Shown piece by piece: positions 1 to 52,079 of a stretch of DNA of 52,079 bases. Within the stretch, counting starts at the first letter, position 1; the number at the start of each line of letters is the position of its first letter. Position numbers and translations under genes: made by a program. The notes beneath the pieces were generated by a model, which saw only the letters and a list, made by a program, of their open reading frames with translations, did not search any database and had not been told where the DNA came from. Source of the DNA: Candidatus Saccharimonadota bacterium (GTDB lineage Bacteria > Patescibacteriota > Saccharimonadia > Saccharimonadales > UBA4665); contig JAYTAB010000013.1 in assembly GCA_043737735.1 (NCBI GenBank), positions 1 through 52,079 of the forward strand, read 5' to 3'.

Positions 1-1
1 C

Positions 2-823
2 CAAAACGCCTTGCGGTTTGATGAGATTGAACATTTCAACGCCACACTGCAACTAAAAGTTGCCGAAGCTACGAAACAGCTTAGACGTTCCAATGAGAAA
101 CTAAAAGCCCTTGATGAAGCCAAGGATGACTTCATTAGTCTGGCCTCACACCAACTTCGCACTCCGCTAACAAGTATCAAAGGGTATATTAGTATGATAT
201 TGGAGGGTGATGCGGGCGATCCATTGAATCCGATTGAGAAAAAATTTCTCACACAATGCTTCATTAGTTCCCAGCATATGGTGGGACTAATTACTGACTT
301 GCTTAACCTGTCTCGACTTAAGACCGGCAAGTTTGTGCTTGAAACCAAACCATGTAACCTTGCTGACATGATAGATGAGGAAGTCGGACAGTTGGTCGGA
401 ATGGCCGCCTCCCGAGGCTTGCGGCTAGTATTTGAAAAACCGACAAGATTCCCAGCTCTTTTGTTGGACGAAACCAAAACTCGCCAAGTAGCTATGAACT
501 TCATCGATAATGCCATCCACTACACTCCTTCCGGCGGTAAGATCTTTTTAGAACTAAAGGAAACGACACTCGACGTAGAGTTTACGGTAACAGACAACGG
601 TATTGGTGTACCAAAAGGTGAACAGCATAACTTATTTAACAAGTTCTACAGGGCAGAAAATGCGAAAAAGGCGCGGCCAGACGGTACTGGTCTTGGGCTT
701 TTTATGGCAAAGAAGGTTATTGTTGCGCAAGATGGCTCACTAATATTCAAGAGTGAAGAAGACCTAGGAAGCACCTTTGGTTTCACGTTTGCTAAGGCAA
801 AAATAGCAGTGTCTAATGACTAG
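2..823 (+). CDS. Sensor histidine kinase, C-terminal portion (5' end lies upstream of window)
   Basis: Frame is open to the window edge. HisKA H-box SLASHQLRTPLTSIKGY is followed by HATPase_c boxes (FIDNAIHYTPSGG, VTDNGIGVP, GTGLGLFMAKK). Confidence 0.85.
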   Translation, partial: QNALRFDEIEHFNATLQLKVAEATKQLRRSNEKLKALDEAKDDFISLASHQLRTPLTSIKGYISMILEGDAGDPLNPIEKKFLTQCFISSQHMVGLITDLLNLSRLKTGKFVLETKPCNLADMIDEEVGQLVGMAASRGLRLVFEKPTRFPALLLDETKTRQVAMNFIDNAIHYTPSGGKIFLELKETTLDVEFTVTDNGIGVPKGEQHNLFNKFYRAENAKKARPDGTGLGLFMAKKVIVAQDGSLIFKSEEDLGSTFGFTFAKAKIAVSND

Positions 824-829
824 GCTTCA

Positions 830-1735
830 ATGATCGCATCCAAGAGCTTTGCCCGAACACCACTTACGAAAGTGGCCATGGTGACATGGGTTGCATTGGC
901 TGTTTTGGCTGGCGTCGGTATATATGTTTGGCAACGGCCCACTAGTACTGATCCGAAAACAGTTTTTGAACAAGCCGTGCAACATGGTTTGAGGGAGACC
1001 GACCTGACTTGTACAGTGCAAGAAACGACTGGAGGCTCGACAACGAAACAAGCGATTAGCCTTGATTTGGTCAGTAGGAACAAACTGCGTTCTGTTTTGA
1101 ATTCGAGTCCTACTCCCGGCACGTCAGTCGAGCTCGAAGAAATTGACACGCCGGCTGGAATATTTGTGCGCTATAACACCATCAAAACGACTGAAAAAAA
1201 TGCCGATGGCAAGACGCCCAACCTAAGCAAGGCGCTAAACGTTTGGGGCAAAGCAGCGCCCGATAGCAAGGGACCGACGCTGTTTGGACGGACGGCGTTT
1301 GGCAATTGTATTGTGCCGCTAGCACACCTCAATCATGGACAGGCAGACACGCTTATGGCTGATGTTAAAAAGGGAACTGTATTCAAAACCGATTTTGCGG
1401 CCTCTGCCTCGCGGCAACAGCTGCTTGATGGCAAAACAGTACGTGTCTATGATGTCGTGGTGCAGCCTCGCCCGTATCTGGAGTTCATGAAACGAGCTGC
1501 CAAGGCAACTGGCTCGAAGGACCTCGATAGCGTCAATGTGGCGACATTTGACCAAAAGTCACCAGAGAAAATGAAATTTTACATCGATGTCCGGTCGCAT
1601 AGACTTCGCAAGATCGAATTTACGGCCAAGCGGCACACCATAACGTTTTCGGAATATGGTACGATACATGAGATAATGACGCCGAAGAGTTCTATCTCGT
1701 CCCAGGAACTGCAAAAGCGGCTGCAGACGAATTAG
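830..1735 (+). CDS. Hypothetical membrane-anchored or secreted protein
   Basis: 301-aa ORF starting 7 nt after the kinase stop. N-terminal hydrophobic segment VAMVTWVALAVLAGVGIYVW. No recognisable catalytic motif. Confidence 0.5.
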   Translation: MIASKSFARTPLTKVAMVTWVALAVLAGVGIYVWQRPTSTDPKTVFEQAVQHGLRETDLTCTVQETTGGSTTKQAISLDLVSRNKLRSVLNSSPTPGTSVELEEIDTPAGIFVRYNTIKTTEKNADGKTPNLSKALNVWGKAAPDSKGPTLFGRTAFGNCIVPLAHLNHGQADTLMADVKKGTVFKTDFAASASRQQLLDGKTVRVYDVVVQPRPYLEFMKRAAKATGSKDLDSVNVATFDQKSPEKMKFYIDVRSHRLRKIEFTAKRHTITFSEYGTIHEIMTPKSSISSQELQKRLQTN

Positions 1736-1796
1736 CCGAAGGATACACGTGGGTCTTACAAATCATAAGCAGTGTGTATATACTATTACGTACAAT

Positions 1797-3464
1797 ATGA
1801 AACGATTCCAACAAATTCTGACAGCTCTCCGTAGCCTATACGCTCCAGAGTACCTCGGCGGTTTGGTCCGCCAGCTCGAACTTGCCGATTACCGGGTCGG
1901 TCGCTATCTGGCTCGCTATTGGTCAACGCAGGATTTCACAACGCTGGAGGCTACGAGTCCACATCGAGTTATGCGTAACCGTGTACTGTGGGTGCTCGTT
2001 TTTGTCGGCAGCTTGATCCAGGCCCTGCTAGGATTGGCGATGATCGTGTATGCGCTGAGTCTCGACGTCTCTCGCGATGATTCTGGGGCGTTGCCGTTCG
2101 GGTTGGCGCTTATCATCTCGTACCCCATCGTCTGGGCGCATATGCTTGGATTTTTCTACGGTGGCTACAAGGTTCTATGGACGTTGACGCATCCCAAGGT
2201 GGCTGGCCGGGCGCTACTTTGCGAATTGCTGGAAAATCAGGTTGTGCGATTGCGTCAGAAGCATAAGTTTACCGTTATTGCGGTGGCCGGTGGTATTGGC
2301 AAGACGTCTACCAAACTTGCAATCGCTCACAGTCTCGAGCCAACTCGCCGCGTCATCTATCAGACCGGCAATTATAATGATCGCGTCACTGTGCCGTTGG
2401 TACTTTTCGGACAAAGTTTGCCGAATTTATTCAATATCGTTGCCTGGACCAAAATATTACTAGCCAACGAGCAAGCTATCTCGCGCCCTAATTTTTACGA
2501 TATTGCAGTATTGGAAATAGGTACCGATCACCCGGGCGACATCAAGCAATTCGCCTACCTGCAGCCCGACATTACCGTAGTGACGGCCATAGTACCGGAG
2601 CACATGGAATATTTTGGCACACTCGATGCCGTGGCCGCTGAGGAGCTGACAGTTTGCGATTTTTCCAAACAGGTCCTGATAGGTGCCGATAACACGCCGG
2701 CGAAATATTTGAAGGGCCGCGAAGTTCTGACATTTGGAACCAGCAAAGATAATGATTTTCGAGCGTCGGGCTATAATCCTCAGGGGCTGGAGGCTACCAA
2801 GTTGAAGCTTCATCTTCAGCACGATATTGCTCTGGATGCCCAGGTCGCCATAGTTGGTCAACAAGGGGTCAAAATCGTGCTGGCCGCCGCAGCCGCCGCT
2901 CAGCTAGCCGGACTAAGTCCGACGGAAGTCAGCCACGGTCTCAAACAGATCAAACCATTTGCTGGTCGCATGCAAGTCTTGCCAGGCATTCATGGTAGTA
3001 CTATCATCGATGATACCTACAATGCCAGCCCGGTCGCCGTCAAAGCCGCGCTGGACGTCCTGTACGGAGTGACCGCGCCGCAGCGGATTGCAATCCTTGG
3101 CAACATGAATGAACTTGGAGATTATAGTCAGGAAGCCCATACGGAAGTTGGCAAGTATTGCCGTGCCGATAAACTTGACCTCGTGGCGACTATCGGGCCA
3201 AACGCCGCCAAGTATCTAGCTCCAGCGGCCCTAGGCGCTGGTTGCAAAGTCGAAAGTTTCGATAGTCCATACTCGGCTGGCGCGTACGTCCGCGCTCGCC
3301 TGAAGAAGTCAGCCGTGATATTGGCTGAAGGCTCGCAAAACGGCGTCTTCGCCGAAGAATCACTCAAAGTCCTGCTGGCTCATAAGGCCGATACCAAGAA
3401 ACTGGTGCGCCAGACGGCGTCCTGGATGCGTATTAAACGATCGCAGTTTCCGCCCGCCGGATAG
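1797..3464 (+). CDS. murF: MurF-like Mur ligase (UDP-MurNAc-tripeptide--D-Ala-D-Ala ligase) with N-terminal transmembrane region
   Basis: P-loop VAGGIGKTSTK, MurF-type motifs IDDTYNASP and GNMNELGD. ATG at 1797 is preferred over GTG at 1749. Two hydrophobic helices precede the ATPase domain. Confidence 0.75.
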   Translation: MKRFQQILTALRSLYAPEYLGGLVRQLELADYRVGRYLARYWSTQDFTTLEATSPHRVMRNRVLWVLVFVGSLIQALLGLAMIVYALSLDVSRDDSGALPFGLALIISYPIVWAHMLGFFYGGYKVLWTLTHPKVAGRALLCELLENQVVRLRQKHKFTVIAVAGGIGKTSTKLAIAHSLEPTRRVIYQTGNYNDRVTVPLVLFGQSLPNLFNIVAWTKILLANEQAISRPNFYDIAVLEIGTDHPGDIKQFAYLQPDITVVTAIVPEHMEYFGTLDAVAAEELTVCDFSKQVLIGADNTPAKYLKGREVLTFGTSKDNDFRASGYNPQGLEATKLKLHLQHDIALDAQVAIVGQQGVKIVLAAAAAAQLAGLSPTEVSHGLKQIKPFAGRMQVLPGIHGSTIIDDTYNASPVAVKAALDVLYGVTAPQRIAILGNMNELGDYSQEAHTEVGKYCRADKLDLVATIGPNAAKYLAPAALGAGCKVESFDSPYSAGAYVRARLKKSAVILAEGSQNGVFAEESLKVLLAHKADTKKLVRQTASWMRIKRSQFPPAG

Positions 3465-3489
3465 TAGTGAGCCGTCTGCCGGCTTTTGG

Positions 3490-4032
3490 CTATTCGGCAA
3501 TCTTCATAAATTCGTATTTCCACCCCGGTTGCCACTGCCATGGGGCAAGTACCGCATCTTCTAGGCCTACGCCTTTTATCCATTGGTCGAGGCCGTACTG
3601 AGTCGCTCGGTGGCCGACAATCATCACGGTTTTTCCGTCGTAGTTTTTTAGAAGATTTTGCAAAAAAGCTTTCATGCGTTTTGAAGTGTCTTCGTAGCTT
3701 TCACCGCCTGGAAAAGGCTTGGTAATAGATTGCTTCTTTAGGCCATCTATATCTGCCTTTGGCCCTCGGTTCATGTCGCCGTAGTTGCATTCGCGCAGGC
3801 GCTTGTCCTGAGTGATGGGATATTTATCGCCAAATGCAAGCTGCGCCGTTTTGTATGACCGCTGGAGATCGGAGCAAAAAATTACGTCAAAGGACTGTCC
3901 CGCGTAACGTTCGCCTAGTTGCTTGGCTTGCTTCTTGCCAGTCTCAGAGAGAGCGACGTCGTACCATCCGGCAGCAAGCTTAGCCTCATTGTCTTTGGTA
4001 GTGGAATGTGGCTCAAACACTATGGTTAGCAT
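3490..4032 (-). CDS. Histidine phosphatase (phosphoglycerate mutase-like) family protein
   Basis: N-terminal EPHSTTKDN (catalytic His region), CSDLQRS, and C-terminal VGHRATQ. Internal Met at 4032 chosen to limit overlap with ddl; the start could instead be 4077. Confidence 0.65.
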   Translation of the reverse strand: MLTIVFEPHSTTKDNEAKLAAGWYDVALSETGKKQAKQLGERYAGQSFDVIFCSDLQRSYKTAQLAFGDKYPITQDKRLRECNYGDMNRGPKADIDGLKKQSITKPFPGGESYEDTSKRMKAFLQNLLKNYDGKTVMIVGHRATQYGLDQWIKGVGLEDAVLAPWQWQPGWKYEFMKIAE

Positions 4033-4951
4033 CAAGGCCTCGGCGACTATGCGCGGCGTCGACCAGTGCGTGGGCAAGTTCCGGCATGCTATAACCAGCC
4101 ACGCCCGCCGCTTTCGGTAGCAAACTTTGCTCAGTCATGCCGGGAATTGTATTTGTTTCGAGTACGTACAGCGAGCCATTTGGGGCGATCATCATGTCGG
4201 TTCGGGACATATCGCGTACCTCGAGTAACTTGTGGATTTGTTGAGCCATATCTTGAGCCCTAGTTTGGATTTCTTGGCTGACGGATTGTGGTGGACAAAG
4301 TTCGATCGTTTTGCCGTTGTATTTGTTTTCGTAATCAAACTCGCCATCTGTAGGCGGCACAATCTCTATGACGGGTAGGGCAGCGTCTAGTAGTACGCCT
4401 ACGGTGATTTCCTGGCCCTCGATAAGTTCCTCGAGCAGCATTTTGGGGTGACGTGCAAATGCGGTTTCGATAGCCTTTCGGTCGTAGACATCTGGATCGC
4501 GAATGATGAAGGTATCGACGCTGGAGCCGCCGTCGAAAGGCTTGAGAACAAAAGGTGTCTGGATAAGTTCGGACTCCCATAGCGCTGACAGGTCAACCAA
4601 TTCGCCGCGCGGCGTAGGCAAGTTAGCGCTCAGCAACGTTTGCTTGTAGCCCCATTTGTCAAAACAGTCGGCCGAAGCACGTGAATCGGCGCCAATGTAG
4701 CGAATTCCGCGGTCCTCCAGCCATTTTTGGATGCTACCGTCCTCACCGCCCTTGCCGTGCAGGACGGGGAATACGACGTCGGCGGCGCGTAATACGCTCT
4801 CGTAGTCTTCCGATTGGTGTGCTGGATCGAGTTGAGTCACGGTGTATCCACTTGTTAGCAGAGCAGCTGATACGGCTGCCCCTGAACGCAGGCTGACTGC
4901 TCGCTCATCAGAATCACCGCCAGATAGTACTATCACGTTTGTCTTTGTCAT
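4013..4951 (-). CDS. ddl: D-alanine--D-alanine ligase
   Basis: VLSGGDSDERAVSLRSG, VFPVLHGKGGEDGSIQ and ATP-grasp C-terminal LETNTIPGMT. Confidence 0.9.
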   Translation of the reverse strand: MTKTNVIVLSGGDSDERAVSLRSGAAVSAALLTSGYTVTQLDPAHQSEDYESVLRAADVVFPVLHGKGGEDGSIQKWLEDRGIRYIGADSRASADCFDKWGYKQTLLSANLPTPRGELVDLSALWESELIQTPFVLKPFDGGSSVDTFIIRDPDVYDRKAIETAFARHPKMLLEELIEGQEITVGVLLDAALPVIEIVPPTDGEFDYENKYNGKTIELCPPQSVSQEIQTRAQDMAQQIHKLLEVRDMSRTDMMIAPNGSLYVLETNTIPGMTEQSLLPKAAGVAGYSMPELAHALVDAAHSRRGLDANHSV

Positions 4952-5066
4952 AGAATGAAGTATAGCGCATTTGAAATTATGATTGTAGACGTAGTTATGG
5001 CCTATCTGTGTATAAATCTATATAATTCCTTCATAGAGTCCGTTCAAGATACTGTAAGGAGTTCAC

Positions 5067-7955
5067 ATGCAGCGTTACAATCCAAAAGATATTGAGCCGA
5101 AATGGCAGGCCAAATGGCAGGCCGACAAGATTTATGAGGCGTCAAATGATCAGTCAAAGCCCAAGAAATATATTCTGGAGTATTTCCCGTACCCCAGTGG
5201 TGCAGCGATGCACGTCGGTCACGTCCGTAATTACACCATCGGTGACGTGTTGGCGCGCCACAGTCGTATGACTGGGCATAATGTGTTGCACCCGATGGGA
5301 TGGGACGCCTTCGGGCTGCCGGCTGAGAATTATGCCATCAAGACAGGCGTTACACCGCGCCAAGCGATTGACGATAACACCACGAAGTTCAAGCAGCAGT
5401 TGATCCAGATGGGCTTCAGCTACGACTGGTCGCGCGAGATCGACAGCACCGACCCGAAGTATTACCGATGGACGCAGTGGTTTTTCCTACTGCTTTTGCG
5501 CCGCGGGCTGGCTTATCAACAGGAAAGTTTGCAATGGTGGTGCCCGGTAGATAAGACGGTGCTGGCCAACGAACAAGTCGAAGCTGGCCTCTGCTGGCGC
5601 TGTGGTAATCAAGTCGAAAAGAAGCTGCTCAAGCAGTGGTTTTTCAAAATCACCGACTACGCTGATCGTCTAGCCAAAGACCTGGATGATGTTAACTGGA
5701 GCGATTCGATCAAATCCATGCAGCGCAATTGGATCGGCCGCTCGGTTGGGGCGGAAGTCGACTTTGCCGTCGACGGACATGACGAGACATTGAAGATCTT
5801 CACGACCCGACCCGATACGCTATTTGGTGCGACTTTCATGGTGCTGTCGCCGGAGCACGGGCTGGTGCGCCAGATTACAACTCCAGATCAGCAGGCTGCG
5901 GTCGCGGATTATATCAAGGCCGCTCAGGCCAAAAGCGACATCGAACGTCAGGAAACTAACCGCGAGAAGACTGGTGTGTTCACCGGTGCTTACGCCATCA
6001 ACCCCGTCAACGATGAGAAAATTCCGATCTGGATCGCTGATTACGTCATGATGGGTTACGGCACTGGCGCGATCATGGCGGTACCAGCTCACGACGAGCG
6101 CGACTACGAATTCGCGACCAAGTTTGATCTGCCTATCGTCCAAGTGGTAATGCCGCTGGAAGACGATTCAAACAATCCACCGAAAGATGGTTTCGAGGAC
6201 GTTCGCCGCGATACGGTCACTGTCCACTTGCGAGACAAGTCTACCGGCAAGTTTGCATTGCTGGACTGGCATGGGACGCTCCAAGGAATTACGACTGCAA
6301 TCATGGGCGGGATTGAGGCGGGACAAACCGCCGAGGATGCGGCACGGGCTGAGGTTGAAGAAGAAGCTGGTATTAGAGATATCTCGATCCTCAAGACGCT
6401 GCGTTGGATTACTGGCGCTCGCTACTGCGCATCGCACAAAAAGCAAAACCGGACAGCCGTTACGACCGTCTTGCTGGCGGAGGTCGAAAACCTACAAAAT
6501 CAAGTCGCAGTCGATGAGAATGAGAAGAGTCTGCACGCCTTGGTATGGGTAGACGAGAACGAGGTGTTGAGCAAACTGACTCCTGACCACCAGAAATATG
6601 TTTGGGGACAATTGCAGCGTGAAACTGCTGTTGTCGGGGAAGGTGAAATGCTGAACTCCGGAGTTTATGATGGCATGGCTGCTAGCGAGGCTCGGGAAAA
6701 GATTGTAGCAGACCTAGAATCAAGGGGTGTCGGCCGTGAAGTGACGAACTACAAAATGCGTGATTGGCTGATCAGTCGCCAGCGTTACTGGGGCGCGCCG
6801 ATCCCCGTCGTCCATTGCCCGAAGGATGGCGTCGTGGCGGTTCCGGAAGGTCAACTACCGGTTGCTCTTCCGGAGTTAGATCGGATTGAGCCGAGCGGTG
6901 ATGGTCGCAGTCCGCTGGCCAACGTGCCTGAGTTCGTTCAGACGACCTGTCCAACTTGCGGTGGTCCGGCTGAGCGCGAAACGGACACCATGGACGGCTT
7001 TGCCTGCTCCAGTTGGTACTTCTTGCGTTTCGCCGACCCGCACAATGACAATGCGCCGTTTGATGCCGACAAAGCCAAGTTTTGGCTGCCAGTTGATGAT
7101 TACATCGGTGGTGCCGAGCACGCTGTCATGCACTTGCTGTACGCCCGATTTTGGACCAAGGTCATGCATGACGAGGGTCTGATCGACTTCGATGAGCCAT
7201 TCGTGACCCTGCGCAACCAGGGTATGATCCTGGCGCCGGACGGTGCCAAGATGAGCAAAAGCAAGGGCAACACCATCGAGCCGAGCGTCCTGATCGATCA
7301 AGGCTACGGTGCTGACAGTGTGCGAATCATGGAACTATTCCTTGGTCCGTGGAATCAATCGGCGGCTTGGAGTGTCGAGGGAATGGGCGGGGCATTCAGA
7401 TTCCTGCAGCGCGTCTGGACACTAGTGCAAGAGTACTATGACGCTCAGCATGGCTCCGAACAGTCACCCGATCTGACTAGGGCACTACACAAAGCCATCA
7501 AAAAAGTCAGCCAAGATATCGAGACGATGAGCTTCAATACCGCCATCGCATCGCTGATGGAGCTGGTCAACGAATTGTTCCGGATCAAAGCCGCCGACAA
7601 CTACGCCTCGGTTGAGTGGCAAGAAACGCTCGCAAATGTCGTACAATTGCTGGCGCCCCTCGCCCCGCATATTGCCGAGGAGCTCTGGGCACAGCTCGGC
7701 CAAGACGGCTCGGTGCATACCAGTGTCTGGCCAGTCTACGACGATCAATATCTACGGCAAGATTCGATGAAAATCGTAATCCAGGTCAATGGCAAACTTC
7801 GTGGCGAGATTGTCGTGGCTACTGATGCAGCAGAAGCGGACGTCATAGCCGCCGCCAACTCAGACCAGAAGGTACGGACCTATCTGGACGGCAAATCGAT
7901 CCGCAAAACGATCTACGTGCCTGGCAAGCTCGTTAACTTCGTAGCTCTAGACTAA
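5067..7955 (+). CDS. leuS: Leucyl-tRNA synthetase with an inserted Nudix-like domain
   Basis: HIGH motif (HVGH), KMSKS, CP1 editing motifs TTRPDTLFGATF and GTGAIMAVPAHDERDYEF, AGGAG-type RBS. 962 aa. Confidence 0.95.
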   Translation: MQRYNPKDIEPKWQAKWQADKIYEASNDQSKPKKYILEYFPYPSGAAMHVGHVRNYTIGDVLARHSRMTGHNVLHPMGWDAFGLPAENYAIKTGVTPRQAIDDNTTKFKQQLIQMGFSYDWSREIDSTDPKYYRWTQWFFLLLLRRGLAYQQESLQWWCPVDKTVLANEQVEAGLCWRCGNQVEKKLLKQWFFKITDYADRLAKDLDDVNWSDSIKSMQRNWIGRSVGAEVDFAVDGHDETLKIFTTRPDTLFGATFMVLSPEHGLVRQITTPDQQAAVADYIKAAQAKSDIERQETNREKTGVFTGAYAINPVNDEKIPIWIADYVMMGYGTGAIMAVPAHDERDYEFATKFDLPIVQVVMPLEDDSNNPPKDGFEDVRRDTVTVHLRDKSTGKFALLDWHGTLQGITTAIMGGIEAGQTAEDAARAEVEEEAGIRDISILKTLRWITGARYCASHKKQNRTAVTTVLLAEVENLQNQVAVDENEKSLHALVWVDENEVLSKLTPDHQKYVWGQLQRETAVVGEGEMLNSGVYDGMAASEAREKIVADLESRGVGREVTNYKMRDWLISRQRYWGAPIPVVHCPKDGVVAVPEGQLPVALPELDRIEPSGDGRSPLANVPEFVQTTCPTCGGPAERETDTMDGFACSSWYFLRFADPHNDNAPFDADKAKFWLPVDDYIGGAEHAVMHLLYARFWTKVMHDEGLIDFDEPFVTLRNQGMILAPDGAKMSKSKGNTIEPSVLIDQGYGADSVRIMELFLGPWNQSAAWSVEGMGGAFRFLQRVWTLVQEYYDAQHGSEQSPDLTRALHKAIKKVSQDIETMSFNTAIASLMELVNELFRIKAADNYASVEWQETLANVVQLLAPLAPHIAEELWAQLGQDGSVHTSVWPVYDDQYLRQDSMKIVIQVNGKLRGEIVVATDAAEADVIAAANSDQKVRTYLDGKSIRKTIYVPGKLVNFVALD

Positions 7956-7998
7956 TCTAGTACCAGACACTCAAGTAGCTAGATTGCAAATCCTAACC

Positions 7999-8027
7999 TT
8001 GTAATCGCAGGTAGAATGCTGTAATAT
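7999..8027 (+). promoter_or_regulatory. Putative sigma70-type promoter upstream of rpmF (TTGTAA-17 nt-TAATAT)
   Basis: TTGTAA at 7999-8004 and TAATAT at 8022-8027 with 17-nt spacing, 57 nt upstream of the rpmF ATG. Confidence 0.35.
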
Positions 8028-8083
8028 AAGCGCAAAGCTTAATGTTAATATATTGCCGTACAAGGTAATGAGGAGTGTATGTT

Positions 8084-8248
8084 ATGGGAAAACCAAAGAA
8101 ACGAACCAGTCCACGCGCTACCGGCGCCCGCCGAAGTCACTTGTTGCTAAAGCTAGCCCGAGCCGTCAACGCTAAGTCACCGATCAAGGTCTACACGACC
8201 CGACGTGAGTCTAGTAAAGATTTAGGCAAACGAGTTGCAAAAGTCTAA
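8084..8248 (+). CDS. rpmF: 50S ribosomal protein L32 (not in the ORF track because it is under 60 aa)
   Basis: 54-aa ORF MGKPKKRTSPRATGARRSHLLLK matches the L32 N-terminal signature (PKKRTS...RRSH). AGGAG lies 8 nt upstream of the ATG. Confidence 0.8.
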   Translation: MGKPKKRTSPRATGARRSHLLLKLARAVNAKSPIKVYTTRRESSKDLGKRVAKV

Positions 8249-8354
8249 GCCGACTTCGTAAAAGCACAGACATTATTAAGCATCTTCGTCTATACTAGAA
8301 AGTAGTTTGACGGATAACCCAATATTTTTGTAAATCGCACGGAGCCTTAACAAT

Positions 8355-8912
8355 ATGGCATCAAATCGCCACCTCGGTCGCATTATTGCACTCCAAACCT
8401 TGTATGAGGAGGAGTTTCGCAGCGACGCCGCCGATGTAAATTTTAACCTCGAAGAGGTGTTGCAGCGCAACATCGATCGCTACTCGGAGATGGTTGACGA
8501 CGTCGCCTTCATCTGTGATTTAGTAAATGGTGTTCTCAAGCATGCCGCTGACCTCGATGCGACCTTGCAGCCGATTGCTCCCGATTGGCCTATTGACCAG
8601 ATCGCTAGGATGGACCGTATCGTTCTGCGTATCGGTCTATACGAACTGGTGTATGCCCGCGACGTTCCACCGAAGGTGGTTATCAATGAAGCTGTTGAAT
8701 TGGCCAAAGCCTTTGGCGGTGAAAACTCGAGCAAATTCGTGAATGGCGTGCTTGGAACGGTGCTACGGCAACGCGAATTGTCTGATGGCGACACGGCTAA
8801 GCCGGAAACTTCATTGGATGACGAGTCGACGGAAACGTCCGAGGACCAGGCGTGTGAACCAGAGTCGGCTCCAATAACCACACCAAAAACCAAAAGGGCA
8901 AAGGTTACGTGA
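8355..8912 (+). CDS. nusB: Transcription antitermination factor NusB with acidic C-terminal extension
   Basis: RIIALQTLYEEEF and INEAVELAKAFGGENSSKFVNGVLG. About 50 extra Asp/Glu/Ser/Thr-rich residues at the C-terminus. Confidence 0.9.
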   Translation: MASNRHLGRIIALQTLYEEEFRSDAADVNFNLEEVLQRNIDRYSEMVDDVAFICDLVNGVLKHAADLDATLQPIAPDWPIDQIARMDRIVLRIGLYELVYARDVPPKVVINEAVELAKAFGGENSSKFVNGVLGTVLRQRELSDGDTAKPETSLDDESTETSEDQACEPESAPITTPKTKRAKVT

Positions 8913-8913
8913 A

Positions 8914-9546
8914 ATGGCTGACGAACTTCAGAGCAAACCGAGCAGTGAGAACTCTCAGCGCGCCAACAAAGGCCAGCAGCGGGATCAGTCCAGCGATCAG
9001 CGTAGAGGTCAACGCATAGATCTGCCGAGGGACCGCAGCCTGTTCGGCAAACATTCCGGACCGATTCAGGGTATTCGCGATTTTGTCGCCAAGCGTCGCC
9101 CCTCAATAGACGAGGTTGTTCGCGAGACGACTTCCGGTGGCATCGTGTTTCGGCGCAATTCCGACACCAACAAGGTCGAGATTCTGCTGATACAGGACGC
9201 CAAGAACCGTTGGACGATACCAAAAGGTCATGTCGAAGAAGGCGAAGGCCCGAAGCAAACCGCGGAACGCGAAATTCGCGAGGAAACAGGCTTACAGGAG
9301 ATGAAGGTCTACGACTGGCTGGGCAAGGTCAATTTCCGCTATCGCCGCACCCACACCTTGGTACTTATGACTATGCACATCTATCTCGTGAAGGGTTTGG
9401 GCGATACCAATAAGCTGGAGGGTGAAGACTGGCTGACGGATATCAAATGGTTTCCAGCTGCCGAGGCCGTCGACAAAATCGCCTACGAAGACATCGGCAA
9501 ACTGATGCTGCTAGGCATGAAAAAAATACGCGACGCAAAATTGTAA
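8914..9546 (+). CDS. NUDIX hydrolase with disordered N-terminal extension
   Basis: Canonical Nudix box GHVEEGEGPKQTAEREIREETGL. Starts 1 nt after the nusB stop. Confidence 0.85.
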   Translation: MADELQSKPSSENSQRANKGQQRDQSSDQRRGQRIDLPRDRSLFGKHSGPIQGIRDFVAKRRPSIDEVVRETTSGGIVFRRNSDTNKVEILLIQDAKNRWTIPKGHVEEGEGPKQTAEREIREETGLQEMKVYDWLGKVNFRYRRTHTLVLMTMHIYLVKGLGDTNKLEGEDWLTDIKWFPAAEAVDKIAYEDIGKLMLLGMKKIRDAKL

Positions 9547-9571
9547 TAAACGCTACAGAGATGAGAAAATA

Positions 9572-10270
9572 ATGGACTACGCACCCTACCAAGAATTCGC
9601 AACCAAAGTACTCGGCGTCACCTTTCGTGACATCGAATTGCTCATCACGGCATTTACTCACCGCTCCTATGTCAATGAGCACAAAAAGACAGTCAGCGTC
9701 CACAACGAGCGTCTAGAGTTCCTCGGCGACGCTGTGCTCGAGCTAGTCGTCACCGAATATCTGTATGGCAATTATGATGACCCAGAAGGCATCCTGACCA
9801 ATTGGCGCAGTGCATTGGTGCGAACCGAGAGTATCGGTGCTGCCGCCGCCAAAGCCGGATTCGAACCGCTACTGCGACTCAGCAGGGGCGAGAAACGCGG
9901 TAGTGACCGAGCCCGCGAGCAGATCCTGGCCAACGGATACGAGGCAGTACTCGGTGCCCTCTACCTCGACCAAGGCTACGCTGCCGCCAAGAAATTTATC
10001 ACCGAAACCATCCTTAGCACTTTCGAACAGATCCTGTCCAGCGGTTCGTGGATGGACGCCAAATCCCATCTCCAGGAAGTCGTTCAAAGCCGCGAAGGCT
10101 TCACGCCAGTTTACAAGGTTCTCGAAGAAGTCGGCCCAGATCACGATAAGATATTTACCGTCGGTGTTTTCGTCGGTGTAAACCTCCGTGGCAGCGGCAC
10201 GGGCCCTAGCAAACAGGCCGGCCAACAAAAGGCCGCCGAAGCTGCACTGGCGTATTACGCCGAGCAATAG
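9572..10270 (+). CDS. rnc: Ribonuclease III
   Basis: RNase III signature ERLEFLGDAVLELVV plus a C-terminal dsRBD (GPSKQAGQQKAAEAAL). Confidence 0.95.
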   Translation: MDYAPYQEFATKVLGVTFRDIELLITAFTHRSYVNEHKKTVSVHNERLEFLGDAVLELVVTEYLYGNYDDPEGILTNWRSALVRTESIGAAAAKAGFEPLLRLSRGEKRGSDRAREQILANGYEAVLGALYLDQGYAAAKKFITETILSTFEQILSSGSWMDAKSHLQEVVQSREGFTPVYKVLEEVGPDHDKIFTVGVFVGVNLRGSGTGPSKQAGQQKAAEAALAYYAEQ

Positions 10271-10348
10271 AACGCATCAGACGACTAGCGAAGGGTGGCC
10301 AGACACCATCAATGCATAAATAGCACAATTTGTGGTATTTTATGTACC

Positions 10349-11062
10349 ATGAGTTTGAGCAAAGTTGAGTTGACCGCTGACAAGACTGTCTTGCCGGTCG
10401 GAATAGAAGTGCCATGGGGAGAATGGCTACAATCGAGCGCTCATAGCGCCGTCTATACCAATGGAATTGATGATGGTCTATGCAGACAACCCCGAACTCG
10501 ATTGGATAATACGCATCTTGTGATGATTAATGGTCCATGTGGCGCTGGAAAAAGCACAATATCAAGGGTATTAGCCGAACGGTTGCCTAACGCCGTGCTA
10601 CTCAGCACCGATGATTTACGAGACACCATGCCGGAACCGCTCATACCCGATGTGTTGGGTCGTGATGAACGATTTGCTTTTATGAAAGATGTCAATTTTG
10701 TTGGTAGGCAAATAGCCAAAAAAGCGTTGCTAGCAGATCGAGATGTTATCGTAGACGGTATCCTGTATGAGGATGAGTGGATTGATCCTTGGACAGACCT
10801 AGGTGAGGCGTGCGGGGCACAGGTTGCGGACGTATGCGTTTATGCGCCGAAGGCTACTGTTACAGAAAGAGTGCTTCGGAGAGATGCGAATGAGAACAGT
10901 CGGCTAACACCAGCGAAAATTTCTGATTTGTATGATAAAGTGATGAGTTTCTATGTACATCGACCGGACTCCTTCGTTGTTAGAAGTGATGAATTAACGC
11001 CTATGGCTGCGGCGAACAGTATTGTTTACTATCTAGATTATGGAATCGTTGGAATACGCTAA
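10349..11062 (+). CDS. P-loop NTPase/kinase (AAA_33 / zeta-toxin-like fold)
   Basis: Walker A INGPCGAGKSTISRVLA followed by LLSTDDLRD. Start placed at internal Met MSLSKVEL. Confidence 0.6.
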   Translation: MSLSKVELTADKTVLPVGIEVPWGEWLQSSAHSAVYTNGIDDGLCRQPRTRLDNTHLVMINGPCGAGKSTISRVLAERLPNAVLLSTDDLRDTMPEPLIPDVLGRDERFAFMKDVNFVGRQIAKKALLADRDVIVDGILYEDEWIDPWTDLGEACGAQVADVCVYAPKATVTERVLRRDANENSRLTPAKISDLYDKVMSFYVHRPDSFVVRSDELTPMAAANSIVYYLDYGIVGIR

Positions 11063-11129
11063 AAACCTGAAGTACGCCAACTGGGAGGAGTGCAGACCAC
11101 TTGATAATACTGGAAGTACCCATAAGCGT

Positions 11130-11166
11130 AAAAACCCTTGCTATTTTTGGCTAGGGTTTTTATTAT
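11130..11166 (+). terminator. Rho-independent terminator-like hairpin after the P-loop gene
   Basis: AAAAACCCTTGC / GCTAGGGTTTTT stem with one mismatch, 8-nt loop, followed by a T-rich tract. Confidence 0.55.
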
Positions 11167-11197
11167 ATAGTTACAACAAACATAAGAGGAAAAGAAT

Positions 11198-11272
11198 ATG
11201 AGGGGACTTGCAAGGTCTGGAGGAATTCTCGTTATTCCTCAAGGCGCAGTCTGTTCATGCGTCGACCCATAA
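11198..11272 (+). CDS. Candidate 24-aa small ORF (MRGLARSGGILVIPQGAVCSCVDP)
   Basis: GAGGA lies 9 nt upstream of the ATG. The stop is followed 3 nt later by a terminator hairpin. The unit is bracketed by two terminators. Confidence 0.3.
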   Translation: MRGLARSGGILVIPQGAVCSCVDP

Positions 11273-11275
11273 ATC

Positions 11276-11305
11276 TCCCGCCCTTAAATCGGCGGGAATT
11301 TTTTT
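11276..11305 (+). terminator. Rho-independent terminator
   Basis: TCCCGCC / GGCGGGA 7-bp stem, 8-nt loop, then ATTTTTTT. Confidence 0.6.
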
Positions 11306-11332
11306 ATTATCGAAAAATAGAAGGGAAATTGT

Positions 11333-12250
11333 ATGGCGGCGGAACTTGTAACCCCTTTAGATTCACTATCTGGCATGCCTTTATCGGTGGCACCACCCTT
11401 GCAGCCGCTTCCACGAAATAACCCAAATGTAGCGAACTGGCATCATTTGTATCACCCTCGAGATTCTGCGGAGTTACACACTGTTGGTGGTTGTGCGCTT
11501 CGCAATTCACGTGTCCAGCTTTTGCTAGTACGTGATCATAATGTGGGTCGACATACTTATCATACTTACTTTAAAGGACCTGTATTGCCGCAGGAACATG
11601 ACGAAGATGCGCAGTTTAGTTTGATTGTTCTAGCATGTGGTGGATATTTGCCTCAAGAGGTTATTGATATATCCGGAGATGAACCGAAGGTTCGACAGAT
11701 GACCAACCAAGAATACGATGTATTTAGACTTGTGCCAAAACCGCGATTAGTGGGATTGGACGATGTCCGGAGATATAGGATCGCCCATGGTGGTGCTGGG
11801 GTTGAAGGTAATTTGACCAGTCAAACTAATCGTGAAGTTCTCCAGAGGCTAAACAGGCGCAACAAAGAACAAGCAAAAATGGGTTACAACAATTTCCGTT
11901 ATGCCTATGAGCCTATACGTGATTTTTTCCAGCAGTATGCAATCAAGCAACCGCTTGGGCATATCTCAGAAATTTATATTGATGAATTTTTGTTCACAGA
12001 GGACATAAGACGTCGAAATAATTTAGGCCACTGGTTGTTGGCAAAACAGTCTGAAGTTGCCTCAGAACGGGTCGAAGAAGTATATTCGCAAGCGCGCAAA
12101 ATGGGCGCATTGCATCCGCTTATGCCCCGACACGCCAATGATCTAGTCAAACACAAATTAGGCGATGTGAACCACCGATTGCGACTCTTGGATGACTTAC
12201 GATTACGATTACTTGGTAATCTCGAAGCGACTGGTGTAACTCTAGTTTGA
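11333..12250 (+). CDS. Hypothetical protein (His-rich N-terminal motif NWHHLYHPR...HTVGG...DHNVGRHTYH)
   Basis: 305-aa ORF with non-repetitive composition. No confident family assignment. Confidence 0.55.
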   Translation: MAAELVTPLDSLSGMPLSVAPPLQPLPRNNPNVANWHHLYHPRDSAELHTVGGCALRNSRVQLLLVRDHNVGRHTYHTYFKGPVLPQEHDEDAQFSLIVLACGGYLPQEVIDISGDEPKVRQMTNQEYDVFRLVPKPRLVGLDDVRRYRIAHGGAGVEGNLTSQTNREVLQRLNRRNKEQAKMGYNNFRYAYEPIRDFFQQYAIKQPLGHISEIYIDEFLFTEDIRRRNNLGHWLLAKQSEVASERVEEVYSQARKMGALHPLMPRHANDLVKHKLGDVNHRLRLLDDLRLRLLGNLEATGVTLV

Positions 12251-12355
12251 CAACAGAGGCCACAATCTGTAAAATAGTGTGGAATACCTTAGTAATGTGA
12301 TAAACCCTCGTTTCGTACCAGAGACGAGAGTAAGAAAGAGAGAAGTCAGCCTTTT

Positions 12356-12709
12356 ATGCTATCAATTCGTATGCAACGCACCGGTCGTAAGGGACACGCA
12401 ATGTTCCGTCTCGTGGTTCAGGAGTCTCGTTTGACACCGACAAGCGGCAAAGTCGTCGCTCAACTTGGCAGTTTCGACCCACACAATAGGACCGCTCAGG
12501 TTAATGTCGAGAAGGCTGCCCTGTACCTAAGCAATGGCGCTCAGCCCTCCGGCCGCGCTGCATTATTGCTGCAAAAAGAAGGCGTTAAGCTTCCGAAATG
12601 GGTCAAGCTTTCTGCGGCCAAGAACCGTAAGACTCGTCACCCCGAGAAACTTCGTAAGAACCAGCCTGCTGTAGTAGCCGTCGACGAGCCAAAGGCCGCT
12701 GAAGTCTAG
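12356..12709 (+). CDS. rpsP: 30S ribosomal protein S16
   Basis: MLSIRMQRTGRKGHAMFRLVVQESR...GSFDPH matches the S16 N-terminal signature. Confidence 0.9.
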   Translation: MLSIRMQRTGRKGHAMFRLVVQESRLTPTSGKVVAQLGSFDPHNRTAQVNVEKAALYLSNGAQPSGRAALLLQKEGVKLPKWVKLSAAKNRKTRHPEKLRKNQPAVVAVDEPKAAEV

Positions 12710-12870
12710 ACAGTCCTCCCTGGCCAGACTAATTAGTCGGCGTATTTAACTTATTACAAAGAATTACGGATTATACCACAAGTCGTCTATGACCTAGGTA
12801 ACATCAGTACTCTAAGGTTTTTGATATAGTGTAGTTTACTAGTAGATAACCCAGAGAGGGAAGGCCGACC

Positions 12871-13410
12871 ATGGATAGTAGCATAGACCAGAAATTTGTC
12901 GAATTTGTCGTAAGATCATTAGTCAGCAACCCGGATGCGGTTGTCATTGAGCGTCGTATTGACGAAAAGGGAGTATTGCTCGAATTGACCGTCGACCCTG
13001 AAGATCTTGGTCGGGTGATAGGCAAACGCGGTGCCACGGCTCAAAGCATCCGTACGCTACTACGCGCACTGGGTACCAAGAACGATGCCCGTTACAACCT
13101 CAAGATTGTTGATAATGGAGTCGGTGACCATGGAAGTCACGATGGCCATGACAGCCATGACAGCCATGATGATAATGGTCGATCGAGCAATAGCGGCTAC
13201 GACAGGCGAGATGACTCCGTCGGCTCCAGCAACTCTGCTAGCGACGACGCGACAAATCCGAGTGCCTCACGACCCTCGAATAATGACGGTGATGACGATG
13301 ACCTCGATAATGTAGTGACAACAAGCACTTCGAGCGATGAAATCCCAGAGAGCGATGCCATCGCCAAAACCCGCAAAGAGCTCGAAGCCTACGACGACCT
13401 CGACATCTAG
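12871..13410 (+). CDS. KH-domain RNA-binding protein (YlqC/UPF0109-like) with long His/Asp/Ser-rich tail
   Basis: KH GXXG motif VIGKRGATAQSIRTLL. Conserved position between rpsP and trmD. About 100-aa low-complexity tail. Confidence 0.8.
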   Translation: MDSSIDQKFVEFVVRSLVSNPDAVVIERRIDEKGVLLELTVDPEDLGRVIGKRGATAQSIRTLLRALGTKNDARYNLKIVDNGVGDHGSHDGHDSHDSHDDNGRSSNSGYDRRDDSVGSSNSASDDATNPSASRPSNNDGDDDDLDNVVTTSTSSDEIPESDAIAKTRKELEAYDDLDI

Positions 13411-13528
13411 CGGCGGGTTGGTGCGCACTTGGCGCTTTGCTGGCCATATGACCCCTGTCTATGCGGCAAGGGTCATTTTGTCTCCATACGGTATAATTAT
13501 GGCTATGAGTGAAAACGAGACAAGTTAA

Positions 13529-14170
13529 ATGAAGATTCAAATAATCACATTATTCCCAGAGATGTTCACGCAAGTGTTCGGCACCAGCATGCTTTGGAAA
13601 GCCAGCGACCGGGGCATAGTGCAGTACGAGATTATCAATTTGCGCGATTACGGCCTGGGTGCGCGTCGCCAAGTTGATGATACGCCGTACGGTGGTGGCG
13701 ACGGTATGCTGCTCAAGCCCGAGCCGCTCGTTGCAGCTATCGAATACGCCAAATCACAGGATCCGGAGGCGCAAGTCTACCTGCCAACACCTCGCGGCAA
13801 GGTATACAAACAGTCTGATGCCAAACGTCTGGCGGCCGACAAGAAGGGTCTGATCATCATCTGCCCGCGCTACGAAGGCTACGACGAACGCGTCACTCAG
13901 TGGGTGGACGAGCAATATTGCATCGGTAACTACGTATTAACTGGCGGTGAACTACCGGCCATGATCCTAGTAGATTCAGTCGTTCGCTTGCTGCCTGGTG
14001 TCCTCGGCGGTGAAACCAGCACCGAGATAGAATCATTCCAGGACGACGATGTTAGTATCGAATTCCCGCAGTACACTCGCCCGGCCGAGTTCCGAGGCAT
14101 GCCCGTACCAGAAGTCCTACTGAATGGCCATCACGCCGAAATTGCCAAATGGCGAAGCAATACTTCATAG
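13529..14170 (+). CDS. trmD: tRNA (guanine37-N1)-methyltransferase
   Basis: ITLFPEMF, ICPRYEGYDERV, LTGGELPAMILVDSVVRLLPGVLG. Confidence 0.95.
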   Translation: MKIQIITLFPEMFTQVFGTSMLWKASDRGIVQYEIINLRDYGLGARRQVDDTPYGGGDGMLLKPEPLVAAIEYAKSQDPEAQVYLPTPRGKVYKQSDAKRLAADKKGLIIICPRYEGYDERVTQWVDEQYCIGNYVLTGGELPAMILVDSVVRLLPGVLGGETSTEIESFQDDDVSIEFPQYTRPAEFRGMPVPEVLLNGHHAEIAKWRSNTS

Positions 14171-14255
14171 TACTGTGGGCTGAAAAAGCAAAGCGGGTGT
14201 TACTAGACTGCGTACTATCATATACTGGTACGTATCAGATAAGGGGGAATTAATT

Positions 14256-14642
14256 ATGAAACTATTGTCGTTTATCAAACCAGTTTACGCCCATTGCGAT
14301 CTGCCGTGCGGAGTATATGATCCGGCCCAGGCCCGAATCGAAGCCCAAAGTATCAAAGCTATCCAGGAAAGAATGGCTGAGTTCCAGGGAGACGACCGGG
14401 TGCGGGCAGTGATACTCAAAGAGGAACGGGCCGAGCTGGTCAAGCACCATCTAATGGTTCTGTGGGCGGATTATTTCAAGCCGCAGCATCTGGTGACATA
14501 CCCGGATTTGCACGACAAATTTTGGAAGGCAATCAAGCAGGCTAGTGAATGCAAGCATCATGCTGGACCAGAAGAGGGTCAAAAATTGCTGGAAATGATC
14601 GATGAAATTGCCGAAATTTTCTGGGCTACCAAGAAGGCTTAG
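14256..14642 (+). CDS. sodN: Nickel superoxide dismutase precursor
   Basis: Ni-hook HCDLPCGVYDPAQARIEA after a 13-residue leader. WADYFKP and a C-terminal FWATKKA closely resemble Streptomyces NiSOD. Confidence 0.95.
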   Translation: MKLLSFIKPVYAHCDLPCGVYDPAQARIEAQSIKAIQERMAEFQGDDRVRAVILKEERAELVKHHLMVLWADYFKPQHLVTYPDLHDKFWKAIKQASECKHHAGPEEGQKLLEMIDEIAEIFWATKKA

Positions 14643-14934
14643 GCACACGATAGTTGTGCGCCGTGTCAGTGGTGCTAGTATGGTGCCGACGCTTCGGCCG
14701 CAGCAGATAGTGGTTGCGACTGCGTTGAACCGGCAGTATGGGGTAGGCGACATTGTTATTTTTAGGCATGACGGCCTTGATAAGATCAAGCGGATTTCCG
14801 ACCTTCGTACTCTGGGTCCGATATACGAGATATATGTCATAGGCGATAACTACGAAGCTAGCACTGACAGCCGGCAGTTCGGCTGGCTACTCGGAACGAC
14901 GATCCTGGGGAGGGTGGTGTGGCCACGGCATTAA
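14602..14934 (+). CDS. sodX: S26-family peptidase, NiSOD maturation protease-like
   Basis: Signal-peptidase I motifs VSGASMVPTL and VIGDNYEASTDSRQFG. The start is uncertain: ATG 14602 overlaps sodN by 41 nt, and GTG 14656 is the alternative. Confidence 0.75.
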   Translation: MKLPKFSGLPRRLRHTIVVRRVSGASMVPTLRPQQIVVATALNRQYGVGDIVIFRHDGLDKIKRISDLRTLGPIYEIYVIGDNYEASTDSRQFGWLLGTTILGRVVWPRH

Positions 14935-15336
14935 GGCCGCCTAACAGCGTGTGCGAAATAATTCGCTGCAACGATCACGCCCGACACGTACCATAGAAAT
15001 AGCTTCGGTGGTGCAGCCAACAAGGTAGTTCGCGGAGGCGGGGGAAATATGTGAACGGTATGACCGTAGAGGGGAGAGCGGTGATGGTTGATCGCTACGA
15101 AACGAAAGCATTTGTGCGCCTGCATGGGCGGCATTTGAAATCCAAACTGAATAAGTTATATGCTAGTGCGCAAGACGCCAAAGTGGCTCGGACGTTCACT
15201 GATGATGCTAATTTGAGCCATGATACTGGCCGTCGCTGGTACAGACGAACTCGGCCTGGACAGCGCGACGATGACAATAGCAATAGCTGTTCAATTGACG
15301 CTGTGCTGCGAGTCTAAACACGTTATAAGAACATGT

Positions 15337-15705
15337 CTATAGATGTCTGGCGATGTGATTGACGCGAGCTGCCAGCTCGCGTGGTGATGTGTTGGCTTTG
15401 AGGATGTAACGGTGAGCACCGAGTTTACGGGCTTCTTCGACTTGTTCGTCTTCGTTGAGATTACTGAGAATAATAACTGTTGTCCCAGGGAATTTGTCGG
15501 CTTTGAAGTGACGGAGGAATTCTAGCCCGTCCATTTTGGGCATCAACATGTCTAGCAGGATCAAATCCGGCGACAGTTTCTCTAGCTCTGCAAGCCCTTC
15601 TTCACCATTGAAAGCGGTTGTGACTTCGTGTCCGTCCTTTTCGAGGATCAGCTTGTAGGCTTCGTTGAGAGTTTCGTTATCTTCTACTATGAGTACTTTA
15701 GCCAT
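15337..15705 (-). CDS. Single-domain response regulator (receiver only)
   Basis: VLIVEDN...DLILLDMLMPKMDG...K. 122 aa with no output domain. Confidence 0.9.
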   Translation of the reverse strand: MAKVLIVEDNETLNEAYKLILEKDGHEVTTAFNGEEGLAELEKLSPDLILLDMLMPKMDGLEFLRHFKADKFPGTTVIILSNLNEDEQVEEARKLGAHRYILKANTSPRELAARVNHIARHL

Positions 15706-15795
15706 GCTAAATATTGTATGTCATTGACTCGGATATGTAAAATTTGCATATTTTCGGTGGATAGGTATAGTAAAGAGGTTAAGGACCTTTGACAG

Positions 15796-17139
15796 ATGAA
15801 CAGTCCCACTGCGTGGAAATATATCAATAAAGGCTTGTTTGCTATTCTTGCCGTACTCGTATTGGCTACGATAGCCTCTATTATATTTCTCAGCAACACG
15901 CTATTCAAACTTGATTCATTGATCGGAAAAAGCGGTCAAAGCATTAGCATGACGCTTGCCCTACAGGATTTGTTTATCAATCTAGCTGATGCCGAAACTA
16001 GCTCTCGCGGCTATGTTATTACGGGCGAAGCACAGTATGTGAAGTCATATGATCAGGCTACACGTGATATACCGAAAAACCTGGCTAATCTGCAATCAAA
16101 TCAGCAGACAAAATTATCCAATGCGCAGAAGACAAGACTCAAAACCCTGACACAAGAAAGATTGGCGCTTCTGAAGCGAACAGTTGATGCTCGGACTGTG
16201 GGTGATACTGATACGGCTCAAGCCATCTTGGCAGACGGGCAGGGTAGCCGGCTAATGGACCTGATACGAACTGATGTTGAAACAATTTCGACTGCCAGCG
16301 TGGATGATATTGGACTACGCCAACTAGAGTCCGGCGTTTATTTGAGTCGAGCACTGTCGGTCGCTGGGGTGGTATCGCTGTTCGTATTGAGTATTTGTCT
16401 GGTGCTCATATGGTATTTTCAGCATACTGTACACCGTGAGCGGGTGCTCGAAGGTACTAAGAACGAATTTTTATCGCTTGCTTCTCATCAATTGCGAACG
16501 CCGGCGACCAATGTCAAACAATACGTTGGGCTGATTCTCGACGGCTATTTGGGTGATGTGACGGCAAAACAGCGTGACGCTCTGAAGGTTGCCTACAAAA
16601 ACAATGAATCGGAAATTCGCATTATAAATGATTTACTTGACGTTGCGAAGATCGACCTCCAGCGCATCCAGCTTCACAAACGTCGAATTAACGTAGTCAC
16701 GGTCGTAAAACATGTCGTCAAGGAATACGACCAACATATAGATAAGCATGGCCAGACCCTGACACTCAAGGCGCCACCGGAACTTATGGCGATGGTTGAC
16801 CGTGACTACTTCCAGGGAGTTATCGAAAAGCTGATCGATAATGCCGTCAAGTATTCATATGACAAGACGGGTATTACTGTAAGAGTGCGAGCTGACGAGG
16901 CAAAAAATAGATTTGAAGTGGTTGTTAAAGACCGTGGTCTCGGAATACAGAAGCGCGAAGTCCCCAAGCTTTTTATAAAATTTTCACGGCTGACGAACGA
17001 GTTCTCGGCACACACCGAGGGTAGTGGGCTGGGACTCTATTGGGTGAAGCAGATTATGGCCTTGCATGGCGGCTCGGTGAAGGTAGTCTCGCAGGAAGGC
17101 CGCGGTTCGAAGTTTACTGTCAGGGCACCCATCGCATGA
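15796..17139 (+). CDS. Sensor histidine kinase with CHASE3-like extracytoplasmic domain
   Basis: N-terminal TM helix, ETSSRGYVITGEAQYVKSY (CHASE3-type), second TM helix, H-box SLASHQLRTPATNVKQY, HATPase_c GSGLGLYWVKQ. Confidence 0.9.
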   Translation: MNSPTAWKYINKGLFAILAVLVLATIASIIFLSNTLFKLDSLIGKSGQSISMTLALQDLFINLADAETSSRGYVITGEAQYVKSYDQATRDIPKNLANLQSNQQTKLSNAQKTRLKTLTQERLALLKRTVDARTVGDTDTAQAILADGQGSRLMDLIRTDVETISTASVDDIGLRQLESGVYLSRALSVAGVVSLFVLSICLVLIWYFQHTVHRERVLEGTKNEFLSLASHQLRTPATNVKQYVGLILDGYLGDVTAKQRDALKVAYKNNESEIRIINDLLDVAKIDLQRIQLHKRRINVVTVVKHVVKEYDQHIDKHGQTLTLKAPPELMAMVDRDYFQGVIEKLIDNAVKYSYDKTGITVRVRADEAKNRFEVVVKDRGLGIQKREVPKLFIKFSRLTNEFSAHTEGSGLGLYWVKQIMALHGGSVKVVSQEGRGSKFTVRAPIA

Positions 17140-17144
17140 GCCGC

Positions 17145-17564
17145 TTATATTTTGGATGTAATTTCGGCAGGCACTGCTTTGGATTTCTTCGATTCGTCGG
17201 GACTGAGCACGTCAGCGACTATTTTGACGAGACCTTGCGGCGCTGTCCAGGCTTTGATGATGCATTGGTCGGCGCCAAGCCGAAACGCCTCGTGAATTTC
17301 TGAGGCGTGTTCTAGATTCGTGAAAATTAATACTTTCACGTTTTTATGTTTGCTAACTACGTCGTATTCCTGCAGAAATTCTACGCCCGATTTGACCGGC
17401 ATGAGCAAGTCTAGCAGGATTAGGTCTGGAGCGAAGTCGTTCACCAGCTGCAACGCTTCGTCGCCATTGCAAGCGGTTTCAACTTCGTATTTTTCCTTTG
17501 TGAGGATTATGCGGTAGGCCGCGTTCAAGTCTTGATCATCTTCAACTATAAATATTTTCGCCAC
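17145..17564 (-). CDS. Single-domain response regulator (receiver only)
   Basis: IFIVEDDQDL...DLILLDLLMPVKSG...K. 139 aa. Confidence 0.9.
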   Translation of the reverse strand: MAKIFIVEDDQDLNAAYRIILTKEKYEVETACNGDEALQLVNDFAPDLILLDLLMPVKSGVEFLQEYDVVSKHKNVKVLIFTNLEHASEIHEAFRLGADQCIIKAWTAPQGLVKIVADVLSPDESKKSKAVPAEITSKI

Positions 17565-17646
17565 TTTTGCATCTCCGTCTGTTATGGGTGTTATTCTGCG
17601 CTATCGCGAGACAATTGACAGTGGGATATGTTACTCAGAGGTCTAT

Positions 17647-17808
17647 TAGGCTTGCCGCTATATAACACCTCAGCCCTAAAACCGCCCTTTTTGCCCCATA
17701 TGCCTGCCGGCCTTCGCGGCGTAACACCGTTACGCCTTGTCGTCCGACAAGTATATGGGACAAAAATCATCGATTTTATGGCTCGAGGGCTATATAACGG
17801 TAAGTCTA
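17647..17808 (+). ncRNA. Candidate structured RNA or MITE-like inverted repeat (family unknown)
   Basis: 18-nt closing helix 17647-17664 / 17791-17808 (15 Watson-Crick pairs, 2 G-U, 1 C-A on + strand). Nested helices 17673-81/17774-82 and 17694-700/17753-59. Two apical hairpins at 17718-36 and 17736-51. Confidence 0.3.
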
Positions 17809-17983
17809 TTGGGGGTGAGTTTATGAAAAATTATATAGCCTACTTGGCGTGTGCAAGATAAGCTATAGACAGCCTATTGCACGCAGTTCTTTGAGATTCG
17901 AGAGGGGATAGACGGTCGCGCCGGCCGCAGAATAAAAAATGTGCAAAAGGTACGACGTGCTAATCTAAAGCGAGGAGGATGTC

Positions 17984-18133
17984 ATGGTAGGATCAGCAAG
18001 CAGTAGCCAGGACAAGCGTGGACTCAAGAGCGCCAGTAAGGCCACTCGGACGCGGGTCGCTAGGATGGGCGGTGAAGCGTTCCATCAAAAACGAGGCGCC
18101 AAGGGCAGTGACAGTCGTAAAGTGGATGACTAG
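17984..18133 (+). CDS. Small basic stress-protein-like ORF (KGG-repeat type), 49 aa
   Basis: MVGSASSSQDKRGLKSASKATRTRVARMGGEAFHQKRGAKGSDSRKVDD. GGAGGA RBS 5-10 nt upstream and a strong terminator 25 nt downstream. Not in the ORF track because it is under 60 aa. Confidence 0.6.
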   Translation: MVGSASSSQDKRGLKSASKATRTRVARMGGEAFHQKRGAKGSDSRKVDD

Positions 18134-18157
18134 CAGCCCAGCATTTGGTGTGTCTAC

Positions 18158-18186
18158 AATAACCCCGAGTTTCGGGGTTATTTTGT
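18158..18186 (+). terminator. Rho-independent terminator
   Basis: AATAACCCCG-AGTT-CGGGGTTATT perfect 10-bp stem followed by TTTGT. Confidence 0.8.
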
Positions 18187-18241
18187 GGCCGTCATAGGAT
18201 GAATCTGTCATACTACTTATGGTAGAAGCAGTACTCTAGTT

Positions 18242-19972
18242 ATGGAACAGTCAATATTCATACAACTCAGTTGCATTCTTGCCCTTGCGGCAGGGATTTC
18301 GATTACCTTCAAATATTTTCGCCAGCCGCTGATCATTGGCTATATTCTGACTGGTTTTTTGGTCGGACCTTCTTTCTTGGACTTGATAAGCGACCACGCG
18401 GCTTTTTCGTCGTTTAGTCAGATCGGTATCGCACTGTTGTTGTTTGTCATCGGACTCGGGCTGAATGTCGGTATTATTCGGGCCACGGGCAAGCCGGTGC
18501 TGCTCAGTTTCATGGCCGTCATTGCGGCCGTCGGTGCTGCGTCGTATGCCGCGTCGCTGGCTCTTGGCCTTGGCCGTACCGAGAGTGTTGTGTTGAGCGT
18601 GGCGTTGTTGTTTAGTAGTACTATTATCGTTATTACCTCGCTGAGCGATAAGCGTGAACAGAGTAGGTTGTACGGCCAGATTGCTATTGGTATTCTGCTG
18701 GTCGAAGACATCGCCGCCACGGTGGCACTGTTGTTTGTATCGGCGAACGGAGGCAGCGGTGGTCATGATATTTCAAGTGCCGCCAGCTCCAGCTTCGGTA
18801 TGTTGTTGGTACGCGGCCTGGTGCTCGCCGCTGCGCTGATAATATGTGGCGGCTATCTACTGCCACGCACAGTGCATGTTTTCGCGAAGAGTCAAGAGCT
18901 GCTCTACATATTTGCTCTGGCTTGGGCTTTCGGTATCGCCAGCGTTTTTTATTGGTATGGATTCTCGCTGGAAGTCGGTGCGTTGTTCGCGGGAGTCAGT
19001 ATGGCGCACCTGCCGTATGCTCAGGAAGTCAGCCTGCGCCTCAAACCGCTGCGAGATTTCTTTTTGGTGCTGTTTTTTGTCGAGCTTGGGCAAAACCTGA
19101 ACCTTAGCAACCTCAGTTCGGCGATCGTTCCGGCACTCGTACTATCTATGGTCGTGATGATCGTTAAGCCGTTGACTATCCTGACGACTCTCGGCGCACT
19201 GGGCTATACCAAGCAGACCGGCTTTAAATCGGCGGTGCATTTGTCGCAGATTAGCGAATTTTCGATCGTGCTAGTGGTATTGGCTGTCAGTACGGGTATG
19301 ATCAGCCCACGGACGACGACCATCGTGACACTGACAGCGATCATTACTATCATCTGTTCGGCGTACTTGATGAAATACGACGATCAGTTGTACAAACGCT
19401 GGCAAAAACAATTGTCTATTTTCGAACGTAGTCAAACCAGACGCGAAGTTCGCTCGCTCAAAACCTATCCGCTGGTGCTGCTAGGGTATCGCGGCGGTGG
19501 CTATGAGTTCTTACGAACTTTCCGGCAAATGAAGCAACGCTATATTGTCATTGATTACGACCCAGAAGTCATTGAGCACCTCGAACATCAGCATGTTAGC
19601 CACTTGTATGGTGACGTGACTGATTTGGAGCTGTTGAACGAAATCAGTCTGCATAATTCCAAGCTTGTCGTCAGTACGATCACTGATATTAATGCGAATT
19701 TGTTGCTTATACAACACATAATGGGCCATGGCAAAGAAACGATTTTCGTCTGCCATGCCGCCACAATGGAGGAAGCCGTGTTGCTCTACGAAAAGGGAGC
19801 CTCCTATGTGCTACTGCCGCATTATATTGGAAGTGAGCAGGCTAGCGAGTTTATTCGTCGCAATGGAAGCGACAAGACCGCATTTGATAACTATCGTACT
19901 CGTCACCTGCTCAGTCTGAGCGCTCTGGAGGGCACAGGCATAGGCCGGAGCGTGAAGAAAGCCGCCTCCTAA
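18242..19972 (+). CDS. Cation:proton antiporter (CPA2/Kef-type) with C-terminal RCK/TrkA-N domain
   Basis: About 12 hydrophobic helices, N-terminal PLIIGYILTGFLVGPS, then the Rossmann-like segment LVLLGYRGGGYEF. Confidence 0.85.
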   Translation: MEQSIFIQLSCILALAAGISITFKYFRQPLIIGYILTGFLVGPSFLDLISDHAAFSSFSQIGIALLLFVIGLGLNVGIIRATGKPVLLSFMAVIAAVGAASYAASLALGLGRTESVVLSVALLFSSTIIVITSLSDKREQSRLYGQIAIGILLVEDIAATVALLFVSANGGSGGHDISSAASSSFGMLLVRGLVLAAALIICGGYLLPRTVHVFAKSQELLYIFALAWAFGIASVFYWYGFSLEVGALFAGVSMAHLPYAQEVSLRLKPLRDFFLVLFFVELGQNLNLSNLSSAIVPALVLSMVVMIVKPLTILTTLGALGYTKQTGFKSAVHLSQISEFSIVLVVLAVSTGMISPRTTTIVTLTAIITIICSAYLMKYDDQLYKRWQKQLSIFERSQTRREVRSLKTYPLVLLGYRGGGYEFLRTFRQMKQRYIVIDYDPEVIEHLEHQHVSHLYGDVTDLELLNEISLHNSKLVVSTITDINANLLLIQHIMGHGKETIFVCHAATMEEAVLLYEKGASYVLLPHYIGSEQASEFIRRNGSDKTAFDNYRTRHLLSLSALEGTGIGRSVKKAAS

Positions 19973-20059
19973 ACCGCGTACTAAATCGGGCCCATAGTCT
20001 GTATACTGGGAGTTACGAGCACCAATATATTTCGAACGTATAGTAAGTGAGAGGGATAA

Positions 20060-21166
20060 GTGAGAAGTAAAATACCGAATATGTTGCAATCAATCCGCAG
20101 AATGGCTATGCTCAGATTACTCACGGCTGTTGTCGTCATTGTGGGTGTCGGAGTCGTCGGAAGTTATATTATGGCCACTTCGCTGGTCCAGTCGTCGCAA
20201 GCTGAGAGATTGCAGGAAGTACCCGAACGGACTTTGCTGCGGCCCACTAGCCTAGGTACTGCACCGTATCAGTATGTTGCGTATAGTGGATCATTGTCTC
20301 AGACCCAGGAGTCCACCGGCATCAATCAGTATTTCGCAGCTTTTATGATTAGCGGTAAGGGCTGTACTCCGGCGTGGGGCGGTAGCGGGGCGGCAGGGCT
20401 GACTAGTCAGCGGTCGGCGGAGATAGCATCTGACATTACCAAGCTTCGACAACGTGGCGGGGAAGTCGCGATTTCGTTCGGTGGCGCGGGCGGCGTAGAT
20501 CTTGCGTCGGCTTGTCCGACAGCTACTGCGCTAACGGCTGCATACCAGGATGTTATCAACACCTATGGCTTGAGACGGATTGATTTTGACATAGAGGGCC
20601 TGACGTTGGAGGATACCGTCGGCAATGCGCGACGAGCCGAGGCTATCGCCAGTCTACAGCAGGCCAATCCATATCTAAGGATTTGGGTGACGCTGCCGGT
20701 CCATACCAAAGGCCTGACCGATCCGGGTGTAGCGGTAATCCGAGAGCTGCGTGACCAAGGTGTCGTTATTAGTGGTGTGAATATCATGGCGATGAATTAC
20801 AATATTCGCAGCAAGGATATGGGACGGCAAGCGATTGATGCGTCTCGGGCAACCTTTGGGCAGATGAGGCAGTTGTTCCCACGCAGCGCAGAGGCCGACA
20901 TCTGGAAATCAATCGGAATTACAGTGATGATAGGTCGCAACAACACTGCGCCAGAGACGTTTACGCTTGCCGATGCCCCGAAAGTGCGAGATTTTGCGCT
21001 TCAAAAGGGTGTTGGCATGCTCAGTATGTGGAGTACTGGTCGTGATGCTGATTGCTCGGATACTAGTGTGAATGGTGTGGCTACCGAACCTAGCATATCG
21101 TGCAGTGGCGTCGCTCAGAAGCCCTATCAGTTCCTGCAAGCGTTGACTATTCCAGCCCTCAAATAA
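20060..21166 (+). CDS. Secreted glycoside hydrolase family 18 (chitinase-like)
   Basis: N-terminal signal/anchor and the GH18 catalytic motif LRRIDFDIEG (DxDxE). GAGGGA RBS before the GTG. Confidence 0.7.
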   Translation: MRSKIPNMLQSIRRMAMLRLLTAVVVIVGVGVVGSYIMATSLVQSSQAERLQEVPERTLLRPTSLGTAPYQYVAYSGSLSQTQESTGINQYFAAFMISGKGCTPAWGGSGAAGLTSQRSAEIASDITKLRQRGGEVAISFGGAGGVDLASACPTATALTAAYQDVINTYGLRRIDFDIEGLTLEDTVGNARRAEAIASLQQANPYLRIWVTLPVHTKGLTDPGVAVIRELRDQGVVISGVNIMAMNYNIRSKDMGRQAIDASRATFGQMRQLFPRSAEADIWKSIGITVMIGRNNTAPETFTLADAPKVRDFALQKGVGMLSMWSTGRDADCSDTSVNGVATEPSISCSGVAQKPYQFLQALTIPALK

Positions 21167-21240
21167 GGTGTCTAGTGTTAAATTTGATATATAGGACTAA
21201 AGGCGTTACAATATATTATAATTGTTTTGTAAAGGTAGCT

Positions 21241-22164
21241 ATGAGCGTCTTGAACACGTTATTACTGCGGATTCTCCGGGCCATGAATTATACGATCGTG
21301 TTATACGTAATTGCTGCGGTGGCGGTAGTACTTACGCTGACTAGTCGTACGGCTAGTGAGGCGATAATCGACTTTTGTTTTGGTGGTATAGTGCCGGGTA
21401 CGGATCATGTGTTGGCGCCGGGTGTTGTGATAACGGGAGTAATGGTGGCATTGGGGCTCATCATTGTAGGCGTGTTATCCTCCTGGCTGCTCCGCGTCGT
21501 GGCTGTCAAGCAGGCTATGAAACACGTCGGGCTCACGCTACCGGCGCTGCTAGAACCATCGGAAATCATCGCCGTTCCGGTCGCGGCAGTCTCGGGGTCG
21601 GTCACAAAAACGTCCAGACCTCGTTCGCTCAAGAAAACGACTTCGGTTGCCAGCTCGCATACCTATACTTTGGCTCGATGGTTTGCTGGACTTCTGCGCA
21701 AATCCTCGACCCGGGCTGTTGATTATGCTTGGATAGATCGCGTGCAAACAGCGGTGTTACCGGTTTTACGCGTGATCATGGCGGCCACAATATATTTGTT
21801 TATTTCACTGAAAGGTATCGGTACAGGAACTCTTCGGCTGTTGACCTCGATAATCTTCGCATTCATTGCCATCGTAGCGATCGTTGGTGACTGGCTGGCC
21901 GTCCACATACGGGCATCTGCCAGCAGACTCTGGCGTAAAACAGTTATAACTACTCGGGCTCTGGCGACTTTCGTGCGTGTACAGAGTACGAGATTCTGGC
22001 GCTGGCTGGAACCACGTGCCTCGAGATTCGACACTTGGTTGGAAATACAATATCGAACTGCAGTTACATGGATCAAACAGCAGTTCGGCCGCTCTGAACC
22101 GGCACAAGTTCTAGTGACGATAGCCCGCGAAATCTCCGACACGTTTCGTCAGCTATTCAAATGA
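21241..22164 (+). CDS. Hypothetical multi-pass membrane protein
   Basis: Start placed at internal Met MSVLNTLL. Several hydrophobic helices and an Arg/Trp-rich C-terminal region. Confidence 0.5.
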   Translation: MSVLNTLLLRILRAMNYTIVLYVIAAVAVVLTLTSRTASEAIIDFCFGGIVPGTDHVLAPGVVITGVMVALGLIIVGVLSSWLLRVVAVKQAMKHVGLTLPALLEPSEIIAVPVAAVSGSVTKTSRPRSLKKTTSVASSHTYTLARWFAGLLRKSSTRAVDYAWIDRVQTAVLPVLRVIMAATIYLFISLKGIGTGTLRLLTSIIFAFIAIVAIVGDWLAVHIRASASRLWRKTVITTRALATFVRVQSTRFWRWLEPRASRFDTWLEIQYRTAVTWIKQQFGRSEPAQVLVTIAREISDTFRQLFK

Positions 22165-22351
22165 CTATTCTGCCTGACTCTAAACACGTTCTAAGTCTTG
22201 CATGTACACAGCGTTCTCTGAGAGCCTGACAAAATCAGACGGGCGAATCGAGGGAGGCTACAGCAAAGCTCTGCATACGTTAGACAGATCTGTCGACTAT
22301 TAGCAAATTATTTGGTATACTAATAAGCAATATGGCTAGCAAGAAGCGAAT

Positions 22352-23002
22352 ATGAATCAACAAATGGCCGACAAGATACATACATATTTTTCCAAATTTC
22401 CAAAACGAACCTATGACAAGGGTCAGATTTTGGTGTTTGCCGACGAGACGCCGGAGCACATATTTTATATTACCGAAGGCAAAGTTAGGCAATATGACGT
22501 ATCGTATCGGGGTGATGAGGTTATTGTCAATGTCTTCACTCCACCGGCGTTTTTTCCAATGTCTTGGGCAATCAATCGTACTGAAAATCAATATTTTTAC
22601 AAAACCGAGGAAACAACGGAAGTGTACGTTGTGCCGGTAGATGCCGTTCTAGAATTTATCAAATCCGACCCGGAAGTGCTGTTTGATCTTTTGAGCCGAG
22701 TTTACATAGGTATCGATGGTCTGCTTGGCAGGGTTGTGCATCTGATGTCCGGAACAGCCAAAAGCCGTTTGATGTACGAACTTATCATAGAGTGTCGTCG
22801 CTTTGGTGAAAAGCAGACCGATGGTAGCTTCGTGCTGCGAACCAATGAAGTTGATATTGCGGCGCGCTCTGGTTTGTCCCGCGAAACAGTAAGTCGCGAG
22901 ATTCGTAAAATACAGACCAACGGCCTCGTCAGTGTCGTGCGCGGCGGAATGATTGTCAATGATTTGGCAGCCCTCGAGGCACTACATGGTGCTGAAATCT
23001 AA
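22352..23002 (+). CDS. Crp/Fnr family transcriptional regulator
   Basis: N-terminal cNMP-binding beta-barrel pattern (FYITEGKVRQY) and C-terminal HTH SRETVSREIRKIQTNGLV. Confidence 0.85.
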   Translation: MNQQMADKIHTYFSKFPKRTYDKGQILVFADETPEHIFYITEGKVRQYDVSYRGDEVIVNVFTPPAFFPMSWAINRTENQYFYKTEETTEVYVVPVDAVLEFIKSDPEVLFDLLSRVYIGIDGLLGRVVHLMSGTAKSRLMYELIIECRRFGEKQTDGSFVLRTNEVDIAARSGLSRETVSREIRKIQTNGLVSVVRGGMIVNDLAALEALHGAEI

Positions 23003-23020
23003 TAGCATGTTCGACGAGCG

Positions 23021-23557
23021 CTAGTCTCGATTGAGATCGAATGATTCGATTGATTCGAATATCTGGCCGTTATTGTCAGAATCTGGTTCGGCAAAAGTAG
23101 ACAAATGGATCTGGTCCGGTTGAATGGTAAAAGCGACGTATTTGCCGGCCTTCAGTTGGGCAATCGGCAGACGTCCAGATGTGGTCGACTCTAGGCTGGA
23201 CCCAAACACCGCAATAGATAGAGCACTTATTTTATGACTATCCCGAATCTCGGTGGTCGTTCCATTGATCTGCGCCGTTGTTAGCGACGCTGGTTCATGC
23301 ACGGTAAGCGCAGCTCGATTGTTATGAGTAAGGTTGTTGTATTTTTGAGTGCCAGCCCTGGTCAAAAATGAGATACTAAAATCTTCATTGACTGTGTAGC
23401 TAATTACCACACCGTGTGGGCTGCCGTTCGGTGTGGTAGTAGACAGGATGCCGACTGGATTTTGCCTGAGGAAGTTGTGAATGCGTCTTTCTCTGTCTGA
23501 GAACTTGTTCGGATTGACCGTGGCTAAATCCGTTGCTTTAATGCTCTCGTTAGTCAT
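23021..23557 (-). CDS. Pyridoxamine 5'-phosphate oxidase-like FMN-binding protein
   Basis: FLRQNPVGILSTTTPNGSPHGVVISY...AALTVHE pattern typical of the PNPOx / general stress protein 26 split-barrel family. Confidence 0.7.
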   Translation of the reverse strand: MTNESIKATDLATVNPNKFSDRERRIHNFLRQNPVGILSTTTPNGSPHGVVISYTVNEDFSISFLTRAGTQKYNNLTHNNRAALTVHEPASLTTAQINGTTTEIRDSHKISALSIAVFGSSLESTTSGRLPIAQLKAGKYVAFTIQPDQIHLSTFAEPDSDNNGQIFESIESFDLNRD

Positions 23558-23811
23558 TGCTAACCCCCTTGCTTGCTAGCCCTTAAATATTTTAGTTTCT
23601 GCTCGTCTATGCATCTCTGCAATGCCAGGCGTCACGCGTGGTCTGTGATCGTGCTCAATGCATGATCGTGGGTTGTGATCAGGTCGAGCGCGCACTAATC
23701 TCTACGAGGGTGTAGTATAATAAGTGTTGGTGCGATATAACTACGGTCACGTACGTGGCTCAAGTTTATGCCTGAGATATGCTCGTAGAATACAAACAAA
23801 TAGGAGACAAT

Positions 23812-24372
23812 ATGTCACGACAAACAAAAGACAGACAAAGCAAACAAGACCAGACCGTTACCAAGCTGTGTCGGTCGCTTGCCGTGTTGGCGACCGTTGC
23901 GTTGCTAGCAATCGGCGGGTTGGCATGGTGGGGCTATAATTATACCACCGGAATGGTCAGAACTGAGTTGGCGGCCCAGAAAATATATTTTCCCGTCAAA
24001 GGCAGCCCTAGCTTAGACCCACAGGAATTTCCTGACCTGCAACAGTACGCCGGTCAACTTGTCGATAATGGACCCAAGGCAAAGGCATATGCCAATGGTT
24101 TCATCGGTCGTCATCTCGAGAAAGTAGCTGGCGGCAAAGTGTACGCCGAAGTCAGCGCCGAAGCCAAGAAGGACCCGACGAACGTCAAACTGCAACAGCA
24201 GAAGCAAACACTGTTCCAGGGGGAGACACTGCGCGGTATGTTGCTCGGCAACGGCTTTGCGTTTTGGACCTTCGGTAAGATCGCCCAAGCTGCTGCCGTC
24301 GTCGCCTTCACTGGCGCTGCTTGTTCGGCCGGCTTGGTAGTCGTATTCACCAAACGCTTAGGTAGAAGTTAG
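23812..24372 (+). CDS. Hypothetical membrane protein (N- and C-terminal TM helices)
   Basis: AGGAG RBS before ATG 23812. Helices LAVLATVALLAIGGLAWWG and AAAVVAFTGAACSAGLVVVF. Confidence 0.55.
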   Translation: MSRQTKDRQSKQDQTVTKLCRSLAVLATVALLAIGGLAWWGYNYTTGMVRTELAAQKIYFPVKGSPSLDPQEFPDLQQYAGQLVDNGPKAKAYANGFIGRHLEKVAGGKVYAEVSAEAKKDPTNVKLQQQKQTLFQGETLRGMLLGNGFAFWTFGKIAQAAAVVAFTGAACSAGLVVVFTKRLGRS

Positions 24373-24385
24373 ACCACGGAGATTT

Positions 24386-24985
24386 ATGAGTAAACAGAGG
24401 ACGCTTCCGGAAATATTACCGTACATATTCATAATTGCCGGTGTTATAGGTGCTGTGGCGTCCTTTGTCCTGATGTATGACAAGATACAGATTCTGATCA
24501 ACCCGAACTTCCATCCGTCGTGCAACGTCAATCCGATACTCAGTTGTGGATCGGTCATGAATACCGAGCAGGCAAGTCTGTTTGGGGTGCCAAATACCGT
24601 ATTTGGTTTGATGGCTTTCACGGCTCTGATAACATTCGGTTTCATGCTGGCGGCCGGTGCCAAAGTCCAACGCTGGGTTTGGGTTGTGGCCGAACTAGTA
24701 GCGCTGGTCGGCGTGATCTTCATGCACTACCTATTTTTCCAGGGCGTTTTCCGGATCAACGCGATATGTCCTTGGTGCTTTGTAGTGTGGATGATCACCA
24801 TCCCGACCTTTTGGTATCTAACACTCTATAATCTACGCGAGGGCAACATCCAGCTGCCGCTGCGTCTCACAAGAGTAGGCGACTATCTGCAGAGACACCA
24901 TGGTAATATTTTGACGCTCTGGTATCTCGTGATATTCATGATCCTGCTGACGCACTTCTGGTATTACTGGAAAACCTTGATTTAA
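24386..24985 (+). CDS. Vitamin K epoxide reductase (VKOR) family protein
   Basis: Loop cysteine pair SCNVNPILSCGSV, the CxxC motif in AICPWCFVVW, and 4-5 TM helices. Confidence 0.8.
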   Translation: MSKQRTLPEILPYIFIIAGVIGAVASFVLMYDKIQILINPNFHPSCNVNPILSCGSVMNTEQASLFGVPNTVFGLMAFTALITFGFMLAAGAKVQRWVWVVAELVALVGVIFMHYLFFQGVFRINAICPWCFVVWMITIPTFWYLTLYNLREGNIQLPLRLTRVGDYLQRHHGNILTLWYLVIFMILLTHFWYYWKTLI

Positions 24986-25050
24986 TTTCAAAGTACAGAA
25001 TGCCTAGTACCCTGCTACAAATATTGTGATGTATTTCACTATGCTTCTAG

Positions 25051-25260
25051 CTCCTGAGGCAATACCCCGACAAGGTATACGTCTTCTCCTTTGTATGTAA
25101 GCTCTTCAAAAGGCGAGTACATTGTTACCCTCTAGATATAATCAACACACTGTCTGAACCGGTGCGCAACATACAGTATCTCGAGCAAGTGGCAGAACGG
25201 CTTCCTGAAACGCCTGTTCGGGCTACATGGACAAAGCAGGGACTTTTGATTATATTGTAA
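25051..25260 (+). pseudogene. Start-less coding remnant ending ...PVRATWTKQGLLIIL*
   Basis: 69-codon open frame with no ATG or RBS. Shares a 33-nt in-frame repeat with the stub at 26995-27189. Confidence 0.3.
25222..25254 (+). repeat. Direct repeat copy 1 (GCTACATGGACAAAGCAGGGACTTTTGATTATA)
   Basis: 31/33 identical to 27040-27072, in the same orientation and the same reading frame. Confidence 0.9.
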
Positions 25261-25306
25261 ATGGCGAGGATTTCATCACACGCCGAATATTTATCTCTTA
25301 CGAACT

Positions 25307-25633
25307 ATGTACACACATCAACTAAATAATTTACCACAAGCATTACGGCCAAAAGCCATTTCCTTAGCACCATTAGGGCTTAGTTCATGGTCATTATCAG
25401 TTACTGACACTGTAAGTTTGTTGAATCACTTCGAAGGAAAAGTTGTTTTGGGCGGAGACCTATACATAAAACGGGATACTTCAACATATGTATGGTATGG
25501 CAATTGGTCATACGAACCCGCCAATGCGGTGACCGATCCGCAACAAAGTGTCCAAACAGGATTAGATTATCTGAACTGCCTTCCGGATAAAGACGTGGAC
25601 GTTGTCATAGTCGATTTAGTCATACAGGATTAA
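25307..25633 (+). CDS. Small hypothetical protein (108 aa), island ORF A
   Basis: Intact ORF in the low-GC island. Motif VLGGDLY...WYGNWSYEP. No TM helix or signal peptide. Confidence 0.5.
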   Translation: MYTHQLNNLPQALRPKAISLAPLGLSSWSLSVTDTVSLLNHFEGKVVLGGDLYIKRDTSTYVWYGNWSYEPANAVTDPQQSVQTGLDYLNCLPDKDVDVVIVDLVIQD

Positions 25634-25686
25634 TCTGTTTGGACGATTGCTTAAATTGCATACGCAATAATTAAAAGGATTTACGA

Positions 25687-26070
25687 ATGAACGATGATTT
25701 AGCTGAACACGTCGAAGAATTGAATCTGAAAATCGAAACTACTCAGGATAATGTCGAATTAATGAAATCTTATGCCCCTGATTATTTTATGAGCTTACGG
25801 GCCTACTTGCCCGAACTTCTAAATAACATCAATCATCAATCTGACGGCACTAAAAAATCGAAAATTTTAAAATCTGTCTTTTTGATACAGCGTGAGCTGA
25901 TGGCTTTTAGGGTCGTGGCAGATATGTCGATCGATGACGATTTGTGGGAAATTGCATATGATTTTGATAATGATGACCCGTTAATTTACCCATATCTGCT
26001 TAAAAAAATTAAGGACGGAAGCTATTTGCTTCAAGCAAATCTGGAGCGACCCAATGATAGTACGACTTAA
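25687..26070 (+). CDS. Small acidic hypothetical protein (127 aa), island ORF B
   Basis: AAGGA RBS 7 nt upstream. Asp/Glu-rich and predicted helical. Confidence 0.55.
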   Translation: MNDDLAEHVEELNLKIETTQDNVELMKSYAPDYFMSLRAYLPELLNNINHQSDGTKKSKILKSVFLIQRELMAFRVVADMSIDDDLWEIAYDFDNDDPLIYPYLLKKIKDGSYLLQANLERPNDSTT

Positions 26071-26440
26071 AAAACCAATTATAGGAAAAACGGATAATTA
26101 TGCGTATGTCTGTGAACCTGATAAAAACCATTTCGTATATGCGATCTTACAGACAAAGGGCGCTGATGACCTGGGTTATATGATCAATGTATGGGGACTG
26201 AATACGAACAATACTATTTATGATATCCCCGCTCATTATTTCACAATCGTTGATAAGTCGATTCCTAATGATTGGCAAGAAGGTACGTATGAGGCATACG
26301 GCAAGGAGATCACGATACAAAGTTTTGCAGAGATGGCAGAAGATAAGTACTTTTACGATAAACTCATGAACGAAGATGAAAGGACGGTGCGCATATTCAC
26401 GAAGTATGCTGAACTGTACGAGGATATGGCTGCTAAATAA
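26054..26440 (+). CDS. Small hypothetical protein (128 aa), island ORF C
   Basis: Overlaps ORF B by 17 nt, suggesting translational coupling. Acidic. Confidence 0.55.
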   Translation: MIVRLKKPIIGKTDNYAYVCEPDKNHFVYAILQTKGADDLGYMINVWGLNTNNTIYDIPAHYFTIVDKSIPNDWQEGTYEAYGKEITIQSFAEMAEDKYFYDKLMNEDERTVRIFTKYAELYEDMAAK

Positions 26441-26454
26441 ATAAAGGACTTGTT

Positions 26455-26937
26455 ATGAAACTAGATATTGAGCTTACAAACGATGAGGACAAAGAACTCA
26501 ACCAGGCACTCCAGGATATGATAAAGCACGAGAAGGATATACGAACGGCTGCAGCTAAAGCAATTGACGATAAGGCAGAGCTAGGCTCTGAGTTGTATGA
26601 CTTTTCTCCCGAGTACTGGATAAAAAACTGGAACGACTTAATAGACGAGATACAGAATGGCTACAATTTCGGAATGTACGACTATACTGATTCGCTGACT
26701 TTTAGAGATTTCATCCAATGCTATACTGACATGTTATCGAGCGAACTACGCAAAAAAGTACTGGCACTTGTTGAGCCGGTAGATGATAAATATAGGCTGC
26801 TTACAGACATAACTGATCTAACCCTAGAGGGTAGTGTATCCGCGTATTCAATGCTTTCGTGGTGGCACCGTAGAGTCCCCAAAAAGCTCAATAGTGAGTT
26901 CAAAGCGGATTTAGATTCCTTAACAAGCGGACATTAA
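26455..26937 (+). CDS. Small acidic hypothetical protein (160 aa), island ORF D
   Basis: AAGGA RBS. Starts 14 nt after ORF C. Confidence 0.55.
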   Translation: MKLDIELTNDEDKELNQALQDMIKHEKDIRTAAAKAIDDKAELGSELYDFSPEYWIKNWNDLIDEIQNGYNFGMYDYTDSLTFRDFIQCYTDMLSSELRKKVLALVEPVDDKYRLLTDITDLTLEGSVSAYSMLSWWHRRVPKKLNSEFKADLDSLTSGH

Positions 26938-26994
26938 ATGGATCCCCTAGTCAAGTAGATAACTTTGCCGCCTCTGGTAAATATCAAATGATAA

Positions 26995-27189
26995 CAGGTG
27001 GTTACGGTGGACTCTACAAATCTATCAGGATGCCGGGTAGCTACATGGACAAAGAAAGGACTTTTGATTATACCTAGAGGGCGGCACTGGACTGTGCCAG
27101 GTAAGATGAACGGTTCGCAAGGAGTGTGGGAGGTGACTTTAGACCTAAGTTCTAAAGAAATTACACATTTTATGTTTAAATCATTGTAA
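26995..27189 (+). pseudogene. Start-less coding remnant ...CRVATWTKKGLLIIPRGRHWTVPGKMNGSQGVWEVTLDLSSKEITHFMFKSL*
   Basis: The frame opens just after a TAA stop. It has only a GTG and no RBS. It contains repeat copy 2 in frame and ends 15 nt before ORF E. Confidence 0.35.
27040..27072 (+). repeat. Direct repeat copy 2 (GCTACATGGACAAAGAAAGGACTTTTGATTATA)
   Basis: 31/33 identical to 25222-25254, 1818 bp downstream. Confidence 0.9.
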
Positions 27190-27204
27190 CTAAAGGAGAT
27201 ATAT

Positions 27205-27648
27205 ATGCGATTTGTGTTCATTGAAGTTTCCCCCGCAAACATTCCTGGCATGCGTATTACGAAAGACCAGAATGATAATTTGGCCACCATCAATGATGGC
27301 CCGACAGTGGCTAACACTTACTTTACGTGTGGAGATTTGGTGCTCAACTACAACCAAGAAAGTGGAGAAGTTGTAAGCTTTGATGGCTATCTCCCGTATT
27401 TTGAAACGTTACAAGTTGACCATAAGGCCATGCTGCCAGCGAAAGCGATCCCAGCTAGGCTATTCGTAGGCGACCTGAGTGATAAACCAATCTTTTCGGT
27501 AGAAAAGTTGCCACTACAACTTCTTGGAGGCGGAAATATCATTCACGCTGGACGCGGTAAATCATCCCAGATTCTTAAGCTCAGTGAGGATATTTACATT
27601 GGTCTTAACAATGAGTCTATTACAGACATGTATTTGCGCCTGAGTTAA
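27205..27648 (+). CDS. Small hypothetical protein (147 aa), island ORF E
   Basis: AAGGAG RBS 7 nt upstream of the ATG. Followed by a strong terminator. Confidence 0.55.
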   Translation: MRFVFIEVSPANIPGMRITKDQNDNLATINDGPTVANTYFTCGDLVLNYNQESGEVVSFDGYLPYFETLQVDHKAMLPAKAIPARLFVGDLSDKPIFSVEKLPLQLLGGGNIIHAGRGKSSQILKLSEDIYIGLNNESITDMYLRLS

Positions 27649-27698
27649 GACTACGAGATGGATGCATGTTCCAGTTTGTGGGATGTCGCCCTCCCCTC

Positions 27699-27742
27699 AA
27701 ACTGAACGCACCGCCTTAACCATAAGACGGTGCGTTCAGTTT
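27699..27742. terminator. Bidirectional terminator hairpin between ORF E and xfp
   Basis: Perfect 15-bp stem AAACTGAACGCACCG / CGGTGCGTTCAGTTT with a 14-nt loop. Confidence 0.75.
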
Positions 27743-27762
27743 AGCTTTGGCTATTGCTCCGT

Positions 27763-30132
27763 CTAGCGTTCCCATTGCCAGTCGCGCACCTCGGGCATGT
27801 CGACGCCGTGAATAGTAATGTAATTGGAATGCTCAATCAGCTTCATCTCCATCAGCTCTTTGAGTCGAGTGCCAGCTTCGCCGGTCGACGGCGTGCGGTC
27901 GATGACGTCCATAACCAAGTGGAAGCGGTCCATCGTGTTCAGTACGGTCATATCAAACGCTGTCGTTATCGTGCCTTCTTCTTTGTAACCTCTGACGTGC
28001 ATATTGCGGTTGGTGCGGCGGTAGGTCAGGCGGTGGATCAACCACGGGTAACCATGGAAGGCGAAGACGATGTGCTTGTCGGTCGTGAAAAGATTGTCGT
28101 AATCCATTTCGCTCAGGCCGTGTGGATGTTCGGTTTCGGGTTCGAGTTTCATGAGATCGACGACGTTGACGACGCGTATCCGTAGGCTCGGCAGGTGCTC
28201 GCGAAGTATAGATACGGCGGCCAACACTTCGATGGTCGGGACATCGCCGGCACAGGCCATGACGACATCCGGTTCGCCGTCTTGTTCGTTGCTAGCCCAG
28301 TTCCAGACGCCGATACCGGTGGTACAGTGTTCAATCGCTTCTTCCATCGTTAGCCACTGCGGGGCGTCATGTTTGCCGCAGACGGTCAAGTTGATGTAGT
28401 TGCGGCTTTGCAAACAGTGGGCGGTGACAGAGAGTAGACAATTGGCGTCAGGGGGTAAGTATACGCGAACCATGGCTGACTTTTTGTTGAGCAAATGATC
28501 GATGAATCCGGGATCTTGGTGTGTGAACCCGTTGTGATCTTGACGCCAAACCAGCGAGGTCAGTAGGTAGTTCAGTGATGCGATCTCTTTGCGCCAAGGC
28601 AACTCGGAAGACATTTTGAGCCATTTGGCGTGTTGGTTGACCATCGAGTCGACGATCCGGATGAAAGCTTCGTAGCTGTTGAGTATGCCATGCCGACCGG
28701 TCAATAGGTAGCCTTCTAACCATCCCTCGGCTTGGTGTTCGCTGAGCATCGAGTCGAGGATCGCGCCGCGTGGCGCCAGAAATTCATCGTTGTCTTTGGT
28801 GCGGGCCAGCCACTGGCGGTCACTGGCTTCAAACACAGCATCCAGCCTATTGGATAGGGTCTCGTCCGGAGCAAAAATCCGAAAGTTGTGGTGCTCTTGG
28901 TTAAGTTTGATGACATCCCGAAGGTATGGACCGAGTGCATGGACATTGCCAACCCCACCCTCGCCACGTACTGGTACACCGACGGCGTAGTCTCGGAAGG
29001 GTGGTAACTGTAGCTCGCGGAGTAGATTGCCGCCGTTGGCATGGACGTTTGAGCCCATTCGGTGCATGCCCTTTGGGGCTAGTTCGGCTAGTTCTGGTAG
29101 TAATCGTCCATGATCGTCGAATAGCTCTTCGGGCTTATAGCTTTTCATCCAGGTCTCTAGGAGTGCGACGTTGTCTTGGTGTGCGGCATCGATGGTTATA
29201 GGCACCTGGTGCGAGCGGAAATTACCCTCTACGACGTGGCCATCGACCGTCTTCGGTCCGGTCCATCCCTTGGGGGATTTCAGGATAATCATCGGCCAGC
29301 GCGGGCGCGACGCGTCATTGTTGGTGCGGGCATTGGTCTGAATTCGCTTGATCTCGTCGAAGGCCGTGTCGAGAGTCGAGGCCATCAACTGGTGCATTGT
29401 TTCTGGATCGTCGCCCTCGACAAAGAGTGGATTCCAGCCGTAGCCTCGGAACAACTGCTCCAGCTCTTCCGGTTCGATGCGGGCCAGGAGTGTCGGGTTG
29501 CTGATCTTGTAACCGTTCAAGTGCAGTATCGGCAGCACGGCGCCGTCACTGATAGGATTTAGAAACTTGTTGGAGTGCCAGGCCGTCGCTAGTGGGCCAG
29601 TCTCGGCCTCTCCATCACCGACAACGCAGGCTGTGATGAGGTCTGGGTTGTCGAAGACTGCACCAAAGGCGTGGCTCAGTGAATAGCCGAGTTCGCCGCC
29701 CTCGTGGATCGAGCCGGGAACTTGCGGCGACACGTGGCTGGACAATCCGCCCGGGAAAGAAAAACGTTGAAATAGTTTTTTAAGTCCGGCTTCGTCTTGA
29801 GTGACCTCCGGGTAGACATCGCTGAAGGTGCCTTCTAGGTAGACGTTACCGACAACAGCCGGGCCGCCATGTCCAGGACCAGAAATGTAGATGATACTAC
29901 TACCGCGGTCTTTGATTATTCTATTCAAATGCACATAGATGAAGTTTTGACCTGGCGTCGTTCCCCAGTGGCCAAGTAGCATTTGCTTGACGTCACTCAG
30001 CTCGAGTGGCCGACGCAGCAGCGGGTTGTCTCGGAGGTAAATCTGCCCGACCGACAAATAATTGGTAGCCCTCCAATATGCATTAATCTTGGCTAGCATT
30101 TCTATCGATAACGGCGACTGTGTCGAACCCAT
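27763..30132 (-). CDS. xfp: Xylulose-5-phosphate/fructose-6-phosphate phosphoketolase
   Basis: 789 aa. [33 protein letters not shown], and typical TPP-enzyme length. Confidence 0.95.
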
Positions 30133-31383
30133 TTATAAACCTCGGTTATGTTGATTATGTTTATTAGCTGAGTTAATATTTACCACATCAGCCACTTGCC
30201 GTGCAATGATCTGCTCCTCGTCGGTGCGCATGACGCGGACATTGACGCGGCTGCCCTGAGTCGAAATTGTGGCTTCGTTAGCACCGTTAGCGGCTGAGTC
30301 GAGCTCTAGCCCGAGAAACTCCAGGCCGTCACATATGCGAGCTCGCAGGCCCGGTGCTTTTTCGCCGATGCCACCAGAGAAGACTACCGTGTCGACTCCA
30401 CCAAGTACTGCTGCCAGCGAGCCGATGGCTTTCTTGGTCTGATAACAGAATAGATCCACGGCCTCACTCGCTCGCACGTCCGTTTGTTCGTTCTGCAGAA
30501 GGGTGTACATGTCAGCCGAGGTTTCTGAGACACCGAGCAGGCCAGACTGTTTGTTGGCCATGTCGTTGAAGTCCTTGACGCTGAGTCCGTCCTTGTTGTG
30601 TAGATACCAGGCGATGCCCGGGTCGAGATCACCGCTGCGGGAGCTCATCGGTATGCCGGAGGCGGGCGTGAGACCCATCGTCGTATCTATCGGCTGCCCA
30701 CCATGAGTTGCCGTCAGACTGGCGCCGCTGCCCAGGTGTGCCAATATAACGCGCCCGTTGGCTGTCTCCTCGCCGTCTTGGTCGCGAAGCTGAGACAACA
30801 AGTACGTATATGACAATCCATGAAACCCGTAGCGGCGTAGACCTTCGCGCTCGTATTTGCGCGGGATCGGCAATATCTGCGCCACCCGAGGCATGTCATG
30901 ATAGAATGCTGTGTCGAAGCAGGCAATTTGCGGTAAACGAGGGAAGAGGCTGGTCAGCTTTTCGATCAGCTGGATCGAGTTCGGCAAATGGTCTGGGTCG
31001 TAACTGCTAAATTCCCGCCAATCCTCCAGAACTTCAGGGGTGATGAGCTGTGATTCGTAATACTGTGGGCCGCCATGAACGATGCGGTGTCCAACGGCCA
31101 GCAGGCCATCAGTCTTGATCTGTCGGTTGAGCCAGTCGACGATCACGACGATCGCATCAGAATGATTCCTGACATCTATGGTTCTGGCTGGTTCGGCATT
31201 GCCTGTCGTGCCGCTAGCGTGCAGTACGGCGTCCGACTGGCCGATATTATCGATTGTGCATTTGCAAACAGCTTGAAGCTGCTTACCAGATTCATAGACG
31301 ACGGCTTTAATGCTCGACGATCCGGCGTTTAACGCCAAGATATATGTAGGTGTGTGTCTGAAAGACTTTAATGTTCTAAGCAT
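30133..31383 (-). CDS. ackA: Acetate kinase
   Basis: ILALNAGSSSIK, GHRIVHGG, FDTAFYHDMP, RYGFHGLSY. Start placed at Met MLRTLKSF. The stop TAA abuts the xfp ATG. Confidence 0.9.
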   Translation of the reverse strand: MLRTLKSFRHTPTYILALNAGSSSIKAVVYESGKQLQAVCKCTIDNIGQSDAVLHASGTTGNAEPARTIDVRNHSDAIVVIVDWLNRQIKTDGLLAVGHRIVHGGPQYYESQLITPEVLEDWREFSSYDPDHLPNSIQLIEKLTSLFPRLPQIACFDTAFYHDMPRVAQILPIPRKYEREGLRRYGFHGLSYTYLLSQLRDQDGEETANGRVILAHLGSGASLTATHGGQPIDTTMGLTPASGIPMSSRSGDLDPGIAWYLHNKDGLSVKDFNDMANKQSGLLGVSETSADMYTLLQNEQTDVRASEAVDLFCYQTKKAIGSLAAVLGGVDTVVFSGGIGEKAPGLRARICDGLEFLGLELDSAANGANEATISTQGSRVNVRVMRTDEEQIIARQVADVVNINSANKHNQHNRGL

Positions 31384-31506
31384 AACCCTAGTATAGCGTA
31401 TCAATACCCCCATTTCGAGCTGATTTCTATACAGAGGTGGCAATGGCGTTGCTCTGGACTCGGTCGGCAAACCGCATATGGTATGCTTGGTTAAGGGCCT
31501 AAAGAT

Positions 31507-32658
31507 ATGACGAAGAAATCAAATCTAAAGAACCAGAAGATTAAAATAGCAGTTGTAGGCGTCGGGAATTGTTTCTCGGCATTGTATCAAGGATTCGAAT
31601 TTTATAAAACACACCAGCACGACACGGTGCCTGGAATCATGTTCGAAGATATCGGCGGGTATCATCCGACCGATATCGAAGTCGTAGCGGCATTTGACGT
31701 CGACAAGCGCAAGGTCGGACTGCCTGTCGGTGAAGCGATTTTCGCCAAACCGAACTGTGCCCGGGTCTACATGCCGGATGTCCCGGCTGGCCCCAAGGTG
31801 CAAATGGGCTCGGTGCTCGACGGCGTATCTGACCATATGACGGCCCAGCCAGAGCGCCAAGGCTTCCGGGTTTCGAATGCCAAGACGGTTGATATTGTAC
31901 AAGTTCTGAAGGACAGCGGGGCCGACATTCTAGTTAATTATCTACCGGTTGGCTCGCAGCTCGCGACCGAATTTTATGCTCAAGCAGCCCTCGACGCCAA
32001 AGTCGCTTTCCTGAACTGTATCCCGGTATTCATCGCTAGCGATCCGAAGTGGGAACAGAAGTTCGTTGACGCCGGGCTACCGATCGTCGGTGATGACATG
32101 CGCAGCGCATTTGGGGCTAGCATCTTATCGCAGGTACTGCAGGAATTGGCCTTCGACCGAGGCTTTGTGGTAGATTTTCACCAGCAAATCAACATCGGCG
32201 GCAATACCGATTTCAACAACATGATGGTCCATAGCCGCCTGGCCTCCAAGAAGAAATCAAAAGAAAATGTTATTCGGGCCCAGAACGAACTACGCGGCAT
32301 CCCCGTGCCGGAAGACAGTCTGTTCGCTGGCCCGAGCACCTATCTGCCGTATCTCAAGGACAACAAGGTCGCCTATTTCAACCTGCGGCTGCGCGGCTTC
32401 GGCGACGCGGCTGTGACTGTCGATATCAAGCTATCGGTGCAGGACTCGGAAAACAGCGCTGGCGTGGTGATAGATGCTATCCGCTACCTCCAGGTCGCCC
32501 GCGAGCTCGGCATAGTCGGCTCACTTCGAGGCCCCAGCGCCTGGACACAGAAGACACCACCCGAGCAGATGACCTACTCCGATGCCAAGGCCGAGTGTGA
32601 ATCGCTGGCCACCCGCAAATTGTCCAAGAACTTGCAGAAACAGCAGCGGATAAACTAA
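31507..32658 (+). CDS. ino1: myo-Inositol-1-phosphate synthase
   Basis: KIAVVGVGNCFSALYQG, PVFIASDPKWEQKF, NIGGNTDFNNM, DSENSAGVVIDAIR. Collinear with actinobacterial Ino1 as I recall it. Confidence 0.9.
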   Translation: MTKKSNLKNQKIKIAVVGVGNCFSALYQGFEFYKTHQHDTVPGIMFEDIGGYHPTDIEVVAAFDVDKRKVGLPVGEAIFAKPNCARVYMPDVPAGPKVQMGSVLDGVSDHMTAQPERQGFRVSNAKTVDIVQVLKDSGADILVNYLPVGSQLATEFYAQAALDAKVAFLNCIPVFIASDPKWEQKFVDAGLPIVGDDMRSAFGASILSQVLQELAFDRGFVVDFHQQINIGGNTDFNNMMVHSRLASKKKSKENVIRAQNELRGIPVPEDSLFAGPSTYLPYLKDNKVAYFNLRLRGFGDAAVTVDIKLSVQDSENSAGVVIDAIRYLQVARELGIVGSLRGPSAWTQKTPPEQMTYSDAKAECESLATRKLSKNLQKQQRIN

Positions 32659-32818
32659 GTGCGCGTGCAATAATAACCTCCCAAAGTTAGAGCAGATGAT
32701 CTCCGAGATAAAACTGTTGCTGACGAGGGAGACGTACCTGTGGTACGTCGGACTGAGACAGGAATAGTTTTAGCCGGAGAGCGCTGCTGTAACTGGGAGG
32801 TTATTGTTGGGCGCGCAC
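32659..32818. repeat. 160-nt extended imperfect hairpin directly after the ino1 stop
   Basis: 25-nt basal arms 32659-32683 / 32794-32818 (22 Watson-Crick pairs, 2 U-G, 1 mismatch). Further internal pairing. Perfect 8-bp apical stem GACGTACC-TGT-GGTACGTC at 32731-32749. Confidence 0.6.
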
Positions 32819-32821
32819 TAA

Positions 32822-32894
32822 AGAGCCTGCCCGGTCTCTTCTCTCGGTATGAAACATTTGTTTCATACCGAGAGGGAGATCCGAGGCAGGCTCT
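32822..32894. repeat. 73-nt near-perfect palindromic hairpin (possible bidirectional terminator)
   Basis: Outer stem AGAGCCTGCC/GGCAGGCTCT. Perfect 16-bp inner stem CTCTCGGTATGAAACA/TGTTTCATACCGAGAG. Confidence 0.6.
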
Positions 32895-32972
32895 ATGCGT
32901 CCTAGGCAGCGACTTCTCGTCGGCGTGCCTTATCTGAGACTGATGCCAATACCATCAGCCAGGACTATGTCC

Positions 32973-33764
32973 TTAGATATTAAAACCACCATTTACTTTT
33001 ACTTCTGAACCGCTCATGTATGCTGAGTCGTCAGAGGCCAAAAATGCTACAACCTTTGCAATATCTTCGGGCTTTCCAAGTCGTTTAGCTGGAACAAGCG
33101 CTGCGGCTGCTGCTAATGCCTCGGGTGGCATTGCTGCGGTCATAGGGGTTTCAATAAAGCCAGGGCATACGTACATAGAGTTAATACCATCTTTGGTGAG
33201 CTCTAGTCCTAGCGTCTTCATGAATCCCTGAATGCCAGCCTTAGATGCAGCATAGTTAGCCTGACCGAAGTTACCAGTGTTTCCAACGATACTTGAAGTG
33301 GCTATTAATCGTCCGAAGCCAGTTTCCTTTGACTCTTTCAAAACGTAAGGTAGTGCTTCGTGGATTGTTCGGAAGACACCATTAAGGTTAACGTCTATTA
33401 CAGGGAGCCACTTTTCGGGAGTCATGCCTTTGAATCCCTTGTCAATTGTAATGCCGGCGTTGGCAAAAACGACGTTTATGCCACCCATGCGCTCTGAGGA
33501 TTCTTTCATGAAGCGAGCAACGCTTTCCTGTTTTGTAACGTCGAGTTCAACGGCAGAAACATGTACGAGGCCTGCTTCGTTGAGCTGCTTAGCTGTCTCT
33601 TCGGCTTGTGCTTTGTTGATATCGCCAATAACTACCTGGGCGCCTCGCTCTGCACATATCCGAGCTGTTGTCGCACCAATACCGTTTGGTGCACCACCTC
33701 CGGTTATAACCATCATTCGGCCTTCCAATGGCCCTGCTTGAGGTGCGTTTTCTAGAACATTCAT
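32973..33764 (-). CDS. SDR-family oxidoreductase (FabG-like)
   Basis: VITGGGAPNGIGATTA (TGxxxGxG-type), NAGI, and the catalytic YAASKAG. Confidence 0.85.
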   Translation of the reverse strand: MNVLENAPQAGPLEGRMMVITGGGAPNGIGATTARICAERGAQVVIGDINKAQAEETAKQLNEAGLVHVSAVELDVTKQESVARFMKESSERMGGINVVFANAGITIDKGFKGMTPEKWLPVIDVNLNGVFRTIHEALPYVLKESKETGFGRLIATSSIVGNTGNFGQANYAASKAGIQGFMKTLGLELTKDGINSMYVCPGFIETPMTAAMPPEALAAAAALVPAKRLGKPEDIAKVVAFLASDDSAYMSGSEVKVNGGFNI

Positions 33765-33854
33765 GTACTAACTCCTTGTAATTAATTACTTGTCAGCTCA
33801 GTTTATTCTTTTATGTTGTAATAGCAAGCAATTATAGCAATATTATGGCCCAGT

Positions 33855-34769
33855 GTGATCAATACCACACCTCAAACAGTTGACCGGCCGATGATAGAGT
33901 GGCATAGTAATATTCAAATGAAAGAAAACTCCGAACTTCGTCTCGGCAACCGCACAGGTGTTACGGAGTATGGCGTTTGCTACGATGGCCAAGTGATGAA
34001 GGATCACGGCAATATTTCTGTTACCTTGACTGAGCCAATCGTGCAAAATGACCAAGGGGCGATCTATCTGTTGGCGCCTGGCGCTATGTCTGATCCTGGC
34101 TTTTTCAAACTTGCGGTGGCCGAAGTCAACAAGGCCGGTCATACGGCGGTCGTGCCGCACTTCACGAACGCCGGGATACATAACCCACTGGATCATAATG
34201 CTCGAGATATCGCGGCTGTCTTAGATGCTTTGCCGCCAGAGCGGGAGAAGCGTGCTATAGGTGTCTCGATGGGTGCGGCGGCCCTGGTGTTGGCTCTACG
34301 GCGTGCGGAGTCGCATGTTGATATTACGACGCTTGTGGCTCCCGCCGATATCATCCCCAATCATGTTGCGCTTTGGCCGTTTCAGCCTGCAATTTATGGG
34401 TTAGCTACGATCCCGGAAAGCATTGCATTGACCGCCAAAGATCCAATCACCGCCCTGATTATGAGTGGCATCAATACTGTCTATTTTGCACGTCGACCAT
34501 TCGCGGTGACTGCGGAAATCCTACAGCGTGCCCAACGCACTGTGCGTGCTGCAATCATTGACGGGCAGGCTGCTCCAGACGCGACTTACCTGCGTCTGAT
34601 ATACGGTGACAGTGATCGACTTTTTCCACCCAAAACATTGCTGAAGGCTGTCGAGGATTTGCCATTTGATGAGGTCGTAAAGTATCACGGTGGGCATTTC
34701 GCCTTCTTCCATGACCCCAAGCTTGCTCGACAGGTTATCGAACTTGATGATCAGTTAGCAGAAAAATAA
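33855..34769 (+). CDS. Alpha/beta hydrolase fold protein
   Basis: Nucleophile elbow GVSMG and C-terminal GGH. Length and pattern fit the fold. The start (GTG 33855) is uncertain. Confidence 0.55.
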   Translation: MINTTPQTVDRPMIEWHSNIQMKENSELRLGNRTGVTEYGVCYDGQVMKDHGNISVTLTEPIVQNDQGAIYLLAPGAMSDPGFFKLAVAEVNKAGHTAVVPHFTNAGIHNPLDHNARDIAAVLDALPPEREKRAIGVSMGAAALVLALRRAESHVDITTLVAPADIIPNHVALWPFQPAIYGLATIPESIALTAKDPITALIMSGINTVYFARRPFAVTAEILQRAQRTVRAAIIDGQAAPDATYLRLIYGDSDRLFPPKTLLKAVEDLPFDEVVKYHGGHFAFFHDPKLARQVIELDDQLAEK

Positions 34770-34793
34770 GGGAGGCCAGATGGCCTCCCTTAT
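34766..34793. terminator. Bidirectional terminator between convergent genes
   Basis: ATAAGGGAGGCC-AGA-TGGCCTCCCTTAT, a stem of about 12 bp overlapping the hydrolase stop codon. Confidence 0.8.
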
Positions 34794-34820
34794 GCGTCTG
34801 TATACGAGTATACAGAGGGG

Positions 34821-35387
34821 CTACTTGTCGTCGCTGCCTTTTAGGATAGCTTCGATGAGGTCTCGTGGTAATGCGGCTGCCGAGAGCAGGGCATTGCGAA
34901 CGGTTGTTGTAGCATCGCCACCGACGCTAGTAGCAGCTTCTAGCGCGCCACCGACAGCAGCCTTGGCGGCTCCTGATACATCAGCGCCCATGTCACCGGC
35001 CGATTTGATAGCGCTCTCGACTGCGCCGACGGCTGCACTACCGATGTCACCACCGGTTTCGGCCGTTCCTTGGACGATACCGCTAGCTGCGCCGCGTATA
35101 GCACTACCGACGTCGCCGCCGACTTGGCTGACGCCCTTGATTACACCAGTCATTGTGCTGGCAGCAGTGTCTACGAGCGAACCGCCTACTTGGCCGGCGC
35201 CTTTGACGGCACCGCTGGCTACCGATGAGATGGTCTCGATGCTGGCACCAGCGACGTCACCGACGTCTTGCAGGGCGCCGACTACTTGGTTCTTTACGGT
35301 GTCGGTAAGGACGTCGAGGATGTTGTCTACGCCTTGAATTGCTGCAGTGACTGCACCTGATACTTCGTCTACTATTCTTGAAAGCAT
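34821..35387 (-). CDS. Gly/Ala/Val-rich repeat protein (about six repeats of ~22 aa with a V/T-GGD-V/I-GSA core)
   Basis: AAGGA RBS 9 nt upstream of the ATG and a terminator downstream. The repeats are visible in the translation. No signal peptide. Confidence 0.6.
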   Translation of the reverse strand: MLSRIVDEVSGAVTAAIQGVDNILDVLTDTVKNQVVGALQDVGDVAGASIETISSVASGAVKGAGQVGGSLVDTAASTMTGVIKGVSQVGGDVGSAIRGAASGIVQGTAETGGDIGSAAVGAVESAIKSAGDMGADVSGAAKAAVGGALEAATSVGGDATTTVRNALLSAAALPRDLIEAILKGSDDK

Positions 35388-35446
35388 GTTGTTGTCCTTT
35401 ACGCTTAAGTTATTTTTCTAGCATACCATAAACACATTCCCAGACA

Positions 35447-35581
35447 CCATCTGGCTGACCCACACTCACTTTTTGCCTCTCAAGTGCGCTCTACGTGTAA
35501 TCGCCTGATTACATCAGGGATTAGCACGTGGCACTAGCAACCCTTTCGATTCAAAAAGTGAGTGTGGGTCAGGCCATCTGG
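35447..35581. repeat. MITE-like element: perfect 20-bp terminal inverted repeats flanked by an 8-bp direct repeat
   Basis: CTGACCCACACTCACTTTTT at 35455-35474 and its exact reverse complement at 35553-35572. CCATCTGG at 35447-35454 and 35574-35581. The 78-nt interior has its own nested stems. Confidence 0.55.
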
Positions 35582-35639
35582 CCGGTAGGGTACGCGGGTC
35601 ACGATAAAATACCGAGTTTTGGAGTATGATGGATATAGC

Positions 35640-36032
35640 ATGAATTTTTTCAAACTTTCGCCCAAATTGGTAATAGTCGAGGACAACGTAAGCCTGGCGG
35701 AGATATACAAGACCAGAATGGAGATTCTGGGTTACAAATGTTTCGTTGCGTATGATGGGGAGCGGGCATTAGAGCTCATAGAGCACGAAAAGCCGGATCT
35801 CGTTCTGCTCGACCTGATGGTGCCAAAGGTAGCCGGCGATCAAATCCTGCAGACTATGCGCAGCAACGATTGGGGCAGGAACATCAAAGTATTGATAATA
35901 TCCAATCTCAACGAAGCCGATGCGCCAACTGGTCTGCGCGAAAAGGGCATCGAAGGCTATGCTGTAAAAGCAAACTTATCATACGACGACCTCGATAATC
36001 TCGTCGGATCGATTTTGACTCCGCCGAGGTAG
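35640..36032 (+). CDS. Single-domain response regulator (receiver only)
   Basis: LVIVEDNVSL...DLVLLDLMVPKVAG...K. Start placed at ATG 35640. Confidence 0.85.
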   Translation: MNFFKLSPKLVIVEDNVSLAEIYKTRMEILGYKCFVAYDGERALELIEHEKPDLVLLDLMVPKVAGDQILQTMRSNDWGRNIKVLIISNLNEADAPTGLREKGIEGYAVKANLSYDDLDNLVGSILTPPR

Positions 36033-36061
36033 CACAACGAGGCGTTCGCTTGAGAACGTGC

Positions 36062-37627
36062 TTATATCTCGTCTTTTTTCTGGCTGATGAAATCTGTCCA
36101 CTGGCGTAACAATCGAAGAATCGTTTTCAGTGGAAGCTCGATGAGCGTATCGAGTATTAGCGTGATGATATTGACCTTGGCGTATTTGTCGGAGAGCCAC
36201 CGGCCTACCAGGATGAACGGTGTATAGAAGAAATCGCGCAGGGTCGTGATGAGGCTGGGCTTGGCTGCTATGAGTTCAAGTTCGCGGATAATGTTAGACA
36301 ATCGGAAGCCGAGGAAGCTAGCGGTCGCCAGGAATATGAAGAAAATTGCGCCCTGAATGATGTTGAATTGCGATTTCATCAGCAGGTTGACGACCAGGCC
36401 GAAGACGATGATGAACATCAAAACATACACCACACTGAAGCCGATATTGTGCTTCGGTTTTTTGAACGCCGGGTATAAATCATACCCCGCCTGGTCGTAC
36501 AGCATGGTGTCGGCGTACAATCTGACGGCGTCGGAATTCGTTCGCTCGGGCAGCCGCAGACTCAGCCGCAAACTGGCCATGTAGACGACCGGTACAAGTA
36601 GGTTGACCACGAGCGGTACTACCACGATCGACCCGGTTACCAATATGTCGTACGGGATTTCGACCATCAGCCCGATGAGGGCTTTGGTGATGAATAAGAA
36701 CACGATGCTTTTGATCGCACCTTTGTTTAGCTTGATCTTGGCCTCTTGGTAGGCGCGGGCGATGTAAGTGTCGTAGGCGGCCAGAAAATGGTTTCTGTCG
36801 GGCAGTATGTCGTCGATGTCGCTGTCTTGGATGACGTTCTTTAGGATACGGAGAGGAGCGCCGTACTTGTTGATGTAGCGCGTCAGTTTGTCATTGGAAC
36901 TGGAATCGAATATGCGGTCGACTGATGCGAAGAATTTAACGTATTCATGAATGTCGTGATCCTGGAGTCTATGCAAGTTTTGCATGTCGTATCGTATAGT
37001 CGAGAGATTTGATTTCAAGAGTGCTTTGTGGACTGCGATGTAGACGCTGGCTTCGTAGCTTTCGGCATCAGATATGGTTTCGAGGAATGACTCCTTTGGA
37101 AGGGTTGATAGGTAATGTTGATATGCAAATTGGGTGAAAATATCCTGAGGAGGTTTGGCGGCGATCAGTCCGTCACTTTCGACTGAAAGCAGATCTAGAG
37201 TAAGGTCGTGAGCGTAGTTGCTCGTCACGTTCGCATCCCTCAGCCGCCAGTAATTATCATAGTGCTTTTTGATAGTCGATTGGAGGGCAGCCAATACCTC
37301 TACTGGCTGAGTATTGTTCTTGATGTATCCAGCTTGGGTCAGTTCGATGATGAGCTCATTGGCGATGGCCGGCTTGACGTTGGTTTTGGAGCCAAATGAT
37401 AGATTTCTAATGTAAAAGCGGCGGATCGCCCGTTGACGTAGCAAATGCTCCTGTGTGTATTCGGCGGCGTTACGTAGCTGTTCGTAGGCAGCCGATACCA
37501 TACCGCCGACGCCAGCAACGTTGATTGTCCTCTGAGAATCCCGGTGGACCTGTTGGATCTTATATGCGGCTAGGCGCGCTGCCAGATCTTGCCCGGCTGC
37601 GTTCAATTGATTGTTGCTAGGCTGCAC
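36062..37627 (-). CDS. Hypothetical large membrane protein (soluble N-terminal half, C-terminal half with about 6 TM helices)
   Basis: 521-aa ORF overlapping the marR stop by 11 nt. No motif I can assign. Confidence 0.6.
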   Translation of the reverse strand: MQPSNNQLNAAGQDLAARLAAYKIQQVHRDSQRTINVAGVGGMVSAAYEQLRNAAEYTQEHLLRQRAIRRFYIRNLSFGSKTNVKPAIANELIIELTQAGYIKNNTQPVEVLAALQSTIKKHYDNYWRLRDANVTSNYAHDLTLDLLSVESDGLIAAKPPQDIFTQFAYQHYLSTLPKESFLETISDAESYEASVYIAVHKALLKSNLSTIRYDMQNLHRLQDHDIHEYVKFFASVDRIFDSSSNDKLTRYINKYGAPLRILKNVIQDSDIDDILPDRNHFLAAYDTYIARAYQEAKIKLNKGAIKSIVFLFITKALIGLMVEIPYDILVTGSIVVVPLVVNLLVPVVYMASLRLSLRLPERTNSDAVRLYADTMLYDQAGYDLYPAFKKPKHNIGFSVVYVLMFIIVFGLVVNLLMKSQFNIIQGAIFFIFLATASFLGFRLSNIIRELELIAAKPSLITTLRDFFYTPFILVGRWLSDKYAKVNIITLILDTLIELPLKTILRLLRQWTDFISQKKDEI

Positions 37628-38108
37628 GTTGTTGTCTCCTGGTTTGTGTCGAACCTACGGCCGGTTCGTTATTCATGTCATTTGTTACGAATGTCTTCAT
37701 TTTTTCAGCAACTCGGAGCATCACGTCGATCTCGGGCTCACTCAGCTCGGCGGTGAGGACTTGTAGCAATTGATGACGAAGTTGCAGATATTTTACTACA
37801 ACAGTCTGCCCTTTGTCACTGAGTTTGAGTTGGACGAACCGATGGTCGCTGGCATCGCGCTCCTTAAGAATCAACCCCCGGCGCACCAAAGTCTCAACCG
37901 TTTGAGTTATCGCGCCGCTGGTGATGACCAACTGGTCCACTAGGTCTTTGGTAGTCTTGGCAGCATGCTCGTCTAGTAGGGTTAGTATGTCGAGCTGTGT
38001 CCGACTGTAGGTGTTCCCGCCGATAGATCGTTCGTGAAGTGCCCCAGCCACTCTCCGCAGTATGGTCAGCGAATTTTCGATATGTTTGAGATGTGTTTCT
38101 GTGCTCAT
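37617..38108 (-). CDS. MarR family transcriptional regulator
   Basis: Winged-helix pattern LDILTLLDEHAAKTTKDLVDQLVITSGAITQTVETLVRRGLILKERDASDHR. Confidence 0.85.
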   Translation of the reverse strand: MSTETHLKHIENSLTILRRVAGALHERSIGGNTYSRTQLDILTLLDEHAAKTTKDLVDQLVITSGAITQTVETLVRRGLILKERDASDHRFVQLKLSDKGQTVVVKYLQLRHQLLQVLTAELSEPEIDVMLRVAEKMKTFVTNDMNNEPAVGSTQTRRQQRAA

Positions 38109-38178
38109 GTAACCCTGATAGTTTAGACCCTAACACGTTATTGTGCAAGGCATACCGAGCAAAAAGGATTGTCGCCAA

Positions 38179-38439
38179 TTATCTCAGAATTATCTTCAGC
38201 AAAGCGATCACGGCAATTACTGCCCAGAAGATGTTGAGGACAATAGATTGCCGAACTTTCTTGACCGTCGAAATTATTATGATGCCAATGGCACCGGTTA
38301 AGTTGAGGAATTGGAATAACCAACCCCCGGAAGAAATAGCGTCAAAACTGACGAGAGCGTAGGCGGTAACGATAGCGGCCGCGCCGTACCATCCAGCTAT
38401 TTCTGCCAGTTGTCTTCTGTGAATGATGTATAGTTTCAT
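38179..38439 (-). CDS. Small 3-TM membrane protein
   Basis: 86 aa with three hydrophobic segments. Lies between the rhodanese and marR genes on the same strand. Confidence 0.55.
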   Translation of the reverse strand: MKLYIIHRRQLAEIAGWYGAAAIVTAYALVSFDAISSGGWLFQFLNLTGAIGIIIISTVKKVRQSIVLNIFWAVIAVIALLKIILR

Positions 38440-38466
38440 AGTGTAAGCATAACAAATTGGAGTAGT

Positions 38467-38724
38467 TTATAGGTACTTTGCCTTGACGTGATCCTGATTG
38501 ACTCCATTGATTACGTTGGTGTAGCCCATGCCCTGTAAAATGTTCATTGATACGGCGGAACGGCTGCCGGTGCGACAATACAAGACTAGTTCGGTGTCTT
38601 TGGCTACGTCATGTAGCTTTTCTGCGCCGGCCATAAGTTCTGATGGCGGAATGTTGATGGCTCCGCGGGCGTGCCCCATTTTGAATTCGATTGGTTCGCG
38701 GACGTCGATAATTATTCTGCTCAT
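38467..38724 (-). CDS. Rhodanese-domain sulfurtransferase
   Basis: IIDVREPIEFKMGHARGAINIP and the active-site loop CRTGSRS. AGGAG RBS before ATG 38724. Confidence 0.85.
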   Translation of the reverse strand: MSRIIIDVREPIEFKMGHARGAINIPPSELMAGAEKLHDVAKDTELVLYCRTGSRSAVSMNILQGMGYTNVINGVNQDHVKAKYL

Positions 38725-38777
38725 GTTGCTCCTATAGTTCGAATTAGTACTGATACGATTAATACTAACGTAAACCA

Positions 38778-38814
38778 TTTACATTAGCAAATAGTGCGCA
38801 TATAATGTCATTAT
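38778..38814 (+). promoter_or_regulatory. Promoter TTTACA-17 nt-TATAAT with palindrome ATAATG-T-CATTAT overlapping the -10 box and the fur start codon
   Basis: TTTACA at 38778-83, TATAAT at 38801-06, palindrome at 38802-38814, ATG at 38813. No room for a Shine-Dalgarno sequence. Confidence 0.45.
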
Positions 38815-39217
38815 GATGATCGTAACTAGTGTCGTCCAGCGCCAGACCAGGTATTGCCAGGCTATTGAGATCGAGCTTTCGAGGCTTGGCCATGCTACTA
38901 ATGCCGACCTCCTGAGCGCGCTACGAGAATTGTACCCTGATCTCAGCGCTACAACCGTGCATCGAGCCACGGCGCGCCTAGCGGCGCGGGGCACCATTGC
39001 GGTTGCTCCGTCGACGCGTGATGGATCGATGATGTATGACGCAAATAACGCTCCGCATGACCATTTTCAATGTTTATCGTGCGGCATCCTTCGAGATACC
39101 GACGTCAAGGATAAAATCATCTCGATATTGGAATCTTCGATCGGTGATTGCAGCATATCTGGACAATTAACAATAAGCGGCATGTGCAAAACGTGTATTA
39201 GACCTGCCGTGATATAA
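38813..39217 (+). CDS. Fur family metalloregulator (Fur/Zur/PerR type)
   Basis: Winged helix (TTVHRATARLAARGTI), HDHFQCLSCG and C-terminal CKTC metal-site cysteines. Confidence 0.8.
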   Translation: MMIVTSVVQRQTRYCQAIEIELSRLGHATNADLLSALRELYPDLSATTVHRATARLAARGTIAVAPSTRDGSMMYDANNAPHDHFQCLSCGILRDTDVKDKIISILESSIGDCSISGQLTISGMCKTCIRPAVI

Positions 39218-39352
39218 CCACTCGGTCGCATCAATTACATCTGAGCACGTTCTAACTGTCAAAGTACGTTTTCTGGAACAGTTATTTGCTCTACAGAAGA
39301 CCGACGAGAAATACCATAGCATAGCCGCTTGGTCAATACTGTTATGTCAATA

Positions 39353-40864
39353 CTATTTCTGGTGATCGTCGTTGTTGAGAGATATATCAAATGGAGTGCT
39401 AGGTCGGCGTATGGCTAAATATGCCAACTTTAGGCGCTGGTCAGCCCTTAGCTGGAGGCTCATAAAGTTTGTAAAGGGTGCTACGTTGCGGGCGCTTACG
39501 AGCTTTTGTCTTATGGGACGACCGAGGATAATGCCGAAAGACGCACCTGTAGCAATAGCTAGTGCCGTTGATATGGCAGTAAATAGAGTACCGACTCCAC
39601 TGAAGAATAATGGAGTTCCCGGCGGGTAATTAACCAACTGCATTAGACCGTTATATAGCGACAGTCCTGGGACGAGTGGAATAATGGCCGCAGAGATAAT
39701 TCCGGTTGAAGGTGTTTGCCACATACGAGAAAAAAGCGAACCCACCACACCCACGAATATCGCGGCTACACCACTTGCTGCGATAATAGAGATGTCGAGA
39801 TAGCTGGCAAGGCAGGTAATAGCCAAGGCACCTCCGCCCACTATGCCGGCCCAGAGTATGGCTCTTAGCCGTGTTTGGGTAACTAGCGCGTAGCCTGCTG
39901 CTGCTATTGCTGCGCCGATGACTTGAAATTGCAGTGCTGTTAAATGTAGTGGGTCTGGCGAAACGGTTATACCGATGCCGAGCTTGCGGGCAGTGTAGAG
40001 TCCAATCAAAATACCGATGACAATTCCGGTAGTCTGGAATATAACCTTGAGCAGTCGGGCGTTTGCAGTTATGTAGTACTCTTCGATAGCGTCCTGGATG
40101 GCTCCGACAATTGTGAGTCCGGCCACCAACATGACGATACCACCGACAACGATTAGTGTAGGATTCATACCGTCAAAAAATCTAACCCCGTTTTTGCTTA
40201 GAAGATTAATGAGTGCAGCCGACAAAGTTATAGCTGCCGTTGCGCAAATCTGTCGGAAAAAAGGCGGTATGCTGTGGCGGGCTAGGTATAGCAGCAGGCG
40301 GTCTACGGTTACGCCAATAATGAAGGTGACCAGTATAACCCGCCAGTTAGTGGAAAACATTAACGTCACGGCAGCGGCGATAAGACCATTACCGACAGAT
40401 ATCAGCCAGCCCGGGTATACAATGGGCTCTTTTAGGATGTTTTCTAATTCTTTTTCGGCCCTTTTTAGATCGTAGTGACCCTCGCGGATATGAAAGATTA
40501 GCCGTTGAACTAACTGAACTGTCATATTGTTGATATCGCGCATAGAGACTGGGCGCATAAGCGTCAATGGCTCGTACTCAATTCCACGGAGTTGCGATAA
40601 CATAATAAGATTGGAGCTTATATCCATGTGTACTGGCCGCTCACAATACGTTTCGGTAATGTCTAGGGCTTTTGACACTACTGCATTTGCGGGCACGCCC
40701 ATAGACAATAGTAAGTCGCTGGCCGTCATCGCTAGGCGTAAAGCGCGCAGATTAGGTGTTAGGGTTTCTCCGACTTTTTCAATTTCGGGTATTGCAGAGT
40801 CGGTAATGCCACCGACTTCTTCATGTTGGGATTGTCTTTGACGAAGGCTAGGTATAAGTTTCAT
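39353..40864 (-). CDS. Threonine/serine exporter family protein (ThrE; fused DUF1212+DUF3815-like halves)
   Basis: N-terminal LRLAMTASDLLLSMGVPANAVV followed by about 10 TM helices. 503 aa. Confidence 0.75.
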   Translation of the reverse strand: MKLIPSLRQRQSQHEEVGGITDSAIPEIEKVGETLTPNLRALRLAMTASDLLLSMGVPANAVVSKALDITETYCERPVHMDISSNLIMLSQLRGIEYEPLTLMRPVSMRDINNMTVQLVQRLIFHIREGHYDLKRAEKELENILKEPIVYPGWLISVGNGLIAAAVTLMFSTNWRVILVTFIIGVTVDRLLLYLARHSIPPFFRQICATAAITLSAALINLLSKNGVRFFDGMNPTLIVVGGIVMLVAGLTIVGAIQDAIEEYYITANARLLKVIFQTTGIVIGILIGLYTARKLGIGITVSPDPLHLTALQFQVIGAAIAAAGYALVTQTRLRAILWAGIVGGGALAITCLASYLDISIIAASGVAAIFVGVVGSLFSRMWQTPSTGIISAAIIPLVPGLSLYNGLMQLVNYPPGTPLFFSGVGTLFTAISTALAIATGASFGIILGRPIRQKLVSARNVAPFTNFMSLQLRADQRLKLAYLAIRRPSTPFDISLNNDDHQK

Positions 40865-41073
40865 CTAATTCAAAGTATACTCGTCTTACGCAAAATCGTT
40901 TACTCTCAGTGTAAATCTGAATCAGCGAAAACTATCTGCTCTGCTGTATTATCGAAAACAAGCAGCACAGAAGCTAGCAGGTCGTCTATTCGAATGTTTA
41001 GATGTAGCTGAGCACTACTACTAGCGACCGGTATATTTATCAGAATAGGGTTGTCGGGGCACTAGGTCAGGAG

Positions 41074-41856
41074 TTACCTTTTTAGTAACACCTTACTGCG
41101 GCGTTGCGATAGTGGCGCATCGACGTATGCGTAACTAACGTCAGTGTGCGACAACGATCGAACGTCCTGTTCTTGGCGCGAACACCACCAGGCTCCAACA
41201 TGCAGGTTAAGTTTACGTGCCTTACGAACAAGTTCTGGCGTAATGTACTTACCGTCCGGATTATAACCACGCATACCATTGTCGGCAGCCCATTGCAGAC
41301 CTTCGTCTGTAACTTCATCTACAAGTAATTCGTGGACTGTTTGGTCCGGCATTGCTTCAATTGAACGAAGTAATTGTTCGCGGTCAAACGAAGAGATGAC
41401 AAGTCTGTGACGCCAAGGGATAGTCAATCTATATCTTGCTTTACGGCTACGATCAACGGCCCAACCTGTACTTATCATTAGGTCTGCAATATGTCTAGGA
41501 AGTTCTGCTTCTGTTGATTTAATTTCTAGGTGCAAATAAGCAATATCTTTGTATGAATTAAGAAAGTCTTCTAATGAGGGAATGCGCTGATTGGCAAAGG
41601 ACGGCGAAAACCACGAACCGGCATCAAGCTTTGAAAGTTCGGTATAGCTCATGTCGGCGACTCGACCGGTGCCGTTGGTGGTTCTTTCGAGTGTCACGTC
41701 GTGGATGATTACTGGCACACCGTCGCGGCTCAATTGGACATCGAACTCGATGTCACGATAACCGCGCTCAATTGCTAGATCAAAGGCAGAAAAGGTATTT
41801 TCGGGTGCTTCACTCGAGTAACCACGATGGGCAATTAGGAGCAATCGTCTAAACAT
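41074..41856 (-). CDS. Glycerophosphodiester phosphodiesterase
   Basis: LIAHRGYSSEAPENTFSAF...IEFDVQLSRDGVPVIIHD (GDPD catalytic motifs). Confidence 0.9.
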   Translation of the reverse strand: MFRRLLLIAHRGYSSEAPENTFSAFDLAIERGYRDIEFDVQLSRDGVPVIIHDVTLERTTNGTGRVADMSYTELSKLDAGSWFSPSFANQRIPSLEDFLNSYKDIAYLHLEIKSTEAELPRHIADLMISTGWAVDRSRKARYRLTIPWRHRLVISSFDREQLLRSIEAMPDQTVHELLVDEVTDEGLQWAADNGMRGYNPDGKYITPELVRKARKLNLHVGAWWCSRQEQDVRSLSHTDVSYAYVDAPLSQRRSKVLLKR

Positions 41857-41992
41857 AACCGATACTATAACATAGTATCGGTCAGAAATAGCGAATTAAA
41901 TTTGAACTATTTCGACGGCTGGCTGAGTATTGTAGTCGAAGCAAGTACAATCTATGATAGAAATTTTCATTTATTGCTTTGCGTACGGTGAG

Positions 41993-42667
41993 TTATAAAG
42001 AAAATCGTGGCCGTATTGTTTGATTGAGTGCAGTTGTAATGCTAGAGACGGGCTGCCCCACTTCGAGCTTTTTGGCTTCGTTCCAATCTTTTACGCCAGC
42101 CGCGAACATGGCAATACGCAGTCCGCGTTTCCAGTTTTCGATTACGGCAATGACTGATTCTGCAGATGTTATGGCTGGTTCCAAAAATGGCGATGCCGCA
42201 GAGAACAGGTCAGCTCCTAGTGCACGGGATTTCAGTCCATCCAGCGGGCTTCGTACGCCACCGCTGGCGACGATAAAAGCGTTTGGCGCATGTTTTCTGA
42301 CCAGAGTAAAAGTGTCAGCCGCATCTTGCTTCTCCAGGCCGATGCGCTGGCTGCCCACTCCCATGGCCACGCCGCACTGCTCGGCCGCCAGCGCCAGATT
42401 GGTGTTGATGGCGCGTCCGTGCTCCGAGCCACCTGTCATCGACCCAATGATGAGTGGTACCGCCAGGGTCTTGTCGCACAGGCTAACAGACGTATCGACA
42501 TCATCGAGCGATGCCTCCGGTAGTGCAGTGTATGGCAGTCGATAGCCATCAAAAACCGAACCAGACGCCTGTGCCGCCTGCGACCCCTGTGATCTGAGGT
42601 CCAAGCATAGCCGGATATGGTCGCCCTTGCGCCGCTCAATGTCCTTGAAATTATTGCCTATGCTCAC
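41993..42667 (-). CDS. Type-2 isopentenyl-diphosphate isomerase homologue with large internal in-frame deletion (probable relic)
   Basis: RRKGDHI, PLIIGSMTGG and MGVGSQR run straight into IVASGGVR...ALGA. It is 224 aa, against about 350 aa for this family. Confidence 0.6.
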   Translation of the reverse strand: MSIGNNFKDIERRKGDHIRLCLDLRSQGSQAAQASGSVFDGYRLPYTALPEASLDDVDTSVSLCDKTLAVPLIIGSMTGGSEHGRAINTNLALAAEQCGVAMGVGSQRIGLEKQDAADTFTLVRKHAPNAFIVASGGVRSPLDGLKSRALGADLFSAASPFLEPAITSAESVIAVIENWKRGLRIAMFAAGVKDWNEAKKLEVGQPVSSITTALNQTIRPRFSL

Positions 42668-42684
42668 ACTTGGACGTCCCCCAG

Positions 42685-43548
42685 CTATATTTTACTGGCA
42701 AAACCTGTTGGCGATTCGTCCTTTGGGGCGACGTGTTTGCGACTACGTAGAAGTTTTTGGATAATTTTGCCTACCAGCGCCATTGACAGCAAGATAATGC
42801 CGACGACGATCGCCACCAGGTAGCTGTGACTCAGGCCGTTGCCAATCTCAGTTGCGACGCTCGGGGGCAGTGCCGTAAGTGGTCCGTCTCCATCAGTAGG
42901 TGGGTGCAGTAGTAATAATCCAGCGATTGCCCCCAGCGGGCTGACGGCCAGCAGTAATATGCCGGGGCTTACCAGGCGGCCCCAGCCGGCGCTGAAAAGA
43001 ATCATTGTAGACATGAATATAATAGTCAAAACAGTCGACCACAGTAAGCCAATCTTCAGTGCTTCATGTGTAGATTTGGTGAATACCCCCAGTAGTGATG
43101 CCTGCTGGGCAAACTTTTGCTGTTCGGCAGGGTCCTTGGTCATGTCGGCCGCAGCGCCCTTGAGGCCCTTGTCGTAAATCGGTTCGGTGAGCTGTCGAAA
43201 TATCGCAATTCGCAAATCCTTGGGGCCGAGCGTCATGGCATCATGCTTTGATATACTGAGCCATGGAAATTGTTCTATGGGAGTTACCTTATCGCCGGGC
43301 GTGGCGGCCGCTTTCAGTCGGAATTCATCGATTCCCTTGGCATCGTCCAGTCCGTCTTTGCTGAACAGGCCCGCTACTATAGTCGCCGACAAAGTAGTCG
43401 CCCGGTCTCTCTCGGTCAGAGCGGCGAGATTGAAGAGCAATAAACTTGAGCCCAAAGTGACTAGCGTCAGAAGACCAAATACCCACTTCAGGTCAACGTG
43501 CCAGTAGGGACGGGCCCTCTCTGTTTTTGGTTGTGTAGCCATAAGCAT
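42685..43548 (-). CDS. Hypothetical membrane protein
   Basis: 287 aa with one N-terminal TM helix and 3-4 C-terminal TM helices. Confidence 0.5.
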   Translation of the reverse strand: MLMATQPKTERARPYWHVDLKWVFGLLTLVTLGSSLLLFNLAALTERDRATTLSATIVAGLFSKDGLDDAKGIDEFRLKAAATPGDKVTPIEQFPWLSISKHDAMTLGPKDLRIAIFRQLTEPIYDKGLKGAAADMTKDPAEQQKFAQQASLLGVFTKSTHEALKIGLLWSTVLTIIFMSTMILFSAGWGRLVSPGILLLAVSPLGAIAGLLLLHPPTDGDGPLTALPPSVATEIGNGLSHSYLVAIVVGIILLSMALVGKIIQKLLRSRKHVAPKDESPTGFASKI

Positions 43549-43637
43549 TATTGTATCACGTACAGCACGCGCCGAGTGGGGGTATTATGTCAGGAGGTCT
43601 ATGTACCCCTTGTTAATTTTACGGGGCTCCAGCCACG

Positions 43638-44612
43638 TTACTTCGCGAGCACAACCGTACTGACCTCACGGGTGCCGAAGTGGCCTGCTACTGGGAGGGT
43701 TCCTAATTTTCTTAGTATGGGCTGGTATGCGATGGCCAATTTTTCCGGGAAGCCAGCTGCAAAGGCCCAGTCTGTAAGCTGCCTAGTACCAAGCTCGTCG
43801 CTCGCAGGACGTGCTAGTGAGCGCACGATCAGCATACCGTTCTCTTTCAATAATTCGTAGGCGTTTGTTATGCCCATTTTTATGTCTTCGGACGTAGTGT
43901 GTCGAGCTCCGGTACACAGGATGACGTCAGCGACGTCTGCCGCCTCGTTGCGGGATCTTCTATATTTGATGATCTCGTTCGTTGCTGTCGTTACGCTGCC
44001 TACCTTTCCTATGTATAACTTCCCGGTTATGAAAGTATTCGAAGTGCCTCTTCCATAGTATGCATTGTACGTACTCTTCAACACCTTGTTGGTAAATGGT
44101 AGACGCACGATGGGGCTGTATGTAAATGGGTTATTGCCTTTGTCCACAAACGCGAGCTGGTCACCTAGATAACTACGTGATGCCAGACAGGCGCCAAGGT
44201 CGAGTACCAGTGAAGGTGGACGTGCCAATGCAAGTAGGTCGTTGTCTATAGTAACAACTTCAGGATAAATACGGATAGCATTCTTGGCTCGTTGTGGCTT
44301 AGGTTGATTGTCGTGAGCTACGAAGTAGCCGGCTGTAAATCCTTGGAAATCATAGATTCGCCCAGGCTTCGTGCCGTTATCGATGGCTGCTCGGGCTATA
44401 GCTCGAGCGACCTTACCGTCAGTGTATGAGTATTCTCCATACAACTTGACCTGTTGTCTGTCGGTATAGGGCTCGTGTGCGCCCAGTGTGTCGCCATCTG
44501 ACAAGCCGGAAACGGCCGCTGGCAAAAAATTGGTCACAAATTCGCGCTTGTCCATGCCTGATAATTCCTCGAGGCCGACTTGTCGGATCAGTTCTTTTAC
44601 GTCTATTGTCAT
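43638..44612 (-). CDS. Hypothetical protein (weak methyltransferase-like pattern)
   Basis: 324-aa ORF. LVLDLGACLAS ... DVILCTG ... LLKENGMLIV loosely resembles class I MTase motifs but lacks the glycine-rich loop. Confidence 0.45.
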   Translation of the reverse strand: MTIDVKELIRQVGLEELSGMDKREFVTNFLPAAVSGLSDGDTLGAHEPYTDRQQVKLYGEYSYTDGKVARAIARAAIDNGTKPGRIYDFQGFTAGYFVAHDNQPKPQRAKNAIRIYPEVVTIDNDLLALARPPSLVLDLGACLASRSYLGDQLAFVDKGNNPFTYSPIVRLPFTNKVLKSTYNAYYGRGTSNTFITGKLYIGKVGSVTTATNEIIKYRRSRNEAADVADVILCTGARHTTSEDIKMGITNAYELLKENGMLIVRSLARPASDELGTRQLTDWAFAAGFPEKLAIAYQPILRKLGTLPVAGHFGTREVSTVVLAK

Positions 44613-44787
44613 AGGCGTATTTTATAACTATGGACCTATAGGTGCAATTATTACGGTAGGTCTATTGAGTATATGTTAACCATTAGTAGTATTATGTATA
44701 TATTGAGTTTTGATTGCGTACGGGCGGCGGGGCATAGGACCGAACCTCGTGATGCAGTTTTTAGATGGATGATATGCAAAAATTCAG

Positions 44788-46275
44788 ATGGAAAACTACA
44801 ATATGATTACCGTAGAAGATTCGCCACCTCCTGAAATGCCAGAGGTAAATCAACCGGAACAGGCAGGCCGCAATTCAACGCCTCCGAACATGGACGCGCC
44901 GCCACACATGCGTACGTGGGGTCGGCTGCTTATGTGGGGCTTGGTGGCAACGATATTGACGCTGTTGGGCGTCTGGGCTTTCTGCTCTATTTTCCTATCC
45001 CATCTCACGGTTGGACGCCTGACTTCGTCGTCCCGTATGAGCGATGCGTCATTGTCGACGATGCTGGATAAACAAGCCCGAGATTATCGACTAACTATAG
45101 TCTACCCAGATAAGACGTCGCGGCAATTTTCGCTCGACAAACTTGGCCTTACGGTGGATAGTAGTGCATCAGTCGAGGCGACGCGGAAGCGGCAGCATGA
45201 ATGGGGAAATCGTTTGAAATGGTGGCAACCGGTCAGGGCCATCGAGGTTGTGAAGGTAAATAATGCCGTACTTAACGCCTTCGTGGCGACAGAAGCGACT
45301 GTGACTATCCAGCCACCGCTCGACGCAGTACTAAAAATAGAAAAGGGTAAGATTCGTATTACAGATGCCGTGGCAGGGAAGCGGTATAGTTTGACCGAGC
45401 CGCAACAGAGTTTGTTGTCATCGGCCAGTGATCTTCGGACCGACCCCCTGAAACTCACGGCTACTCGCGTCGCTCCGGCTTTGACGGCTGGCACCTTGGC
45501 GCCCTACAAAACCAGCTTAGAAAAAATCATGGGTCAGCCGGTGACATTTACAGTTGGCGGCGCTTCGGTTACGCCATCGCCCGACGACATCGCGACATGG
45601 CTAGAGATTACTCCGGATGTTAAATCAAAGAAGGTTGATATCACTGTCAACAGCGGTAAGGTTCTGCAATATATCGACACCATGGCGGCGGCTAGAATTC
45701 GTCCCGCCAAAGCTCAAATAAATATACTGAAGGCCGACGGAACTACCAATGAGGTTGTTGCTGGTGTCAATGGAATAGACGTCATCAACAAGGCGAGCTC
45801 TGCTGCAACAGTTGCCAAGACGCTGATGGACGGCGCTGGGATAAAAGTGTCGCTCGATGTAAATTATGAACCCTTCAGGGTGATCAATACTAATTCCTAT
45901 GACAAGTGGATTGAAGTAGATCTGACACACAAAACTATGTATGCCTACGAAAAAAATAACTTGGTCAAAACCGACCTCGTGTCAGCCGGTGCGCCGGCGA
46001 CGCCGACCGTGACCGGCCAGTATGCCATCTATGCCAAATACGACCAACAGGACATGCGCGGCAACAATGTGGATGGCAGCAAGTATTTTCAGCCACACGT
46101 CCGCTGGATCAGCTATTTTTACAAGGATTACGCCGTTCATGGCAACTACTGGCGTCCACTGAGCTATTTCGGTAACATCAACAGCTCGCATGGTTGTGTG
46201 AGTCTGGTCGAAAGCGAAGCCGCCTGGATGTACAATTGGGCCCCCATCGGCACGCCTGTTATTGTCCACAAATAG
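44788..46275 (+). CDS. L,D-transpeptidase (YkuD domain) with N-terminal anchor and large accessory domains
   Basis: C-terminal HGNYW...NSSHGCVSL catalytic motif and an N-terminal TM helix. Confidence 0.8.
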   Translation: MENYNMITVEDSPPPEMPEVNQPEQAGRNSTPPNMDAPPHMRTWGRLLMWGLVATILTLLGVWAFCSIFLSHLTVGRLTSSSRMSDASLSTMLDKQARDYRLTIVYPDKTSRQFSLDKLGLTVDSSASVEATRKRQHEWGNRLKWWQPVRAIEVVKVNNAVLNAFVATEATVTIQPPLDAVLKIEKGKIRITDAVAGKRYSLTEPQQSLLSSASDLRTDPLKLTATRVAPALTAGTLAPYKTSLEKIMGQPVTFTVGGASVTPSPDDIATWLEITPDVKSKKVDITVNSGKVLQYIDTMAAARIRPAKAQINILKADGTTNEVVAGVNGIDVINKASSAATVAKTLMDGAGIKVSLDVNYEPFRVINTNSYDKWIEVDLTHKTMYAYEKNNLVKTDLVSAGAPATPTVTGQYAIYAKYDQQDMRGNNVDGSKYFQPHVRWISYFYKDYAVHGNYWRPLSYFGNINSSHGCVSLVESEAAWMYNWAPIGTPVIVHK

Positions 46276-46291
46276 TAGCTACGGAAAGGCA

Positions 46292-48073
46292 CTAGACGCG
46301 TTTTATGACAGCGTAGGGGGCCTTCATAAGGCTATTTTGGTGGACTATCAATTTTTCTTTTGGCGGTTTTGCACCGGGAGTATCCTGAATGCTTTTGTAG
46401 CTCTCGAGCGCTCGCCCAAGGCTAGAGTAGTGAGGCGCTTTCTCGAAATGTTGCGAAAGGTGGCTGCTCTTGCTAGCGGTGGCGCGGACTGAGCCCTTTA
46501 GACGGGCAATTGCAAACACGACATGTCTTTCCTTGAGATCTGCAAATAGCTTGTCGAGCATTTTGCCGGCGGTTGAATCTATGGAGGTAATTGTCTCAGC
46601 ATCCCACAGAAACCACTTGATGGGTTCATCGGCCGTGTCAATCAAATGGAGAACACGATCTCTAAAAAAGTTAGCGTTTGCAAAGTACAGCGGCGCATCA
46701 AAACGATACATCAATAGGCCAGGGACGATTGTTGTGTGTGGCGGACGCTCCATGTCACGTATCGAACCATTTTCTGCTACTCCAAGCACCGCGTCGTAGG
46801 GCAGGGCGCTCTGACGAATCAGGTTGGCTATCGCTAAGGATACGGCCAGCAGCAATCCCTGCATTATTCCCAGTATCGCCACCCCCAGAACTGTCGCAAT
46901 AGCTAGCAATGCTTCTGTGCGCCAAGCATGCCAGATAGAGACCAGCTCTCCGAAGTTAAACAACCTGGATATAGCTGATATTATGATAACCGCCAGGGCG
47001 CAAAGCGGCAGTTCATGCAGATAGGGCGCTAGAAAAACTAGAGTAATGGCAATAGCGAATGCTCCGAATAGTTGAGAAAACTGAGTGTGGGCTTTGGCCG
47101 CATTATTGACAGCCGTTCTTGTACCGGTAGCAGTAACTGGAATACCGCCAAATATACCCGATGTTACATTGGCAACACCTAAACCAATTAGATCTTGTCT
47201 AGTATCGACGGTTTCGTTATTTTTGTCAGCAAAGGAACGTAACGTCGAAATGGCACTCACGTAACAGATCACCATTATAGCCAGCGAAGGAATGACAAGA
47301 TTTTGAACATCCAAGAGTTTGACACCATTCAAACTCGGAATTGGCAGCCCGGTGGGTATATCACCGATAGTTAGTATGCCGTGATTACTCAAGTTGAAGA
47401 TTGCTGAGACCAGTATCGCACCGATTAATATTACTAAGGACGACGGCATTTTTGGATATTTCAATTCGAGAACGATTATTGACGCCATTAGGAAGATGCT
47501 AAAACCTATTGTCGCCAAACTCGCCGAGCCAAGATGGCTGATAGAGTATGAAACGTTGCTAATAAAATTTATAGTATTTGGCGAAGTAATCCCAATCAAT
47601 TTTGGAATTTGAAAAACGATAACAGTAAGTGCTAATCCGGCCATATATCCGAGCAAAATAGGCCGTGACAGGAACTCAGCGATGAAACCTATGCGCGCCA
47701 CAACTCCTATCAAACATGCAATTCCAACTAGAATTGCCATGATCGCTACCAATGCTGCGGCCGTAGCGGCATTGCCGTGCGCAAGTGGAAATATTGCCGC
47801 CCCCGTCAAAGCCGCTACGGCCGCGTCGGGACCTAATATCACCTGTCGTGAGGACGAAAACAGCGCAAATACAATCATAGCGACTAGCGCTGCGTACAGA
47901 CCGGCGGTAAGCGGGGCACCCGCTAGCTGAGCGTAAGCCATAGACTGAGGAATAGTCACGGCCGTGACGGTAATGCCTGCAATAATGTCACGTCGTAACC
48001 AGGCTCTATTGTATGTTTTCGTAGTTTTTAACAGCGGCAAACTAATGTTAAGCCGCTTAATTTGGTTATGCAT
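46292..48073 (-). CDS. SulP family anion transporter with C-terminal STAS domain
   Basis: WLRRDIIAGITVTAVTIPQSMAYAQLAG, a multi-pass core, and a C-terminal STAS-like region. Confidence 0.9.
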   Translation of the reverse strand: MHNQIKRLNISLPLLKTTKTYNRAWLRRDIIAGITVTAVTIPQSMAYAQLAGAPLTAGLYAALVAMIVFALFSSSRQVILGPDAAVAALTGAAIFPLAHGNAATAAALVAIMAILVGIACLIGVVARIGFIAEFLSRPILLGYMAGLALTVIVFQIPKLIGITSPNTINFISNVSYSISHLGSASLATIGFSIFLMASIIVLELKYPKMPSSLVILIGAILVSAIFNLSNHGILTIGDIPTGLPIPSLNGVKLLDVQNLVIPSLAIMVICYVSAISTLRSFADKNNETVDTRQDLIGLGVANVTSGIFGGIPVTATGTRTAVNNAAKAHTQFSQLFGAFAIAITLVFLAPYLHELPLCALAVIIISAISRLFNFGELVSIWHAWRTEALLAIATVLGVAILGIMQGLLLAVSLAIANLIRQSALPYDAVLGVAENGSIRDMERPPHTTIVPGLLMYRFDAPLYFANANFFRDRVLHLIDTADEPIKWFLWDAETITSIDSTAGKMLDKLFADLKERHVVFAIARLKGSVRATASKSSHLSQHFEKAPHYSSLGRALESYKSIQDTPGAKPPKEKLIVHQNSLMKAPYAVIKRV

Positions 48074-48132
48074 ATATCAACAGTATATACCAATCATACC
48101 CACAAAATATCTATCATATTTCGGGATGTCGA

Positions 48133-48513
48133 CTAAGGCGATGTCTTGTCTTCGAGTAGCTCGTCGATCTTGCCCAAAAGATCGTTCAGTCTCGTATCAC
48201 TTTTGACAAAATAATACGCCGGAAGGTATTCGGTAACTTTGACAACAATACTGTCCTTGGCCTCCAGATTGGTCAAGAGAATCACCTTGGCTGTTTTTCC
48301 CCACGCGTCTTTGCGCAATTCCTTTAGCGTGGTCAGGCCGTCCATCATCGGCATCACGATATCGAGCAGGATCAAGTCAGGTTTTTCGGTTTTGGCCTTG
48401 GCTAGGCCAATCTGGCCGTCTTGAGCGTGGAGCACCTCATATTTAAGCCTTAACTTGTCGCGTAGAATGCGCACGTAGGCTAATTCGTCCTCAATGAGCA
48501 AGATTGTCTTCAT
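48133..48513 (-). CDS. Single-domain response regulator (receiver only)
   Basis: ILLIEDELAY...DLILLDIVMPMMDG...K. ATG 48513 lies 1 nt downstream of the kinase stop on the minus strand. Confidence 0.85.
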   Translation of the reverse strand: MKTILLIEDELAYVRILRDKLRLKYEVLHAQDGQIGLAKAKTEKPDLILLDIVMPMMDGLTTLKELRKDAWGKTAKVILLTNLEAKDSIVVKVTEYLPAYYFVKSDTRLNDLLGKIDELLEDKTSP

Positions 48514-48514
48514 A

Positions 48515-50491
48515 TTATGCCTCCACTTTCTGTTTGACAGACGTATCAAAGGGTAGGGTGATATTAAAGGAAGAGCCCACATCTTCTTTGCTTTCTATTG
48601 ATATGTGTCCGCCCCAGCCTTCTACGTATGATTTGACGAGGTACAGGCCCAGTCCTGAGCCTCCGGTGTTGCTAGCGGCGGCCTTTTTGGTACGATAAAA
48701 TTTGGTAAATAGTTGGCGTTGGTCGTCTTCTGAAATACCGCTGCCAGTATCGACTACACTTATCAGAAAGCCGCCCGCGTCATTTCTGTCGACCACGACC
48801 GCTACACTACCCAAGGGCGTGTTGTATTCGATCGCATTTGCAACTAGATTCTCAATAACCTCTCGCAGTCTGAGAGGATCTATTAAAACCGAGGGTAGCT
48901 TAGCGTCGTTTATCTGCAACTTCAGCTCTATTTTCTTCTTTAGTGCCATTATACTGAGATCTTCGAGGGTATCCTTGGCAAGTTCTGCGATATTCGTTGG
49001 CTCCGGCTTGTCATTGACCATACCCTGGTCGATGTGGGCAATTGACAACAGGCTCCGTACTAGGTTCAGGATTCGTTCATTGTTTTTCCGGAGTTCCTCG
49101 AAGTAGACTTTGGTCTGTTTCGGCATTTTCTGCATATATTCATCTGTGCTGAGAACCTCAAGATACCATTTGACGATACCTAGCGGCGTTCGCAACTGGT
49201 GTGATGCTATAGATATAAATTCACTTTTGGCCTTGTCGACTTCTTTTTCTTTGGTTATGTCACGAAATATTTCTATGACACCGATCCTCTTTTCGCCAAG
49301 TATAATCGGCGTAACATTGATAGCTATGGGAATGCGAGATTTGTCATTCCTTACAAAATAATACATAGGAATGGTCTGTGTATTTGTCGACAGGTTGGTC
49401 GGGACTAGTTGTTTATCGAGTGACAACGGAAGACCTTGCTCGTCCTCCAGAGGTAGACTCGTGATTATATGGCCAATACTATCTTTGAATTTCCAGCCAA
49501 GCATAGTCTCAGCCGCTTTATTCATGACGATGATCTTTTCGTCGTTATCGATTGCCAACAAGCCATCGCCAATACTATTGAGCATGGCTTCATCTTTGGC
49601 TTTTTCAATCTCAATCGTTCCCTTAGCCACCTCTAGATCTTTCATGAGGTTCATTAAGGCTAATTTTGATTCTTCGAGCTCTGCGTTTGCTATTTCCAGT
49701 TTCTTGTTAGCTTTTTTGGTCTCTGTAACATTACGATGAATCACGGTTGCCCCGACGATTTCGCCATTTTCTATGATCGGCAAGACATTGATCGAGATAT
49801 CGATTATCTTGCCCCCTTTGGTAATCCTGCTGGTTTCGTATCCCTCGAATTTTTTACCCTTACGTATCCTATCAAGGATGGTTTTTATTTCGTGTTTATT
49901 ATCTTCTGGTACCATCAACATTATGGACTTACCGATAATCTCCTGCTTTTTGTAGCCATACATTCGCTCGGCGCTTTTGTTCCAGGTTCGGATAATTCCA
50001 TTCATGTCTTTACTAAAAATAGGATCTTCGACTGATTCTATGACTAGTTGTGCCCGTTTGGCTTCGTCGTCCAATTTCTTTTGGTCACTAATGTCACTAA
50101 AGATGACAGCAAAGCGATCGGCCTCTATCGGCCAGGCGTATGCACTAAATGTCCTGCCTAATGAGGCGGATGTACTCTCAAAGTGGGCGCTCTTGCCAGT
50201 ACGGACGACATTGCCGTATTCAGTAATCCAGGAGGTCTCAAGTCGAGGAATGACTTCGTTCACTGTCCTTCCGGCAAGCCCTTCGATCGGGATGTCGGTA
50301 TGTATGGCAAAAGCTGAGTTAACCTGGATAAAACGAAAGTCGATCGGCTTACGGGCCTCATCGTAGATCATTTCGCAATAAGCAAAAGCTTCGTCCATCT
50401 TATCGATGATCATTTGATAATCAAGGAGCTCTCCTGGAATAACCGGATCATTCTGGGCAGAGTTTACATTTTTAAAAAGTTTATTTGACAT
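48515..50491 (-). CDS. Multi-PAS sensor histidine kinase (cytoplasmic)
   Basis: Three PAS-like modules, H-box SIASHQLRTPLGIVKWY, HATPase_c GSGLGLYLVKS. No TM helix. Confidence 0.9.
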   Translation of the reverse strand: MSNKLFKNVNSAQNDPVIPGELLDYQMIIDKMDEAFAYCEMIYDEARKPIDFRFIQVNSAFAIHTDIPIEGLAGRTVNEVIPRLETSWITEYGNVVRTGKSAHFESTSASLGRTFSAYAWPIEADRFAVIFSDISDQKKLDDEAKRAQLVIESVEDPIFSKDMNGIIRTWNKSAERMYGYKKQEIIGKSIMLMVPEDNKHEIKTILDRIRKGKKFEGYETSRITKGGKIIDISINVLPIIENGEIVGATVIHRNVTETKKANKKLEIANAELEESKLALMNLMKDLEVAKGTIEIEKAKDEAMLNSIGDGLLAIDNDEKIIVMNKAAETMLGWKFKDSIGHIITSLPLEDEQGLPLSLDKQLVPTNLSTNTQTIPMYYFVRNDKSRIPIAINVTPIILGEKRIGVIEIFRDITKEKEVDKAKSEFISIASHQLRTPLGIVKWYLEVLSTDEYMQKMPKQTKVYFEELRKNNERILNLVRSLLSIAHIDQGMVNDKPEPTNIAELAKDTLEDLSIMALKKKIELKLQINDAKLPSVLIDPLRLREVIENLVANAIEYNTPLGSVAVVVDRNDAGGFLISVVDTGSGISEDDQRQLFTKFYRTKKAAASNTGGSGLGLYLVKSYVEGWGGHISIESKEDVGSSFNITLPFDTSVKQKVEA

Positions 50492-50676
50492 GGAACCGCG
50501 CCGATCTGGCAGGTGTTAGCCCACCGTATTCGTTAGACTCCTTCCGTAACTCACTTTGTAGCTACGGGCCGGGGTAGATTACGGGTCTATTAGAAGTATG
50601 CTCGCGGTCGGATGGGGCGTCAAGGCGCAGGAACCCGTTGTCGATAATTCTGTAGTGCTTCGTCGACTTATGTGGT

Positions 50677-51027
50677 CTACAGAGAGTTTTCTATAGCTGT
50701 ACGGATTATGCCAGACATGACTACTAAGCGTTGGGCTGCTTCGGCATCAGCAACGACCTCTGTTTGACTAGCTGCGACGGACAGTCCATCGACAATGCCG
50801 ATCAATTGATTCTGGCTGTATTTGACAACCAAGGGGTATTCAACGTCCGTTGACGTTGCTACTGCAAGAGTACGAAGGCCTGCAATAGTTGGGAATGGTA
50901 ACAACGTACCATGTGTGGCAACGTCTTGTAGCTCTTGTGGATTATCGAATCTGACGTCAAAGCCAGGTTTAAACCAGTGTTTCTTCGGATTAGGTACAAT
51001 ATGCATGGGCCTAATTATACCAATCAT
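50677..51027 (-). CDS. Hypothetical protein
   Basis: 116-aa ORF of ordinary composition. The start could be 51006. Its 5' end overlaps the left arm of a long hairpin. Confidence 0.4.
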   Translation of the reverse strand: MIGIIRPMHIVPNPKKHWFKPGFDVRFDNPQELQDVATHGTLLPFPTIAGLRTLAVATSTDVEYPLVVKYSQNQLIGIVDGLSVAASQTEVVADAEAAQRLVVMSGIIRTAIENSL

Positions 51028-51179
51028 ATCCCAAAACTCGGATTTTCTGGCGATGTATCAGTGAGGCGAAATATTTCTTCTCCGAGTGAATCATATCCGT
51101 AGATATGATGAGTGAGGAAAGGAATATTTTGGCCGCTGAGACTCGGCAGAAATACCGGGTTTTGGGGTATGATTGGTAT
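51017..51179. repeat. 163-nt extended imperfect hairpin
   Basis: 25-bp basal helix 51017-51041 / 51155-51179 (23 Watson-Crick pairs plus 2 G-U when read on + strand). Apical stem TCATATC-CGTA-GATATGA at 51091-51108. Confidence 0.6.
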
Positions 51180-51264
51180 ATATAACGGGCAGGCCTAGTA
51201 AAAGAAAAATTAATTTTGCTTGATTTGCAAAGAGCAATTGTTATGCTTTTTGGTTTAGGATAGG

Positions 51265-51434
51265 GACTAAGCCGACGTTTGTAAATAAACCCGACAACTA
51301 CCCGCGCCCTTCCCGGCCACAAGCATATTAAATTTCACGACCGTACTCCCGGTACGCTCGTGAAATTTAATATGCTTGCAGCAGGGAATCATCACGGCTA
51401 TTTGTCGGGTTTATTTACAAACGTCGACTAAGTC
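51265..51434. repeat. 170-nt two-tier hairpin
   Basis: 33-nt outer arms 51265-51297 / 51402-51434 (31/33 complementary). Perfect 20-bp inner arms 51321-51340 / 51358-51377, extended by CGTAC/GTACG around the loop. Confidence 0.65.
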
Positions 51435-51775
51435 GTGCCGGGCTGCAGAATCGAAATGCGGTTGTCCTTGGTGTCTATGGCTGAAATCCATAGACCGACG
51501 TCGGGGATCATTTGGGGCTCGTCGGTGTGATTGTCGCTTTGATCCATCTCACCCAGGATTTTGCCGCCTGCAGCTACCACCGCCTCCATGTCGTCGACGG
51601 ACACGACTACCGACGGCGCTTGAGACAGCGGGTTATCGGTTTTTTGTTTCTTGTGAGCTTGATACTGACGTGGACTTTCTACGGGGAGCCAAAGGTTTTT
51701 GCTTGCACGGCTGGCGAGCCTCTGATAATCTCGAAATGGGTGTAGGGCAAGAGATTACAAGTTATGGAGGTGAGT

Positions 51776-52079
51776 ATGTCTGCAAATGTCAGTGAAAAGT
51801 CGACCAAGCCAGAGATTTGGGCGGCATATAAAGCGCTGCTTGAGGAGTTTCAGGCTGGGCCAGTGACCGCTTCTAGTGGCAATACCGACCTGGACAAACT
51901 CGGGTCATCCCTGGAACATTCCAAGACTGATCTGATTGCTAAATTTGAAGCGGCAAAAGCAACTATTGCCAGCGCTGCCGACGATTACGTGATTGCCCAG
52001 CAAACTCTCGCCAAGCGCAAAGCCGAGGTAATAGCCGAGCTTGAGCAATCCAAAACCAGTCTGCAAGCAACAATTGATC
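51776..52079 (+). CDS. Hypothetical coiled-coil protein, N-terminal part (continues beyond window)
   Basis: GGAGGTGAG RBS 5 nt before the ATG. 101 codons with no stop up to the window edge. Helical heptad-like Ala/Lys/Glu composition. Confidence 0.5.
   Translation, partial: MSANVSEKSTKPEIWAAYKALLEEFQAGPVTASSGNTDLDKLGSSLEHSKTDLIAKFEAAKATIASAADDYVIAQQTLAKRKAEVIAELEQSKTSLQATID

Follow-up and report, generated by a model that had tools for sequence, protein, structure and literature searches.

The sole leucyl-tRNA synthetase (LeuRS) of a Candidatus Saccharimonadota bacterium carries, as judged from profile searches and alignment with solved structures, a complete predicted Nudix domain set into a surface loop within its CP1 editing domain. 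The gene lies in the window analysed here, a 52,079-nucleotide stretch that forms positions 1 to 52,079 of contig JAYTAB010000013.1 (assembly GCA_043737735.1). No description of a Nudix domain in LeuRS or in any other aminoacyl-tRNA synthetase (aaRS) was found in a literature search whose coverage left out most subscription journals and supplements, and by that search the architecture is so far undescribed. The most likely reading, with about an even chance of being correct, is that the module would be an active house-cleaning hydrolase, similar to ApnA hydrolases and RppH, that rides on LeuRS.

The host gene, leuS, occupies positions 5067 to 7955 of the forward strand and encodes a product of 962 residues. 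This product scores 1066.4 bits against the NCBIfam model leuS_bact (TIGR00396; cut-off 548.4), and a search of its own 0.99-Mb genome returns no second match above the cut-off. Apart from the insert the enzyme is intact, with the HIGH motif (HVGH, 5211-5222), KMSKS (7248-7262), the Thr-rich motif of CP1 (TTRPDT, 5802-5819) and the AHD-x2-D editing motif all kept; CP1 also contains GTGAIMAVPAHDERD at 6060-6104. The score and these catalytic and editing motifs place the protein among the bacterial LeuRSs, in which the CP1 editing domain is inserted in the Rossmann fold (Thermus thermophilus 1h3n, Escherichia coli 4aq7). Colinearity with the T. thermophilus enzyme extends across the whole length (873 bits). 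The leucine-specific domain of 1h3n, which precedes KMSKS (Tt 581-634), has no counterpart in the window's LeuRS, where a single query residue separates the positions aligned with Tt 580 and Tt 635. Mycoplasma mobile is known to have a LeuRS that likewise lacks this domain, according to the available part of the source (PMC3643597).

The N-terminal part of CP1 spans 5724-6149 on the forward strand (Pfam PF13603), and its C-terminal remainder, with the return to the catalytic core marked by MLNSG and YKMRDWLISRQRYWG, spans 6642-6794 by alignment with T. thermophilus LeuRS. Between the two, positions 6150-6641 translate to 164 residues (362-525), in agreement with the original prediction of an extra segment of about 160 residues in a 962-residue LeuRS. 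Residues 220-368 match PF13603 (229.1 bits) from profile position 1 to 147 of 185, and a second stretch follows beyond the insert; the TIGR00396 match is also broken cleanly, at profile positions 365/364. Query residues 1-362 align with Tt 1-363 and residues 521-724 with Tt 376-580, leaving 158 residues in place of a 12-residue loop (Tt 364-375) and an insert length of 158-164 residues. Since the PF13603 match breaks off at position 147 of 185, the insert sits inside CP1, and its earlier placement next to that domain has to be revised. In the available text of a 2026 survey of 213 domain-insertion events, the PF13603 editing domain is always the inserted module and never the host (PMC13114784). 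Here it serves as host, which results in three-level nesting.

The inserted segment, assigned to a class termed type A, scores 42.9 bits against Pfam NUDIX (PF00293; curated threshold 21.1), and the match covers profile positions 3-129 of 134 (6207-6596). Such a near full-length match indicates a complete domain and rules out a chance motif, and NUDIX is matched by all 44 aligned insert homologues. The proposed Nudix identity is thereby borne out, and these results do not match the competing outcome, in which the extra residues would be a known LeuRS insertion of the lineage that has some other fold.

The variant Nudix box, GGIEAGQTAEDAARAEVEEEAGI, is located on the forward strand at 6306-6374, where it had been predicted, and its deviations are exactly those described: Gln replaces the first Glu, and Ala takes the place of the Arg, the residue just before it being an Arg. 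The window therefore reads G-x5-Q-x7-A-E-V-x-E-E-x-G-I instead of the full GX5EX7REUXEEXGU, the remaining positions being present. Comparison of type-A homologues finds Gln at the first position in 119 of 120 and A, M, T, N, S, Q, V or K at the Arg position in 118 (R in 2/120). The three metal-binding glutamates are kept in 120, 119 and 120 of these 120 sequences, and G53, E68, E71 and E72 are invariant in a 44-sequence alignment that covers both insert classes; in the numbering of the full LeuRS these three glutamates are E429, E432 and E433. The box is canonical in a relative from the same genus and in other relatives, as read from their sequences; basal type-A members also keep E together with K or R, and one of them (L103) has a fully canonical box.

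Conservation also marks a signature loop, YCASHKKQNR (6423-6452, forward strand), in which none of the residues Y, H, K, N and R varies among 120 of 120 type-A homologues. K97 is conserved in at least 90% of sequences over both insert classes, and the subfamily signature is an aromatic-x3-HK-x2-NR motif. ApnA hydrolases are marked by a Tyr that follows the box at a distance of about 16-18 residues (Dunn et al., 1999, as summarised in the available part of PMC5389931). Y92 of the insert lies 17 residues past the box end, I75, and so carries this ApnA/RppH subgroup marker. RppH models are the commonest NCBIfam match among insert members (43/44), but the window's best RppH model reaches 18.5 bits against a cut-off of 116, and even the best E-value among the 44 members (7.7e-11) is still under the equivalog cut-off. 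The closest solved structures by profile comparison are the decapping-type Nudix protein AvrM14 and the lupin and Aquifex Ap4A hydrolases, then Bdellovibrio RppH, CT771 and NUDT2, with E-values between 4e-10 and 1e-5. With matches to characterised subfamilies far under cut-off, any substrate guess amounts to weak similarity plus one marker residue.

The insert is widespread and patchy when LeuRS orthologues are mapped across the phylum. Of 401 genomes sampled, about 65, roughly one in six, have the subfamily at this LeuRS site; within the window's family it occupies the site in 14 of 49 LeuRS genes, and 30 have no insert there. Three unpublished genomes enter the counts only, G001 as an insert-bearing member of the family, G014 as insert-free and G253 as a generic match, and none of them is used in alignments. 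The architecture is common to 120 independent homologues from many sources and to 66 genome loci, which excludes an assembly artefact.

By its sequence the insert belongs to a distinct Nudix subfamily of genomes labelled Patescibacteria. Other members of this subfamily are free-standing proteins, occupy a second site in LeuRS, stand in tandem or are found in two prolyl-tRNA synthetases (ProRSs). LeuRS is the host in 108 of the best 150 representatives, and proteins of 126-207 residues account for 26. ProRS is the only non-LeuRS host found, with fusions in two clusters (P0233 and P0273) that make up 2 of 12 matches in that search. Eleven free-standing members with their own start and end were read. 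A word-based search of proteins of 90-287 residues for a free-standing close relative of type A returned a LeuRS fragment only; free-standing proteins of the wider family came to light in a subsequent exhaustive search by profile. Among ten short open reading frames matched in the sampled genomes, HK-x2-NR occurs in L123 only, being absent from the truncated L125 (112 residues), and eight are generic Nudix proteins. Of the loci that a metagenome scan with P0141 yielded, three are LeuRS genes and one, L133, is free-standing but truncated.

Nudix is one of several predicted hydrolase families inserted in LeuRS. Related LeuRSs carry Ham1/ITPase inserts (P0146, 3e-58; G125), HAD_2 inserts (P0115, P0140, P0248 and G125) and inserts of the alpha/beta-hydrolase family Ser_hydrolase (P0049, P0064, P0214 and P0177).

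The Nudix module appears to behave as a cassette exchanged between lineages. A relative from the same genus has a LeuRS backbone 82% identical to that of the window, yet its canonical-box insert is only about 25% identical, a contrast that suggests exchange. The fall in identity between these two proteins reaches no further than about 10 residues from either edge of the insert, and no extended recombination tract is visible around the insert at the protein level. The phylogenies of insert and host LeuRS are incongruent, and a long stem (0.99) leads to type A, within which the branches are short. In GC content (0.52-0.54) the insert does not differ from its flanks, which gives no sign of recent transfer.

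Purifying selection on the insert is close to that on the rest of LeuRS. Two close type-A pairs with unsaturated dS give dN/dS values of 0.031 for the insert and 0.030 for the rest of the gene (L064/L072), and of 0.060 and 0.034 (L089/L098). Mean identity of type-A inserts to the window is 63%, with 55% and 47% for the flanking LeuRS parts, and in 98 of 107 full-length matches no other part is as well conserved as the insert, a comparison biased upward because the matches were ranked by insert score.

A separate, free-standing Nudix gene lies downstream at 8914-9546 on the forward strand, in a leuS-nusB-nudix-rnc neighbourhood. This gene is canonical (PF00293, 69.4 bits) and, as anticipated, not closely related to the insert; at 21% identity (E = 0.032) it was rejected as the insert's source. 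Short Nudix open frames are also seen about 1 kb from insert-less leuS genes in two other genomes (G041 and G033). RNase P RNA is present in the genome, which leaves the idea of unusual tRNA 5' ends unsupported. No tRNA gene was found in 3000-11000, and neither the insert nor two free-standing members has a PADLOC match that would link them to defence systems. Two sequencing runs matched, both of sediment metagenome DNA from which the window may itself derive, with no RNA run among the matches.

In the favoured reading, the module would be a Mg2+/Mn2+-dependent pyrophosphohydrolase of the ApnA-hydrolase/RppH-like branch that folds and acts autonomously, and its predicted substrates are adenine-containing dinucleoside polyphosphates or related nucleotide derivatives. 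LeuRS would serve mainly as a constitutively expressed carrier whose CP1 loops tolerate insertion, with aminoacylation and editing running as they do in an insert-free LeuRS. Replacement of the first box Glu and the Arg by Gln and Ala in type A, with E-x2-EE kept, would leave a retuned but still active site. The suggestion in the original prediction of an extra hydrolytic activity is favoured because the three catalytic glutamates are invariant and the box is fully canonical in most relatives, and its suggestion of an Ap4A-related role fits the Tyr 17 residues past the box and the nearest solved structures. Free-standing members with their own start and end count for autonomy of the module, and the Ham1/ITPase, HAD and Ser_hydrolase inserts of related LeuRSs count for a house-cleaning theme. 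The 30 of 49 family LeuRS genes without an insert at the site also count for this reading, as they mark the insert as dispensable. Other observations pull away from it. The near-universal Gln and missing Arg of type A could mean that catalysis has been lost. The non-random choice of hosts, LeuRS in 108 of the best 150 and otherwise ProRS, argues for a link to synthetase chemistry or tRNA and against pure piggy-backing.

That last point is the core of a tentative alternative, possible though doubtful, in which fusion to an aaRS is no accident. The domain would then be integrated with synthetase chemistry, destroying Ap4A/Ap3A-type by-products that the synthetase makes from the aminoacyl-adenylate or acting on the tRNA acceptor end as it passes CP1. 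aaRSs make Ap4A, the hosts are two unrelated synthetases (class I LeuRS and, in P0233 and P0273, class II ProRS), the insertion sites lie in or adjoin the editing domain, and the ApnA-hydrolase/RppH-like affinities and Tyr marker are in keeping with such a substrate. The same family nevertheless occurs as free-standing proteins, most LeuRSs of the window's family do without the insert, the ProRS fusions are rare, and the Ham1, HAD and alpha/beta-hydrolase inserts have no obvious tie to adenylate chemistry; with RNase P RNA present, tRNA 5' ends should be ordinary monophosphates. A separate and unlikely reading dispenses with catalysis, making the Nudix fold a ligand sensor or an RNA- or protein-binding modulator of LeuRS and type A its degenerate, binding-only form. 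The loss of the first box Glu (119/120) and of the Arg (118/120) would follow naturally, and a long stem (0.99) with short branches beyond it is what a shift in function would leave if constraint then set in. Binding-only Nudix domains usually lack the E-x2-EE triad and first Gly, both of which are invariant here, and mutagenesis of E. coli MutT reportedly found the first box Glu to be the least critical of the box glutamates. Non-enzymatic proteins of the Nudix fold are documented (available part of PMC5389931; also CF Im25), but canonical boxes in sister classes and in basal type-A members weigh against this reading.

Somewhat less probable still is a broader scheme in which patescibacterial aaRSs would be docking platforms for exchangeable hydrolase cassettes (Nudix, Ham1/ITPase, HAD and alpha/beta-hydrolase). 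Inter-lineage recombination would swap cassettes in and out of a few conserved loops, forming a domain-level mobile system aimed at essential conserved genes, intein-like but carrying useful enzymes. The type-A cassette would act directly on synthetase-linked nucleotides, for example alarmones of the Ap4A type, the RNA caps that derive from these, or inhibitors that mimic the adenylate. Protection or tuning of translation, in cells that obtain all their nucleotides by scavenging, would be the reason for its retention. Very improbable, finally, is a segment without function, whether as neutral filler, as a selfish element, intein or intron, or as a chimera created in assembly. The patchy distribution, the dispensability of the insert in relatives and the incongruent phylogenies would suit such a segment, but the insert is in frame and its dN/dS is 0.03-0.06. 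An intein was rejected: the segment starts MPLEDD and ends in AVVGE followed by GEMLNSG, with no Cys, Ser or Thr at the start and no His-Asn at the end, and no intein or Hint family is among the Pfam families listed for the leuS product. No Rfam family is matched in 4800-8500, which speaks against an intron or other RNA element.

aaRSs are among the most conserved proteins, and accessory domains on them are regarded as chiefly a eukaryotic trait. A complete predicted enzyme domain inside CP1 of a sole LeuRS stands against the report, in the available text of the survey, that CP1 never hosts (PMC13114784), and within one genus the insert is replaced by a different class between species. Seen alongside the ProRS fusion and the LeuRS inserts of Ham1, HAD and alpha/beta-hydrolase type, it may point to an unrecognised organisation of nucleotide house-cleaning around translation in ultra-small, nucleotide-scavenging bacteria. 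The insert lends itself to the study of how one domain comes to be nested in another within an essential enzyme, gives a route to substrate assignment for a new Nudix subfamily, and provides a way to ask if there is a physical coupling between Ap4A-type metabolism and its source. LeuRS is also a common phylogenomic marker gene, and its cassettes carry histories unlike that of the host gene, a point of concern for annotation and phylogenomics.

The nearest known relatives of the domain are the free-standing Nudix hydrolases of the ApnA-hydrolase/RppH/decapping branch, represented by the lupin (1f3y) and Aquifex (3i7u) enzymes, Bdellovibrio RppH (3ees), Chlamydia CT771 (4ilq), human NUDT2 (3u53) and flax-rust AvrM14 (8dp8). 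Like the insert, they have the NUDIX domain, keep E-x2-EE as their metal triad and carry an aromatic residue about 17 positions past the box. Unlike these enzymes, the window's domain is nested in another enzyme, scores far under the curated family cut-offs and bears its own aromatic-x3-HK-x2-NR signature, and its class has Gln and no Arg in the box. The bifunctional NadM-Nudix protein (NMN adenylyltransferase/ADP-ribose pyrophosphatase; PRK05379) provides a precedent for a Nudix domain joined to an ATP-using nucleotidyltransferase, and PRK05379 models give weak matches to 2-4 of the 44 insert sequences. In NadM-Nudix the two parts are fused end to end and the role, in ADP-ribose metabolism, is defined; it is neither a nested insertion nor, unlike the window's LeuRS, built on a tRNA synthetase. 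An isoleucyl-tRNA synthetase with a GNAT domain (NCBIfam NF040702, known from the model name alone) likewise combines an essential class I synthetase with an unrelated enzymatic domain, one of a different family from the Nudix insert of LeuRS.

The 962-residue leucyl-tRNA synthetase (LeuRS) encoded by leuS (5067-7955, + strand) carries a 164-residue Nudix insert (6150-6641, + strand) within CP1, the LeuRS editing domain. The gene product scores 1066.4 bits against the NCBIfam bacterial LeuRS equivalog (cut-off 548.4) and is the sole above-cut-off LeuRS match in its own assembly (0.99 Mb, 77 contigs, 91.5% complete). The LeuRS profile match is cleanly split, with positions 1-365 stopping at 6173 and positions 364-841 restarting at 6615. 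The insert scores 42.9 bits against Pfam NUDIX, for which the cut-off is 21.1, and spans positions 3-129 of that 134-position profile; together with the split match this bears out the original prediction of a Nudix-fold domain in this synthetase. The predicted location, in LeuRS near CP1, was right in its neighborhood and wrong in placing the domain next to CP1, since the Pfam editing-domain model is itself broken at position 147 of 185. Residues 1-362 align with residues 1-363 of T. thermophilus LeuRS and residues 521-724 with 376-580, so a 158-residue Nudix domain stands in place of a 12-residue CP1 loop. The HIGH, KMSKS, Thr-rich TTRPDT and GTG...AHDERD editing motifs are all kept. Unlike the T. 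thermophilus enzyme, the window's LeuRS has no leucine-specific domain: a single residue separates the counterparts of T. thermophilus positions 580 and 635, at 7230-7262 (LeuRS residues about 722-732; local sequence ...ILAPDGAKMSKS...). Other LeuRSs of the family, ten without the insert and several with it, likewise lack profile positions about 570-603.

The variant Nudix box GGIEAGQTAEDAARAEVEEEAGI (6306-6374, + strand) departs from GX5EX7REUXEEXGU at two positions, the first Glu being Gln and the Arg position Ala, much as had been read from the sequence (Gln for the first Glu, a displaced Arg). The window's insert belongs to the class named type A. Among the best 120 type-A homologues, the first position is Gln in 119, the Arg position is variable (A 77, M 19, T 11, N 4, S 3, R 2, Q 2, V 1, K 1), and the other three box Glu residues are retained in 120, 119 and 120. 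R20, W40, Y92, H96, K97, N100, R101 and W133 (insert numbering) are each present in 120/120. The insert is under purifying selection, with a constraint close to that of its essential host. In two close type-A pairs with unsaturated dS, dN/dS is 0.031 for the insert and 0.030 for the rest of the gene (loci L064/L072), and 0.060 and 0.034 (L089/L098). Insert and host values are near each other in L059/L060 and L068/L076, where dS is above 1; one type-B pair yields a value for the insert alone, and two other pairs are fully saturated. Insert-versus-backbone identity comparisons among the top matches are biased by the ranking on the insert.

Downstream of leuS lie a putative nusB (8355-8912), a free-standing Nudix gene (8914-9546) whose N-terminal extension is basic and rich in Gln and Arg, and a putative RNase III gene (9572-10270), nusB and RNase III being named from their translations. 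The 400-bp leuS-nusB gap (7956-8354) has a GC content of 0.45-0.47, below that of the flanking genes, and no tRNA or Rfam match was found in it. Two genomes with an insert-less leuS (G041, G033) have a short Nudix open frame about 1 kb downstream, which suggests that the synteny is conserved.

A search with the insert alone against 5.8 billion proteins returned 256 matches among LeuRS-length candidates, and LeuRS domains are present in all of the best 120. Named sources, taken from record titles, are Candidatus Saccharibacteria, Saccharimonadales, Parcubacteria, Paceibacteria and 'Patescibacteria group'; titles of the 66 loci from a type-A alignment scan (one genome per species, all prokaryotes) add Kaiserbacteria, Nomurabacteria, Moranbacteria and Minisyncoccia. 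Two loci from MAGs titled 'uncultured Gammaproteobacteria bacterium' (L082, L088) and a protein titled 'Burkholderiales bacterium' (P0276) combine a Patescibacteria-type LeuRS with a type-A or related Nudix insert. These labels are probably binning or labelling errors, because L082 and L088 fall among Patescibacteria in the LeuRS tree.

Across 401 evenly sampled genomes from the window's phylum, a single-sequence search finds 66 genomes at E <= 1e-5. A 44-insert profile finds 65 at E <= 1.7e-22, where the open frames are 621-1795 aa long; its weaker matches are ordinary short Nudix genes. All 38 fetched loci (9 from the family sample, 29 from the phylum sample) are colinear with the window's LeuRS through the insert and therefore share its insertion site. 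The insert is common, patchy and dispensable in the window's own family. There, LeuRS was recovered from 49 of 51 genomes: 14 are split at profile position 360-377 (964-1106 aa), and 30 are uninterrupted at the insert site (805-845 aa, save one N-terminally extended frame of 911 aa and one truncated frame of 722 aa). Two are split only at 233-242 and two are too fragmented to call; the family and phylum counts include three genomes flagged unpublished (G001, G014, G253). The remaining family LeuRS (G046, a 967-aa frame) is split at profile position 436, not about 365, which implies a further putative insertion site of about 130 residues.

Type A is one of several insert classes. The majority of relatives carry type B, with a canonical box such as GGIEDGETLEQAAKREFAEETGY and 16-33% identity to the window's insert; type-A inserts share 58-71%. 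The LeuRS backbone of a same-genus genome (G070, locus L026) is 82% identical to the window's over 787 columns (N-terminal part 85%, C-terminal part 77%), yet its insert is canonical type B at about 25% identity, the fall being limited to about residues 355-530. The two pair with support 100 on a FastTree phylogeny of 93 LeuRS backbones with insert columns removed, on which the A/B label must have changed a minimum of 12 times, at least 10 of these changes being forced by well-supported branches. Between type-A inserts, identity holds near 58% across backbone identities of 35%-65% (1596 pairs, Spearman 0.11); A-B identity peaks at 37.3% (2052 pairs), and the A-A minimum is 40.5%. Type A forms a single clade (SH-aLRT 100, stem 0.99, short inner branches) in a tree of 88 Nudix domains, which like the others is a quick or FastTree run. 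Basal members of this clade retain Glu with Lys or Arg, the box of L103 being fully canonical. Differential copy loss from tandem ancestors may have produced the A/B pattern, and tandem A+B and B+A inserts do exist (P0006, P0011, P0012, P0019, P0042). Exchange of cassettes by recombination via the very conserved flanks is the more economical reading, because seven closely related family backbones bear three insert classes.

The subfamily extends beyond this site. When 1.84 billion cluster representatives are searched exhaustively with the profile, 27,551 match at E <= 1e-3, 959 at 1e-10 and 175 at 1e-30. LeuRS sequence is present in 108 of the best 150 (95 with one Nudix copy, 10 with two, 3 with three) and absent from 42, of which 26 are 126-207 aa long. 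Each of the 11 short members read starts and stops on its own, lacks any LeuRS motif and bears the family signature (an aromatic-x3-HK-x2-NR loop motif); three have the Gln box variant. A Pfam scan of ten longer members not flagged as LeuRS identifies six LeuRS fragments, one double-Nudix protein, one Nudix with an unknown N-terminal part, one without Pfam match and one prolyl-tRNA synthetase (ProRS; P0233, 643 aa; PF00587, PF03129, PF09180), whose Nudix domain sits between the anticodon-binding and C-terminal domains. A follow-up search found a second ProRS of the same layout (P0273), its remaining ten matches being LeuRS; both are class II metagenomic proteins with a ProRS-C_1 domain. Nudix copies also occupy a second LeuRS site just ahead of the CP1 start (P0003, P0123, P0124, P0125), and P0129 consists of tandem Nudix copies only. 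On the domain tree, free proteins need 8 state changes (at least 2 forced) and second-site copies 5 (at least 3 forced), so on more than one occasion the domain has passed from free to inserted or back.

Other enzymes also ride on LeuRS, as seen in a census of long proteins picked by Nudix-profile match, which gives no overall passenger frequency. Ser_hydrolase or alpha/beta-hydrolase domains lie early in CP1 (P0049, P0064, P0214, P0177), HAD_2 occurs just before the Nudix insert (P0115) or further on (P0140, P0248), and P0146 has a full-length Ham1/ITPase domain (E = 3e-58). The extra hydrolases are inserted at three more places: in the early part of CP1, immediately ahead of the Nudix site, and past the point where the chain re-enters the catalytic core. 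The 1795-aa LeuRS of G125, a sampled genome from the window's phylum (L139:4676-10063, contig C23), retains all LeuRS domains and adds HAD_2 (249-403), Ham1/ITPase (452-556), NUDIX (817-870) and a nucleotidyltransferase-like segment (1336-1456). Ham1 and HAD are classic nucleotide house-cleaning families.

The insert is a complete Nudix domain with an invariant metal-binding triad that also exists free-standing, and the LeuRS host does without it in many relatives. Judged from sequence, it is most likely an active pyrophosphohydrolase whose activity would not depend on the synthetase reactions. That type A serves in binding only, as the paired Gln substitution and lost Arg could suggest, seems distinctly improbable beside the retained triad. 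That the insert is functionally tied to synthetase chemistry or tRNA, beyond convenience, is argued mainly by the confinement of its hosts to two aminoacyl-tRNA synthetases, LeuRS and ProRS; set against the free-standing members and insert-free relatives, we regard such a tie as rather unlikely. For an independent pyrophosphohydrolase, the evidence points to the ApnA-hydrolase/RppH/decapping branch, because of RppH matches, solved relatives and an invariant Tyr. Among weak NCBIfam matches, RppH models come up most often (43 of 44 insert members, all far under cut-off). The solved structures that score best by profile are those of AvrM14-A/B, of the Ap4A hydrolases from lupin and Aquifex, and of Bdellovibrio RppH, CT771 and NUDT2. 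A Tyr 17 residues past the box is invariant in the insert class; a Tyr at that distance is a published ApnA-hydrolase marker (PMC5389931). The 0.99-Mb source genome has 14 Pfam NUDIX matches above cut-off, an unusually high density, and a house-cleaning role would suit small genomes rich in Nudix genes.

Database pipelines already tag LeuRS with a Nudix insert: a precomputed PF00293 match is present on 116 of the 120 best homologues, and one bears the JGI product name 'leucyl-tRNA synthetase/ADP-ribose pyrophosphatase YjhB (NUDIX family)'. The full-text literature searched, with most subscription journals outside it and an earlier mention therefore possible, holds no description of a Nudix domain in LeuRS or any aminoacyl-tRNA synthetase. 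A 2026 domain-insertion survey covering 213 events reports that the LeuRS editing domain never served as host (PMC13114784). As an accessory enzyme domain carried by an aminoacyl-tRNA synthetase, the insert is of a known kind; the Nudix subfamily is new, and its evolutionary behavior as exchangeable nested cassettes is unusual.

Follow-up and report, generated by a model that had tools for sequence, protein, structure and literature searches.

Loci of the polyimmunity and orphan-cassette types are familiar from Proteobacteria, Bacteroidota, and Firmicutes. In the sections of the survey by Zhang, Aravind et al. (2012, PMC3482391) on which we draw here, heterogeneous polyimmunity loci are defined as free of intervening toxin genes or cassettes, and a protective role against the toxins of non-kin strains is proposed for them. 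The same sections describe the toxin family Ntox19, which has the motifs D, H, DxxxR, E, and HxxF, the last of them near the C terminus, a predicted BECR fold, MafB-N, T5SS, and RHS carriers, and the immunity partners Imm40 and Imm38 (DUF2247); the hallmarks of Imm40 are conserved GGD, F, and W motifs and an adjacent Ntox19 toxin. The toxin of Escherichia coli EC869 is a tRNase of the BECR fold, whose catalytic His is situated near the C terminus (PDB 7VMC, PMC9071432). The acquired interbacterial defence (AID) clusters of Bacteroidales are horizontally acquired arrays of orphan immunity genes, some of them with toxin fragments (Ross et al. 2019, as cited in PMC13622651). An associated recombinase or mobile element and demonstrated protection are further hallmarks of these clusters. 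No description of such loci in Saccharibacteria or Patescibacteria was found in the searchable literature, where one RHS toxin with a neighboring immunity gene is mentioned in passing (PMC6031116).

In the present study, a 2.7-kb island was analyzed computationally in a 52,079-nt stretch of DNA from a Candidatus Saccharimonadota bacterium, the whole of which is referred to as the window. The island is a heterogeneous polyimmunity/orphan-cassette locus, that is, a locus of a known type in an unusual host, an epibiont with a tiny genome. Very probably it represents a horizontally acquired array of immunity genes, which is a remnant of polymorphic-toxin cassettes or was built from them, and which stands free within the 52 kb. 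A preliminary description had already read it as an array of toxin stubs and immunity genes; that reading is supported by homology and gene context, while the frames it gave to the first stub and to the first half of the second were wrong.

Setting and composition of the island

The island (positions 24986-27762) is flanked by housekeeping genes, which on the upstream side comprise VKOR, PNPOx, a Crp-like regulator, and similar genes. All five plus-strand ORFs of the preliminary description, A to E, were confirmed in position and length.

25307-25633, plus strand: ORF A, 108 aa, Imm40-family immunity protein (Pfam record and outside profile)
25687-26070, plus strand: ORF B, 127 aa, acidic helical protein recorded as "CdiI-like" (precomputed Pfam record PF28101)
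26054-26440, plus strand: ORF C, 128 aa, unnamed family in immunity position (Leptospira relative and copies in a related array)
26455-26937, plus strand: ORF D, 160 aa, unnamed family in immunity position with a WWHRRVP motif (actinobacterial relatives)
27205-27648, plus strand: ORF E, 147 aa, predicted all-beta immunity protein of a rare family with the CdiI-EC869 fold (AF2/Foldseek and context)
27699-27742, no strand assigned: strong hairpin with arms of 20 nt that are 95% complementary (−30.7 kcal/mol, z-score −7.5)

The genes are closely packed, with gaps of 53 nt between A and B and 14 nt between C and D and, as previously noticed, an overlap of 17 nt between B and C; AAGGA-type ribosome-binding sites are present in front of B, D, and E, also as described before. 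The hairpin lies between the convergent E and xfp genes and is probably their shared terminator. The low GC content and acidic products that had first drawn attention to the region were both borne out: the GC content is 0.412 in the island, the lowest 2.8-kb stretch of the window, and 0.500 elsewhere, with local values of 0.36-0.44 inside it and 0.50-0.58 in the flanks. GC3 is 0.36-0.46 in the island ORFs versus 0.60-0.66 in xfp, ackA, and LeuRS, and the net charges of A to E are −6, −11, −7, −13, and −5, respectively. Three contigs from two other samples, spanning 22687-26332 and 26304-28047, are 100% identical to this DNA, and therefore the stops and frame breaks in the island are not assembly errors.

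ORFs A to E are singletons at 90% identity and are not present at any of the 80 xfp loci examined, those of the nearest Saccharibacteria included, so they are not conserved, syntenic core genes. At the VKOR-xfp junction of the nearest genomes, xfp is only about 79% identical and the neighborhood is rearranged. The lowest GC content of the window, the shift in GC3, the absence from related xfp loci, and the existence of a related array elsewhere, which is described below, mark the island as horizontally acquired. The scan of ORFs across the 52-kb window revealed no intact toxin, secretion gene, or recombinase, in agreement with the preliminary description, and no RHS, CdiA, MafB, or LXG domain; no full-length rhs, cdiA, or mafB gene was found within 25 kb upstream. 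The window contains no tRNA gene or Rfam family. Scans of A to E and of the originally proposed stub frames against Pfam, NCBIfam, PADLOC, and PHROGs gave nothing significant, and no enzymatic domain was found in B, C, or D by these family scans.

Toxin remnants

The two start-less open frames that had been taken for toxin stubs, 25051-25260 and 26995-27189, both exist. The idea that they hold the C-terminal remnants of toxins also stands, but the remnants are three rather than two, and only the one at 27088-27189 is in the frame originally claimed. An HMM was constructed from nine outside toxin ends, carried by MafB, RHS, CdiA-like, and other proteins and including no sequence of the window; all 1,510 segments from the six reading frames of the window were then searched with it. 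The best three matches (E 4.2e-6, 3.9e-4, and 2.3e-3; the next, 1.6) all fall in the two stub regions.

25209-25325, plus strand: toxin remnant 1, C-terminal end of an Ntox19-type domain, NACSGYMDKAGTFDYIVNGEDFITRRIFISYELCTHIN* (HMM E 3.9e-4, positions 71-96)
26940-27077, plus strand: toxin remnant 2, middle of an Ntox19-type domain, GSPSQVDNFAASGKYQMITGGYGGLYKSIRMPGSYMDKERTFDYT* (HMM E 4.2e-6, the best match, positions 37-80)
27088-27189, plus strand: toxin remnant 3, C-terminal end of an Ntox19-related toxin of the type found at locus L097, WTVPGKMNGSQGVWEVTLDLSSKEITHFMFKSL* (HMM E 2.3e-3, positions 65-93 of 107)

The E-values of the single remnants are modest, and their strength lies in joint location and gene context.

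Remnant 1 has stops upstream and no start codon, and its own stop lies 19 nt inside ORF A; it reads RRIF where HxxF is conserved, an H-to-R change. Remnant 2 begins immediately after the stop of ORF D, ends at the second copy of the repeat described in the next section, and has GGYGGLY for GGDxxxR and FDY for FEY; the second stub contains a GTG at 26998, which is not preceded by a ribosome-binding site. When remnant 2 and the tail of remnant 1 are joined, they give a gapless match to HMM positions 39-96 (36.6 bits, E 3e-10). Remnant 3, located 15 nt upstream of ORF E, keeps WEV and HFMF, which correspond to the E and HxxF motifs, and in blastp it matched the ends of genes upstream of E-family members at 5e-12, 4e-10, and 5e-6 against a small database of 10 sequences. 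Its branch is divergent from the Ntox19 type (hhalign E 3.6e-5), and its partner is the E family, not Imm40 or Imm38, which are the partners that recur at the outside toxin loci examined. HMM positions 1-36, the N-terminal region with the D and H motifs, are missing from all three remnants.

As had been anticipated, the stubs share homology with the terminal parts of longer proteins, namely the MafB, RHS, and CdiA-like carriers of the Ntox19-type domain and, at locus L097, an RHS-repeat protein that is 777 aa or longer. PDB sequence searches with the second stub and with both toxin profiles returned chance-level matches only, with no link to any chain. By sequence, the three remnants match Ntox19-type domains, putative BECR RNases, and with their incomplete set of catalytic motifs they are relics of the family, not functional members. 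The two stubs joined in the originally proposed frame have no relatives and align weakly with the C terminus of MafB (pairwise E 0.02), because that frame is largely wrong.

A repeat that appears to split one toxin domain

25222-25254, plus strand: direct repeat copy 1, 33 nt, encoding (S)YMDKAGTFDY, which is the toxin-family core GxFEYI
27040-27072, plus strand: direct repeat copy 2, 33 nt, with 31 of 33 bases the same as in copy 1
25128-25145, minus strand: partial copy in inverted orientation, matching the joint at 27064-27081 in 17 of 18 bases

Two matches to the 33-nt repeat occurred in none of 100 shuffles. Its meaningful frame reads SYMDK(A/E)(G/R)TFDY, the core of the toxin domain, and the shared peptide ATWTK(Q/K)GLLII, which the preliminary description had highlighted, was rejected as an out-of-frame reading of this DNA repeat. 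The coding motif is absent from all other loci retrieved for comparison. Copy 1 also holds a promoter-like TGGACA-17-TATATT sequence, about 50 nt upstream of ORF A.

The repeat splits one toxin domain, whose halves flank genes A to D. Because remnants 1 and 2 read as the 3' and 5' parts of a single domain, the unit [toxin domain]-A-B-C-D appears to be circularly permuted, a layout that insertion or recombination through the short 33-nt homology would fit. The joint at which remnant 2 breaks off is the one that recurs as the inverted partial copy; any such inverted pair was seen in 3 of 300 resampled sequences, and the copy is probably a scar of the rearrangement whose history we infer here.

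Immunity genes and a related array

The resemblance to immunity proteins that had been suspected for A to E emerged in different ways for the individual ORFs. ORF A has a precomputed Pfam record for Imm40 (PF15569) with no mark of weakness, which corresponds to E ≤ 1e-5, and it is the sole match in the window to an outside three-sequence Imm40 profile (E 5.4e-11), one member of which passes the Pfam threshold with 44.4 bits; the local Imm40 model PF15569.11 gave no match to ORF A at E ≤ 1. The GGD and W motifs are recognizable (VLGGDLYIK...YGNWSYE), and the protein shares 32% identity over 99 aa with the product of the gene following mafB in Neisseria gonorrhoeae, while a PDB sequence search gave chance-level matches only. 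By family match, motifs, and adjacency to the Ntox19-type remnant 1, ORF A belongs to Imm40.

The CdiI-like label of ORF B comes only from its precomputed Pfam record. Its one relative is a fragment inside the related immunity array, the PDB sequence search was at chance level, and the single-sequence AF2 model was of low confidence (pLDDT 54) and was kept out of the fold search. ORF C shares 39% identity over 64 aa with a protein of Leptospira noguchii, whose gene directly follows that of a toxin with matches to Ntox10 and to a teneurin-type YD-shell; blind phmmer gave E 2e-12 for ORF C. Relatives of ORF D were detectable only in Streptomyces and Embleya, and a profile of four of these actinobacterial proteins had ORF D as its sole match in the window (E 3.5e-17); two of the four are linked to RHS, one overlapping the 3' end of a Streptomyces RHS gene and one lying 1.7 kb after an RHS gene.

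ORF E belongs to a family with only eight small relatives among 1.84 billion representatives, and in three of the eight distinct genomic contexts examined the family member directly follows a toxin that ends like remnant 3. The AF2 model of ORF E (pLDDT 89, pTM 0.85) had a sole significant Foldseek match in the PDB, chain 7vmc_C (E 4.9e-5, probability 1.00; TM 0.61 with query and 0.53 with target normalization), the identity of which was confirmed as CdiI-EC869; the next match had an E-value of 0.59. The sequence identity between the two is just 14%. The model thus predicts a CdiI-EC869-type immunity fold for ORF E, and the gene context supports its predicted role as immunity protein against a BECR toxin. 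That ORF E might be a hidden Imm38 was ruled out, as the DUF2247 (Imm38) profile had no match in the window.

A metagenome scan with a four-sequence E alignment led to a related array (L110), in which a relative of E, a fragment of B, three C-like genes, SUKH-1, Imm40, and a fragment of E occur together. The array is part of a 248-kb contig. The pyruvate kinase encoded on this contig shares 66% identity with its counterpart from a genome that belongs to the same xfp group, one dominated by Saccharibacteria, and the host of the array is a probable further Saccharibacterium. E and C are intact there at 49-63% identity, the three copies of C (41-55%) occurring without D among the SUKH and Imm40 genes, and the array sits at a different locus from the island.

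Comparison with described immunity loci

Tandem, same-strand, close-packed, unrelated immunity genes with no intact toxin are the features of polyimmunity loci, which A-B-C-D and the related array fit exactly. The toxin remnants before A and between D and E set the island apart from such loci and make it a hybrid with orphan cassettes, and Saccharibacteria/CPR are missing from the taxon lists in the sections of the survey used here (PMC3482391). The orphan CT/immunity modules found behind rhs, cdiA, and mafB genes pair the C-terminal fragment of a toxin with the cognate immunity gene that comes after it. Remnant 1 with A and remnant 3 with E have this layout, and remnant 1-A reproduces both the MafB-CT/Imm40 pair of the N. 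gonorrhoeae maf islands (locus L081) and an orphan Ntox19/Imm40 pair of L. noguchii. In contrast to these modules, however, the island lacks a full-length upstream toxin gene within 25 kb, and its remnants are far shorter and are cut inside the toxin domain, not at the pre-toxin junction. The island resembles the Ntox19 systems with Imm40/Imm38 in its profile match, in the arrangement of motifs, and in having Imm40 as a partner, whereas it has fragments only, with substitutions in remnants 1 and 2 and a divergent branch in remnant 3.

With the CdiA-CT/CdiI pair of EC869, the island shares the predicted immunity fold, the ORF E model matching the beta-sandwich of CdiI-EC869 and no other solved structure, and on the toxin side the BECR fold, which is predicted for Ntox19, and a position near the C terminus for the catalytic His of EC869 and for HxxF of Ntox19. 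The low identity, the lack of a PDB link for the toxin profiles, and the carrier, which is RHS rather than CdiA, distinguish the two. Like AID clusters, the island combines horizontally acquired orphan immunity genes with toxin fragments, but the scanned ORFs of the window include no recombinase or mobile-element backbone, and phylum and lifestyle differ.

Possible function and alternative explanations

If the island works as an immunity array, its five unrelated small cytoplasmic proteins would each obstruct the active site of one type of incoming toxin domain by binding to it, a mode of action that is modeled on the blocking of the EC869 tRNase by CdiI. Two of the five genes would still stand beside the decayed 3' ends of their cognate toxins, A beside remnant 1 as an Ntox19/Imm40 pair and E beside remnant 3, the end of an L097-type RHS toxin. 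Beyond what was observed in homology, gene context, toxin decay, foreign composition, and reproducible assembly, A to E would be expressed and would protect the epibiont against the toxins of rival or host bacteria. The retention of 2.7 kb of immunity genes in an ultra-small genome, together with the related array, suggests that the epibionts are regular targets of contact-dependent toxins, which fits the recent picture of epibionts and their hosts as antagonists.

One possibility, which goes further and which we consider doubtful, is that the array is an active counter-measure against the toxins of actinobacterial hosts or rival epibionts and that the A-D block is mobile between the 33-nt repeats. 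It is based on the restriction of the D relatives to Streptomyces and Embleya, half of them with a link to RHS, and on the reported attack of actinobacterial hosts on Saccharibacteria via a secretion system (PMC13622651). The A-D block could then be excised as a circle, in which the two halves of the toxin are reunited, and immunity cassettes could travel in this way between Saccharibacteria without a linked recombinase.

A further possibility, which we consider unlikely, is that the island is a nonfunctional relic, the decaying tail of a polymorphic-toxin locus that has lost its main gene, in which the immunity genes are neither expressed nor under selection. The decay of all three toxin pieces, the lack of a full-length toxin in the 52 kb, and the rarity of A-E relatives would agree with this, but the five immunity ORFs are all intact and the toxin pieces all broken, the genes stand close together with good ribosome-binding sites at B, D, and E, and E and C have stayed intact in the related array as well. 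Small CPR genomes, moreover, seldom retain 2.7 kb of dead DNA.

It is very improbable that the stubs encode active small toxins forming live toxin-antitoxin pairs, stub 1 with A and stub 2 with E, as the placement of a toxin-like end directly upstream of an immunity gene at both sites could suggest. The remnants cover only HMM positions 71-96, 37-80, and 65-93 of 107, have in-frame stops upstream, and lack a start codon with a ribosome-binding site, and the DxxxR, E, and HxxF positions are substituted in remnants 1 and 2. Judged from these sequence features, the toxin pieces cannot be active, because the N-terminal third with the D and H motifs and a start codon are missing and the motifs of remnants 1 and 2 are changed.

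Two alternatives raised in the preliminary description fare no better. A prophage-derived moron or anti-defence cluster, to which the low GC content, the small acidic products, and the orphan genes might point, is hardly credible given that no ORF had a tblastn match among 50,697 phage records, PHROGs gave no significant one, the scanned ORFs near the island include no phage gene or integrase, and the relatives adjoin polymorphic toxins and are not found in phages. An uncharacterized anti-phage defence operon formed by B-C-D, suggested by the tight arrangement of proteins of unknown type in a foreign island, is just as implausible in view of the missing PADLOC match and enzymatic domains, the occurrence of C and D relatives as single genes directly after RHS toxins, and the D-less C copies amid SUKH and Imm40 genes in the related array. 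In the immunity-gene array that we favor, the unannotated families of C, D, and E gain a testable immunity role, and the E family is paired with a divergent Ntox19-like end of RHS toxins.

Low-GC island between VKOR and xfp

The island between the VKOR and xfp genes (window 24986-27762) has a GC content of 0.412 versus 0.500 in the remaining window and is the lowest 2.8-kb stretch of the window; the value is 0.36-0.44 across 25000-27400, against 0.50-0.58 in both flanks, and GC3 is 0.36-0.46 in ORFs A-E against 0.60-0.66 in xfp, ackA, and the LeuRS gene. The preliminary description had proposed that this low-GC region is a free-standing array of orphan toxin stubs and acidic immunity proteins, and the five ORFs, including the 17-nt overlap of B with C, were found again where it had placed them:

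25307-25633, + strand: ORF A, immunity candidate
25687-26070, + strand: ORF B, immunity candidate
26054-26440, + strand: ORF C, immunity candidate
26455-26937, + strand: ORF D, immunity candidate
27205-27648, + strand: ORF E, immunity candidate

All five proteins carry a negative net charge, and inspection of the sequence located AAGGA-type ribosome-binding sites before B, D, and E. Segments 22687-26332 and 26304-28047 are 100 % identical to contigs independently assembled from two other sequencing runs, and thus the VKOR and xfp junctions, as well as the stops in the stubs, are real. These contigs, from two samples, end at the same spot in ORF C with an overlap of about 29 nt (26304-26332), which hints at a strain-level variant or an assembly-graph branch there. 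A strong hairpin (27699-27742) lies between the convergent genes E and xfp.

Among species-representative genomes, the closest xfp matches are those of Candidatus Saccharibacteria/Saccharimonadales MAGs (73-79 % identity); in several of them, genes related to those for the window's Crp-like regulator, 197-aa protein, and VKOR also lie close to xfp. All 80 xfp loci compared lack A-E and the stubs, and by this comparison the ORFs are not conserved syntenic core genes. Each of its proteins is a singleton at 90 % identity.

Toxin remnants in the stub regions

The C-terminal ~75 aa of a Neisseria gonorrhoeae MafB toxin are also found at the ends of Burkholderia RHS proteins and a Duffyella hemagglutinin-repeat protein, and match unannotated or otherwise annotated DNA of Leptospira, Nocardia, Vibrio, Bacillus, and Deinococcus; in every locus examined the gene next to such a toxin end encodes Imm40 or DUF2247. 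These toxin ends belong to exactly the family that Zhang et al. (2012) named Ntox19: its BECR fold is a prediction, its motifs are D, H, DxxxR, E, and HxxF, its carriers are MafB-N, T5SS, T7SS, and RHS proteins, and its immunity partners are Imm40 and Imm38, the latter being DUF2247. An HMM built from nine outside toxin-end sequences was run, with all filters off, against the 1,510 stop-to-stop six-frame segments of the window. The top three matches all fell in the two stub regions, and the fourth had an E-value of 1.6:

25224-25301: remnant 1, YMDKAGTFDYIVNGEDFITRRIF, HMM positions 71-96, E 3.9e-4
26940-27071: remnant 2, GSPSQVDNFAASGKYQMITGGYGGLYKSIRMPGSYMDKERTFDY, HMM positions 37-80, E 4.2e-6
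27088-27177: remnant 3, WTVPGKMNGSQGVWEVTLDLSSKEITHFMF, HMM positions 65-93, E 2.3e-3

The stubs are toxin remnants, as had been supposed, but the frame originally assigned holds for remnant 3 only, and remnants 1 and 2 are read here in corrected frames. Because the Ntox19-type matches of remnants 1 and 2 lie in other frames, the peptide ATWTK(Q/K)GLLII, previously suggested as a search string for a longer parent protein, is an out-of-frame reading. The true feature is a 33-nt direct repeat (25222-25254 and 27040-27072, identical at 31 of 33 bases; two matches in 0 of 100 shuffles) coding for SYMDKxxTFDY, the core of the toxin family. None of the remnants contains HMM positions 1-36 or a start codon, each has stops upstream, and in remnants 1 and 2 the DxxxR, E, and H motifs are lost (GGYGGLY, FDY, and RRIF, respectively). 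Judged from their sequences, the remnants cannot be active toxins. A promoter-like TGGACA-17-TATATT, which agrees with the consensus at 10 of 12 positions, also lies in repeat copy 1 (25228-25256), some 50 nt 5' of ORF A; taken as a whole, the promoter scan showed no enrichment relative to shuffles. The array may now be driven from a promoter in this decayed toxin core.

Candidate immunity proteins A-D

Direct family scans of A-E gave no match. Weak tblastn matches in a plasmid collection, however, placed relatives of three of them beside toxin genes. ORF A resembles a 100-aa ORF directly 3' of the N. gonorrhoeae MafB toxin gene (32 % over 99 aa), which itself matches Imm40 below threshold; ORF C resembles the gene directly 3' of a Leptospira noguchii "polymorphic toxin type 10" that matches Pfam Ntox10 and the teneurin-type YD-shell; and for ORF D, one match overlaps a Streptomyces RHS gene at the 3' end of the latter, and another lies 1.7 kb past an RHS gene. 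In blind tests, queries built solely from outside sequences were searched against the six-frame translation of the window. An Imm40-type profile of three sequences recovered A as its sole match (E 5.4e-11), a single Leptospira protein recovered C (E 2.1e-12), and a profile of four actinobacterial sequences recovered D (E 3.5e-17), each again as the sole match, while a DUF2247 profile matched nothing in the translation. These results, together with the fold of ORF E described below, support the proposal that the ORFs encode immunity proteins. Precomputed annotation based on a newer Pfam release assigns ORF A to PF15569 Imm40 and is the sole source for the assignment of ORF B to PF28101 "CdiI-like"; no further relative of B appeared in a protein homologue search, and its single-sequence model was poor. 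On a L. noguchii plasmid (L086, 2252-3086), an orphan Ntox19 C-terminal module that carries no annotation sits directly 5' of an annotated imm40, ahead of another RHS gene, and cleanly exemplifies the orphan pair ancestral to remnant 1 and ORF A.

ORF E and its putative toxin partner

Among 1.84 billion representative proteins searched exhaustively with HMMER, ORF E has only eight small relatives, all of them on short contigs. In one of these (L093), the gene 5' of the E relative ends ...WLVEGSYGKSDGMWELTLDQNSQQITHFNFVSRY, with a gap of 2 nt; in another (L097), two E-family genes stand in tandem behind the gene for an RHS-repeat protein that is at least 777 aa long and terminates in ...WNVPGRFGKDNGTWELTLDLKTQEITHFLFTTRR, a context that a third (L102) resembles. 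In L094, a GIY-YIG toxin gene and an Imm26-like gene precede the E relative. Remnant 3 matches the toxin ends of L093, L097, and L102 with E-values of 5e-12, 4e-10, and 5e-6 in a small 10-sequence database. A profile of the E-linked toxin ends aligned to the Ntox19 set (hhalign E 3.6e-5, probability 72 %), and by sequence they are divergent Ntox19 relatives. The AlphaFold model of ORF E, built from nine sequences, is all-beta and of high confidence (pLDDT 89.3, pTM 0.85), and its sole significant match in the PDB is 7VMC chain C (E 4.9e-5, probability 1.00; TM 0.61 by query and 0.53 by target; runner-up E 0.59). That chain is CdiI-EC869, a beta-sandwich that occludes the active site of a tRNase with the BECR fold (PMC9071432). 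Past the tandem E-family genes, L097 (1-5208) also encodes a 499-aa STAND/ORC-CDC6-like NTPase, then an HTH gene.

Architecture of the array and a second locus

Remnant 2, located 3' of D, comprises the 5' part of the domain plus the repeat, and remnant 1, located 5' of A, the repeat plus the 3' part; DNA similarity between them is limited to the 33 nt. When rejoined, they give one gapless match over HMM positions 39-96 (36.6 bits, E 3e-10), and the [toxin domain]-A-B-C-D unit therefore looks circularly permuted in sequence. Integration or recombination via the short conserved toxin core would yield such an order. An inverted copy (25128-25145, - strand; 17 of 18 bases) of the break joint of remnant 2 (27064-27081; TTGATTATA before the break, YCTAGAGGG after it) forms, with its flanks, a 30-nt inverted repeat of 80 % complementarity that brackets remnant 1, genes A-D, and remnant 2. 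Any comparable inverted pair arose in only 3 of 300 resampled sequences; the pair may represent the scar of a recombination event or the termini of an element.

In a metagenome scan, three samples yielded a 248-kb contig (L110, JGI contig Ga0210394_10000069; also L108 and L109) that carries an E relative with 63 % identity. The array on this contig, larger than that of the island, occupies 7900-13250 on one strand, in the following order:

E relative
B fragment
C relative, 55 %
multi-TM protein
C-like gene
SUKH-1/SMI1 gene, above the Pfam threshold
further C relative, 49 %
235-aa unknown
Imm40 gene, 38.5 bits
E fragment, with housekeeping genes beyond

The pyruvate kinase of this contig is 66 % identical to that of a genome (L009) of the same Saccharibacteria-dominated xfp group, and the host is probably a Saccharibacterium. 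The multi-TM protein and the 235-aa unknown may be further immunity proteins. Since families of the island recur here at another locus and in another order, they travel together, which fits the heterogeneous polyimmunity locus of Zhang et al. (2012).

Alternative readings and possible role

The locus is of an already known type, that of polyimmunity loci, orphan CT/immunity cassettes, and AID clusters. That the island is a dead relic without function is disfavoured because the five immunity ORFs are all intact and the toxin pieces all broken. The preliminary description had also considered a phage moron or anti-defence cluster, a reading that found no support either from tblastn of the concatenated island proteins against 50,697 phage records, which gave no match, or from PHROG. 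Its other alternative, B-C-D as an anti-phage defence operon, fares no better: PADLOC returned no match, and the relatives occur singly, next to toxin genes. Live toxin-antitoxin pairs formed by the stubs with A and E are excluded by the decayed state of the toxin fragments.

One RHS toxin with an adjoining immunity gene was noted in a soil Saccharibacterium (PMC6031116), and the searchable literature holds no report of immunity arrays in the phylum. A 2026 preprint describes actinobacterial hosts attacking Saccharibacteria via Esx secretion, the effector there not being a nuclease (PMC13622651); such attack makes a defensive role of the island plausible, if unproven.

Gene content of the surrounding window

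The scanned window genes are housekeeping genes or lack a Pfam match. They include those for LeuRS, Mur ligase, D-Ala-D-Ala ligase, Na/H exchanger, Crp-like regulator, PNPOx, and VKOR, as well as xfp, ackA, inositol-phosphate synthase, sulfate permease, and histidine kinases. No toxin, secretion component, or recombinase is among them, in keeping with the free-standing nature proposed for the array, and the window contains no tRNA genes or Rfam families. Immediately upstream of the island (20060-22164 and 23779-24372) lie three ORFs without a Pfam match, of 368, 354, and 197 aa; the first two share a 67-nt overlap, and for the third another Saccharibacterium (L004) encodes a relative with 50 % identity close to xfp. 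The 962-aa LeuRS (5067-7955) has an unusual architecture, in which a NUDIX domain (residues 381-510, E 2.9e-10) is inserted directly past the editing domain.
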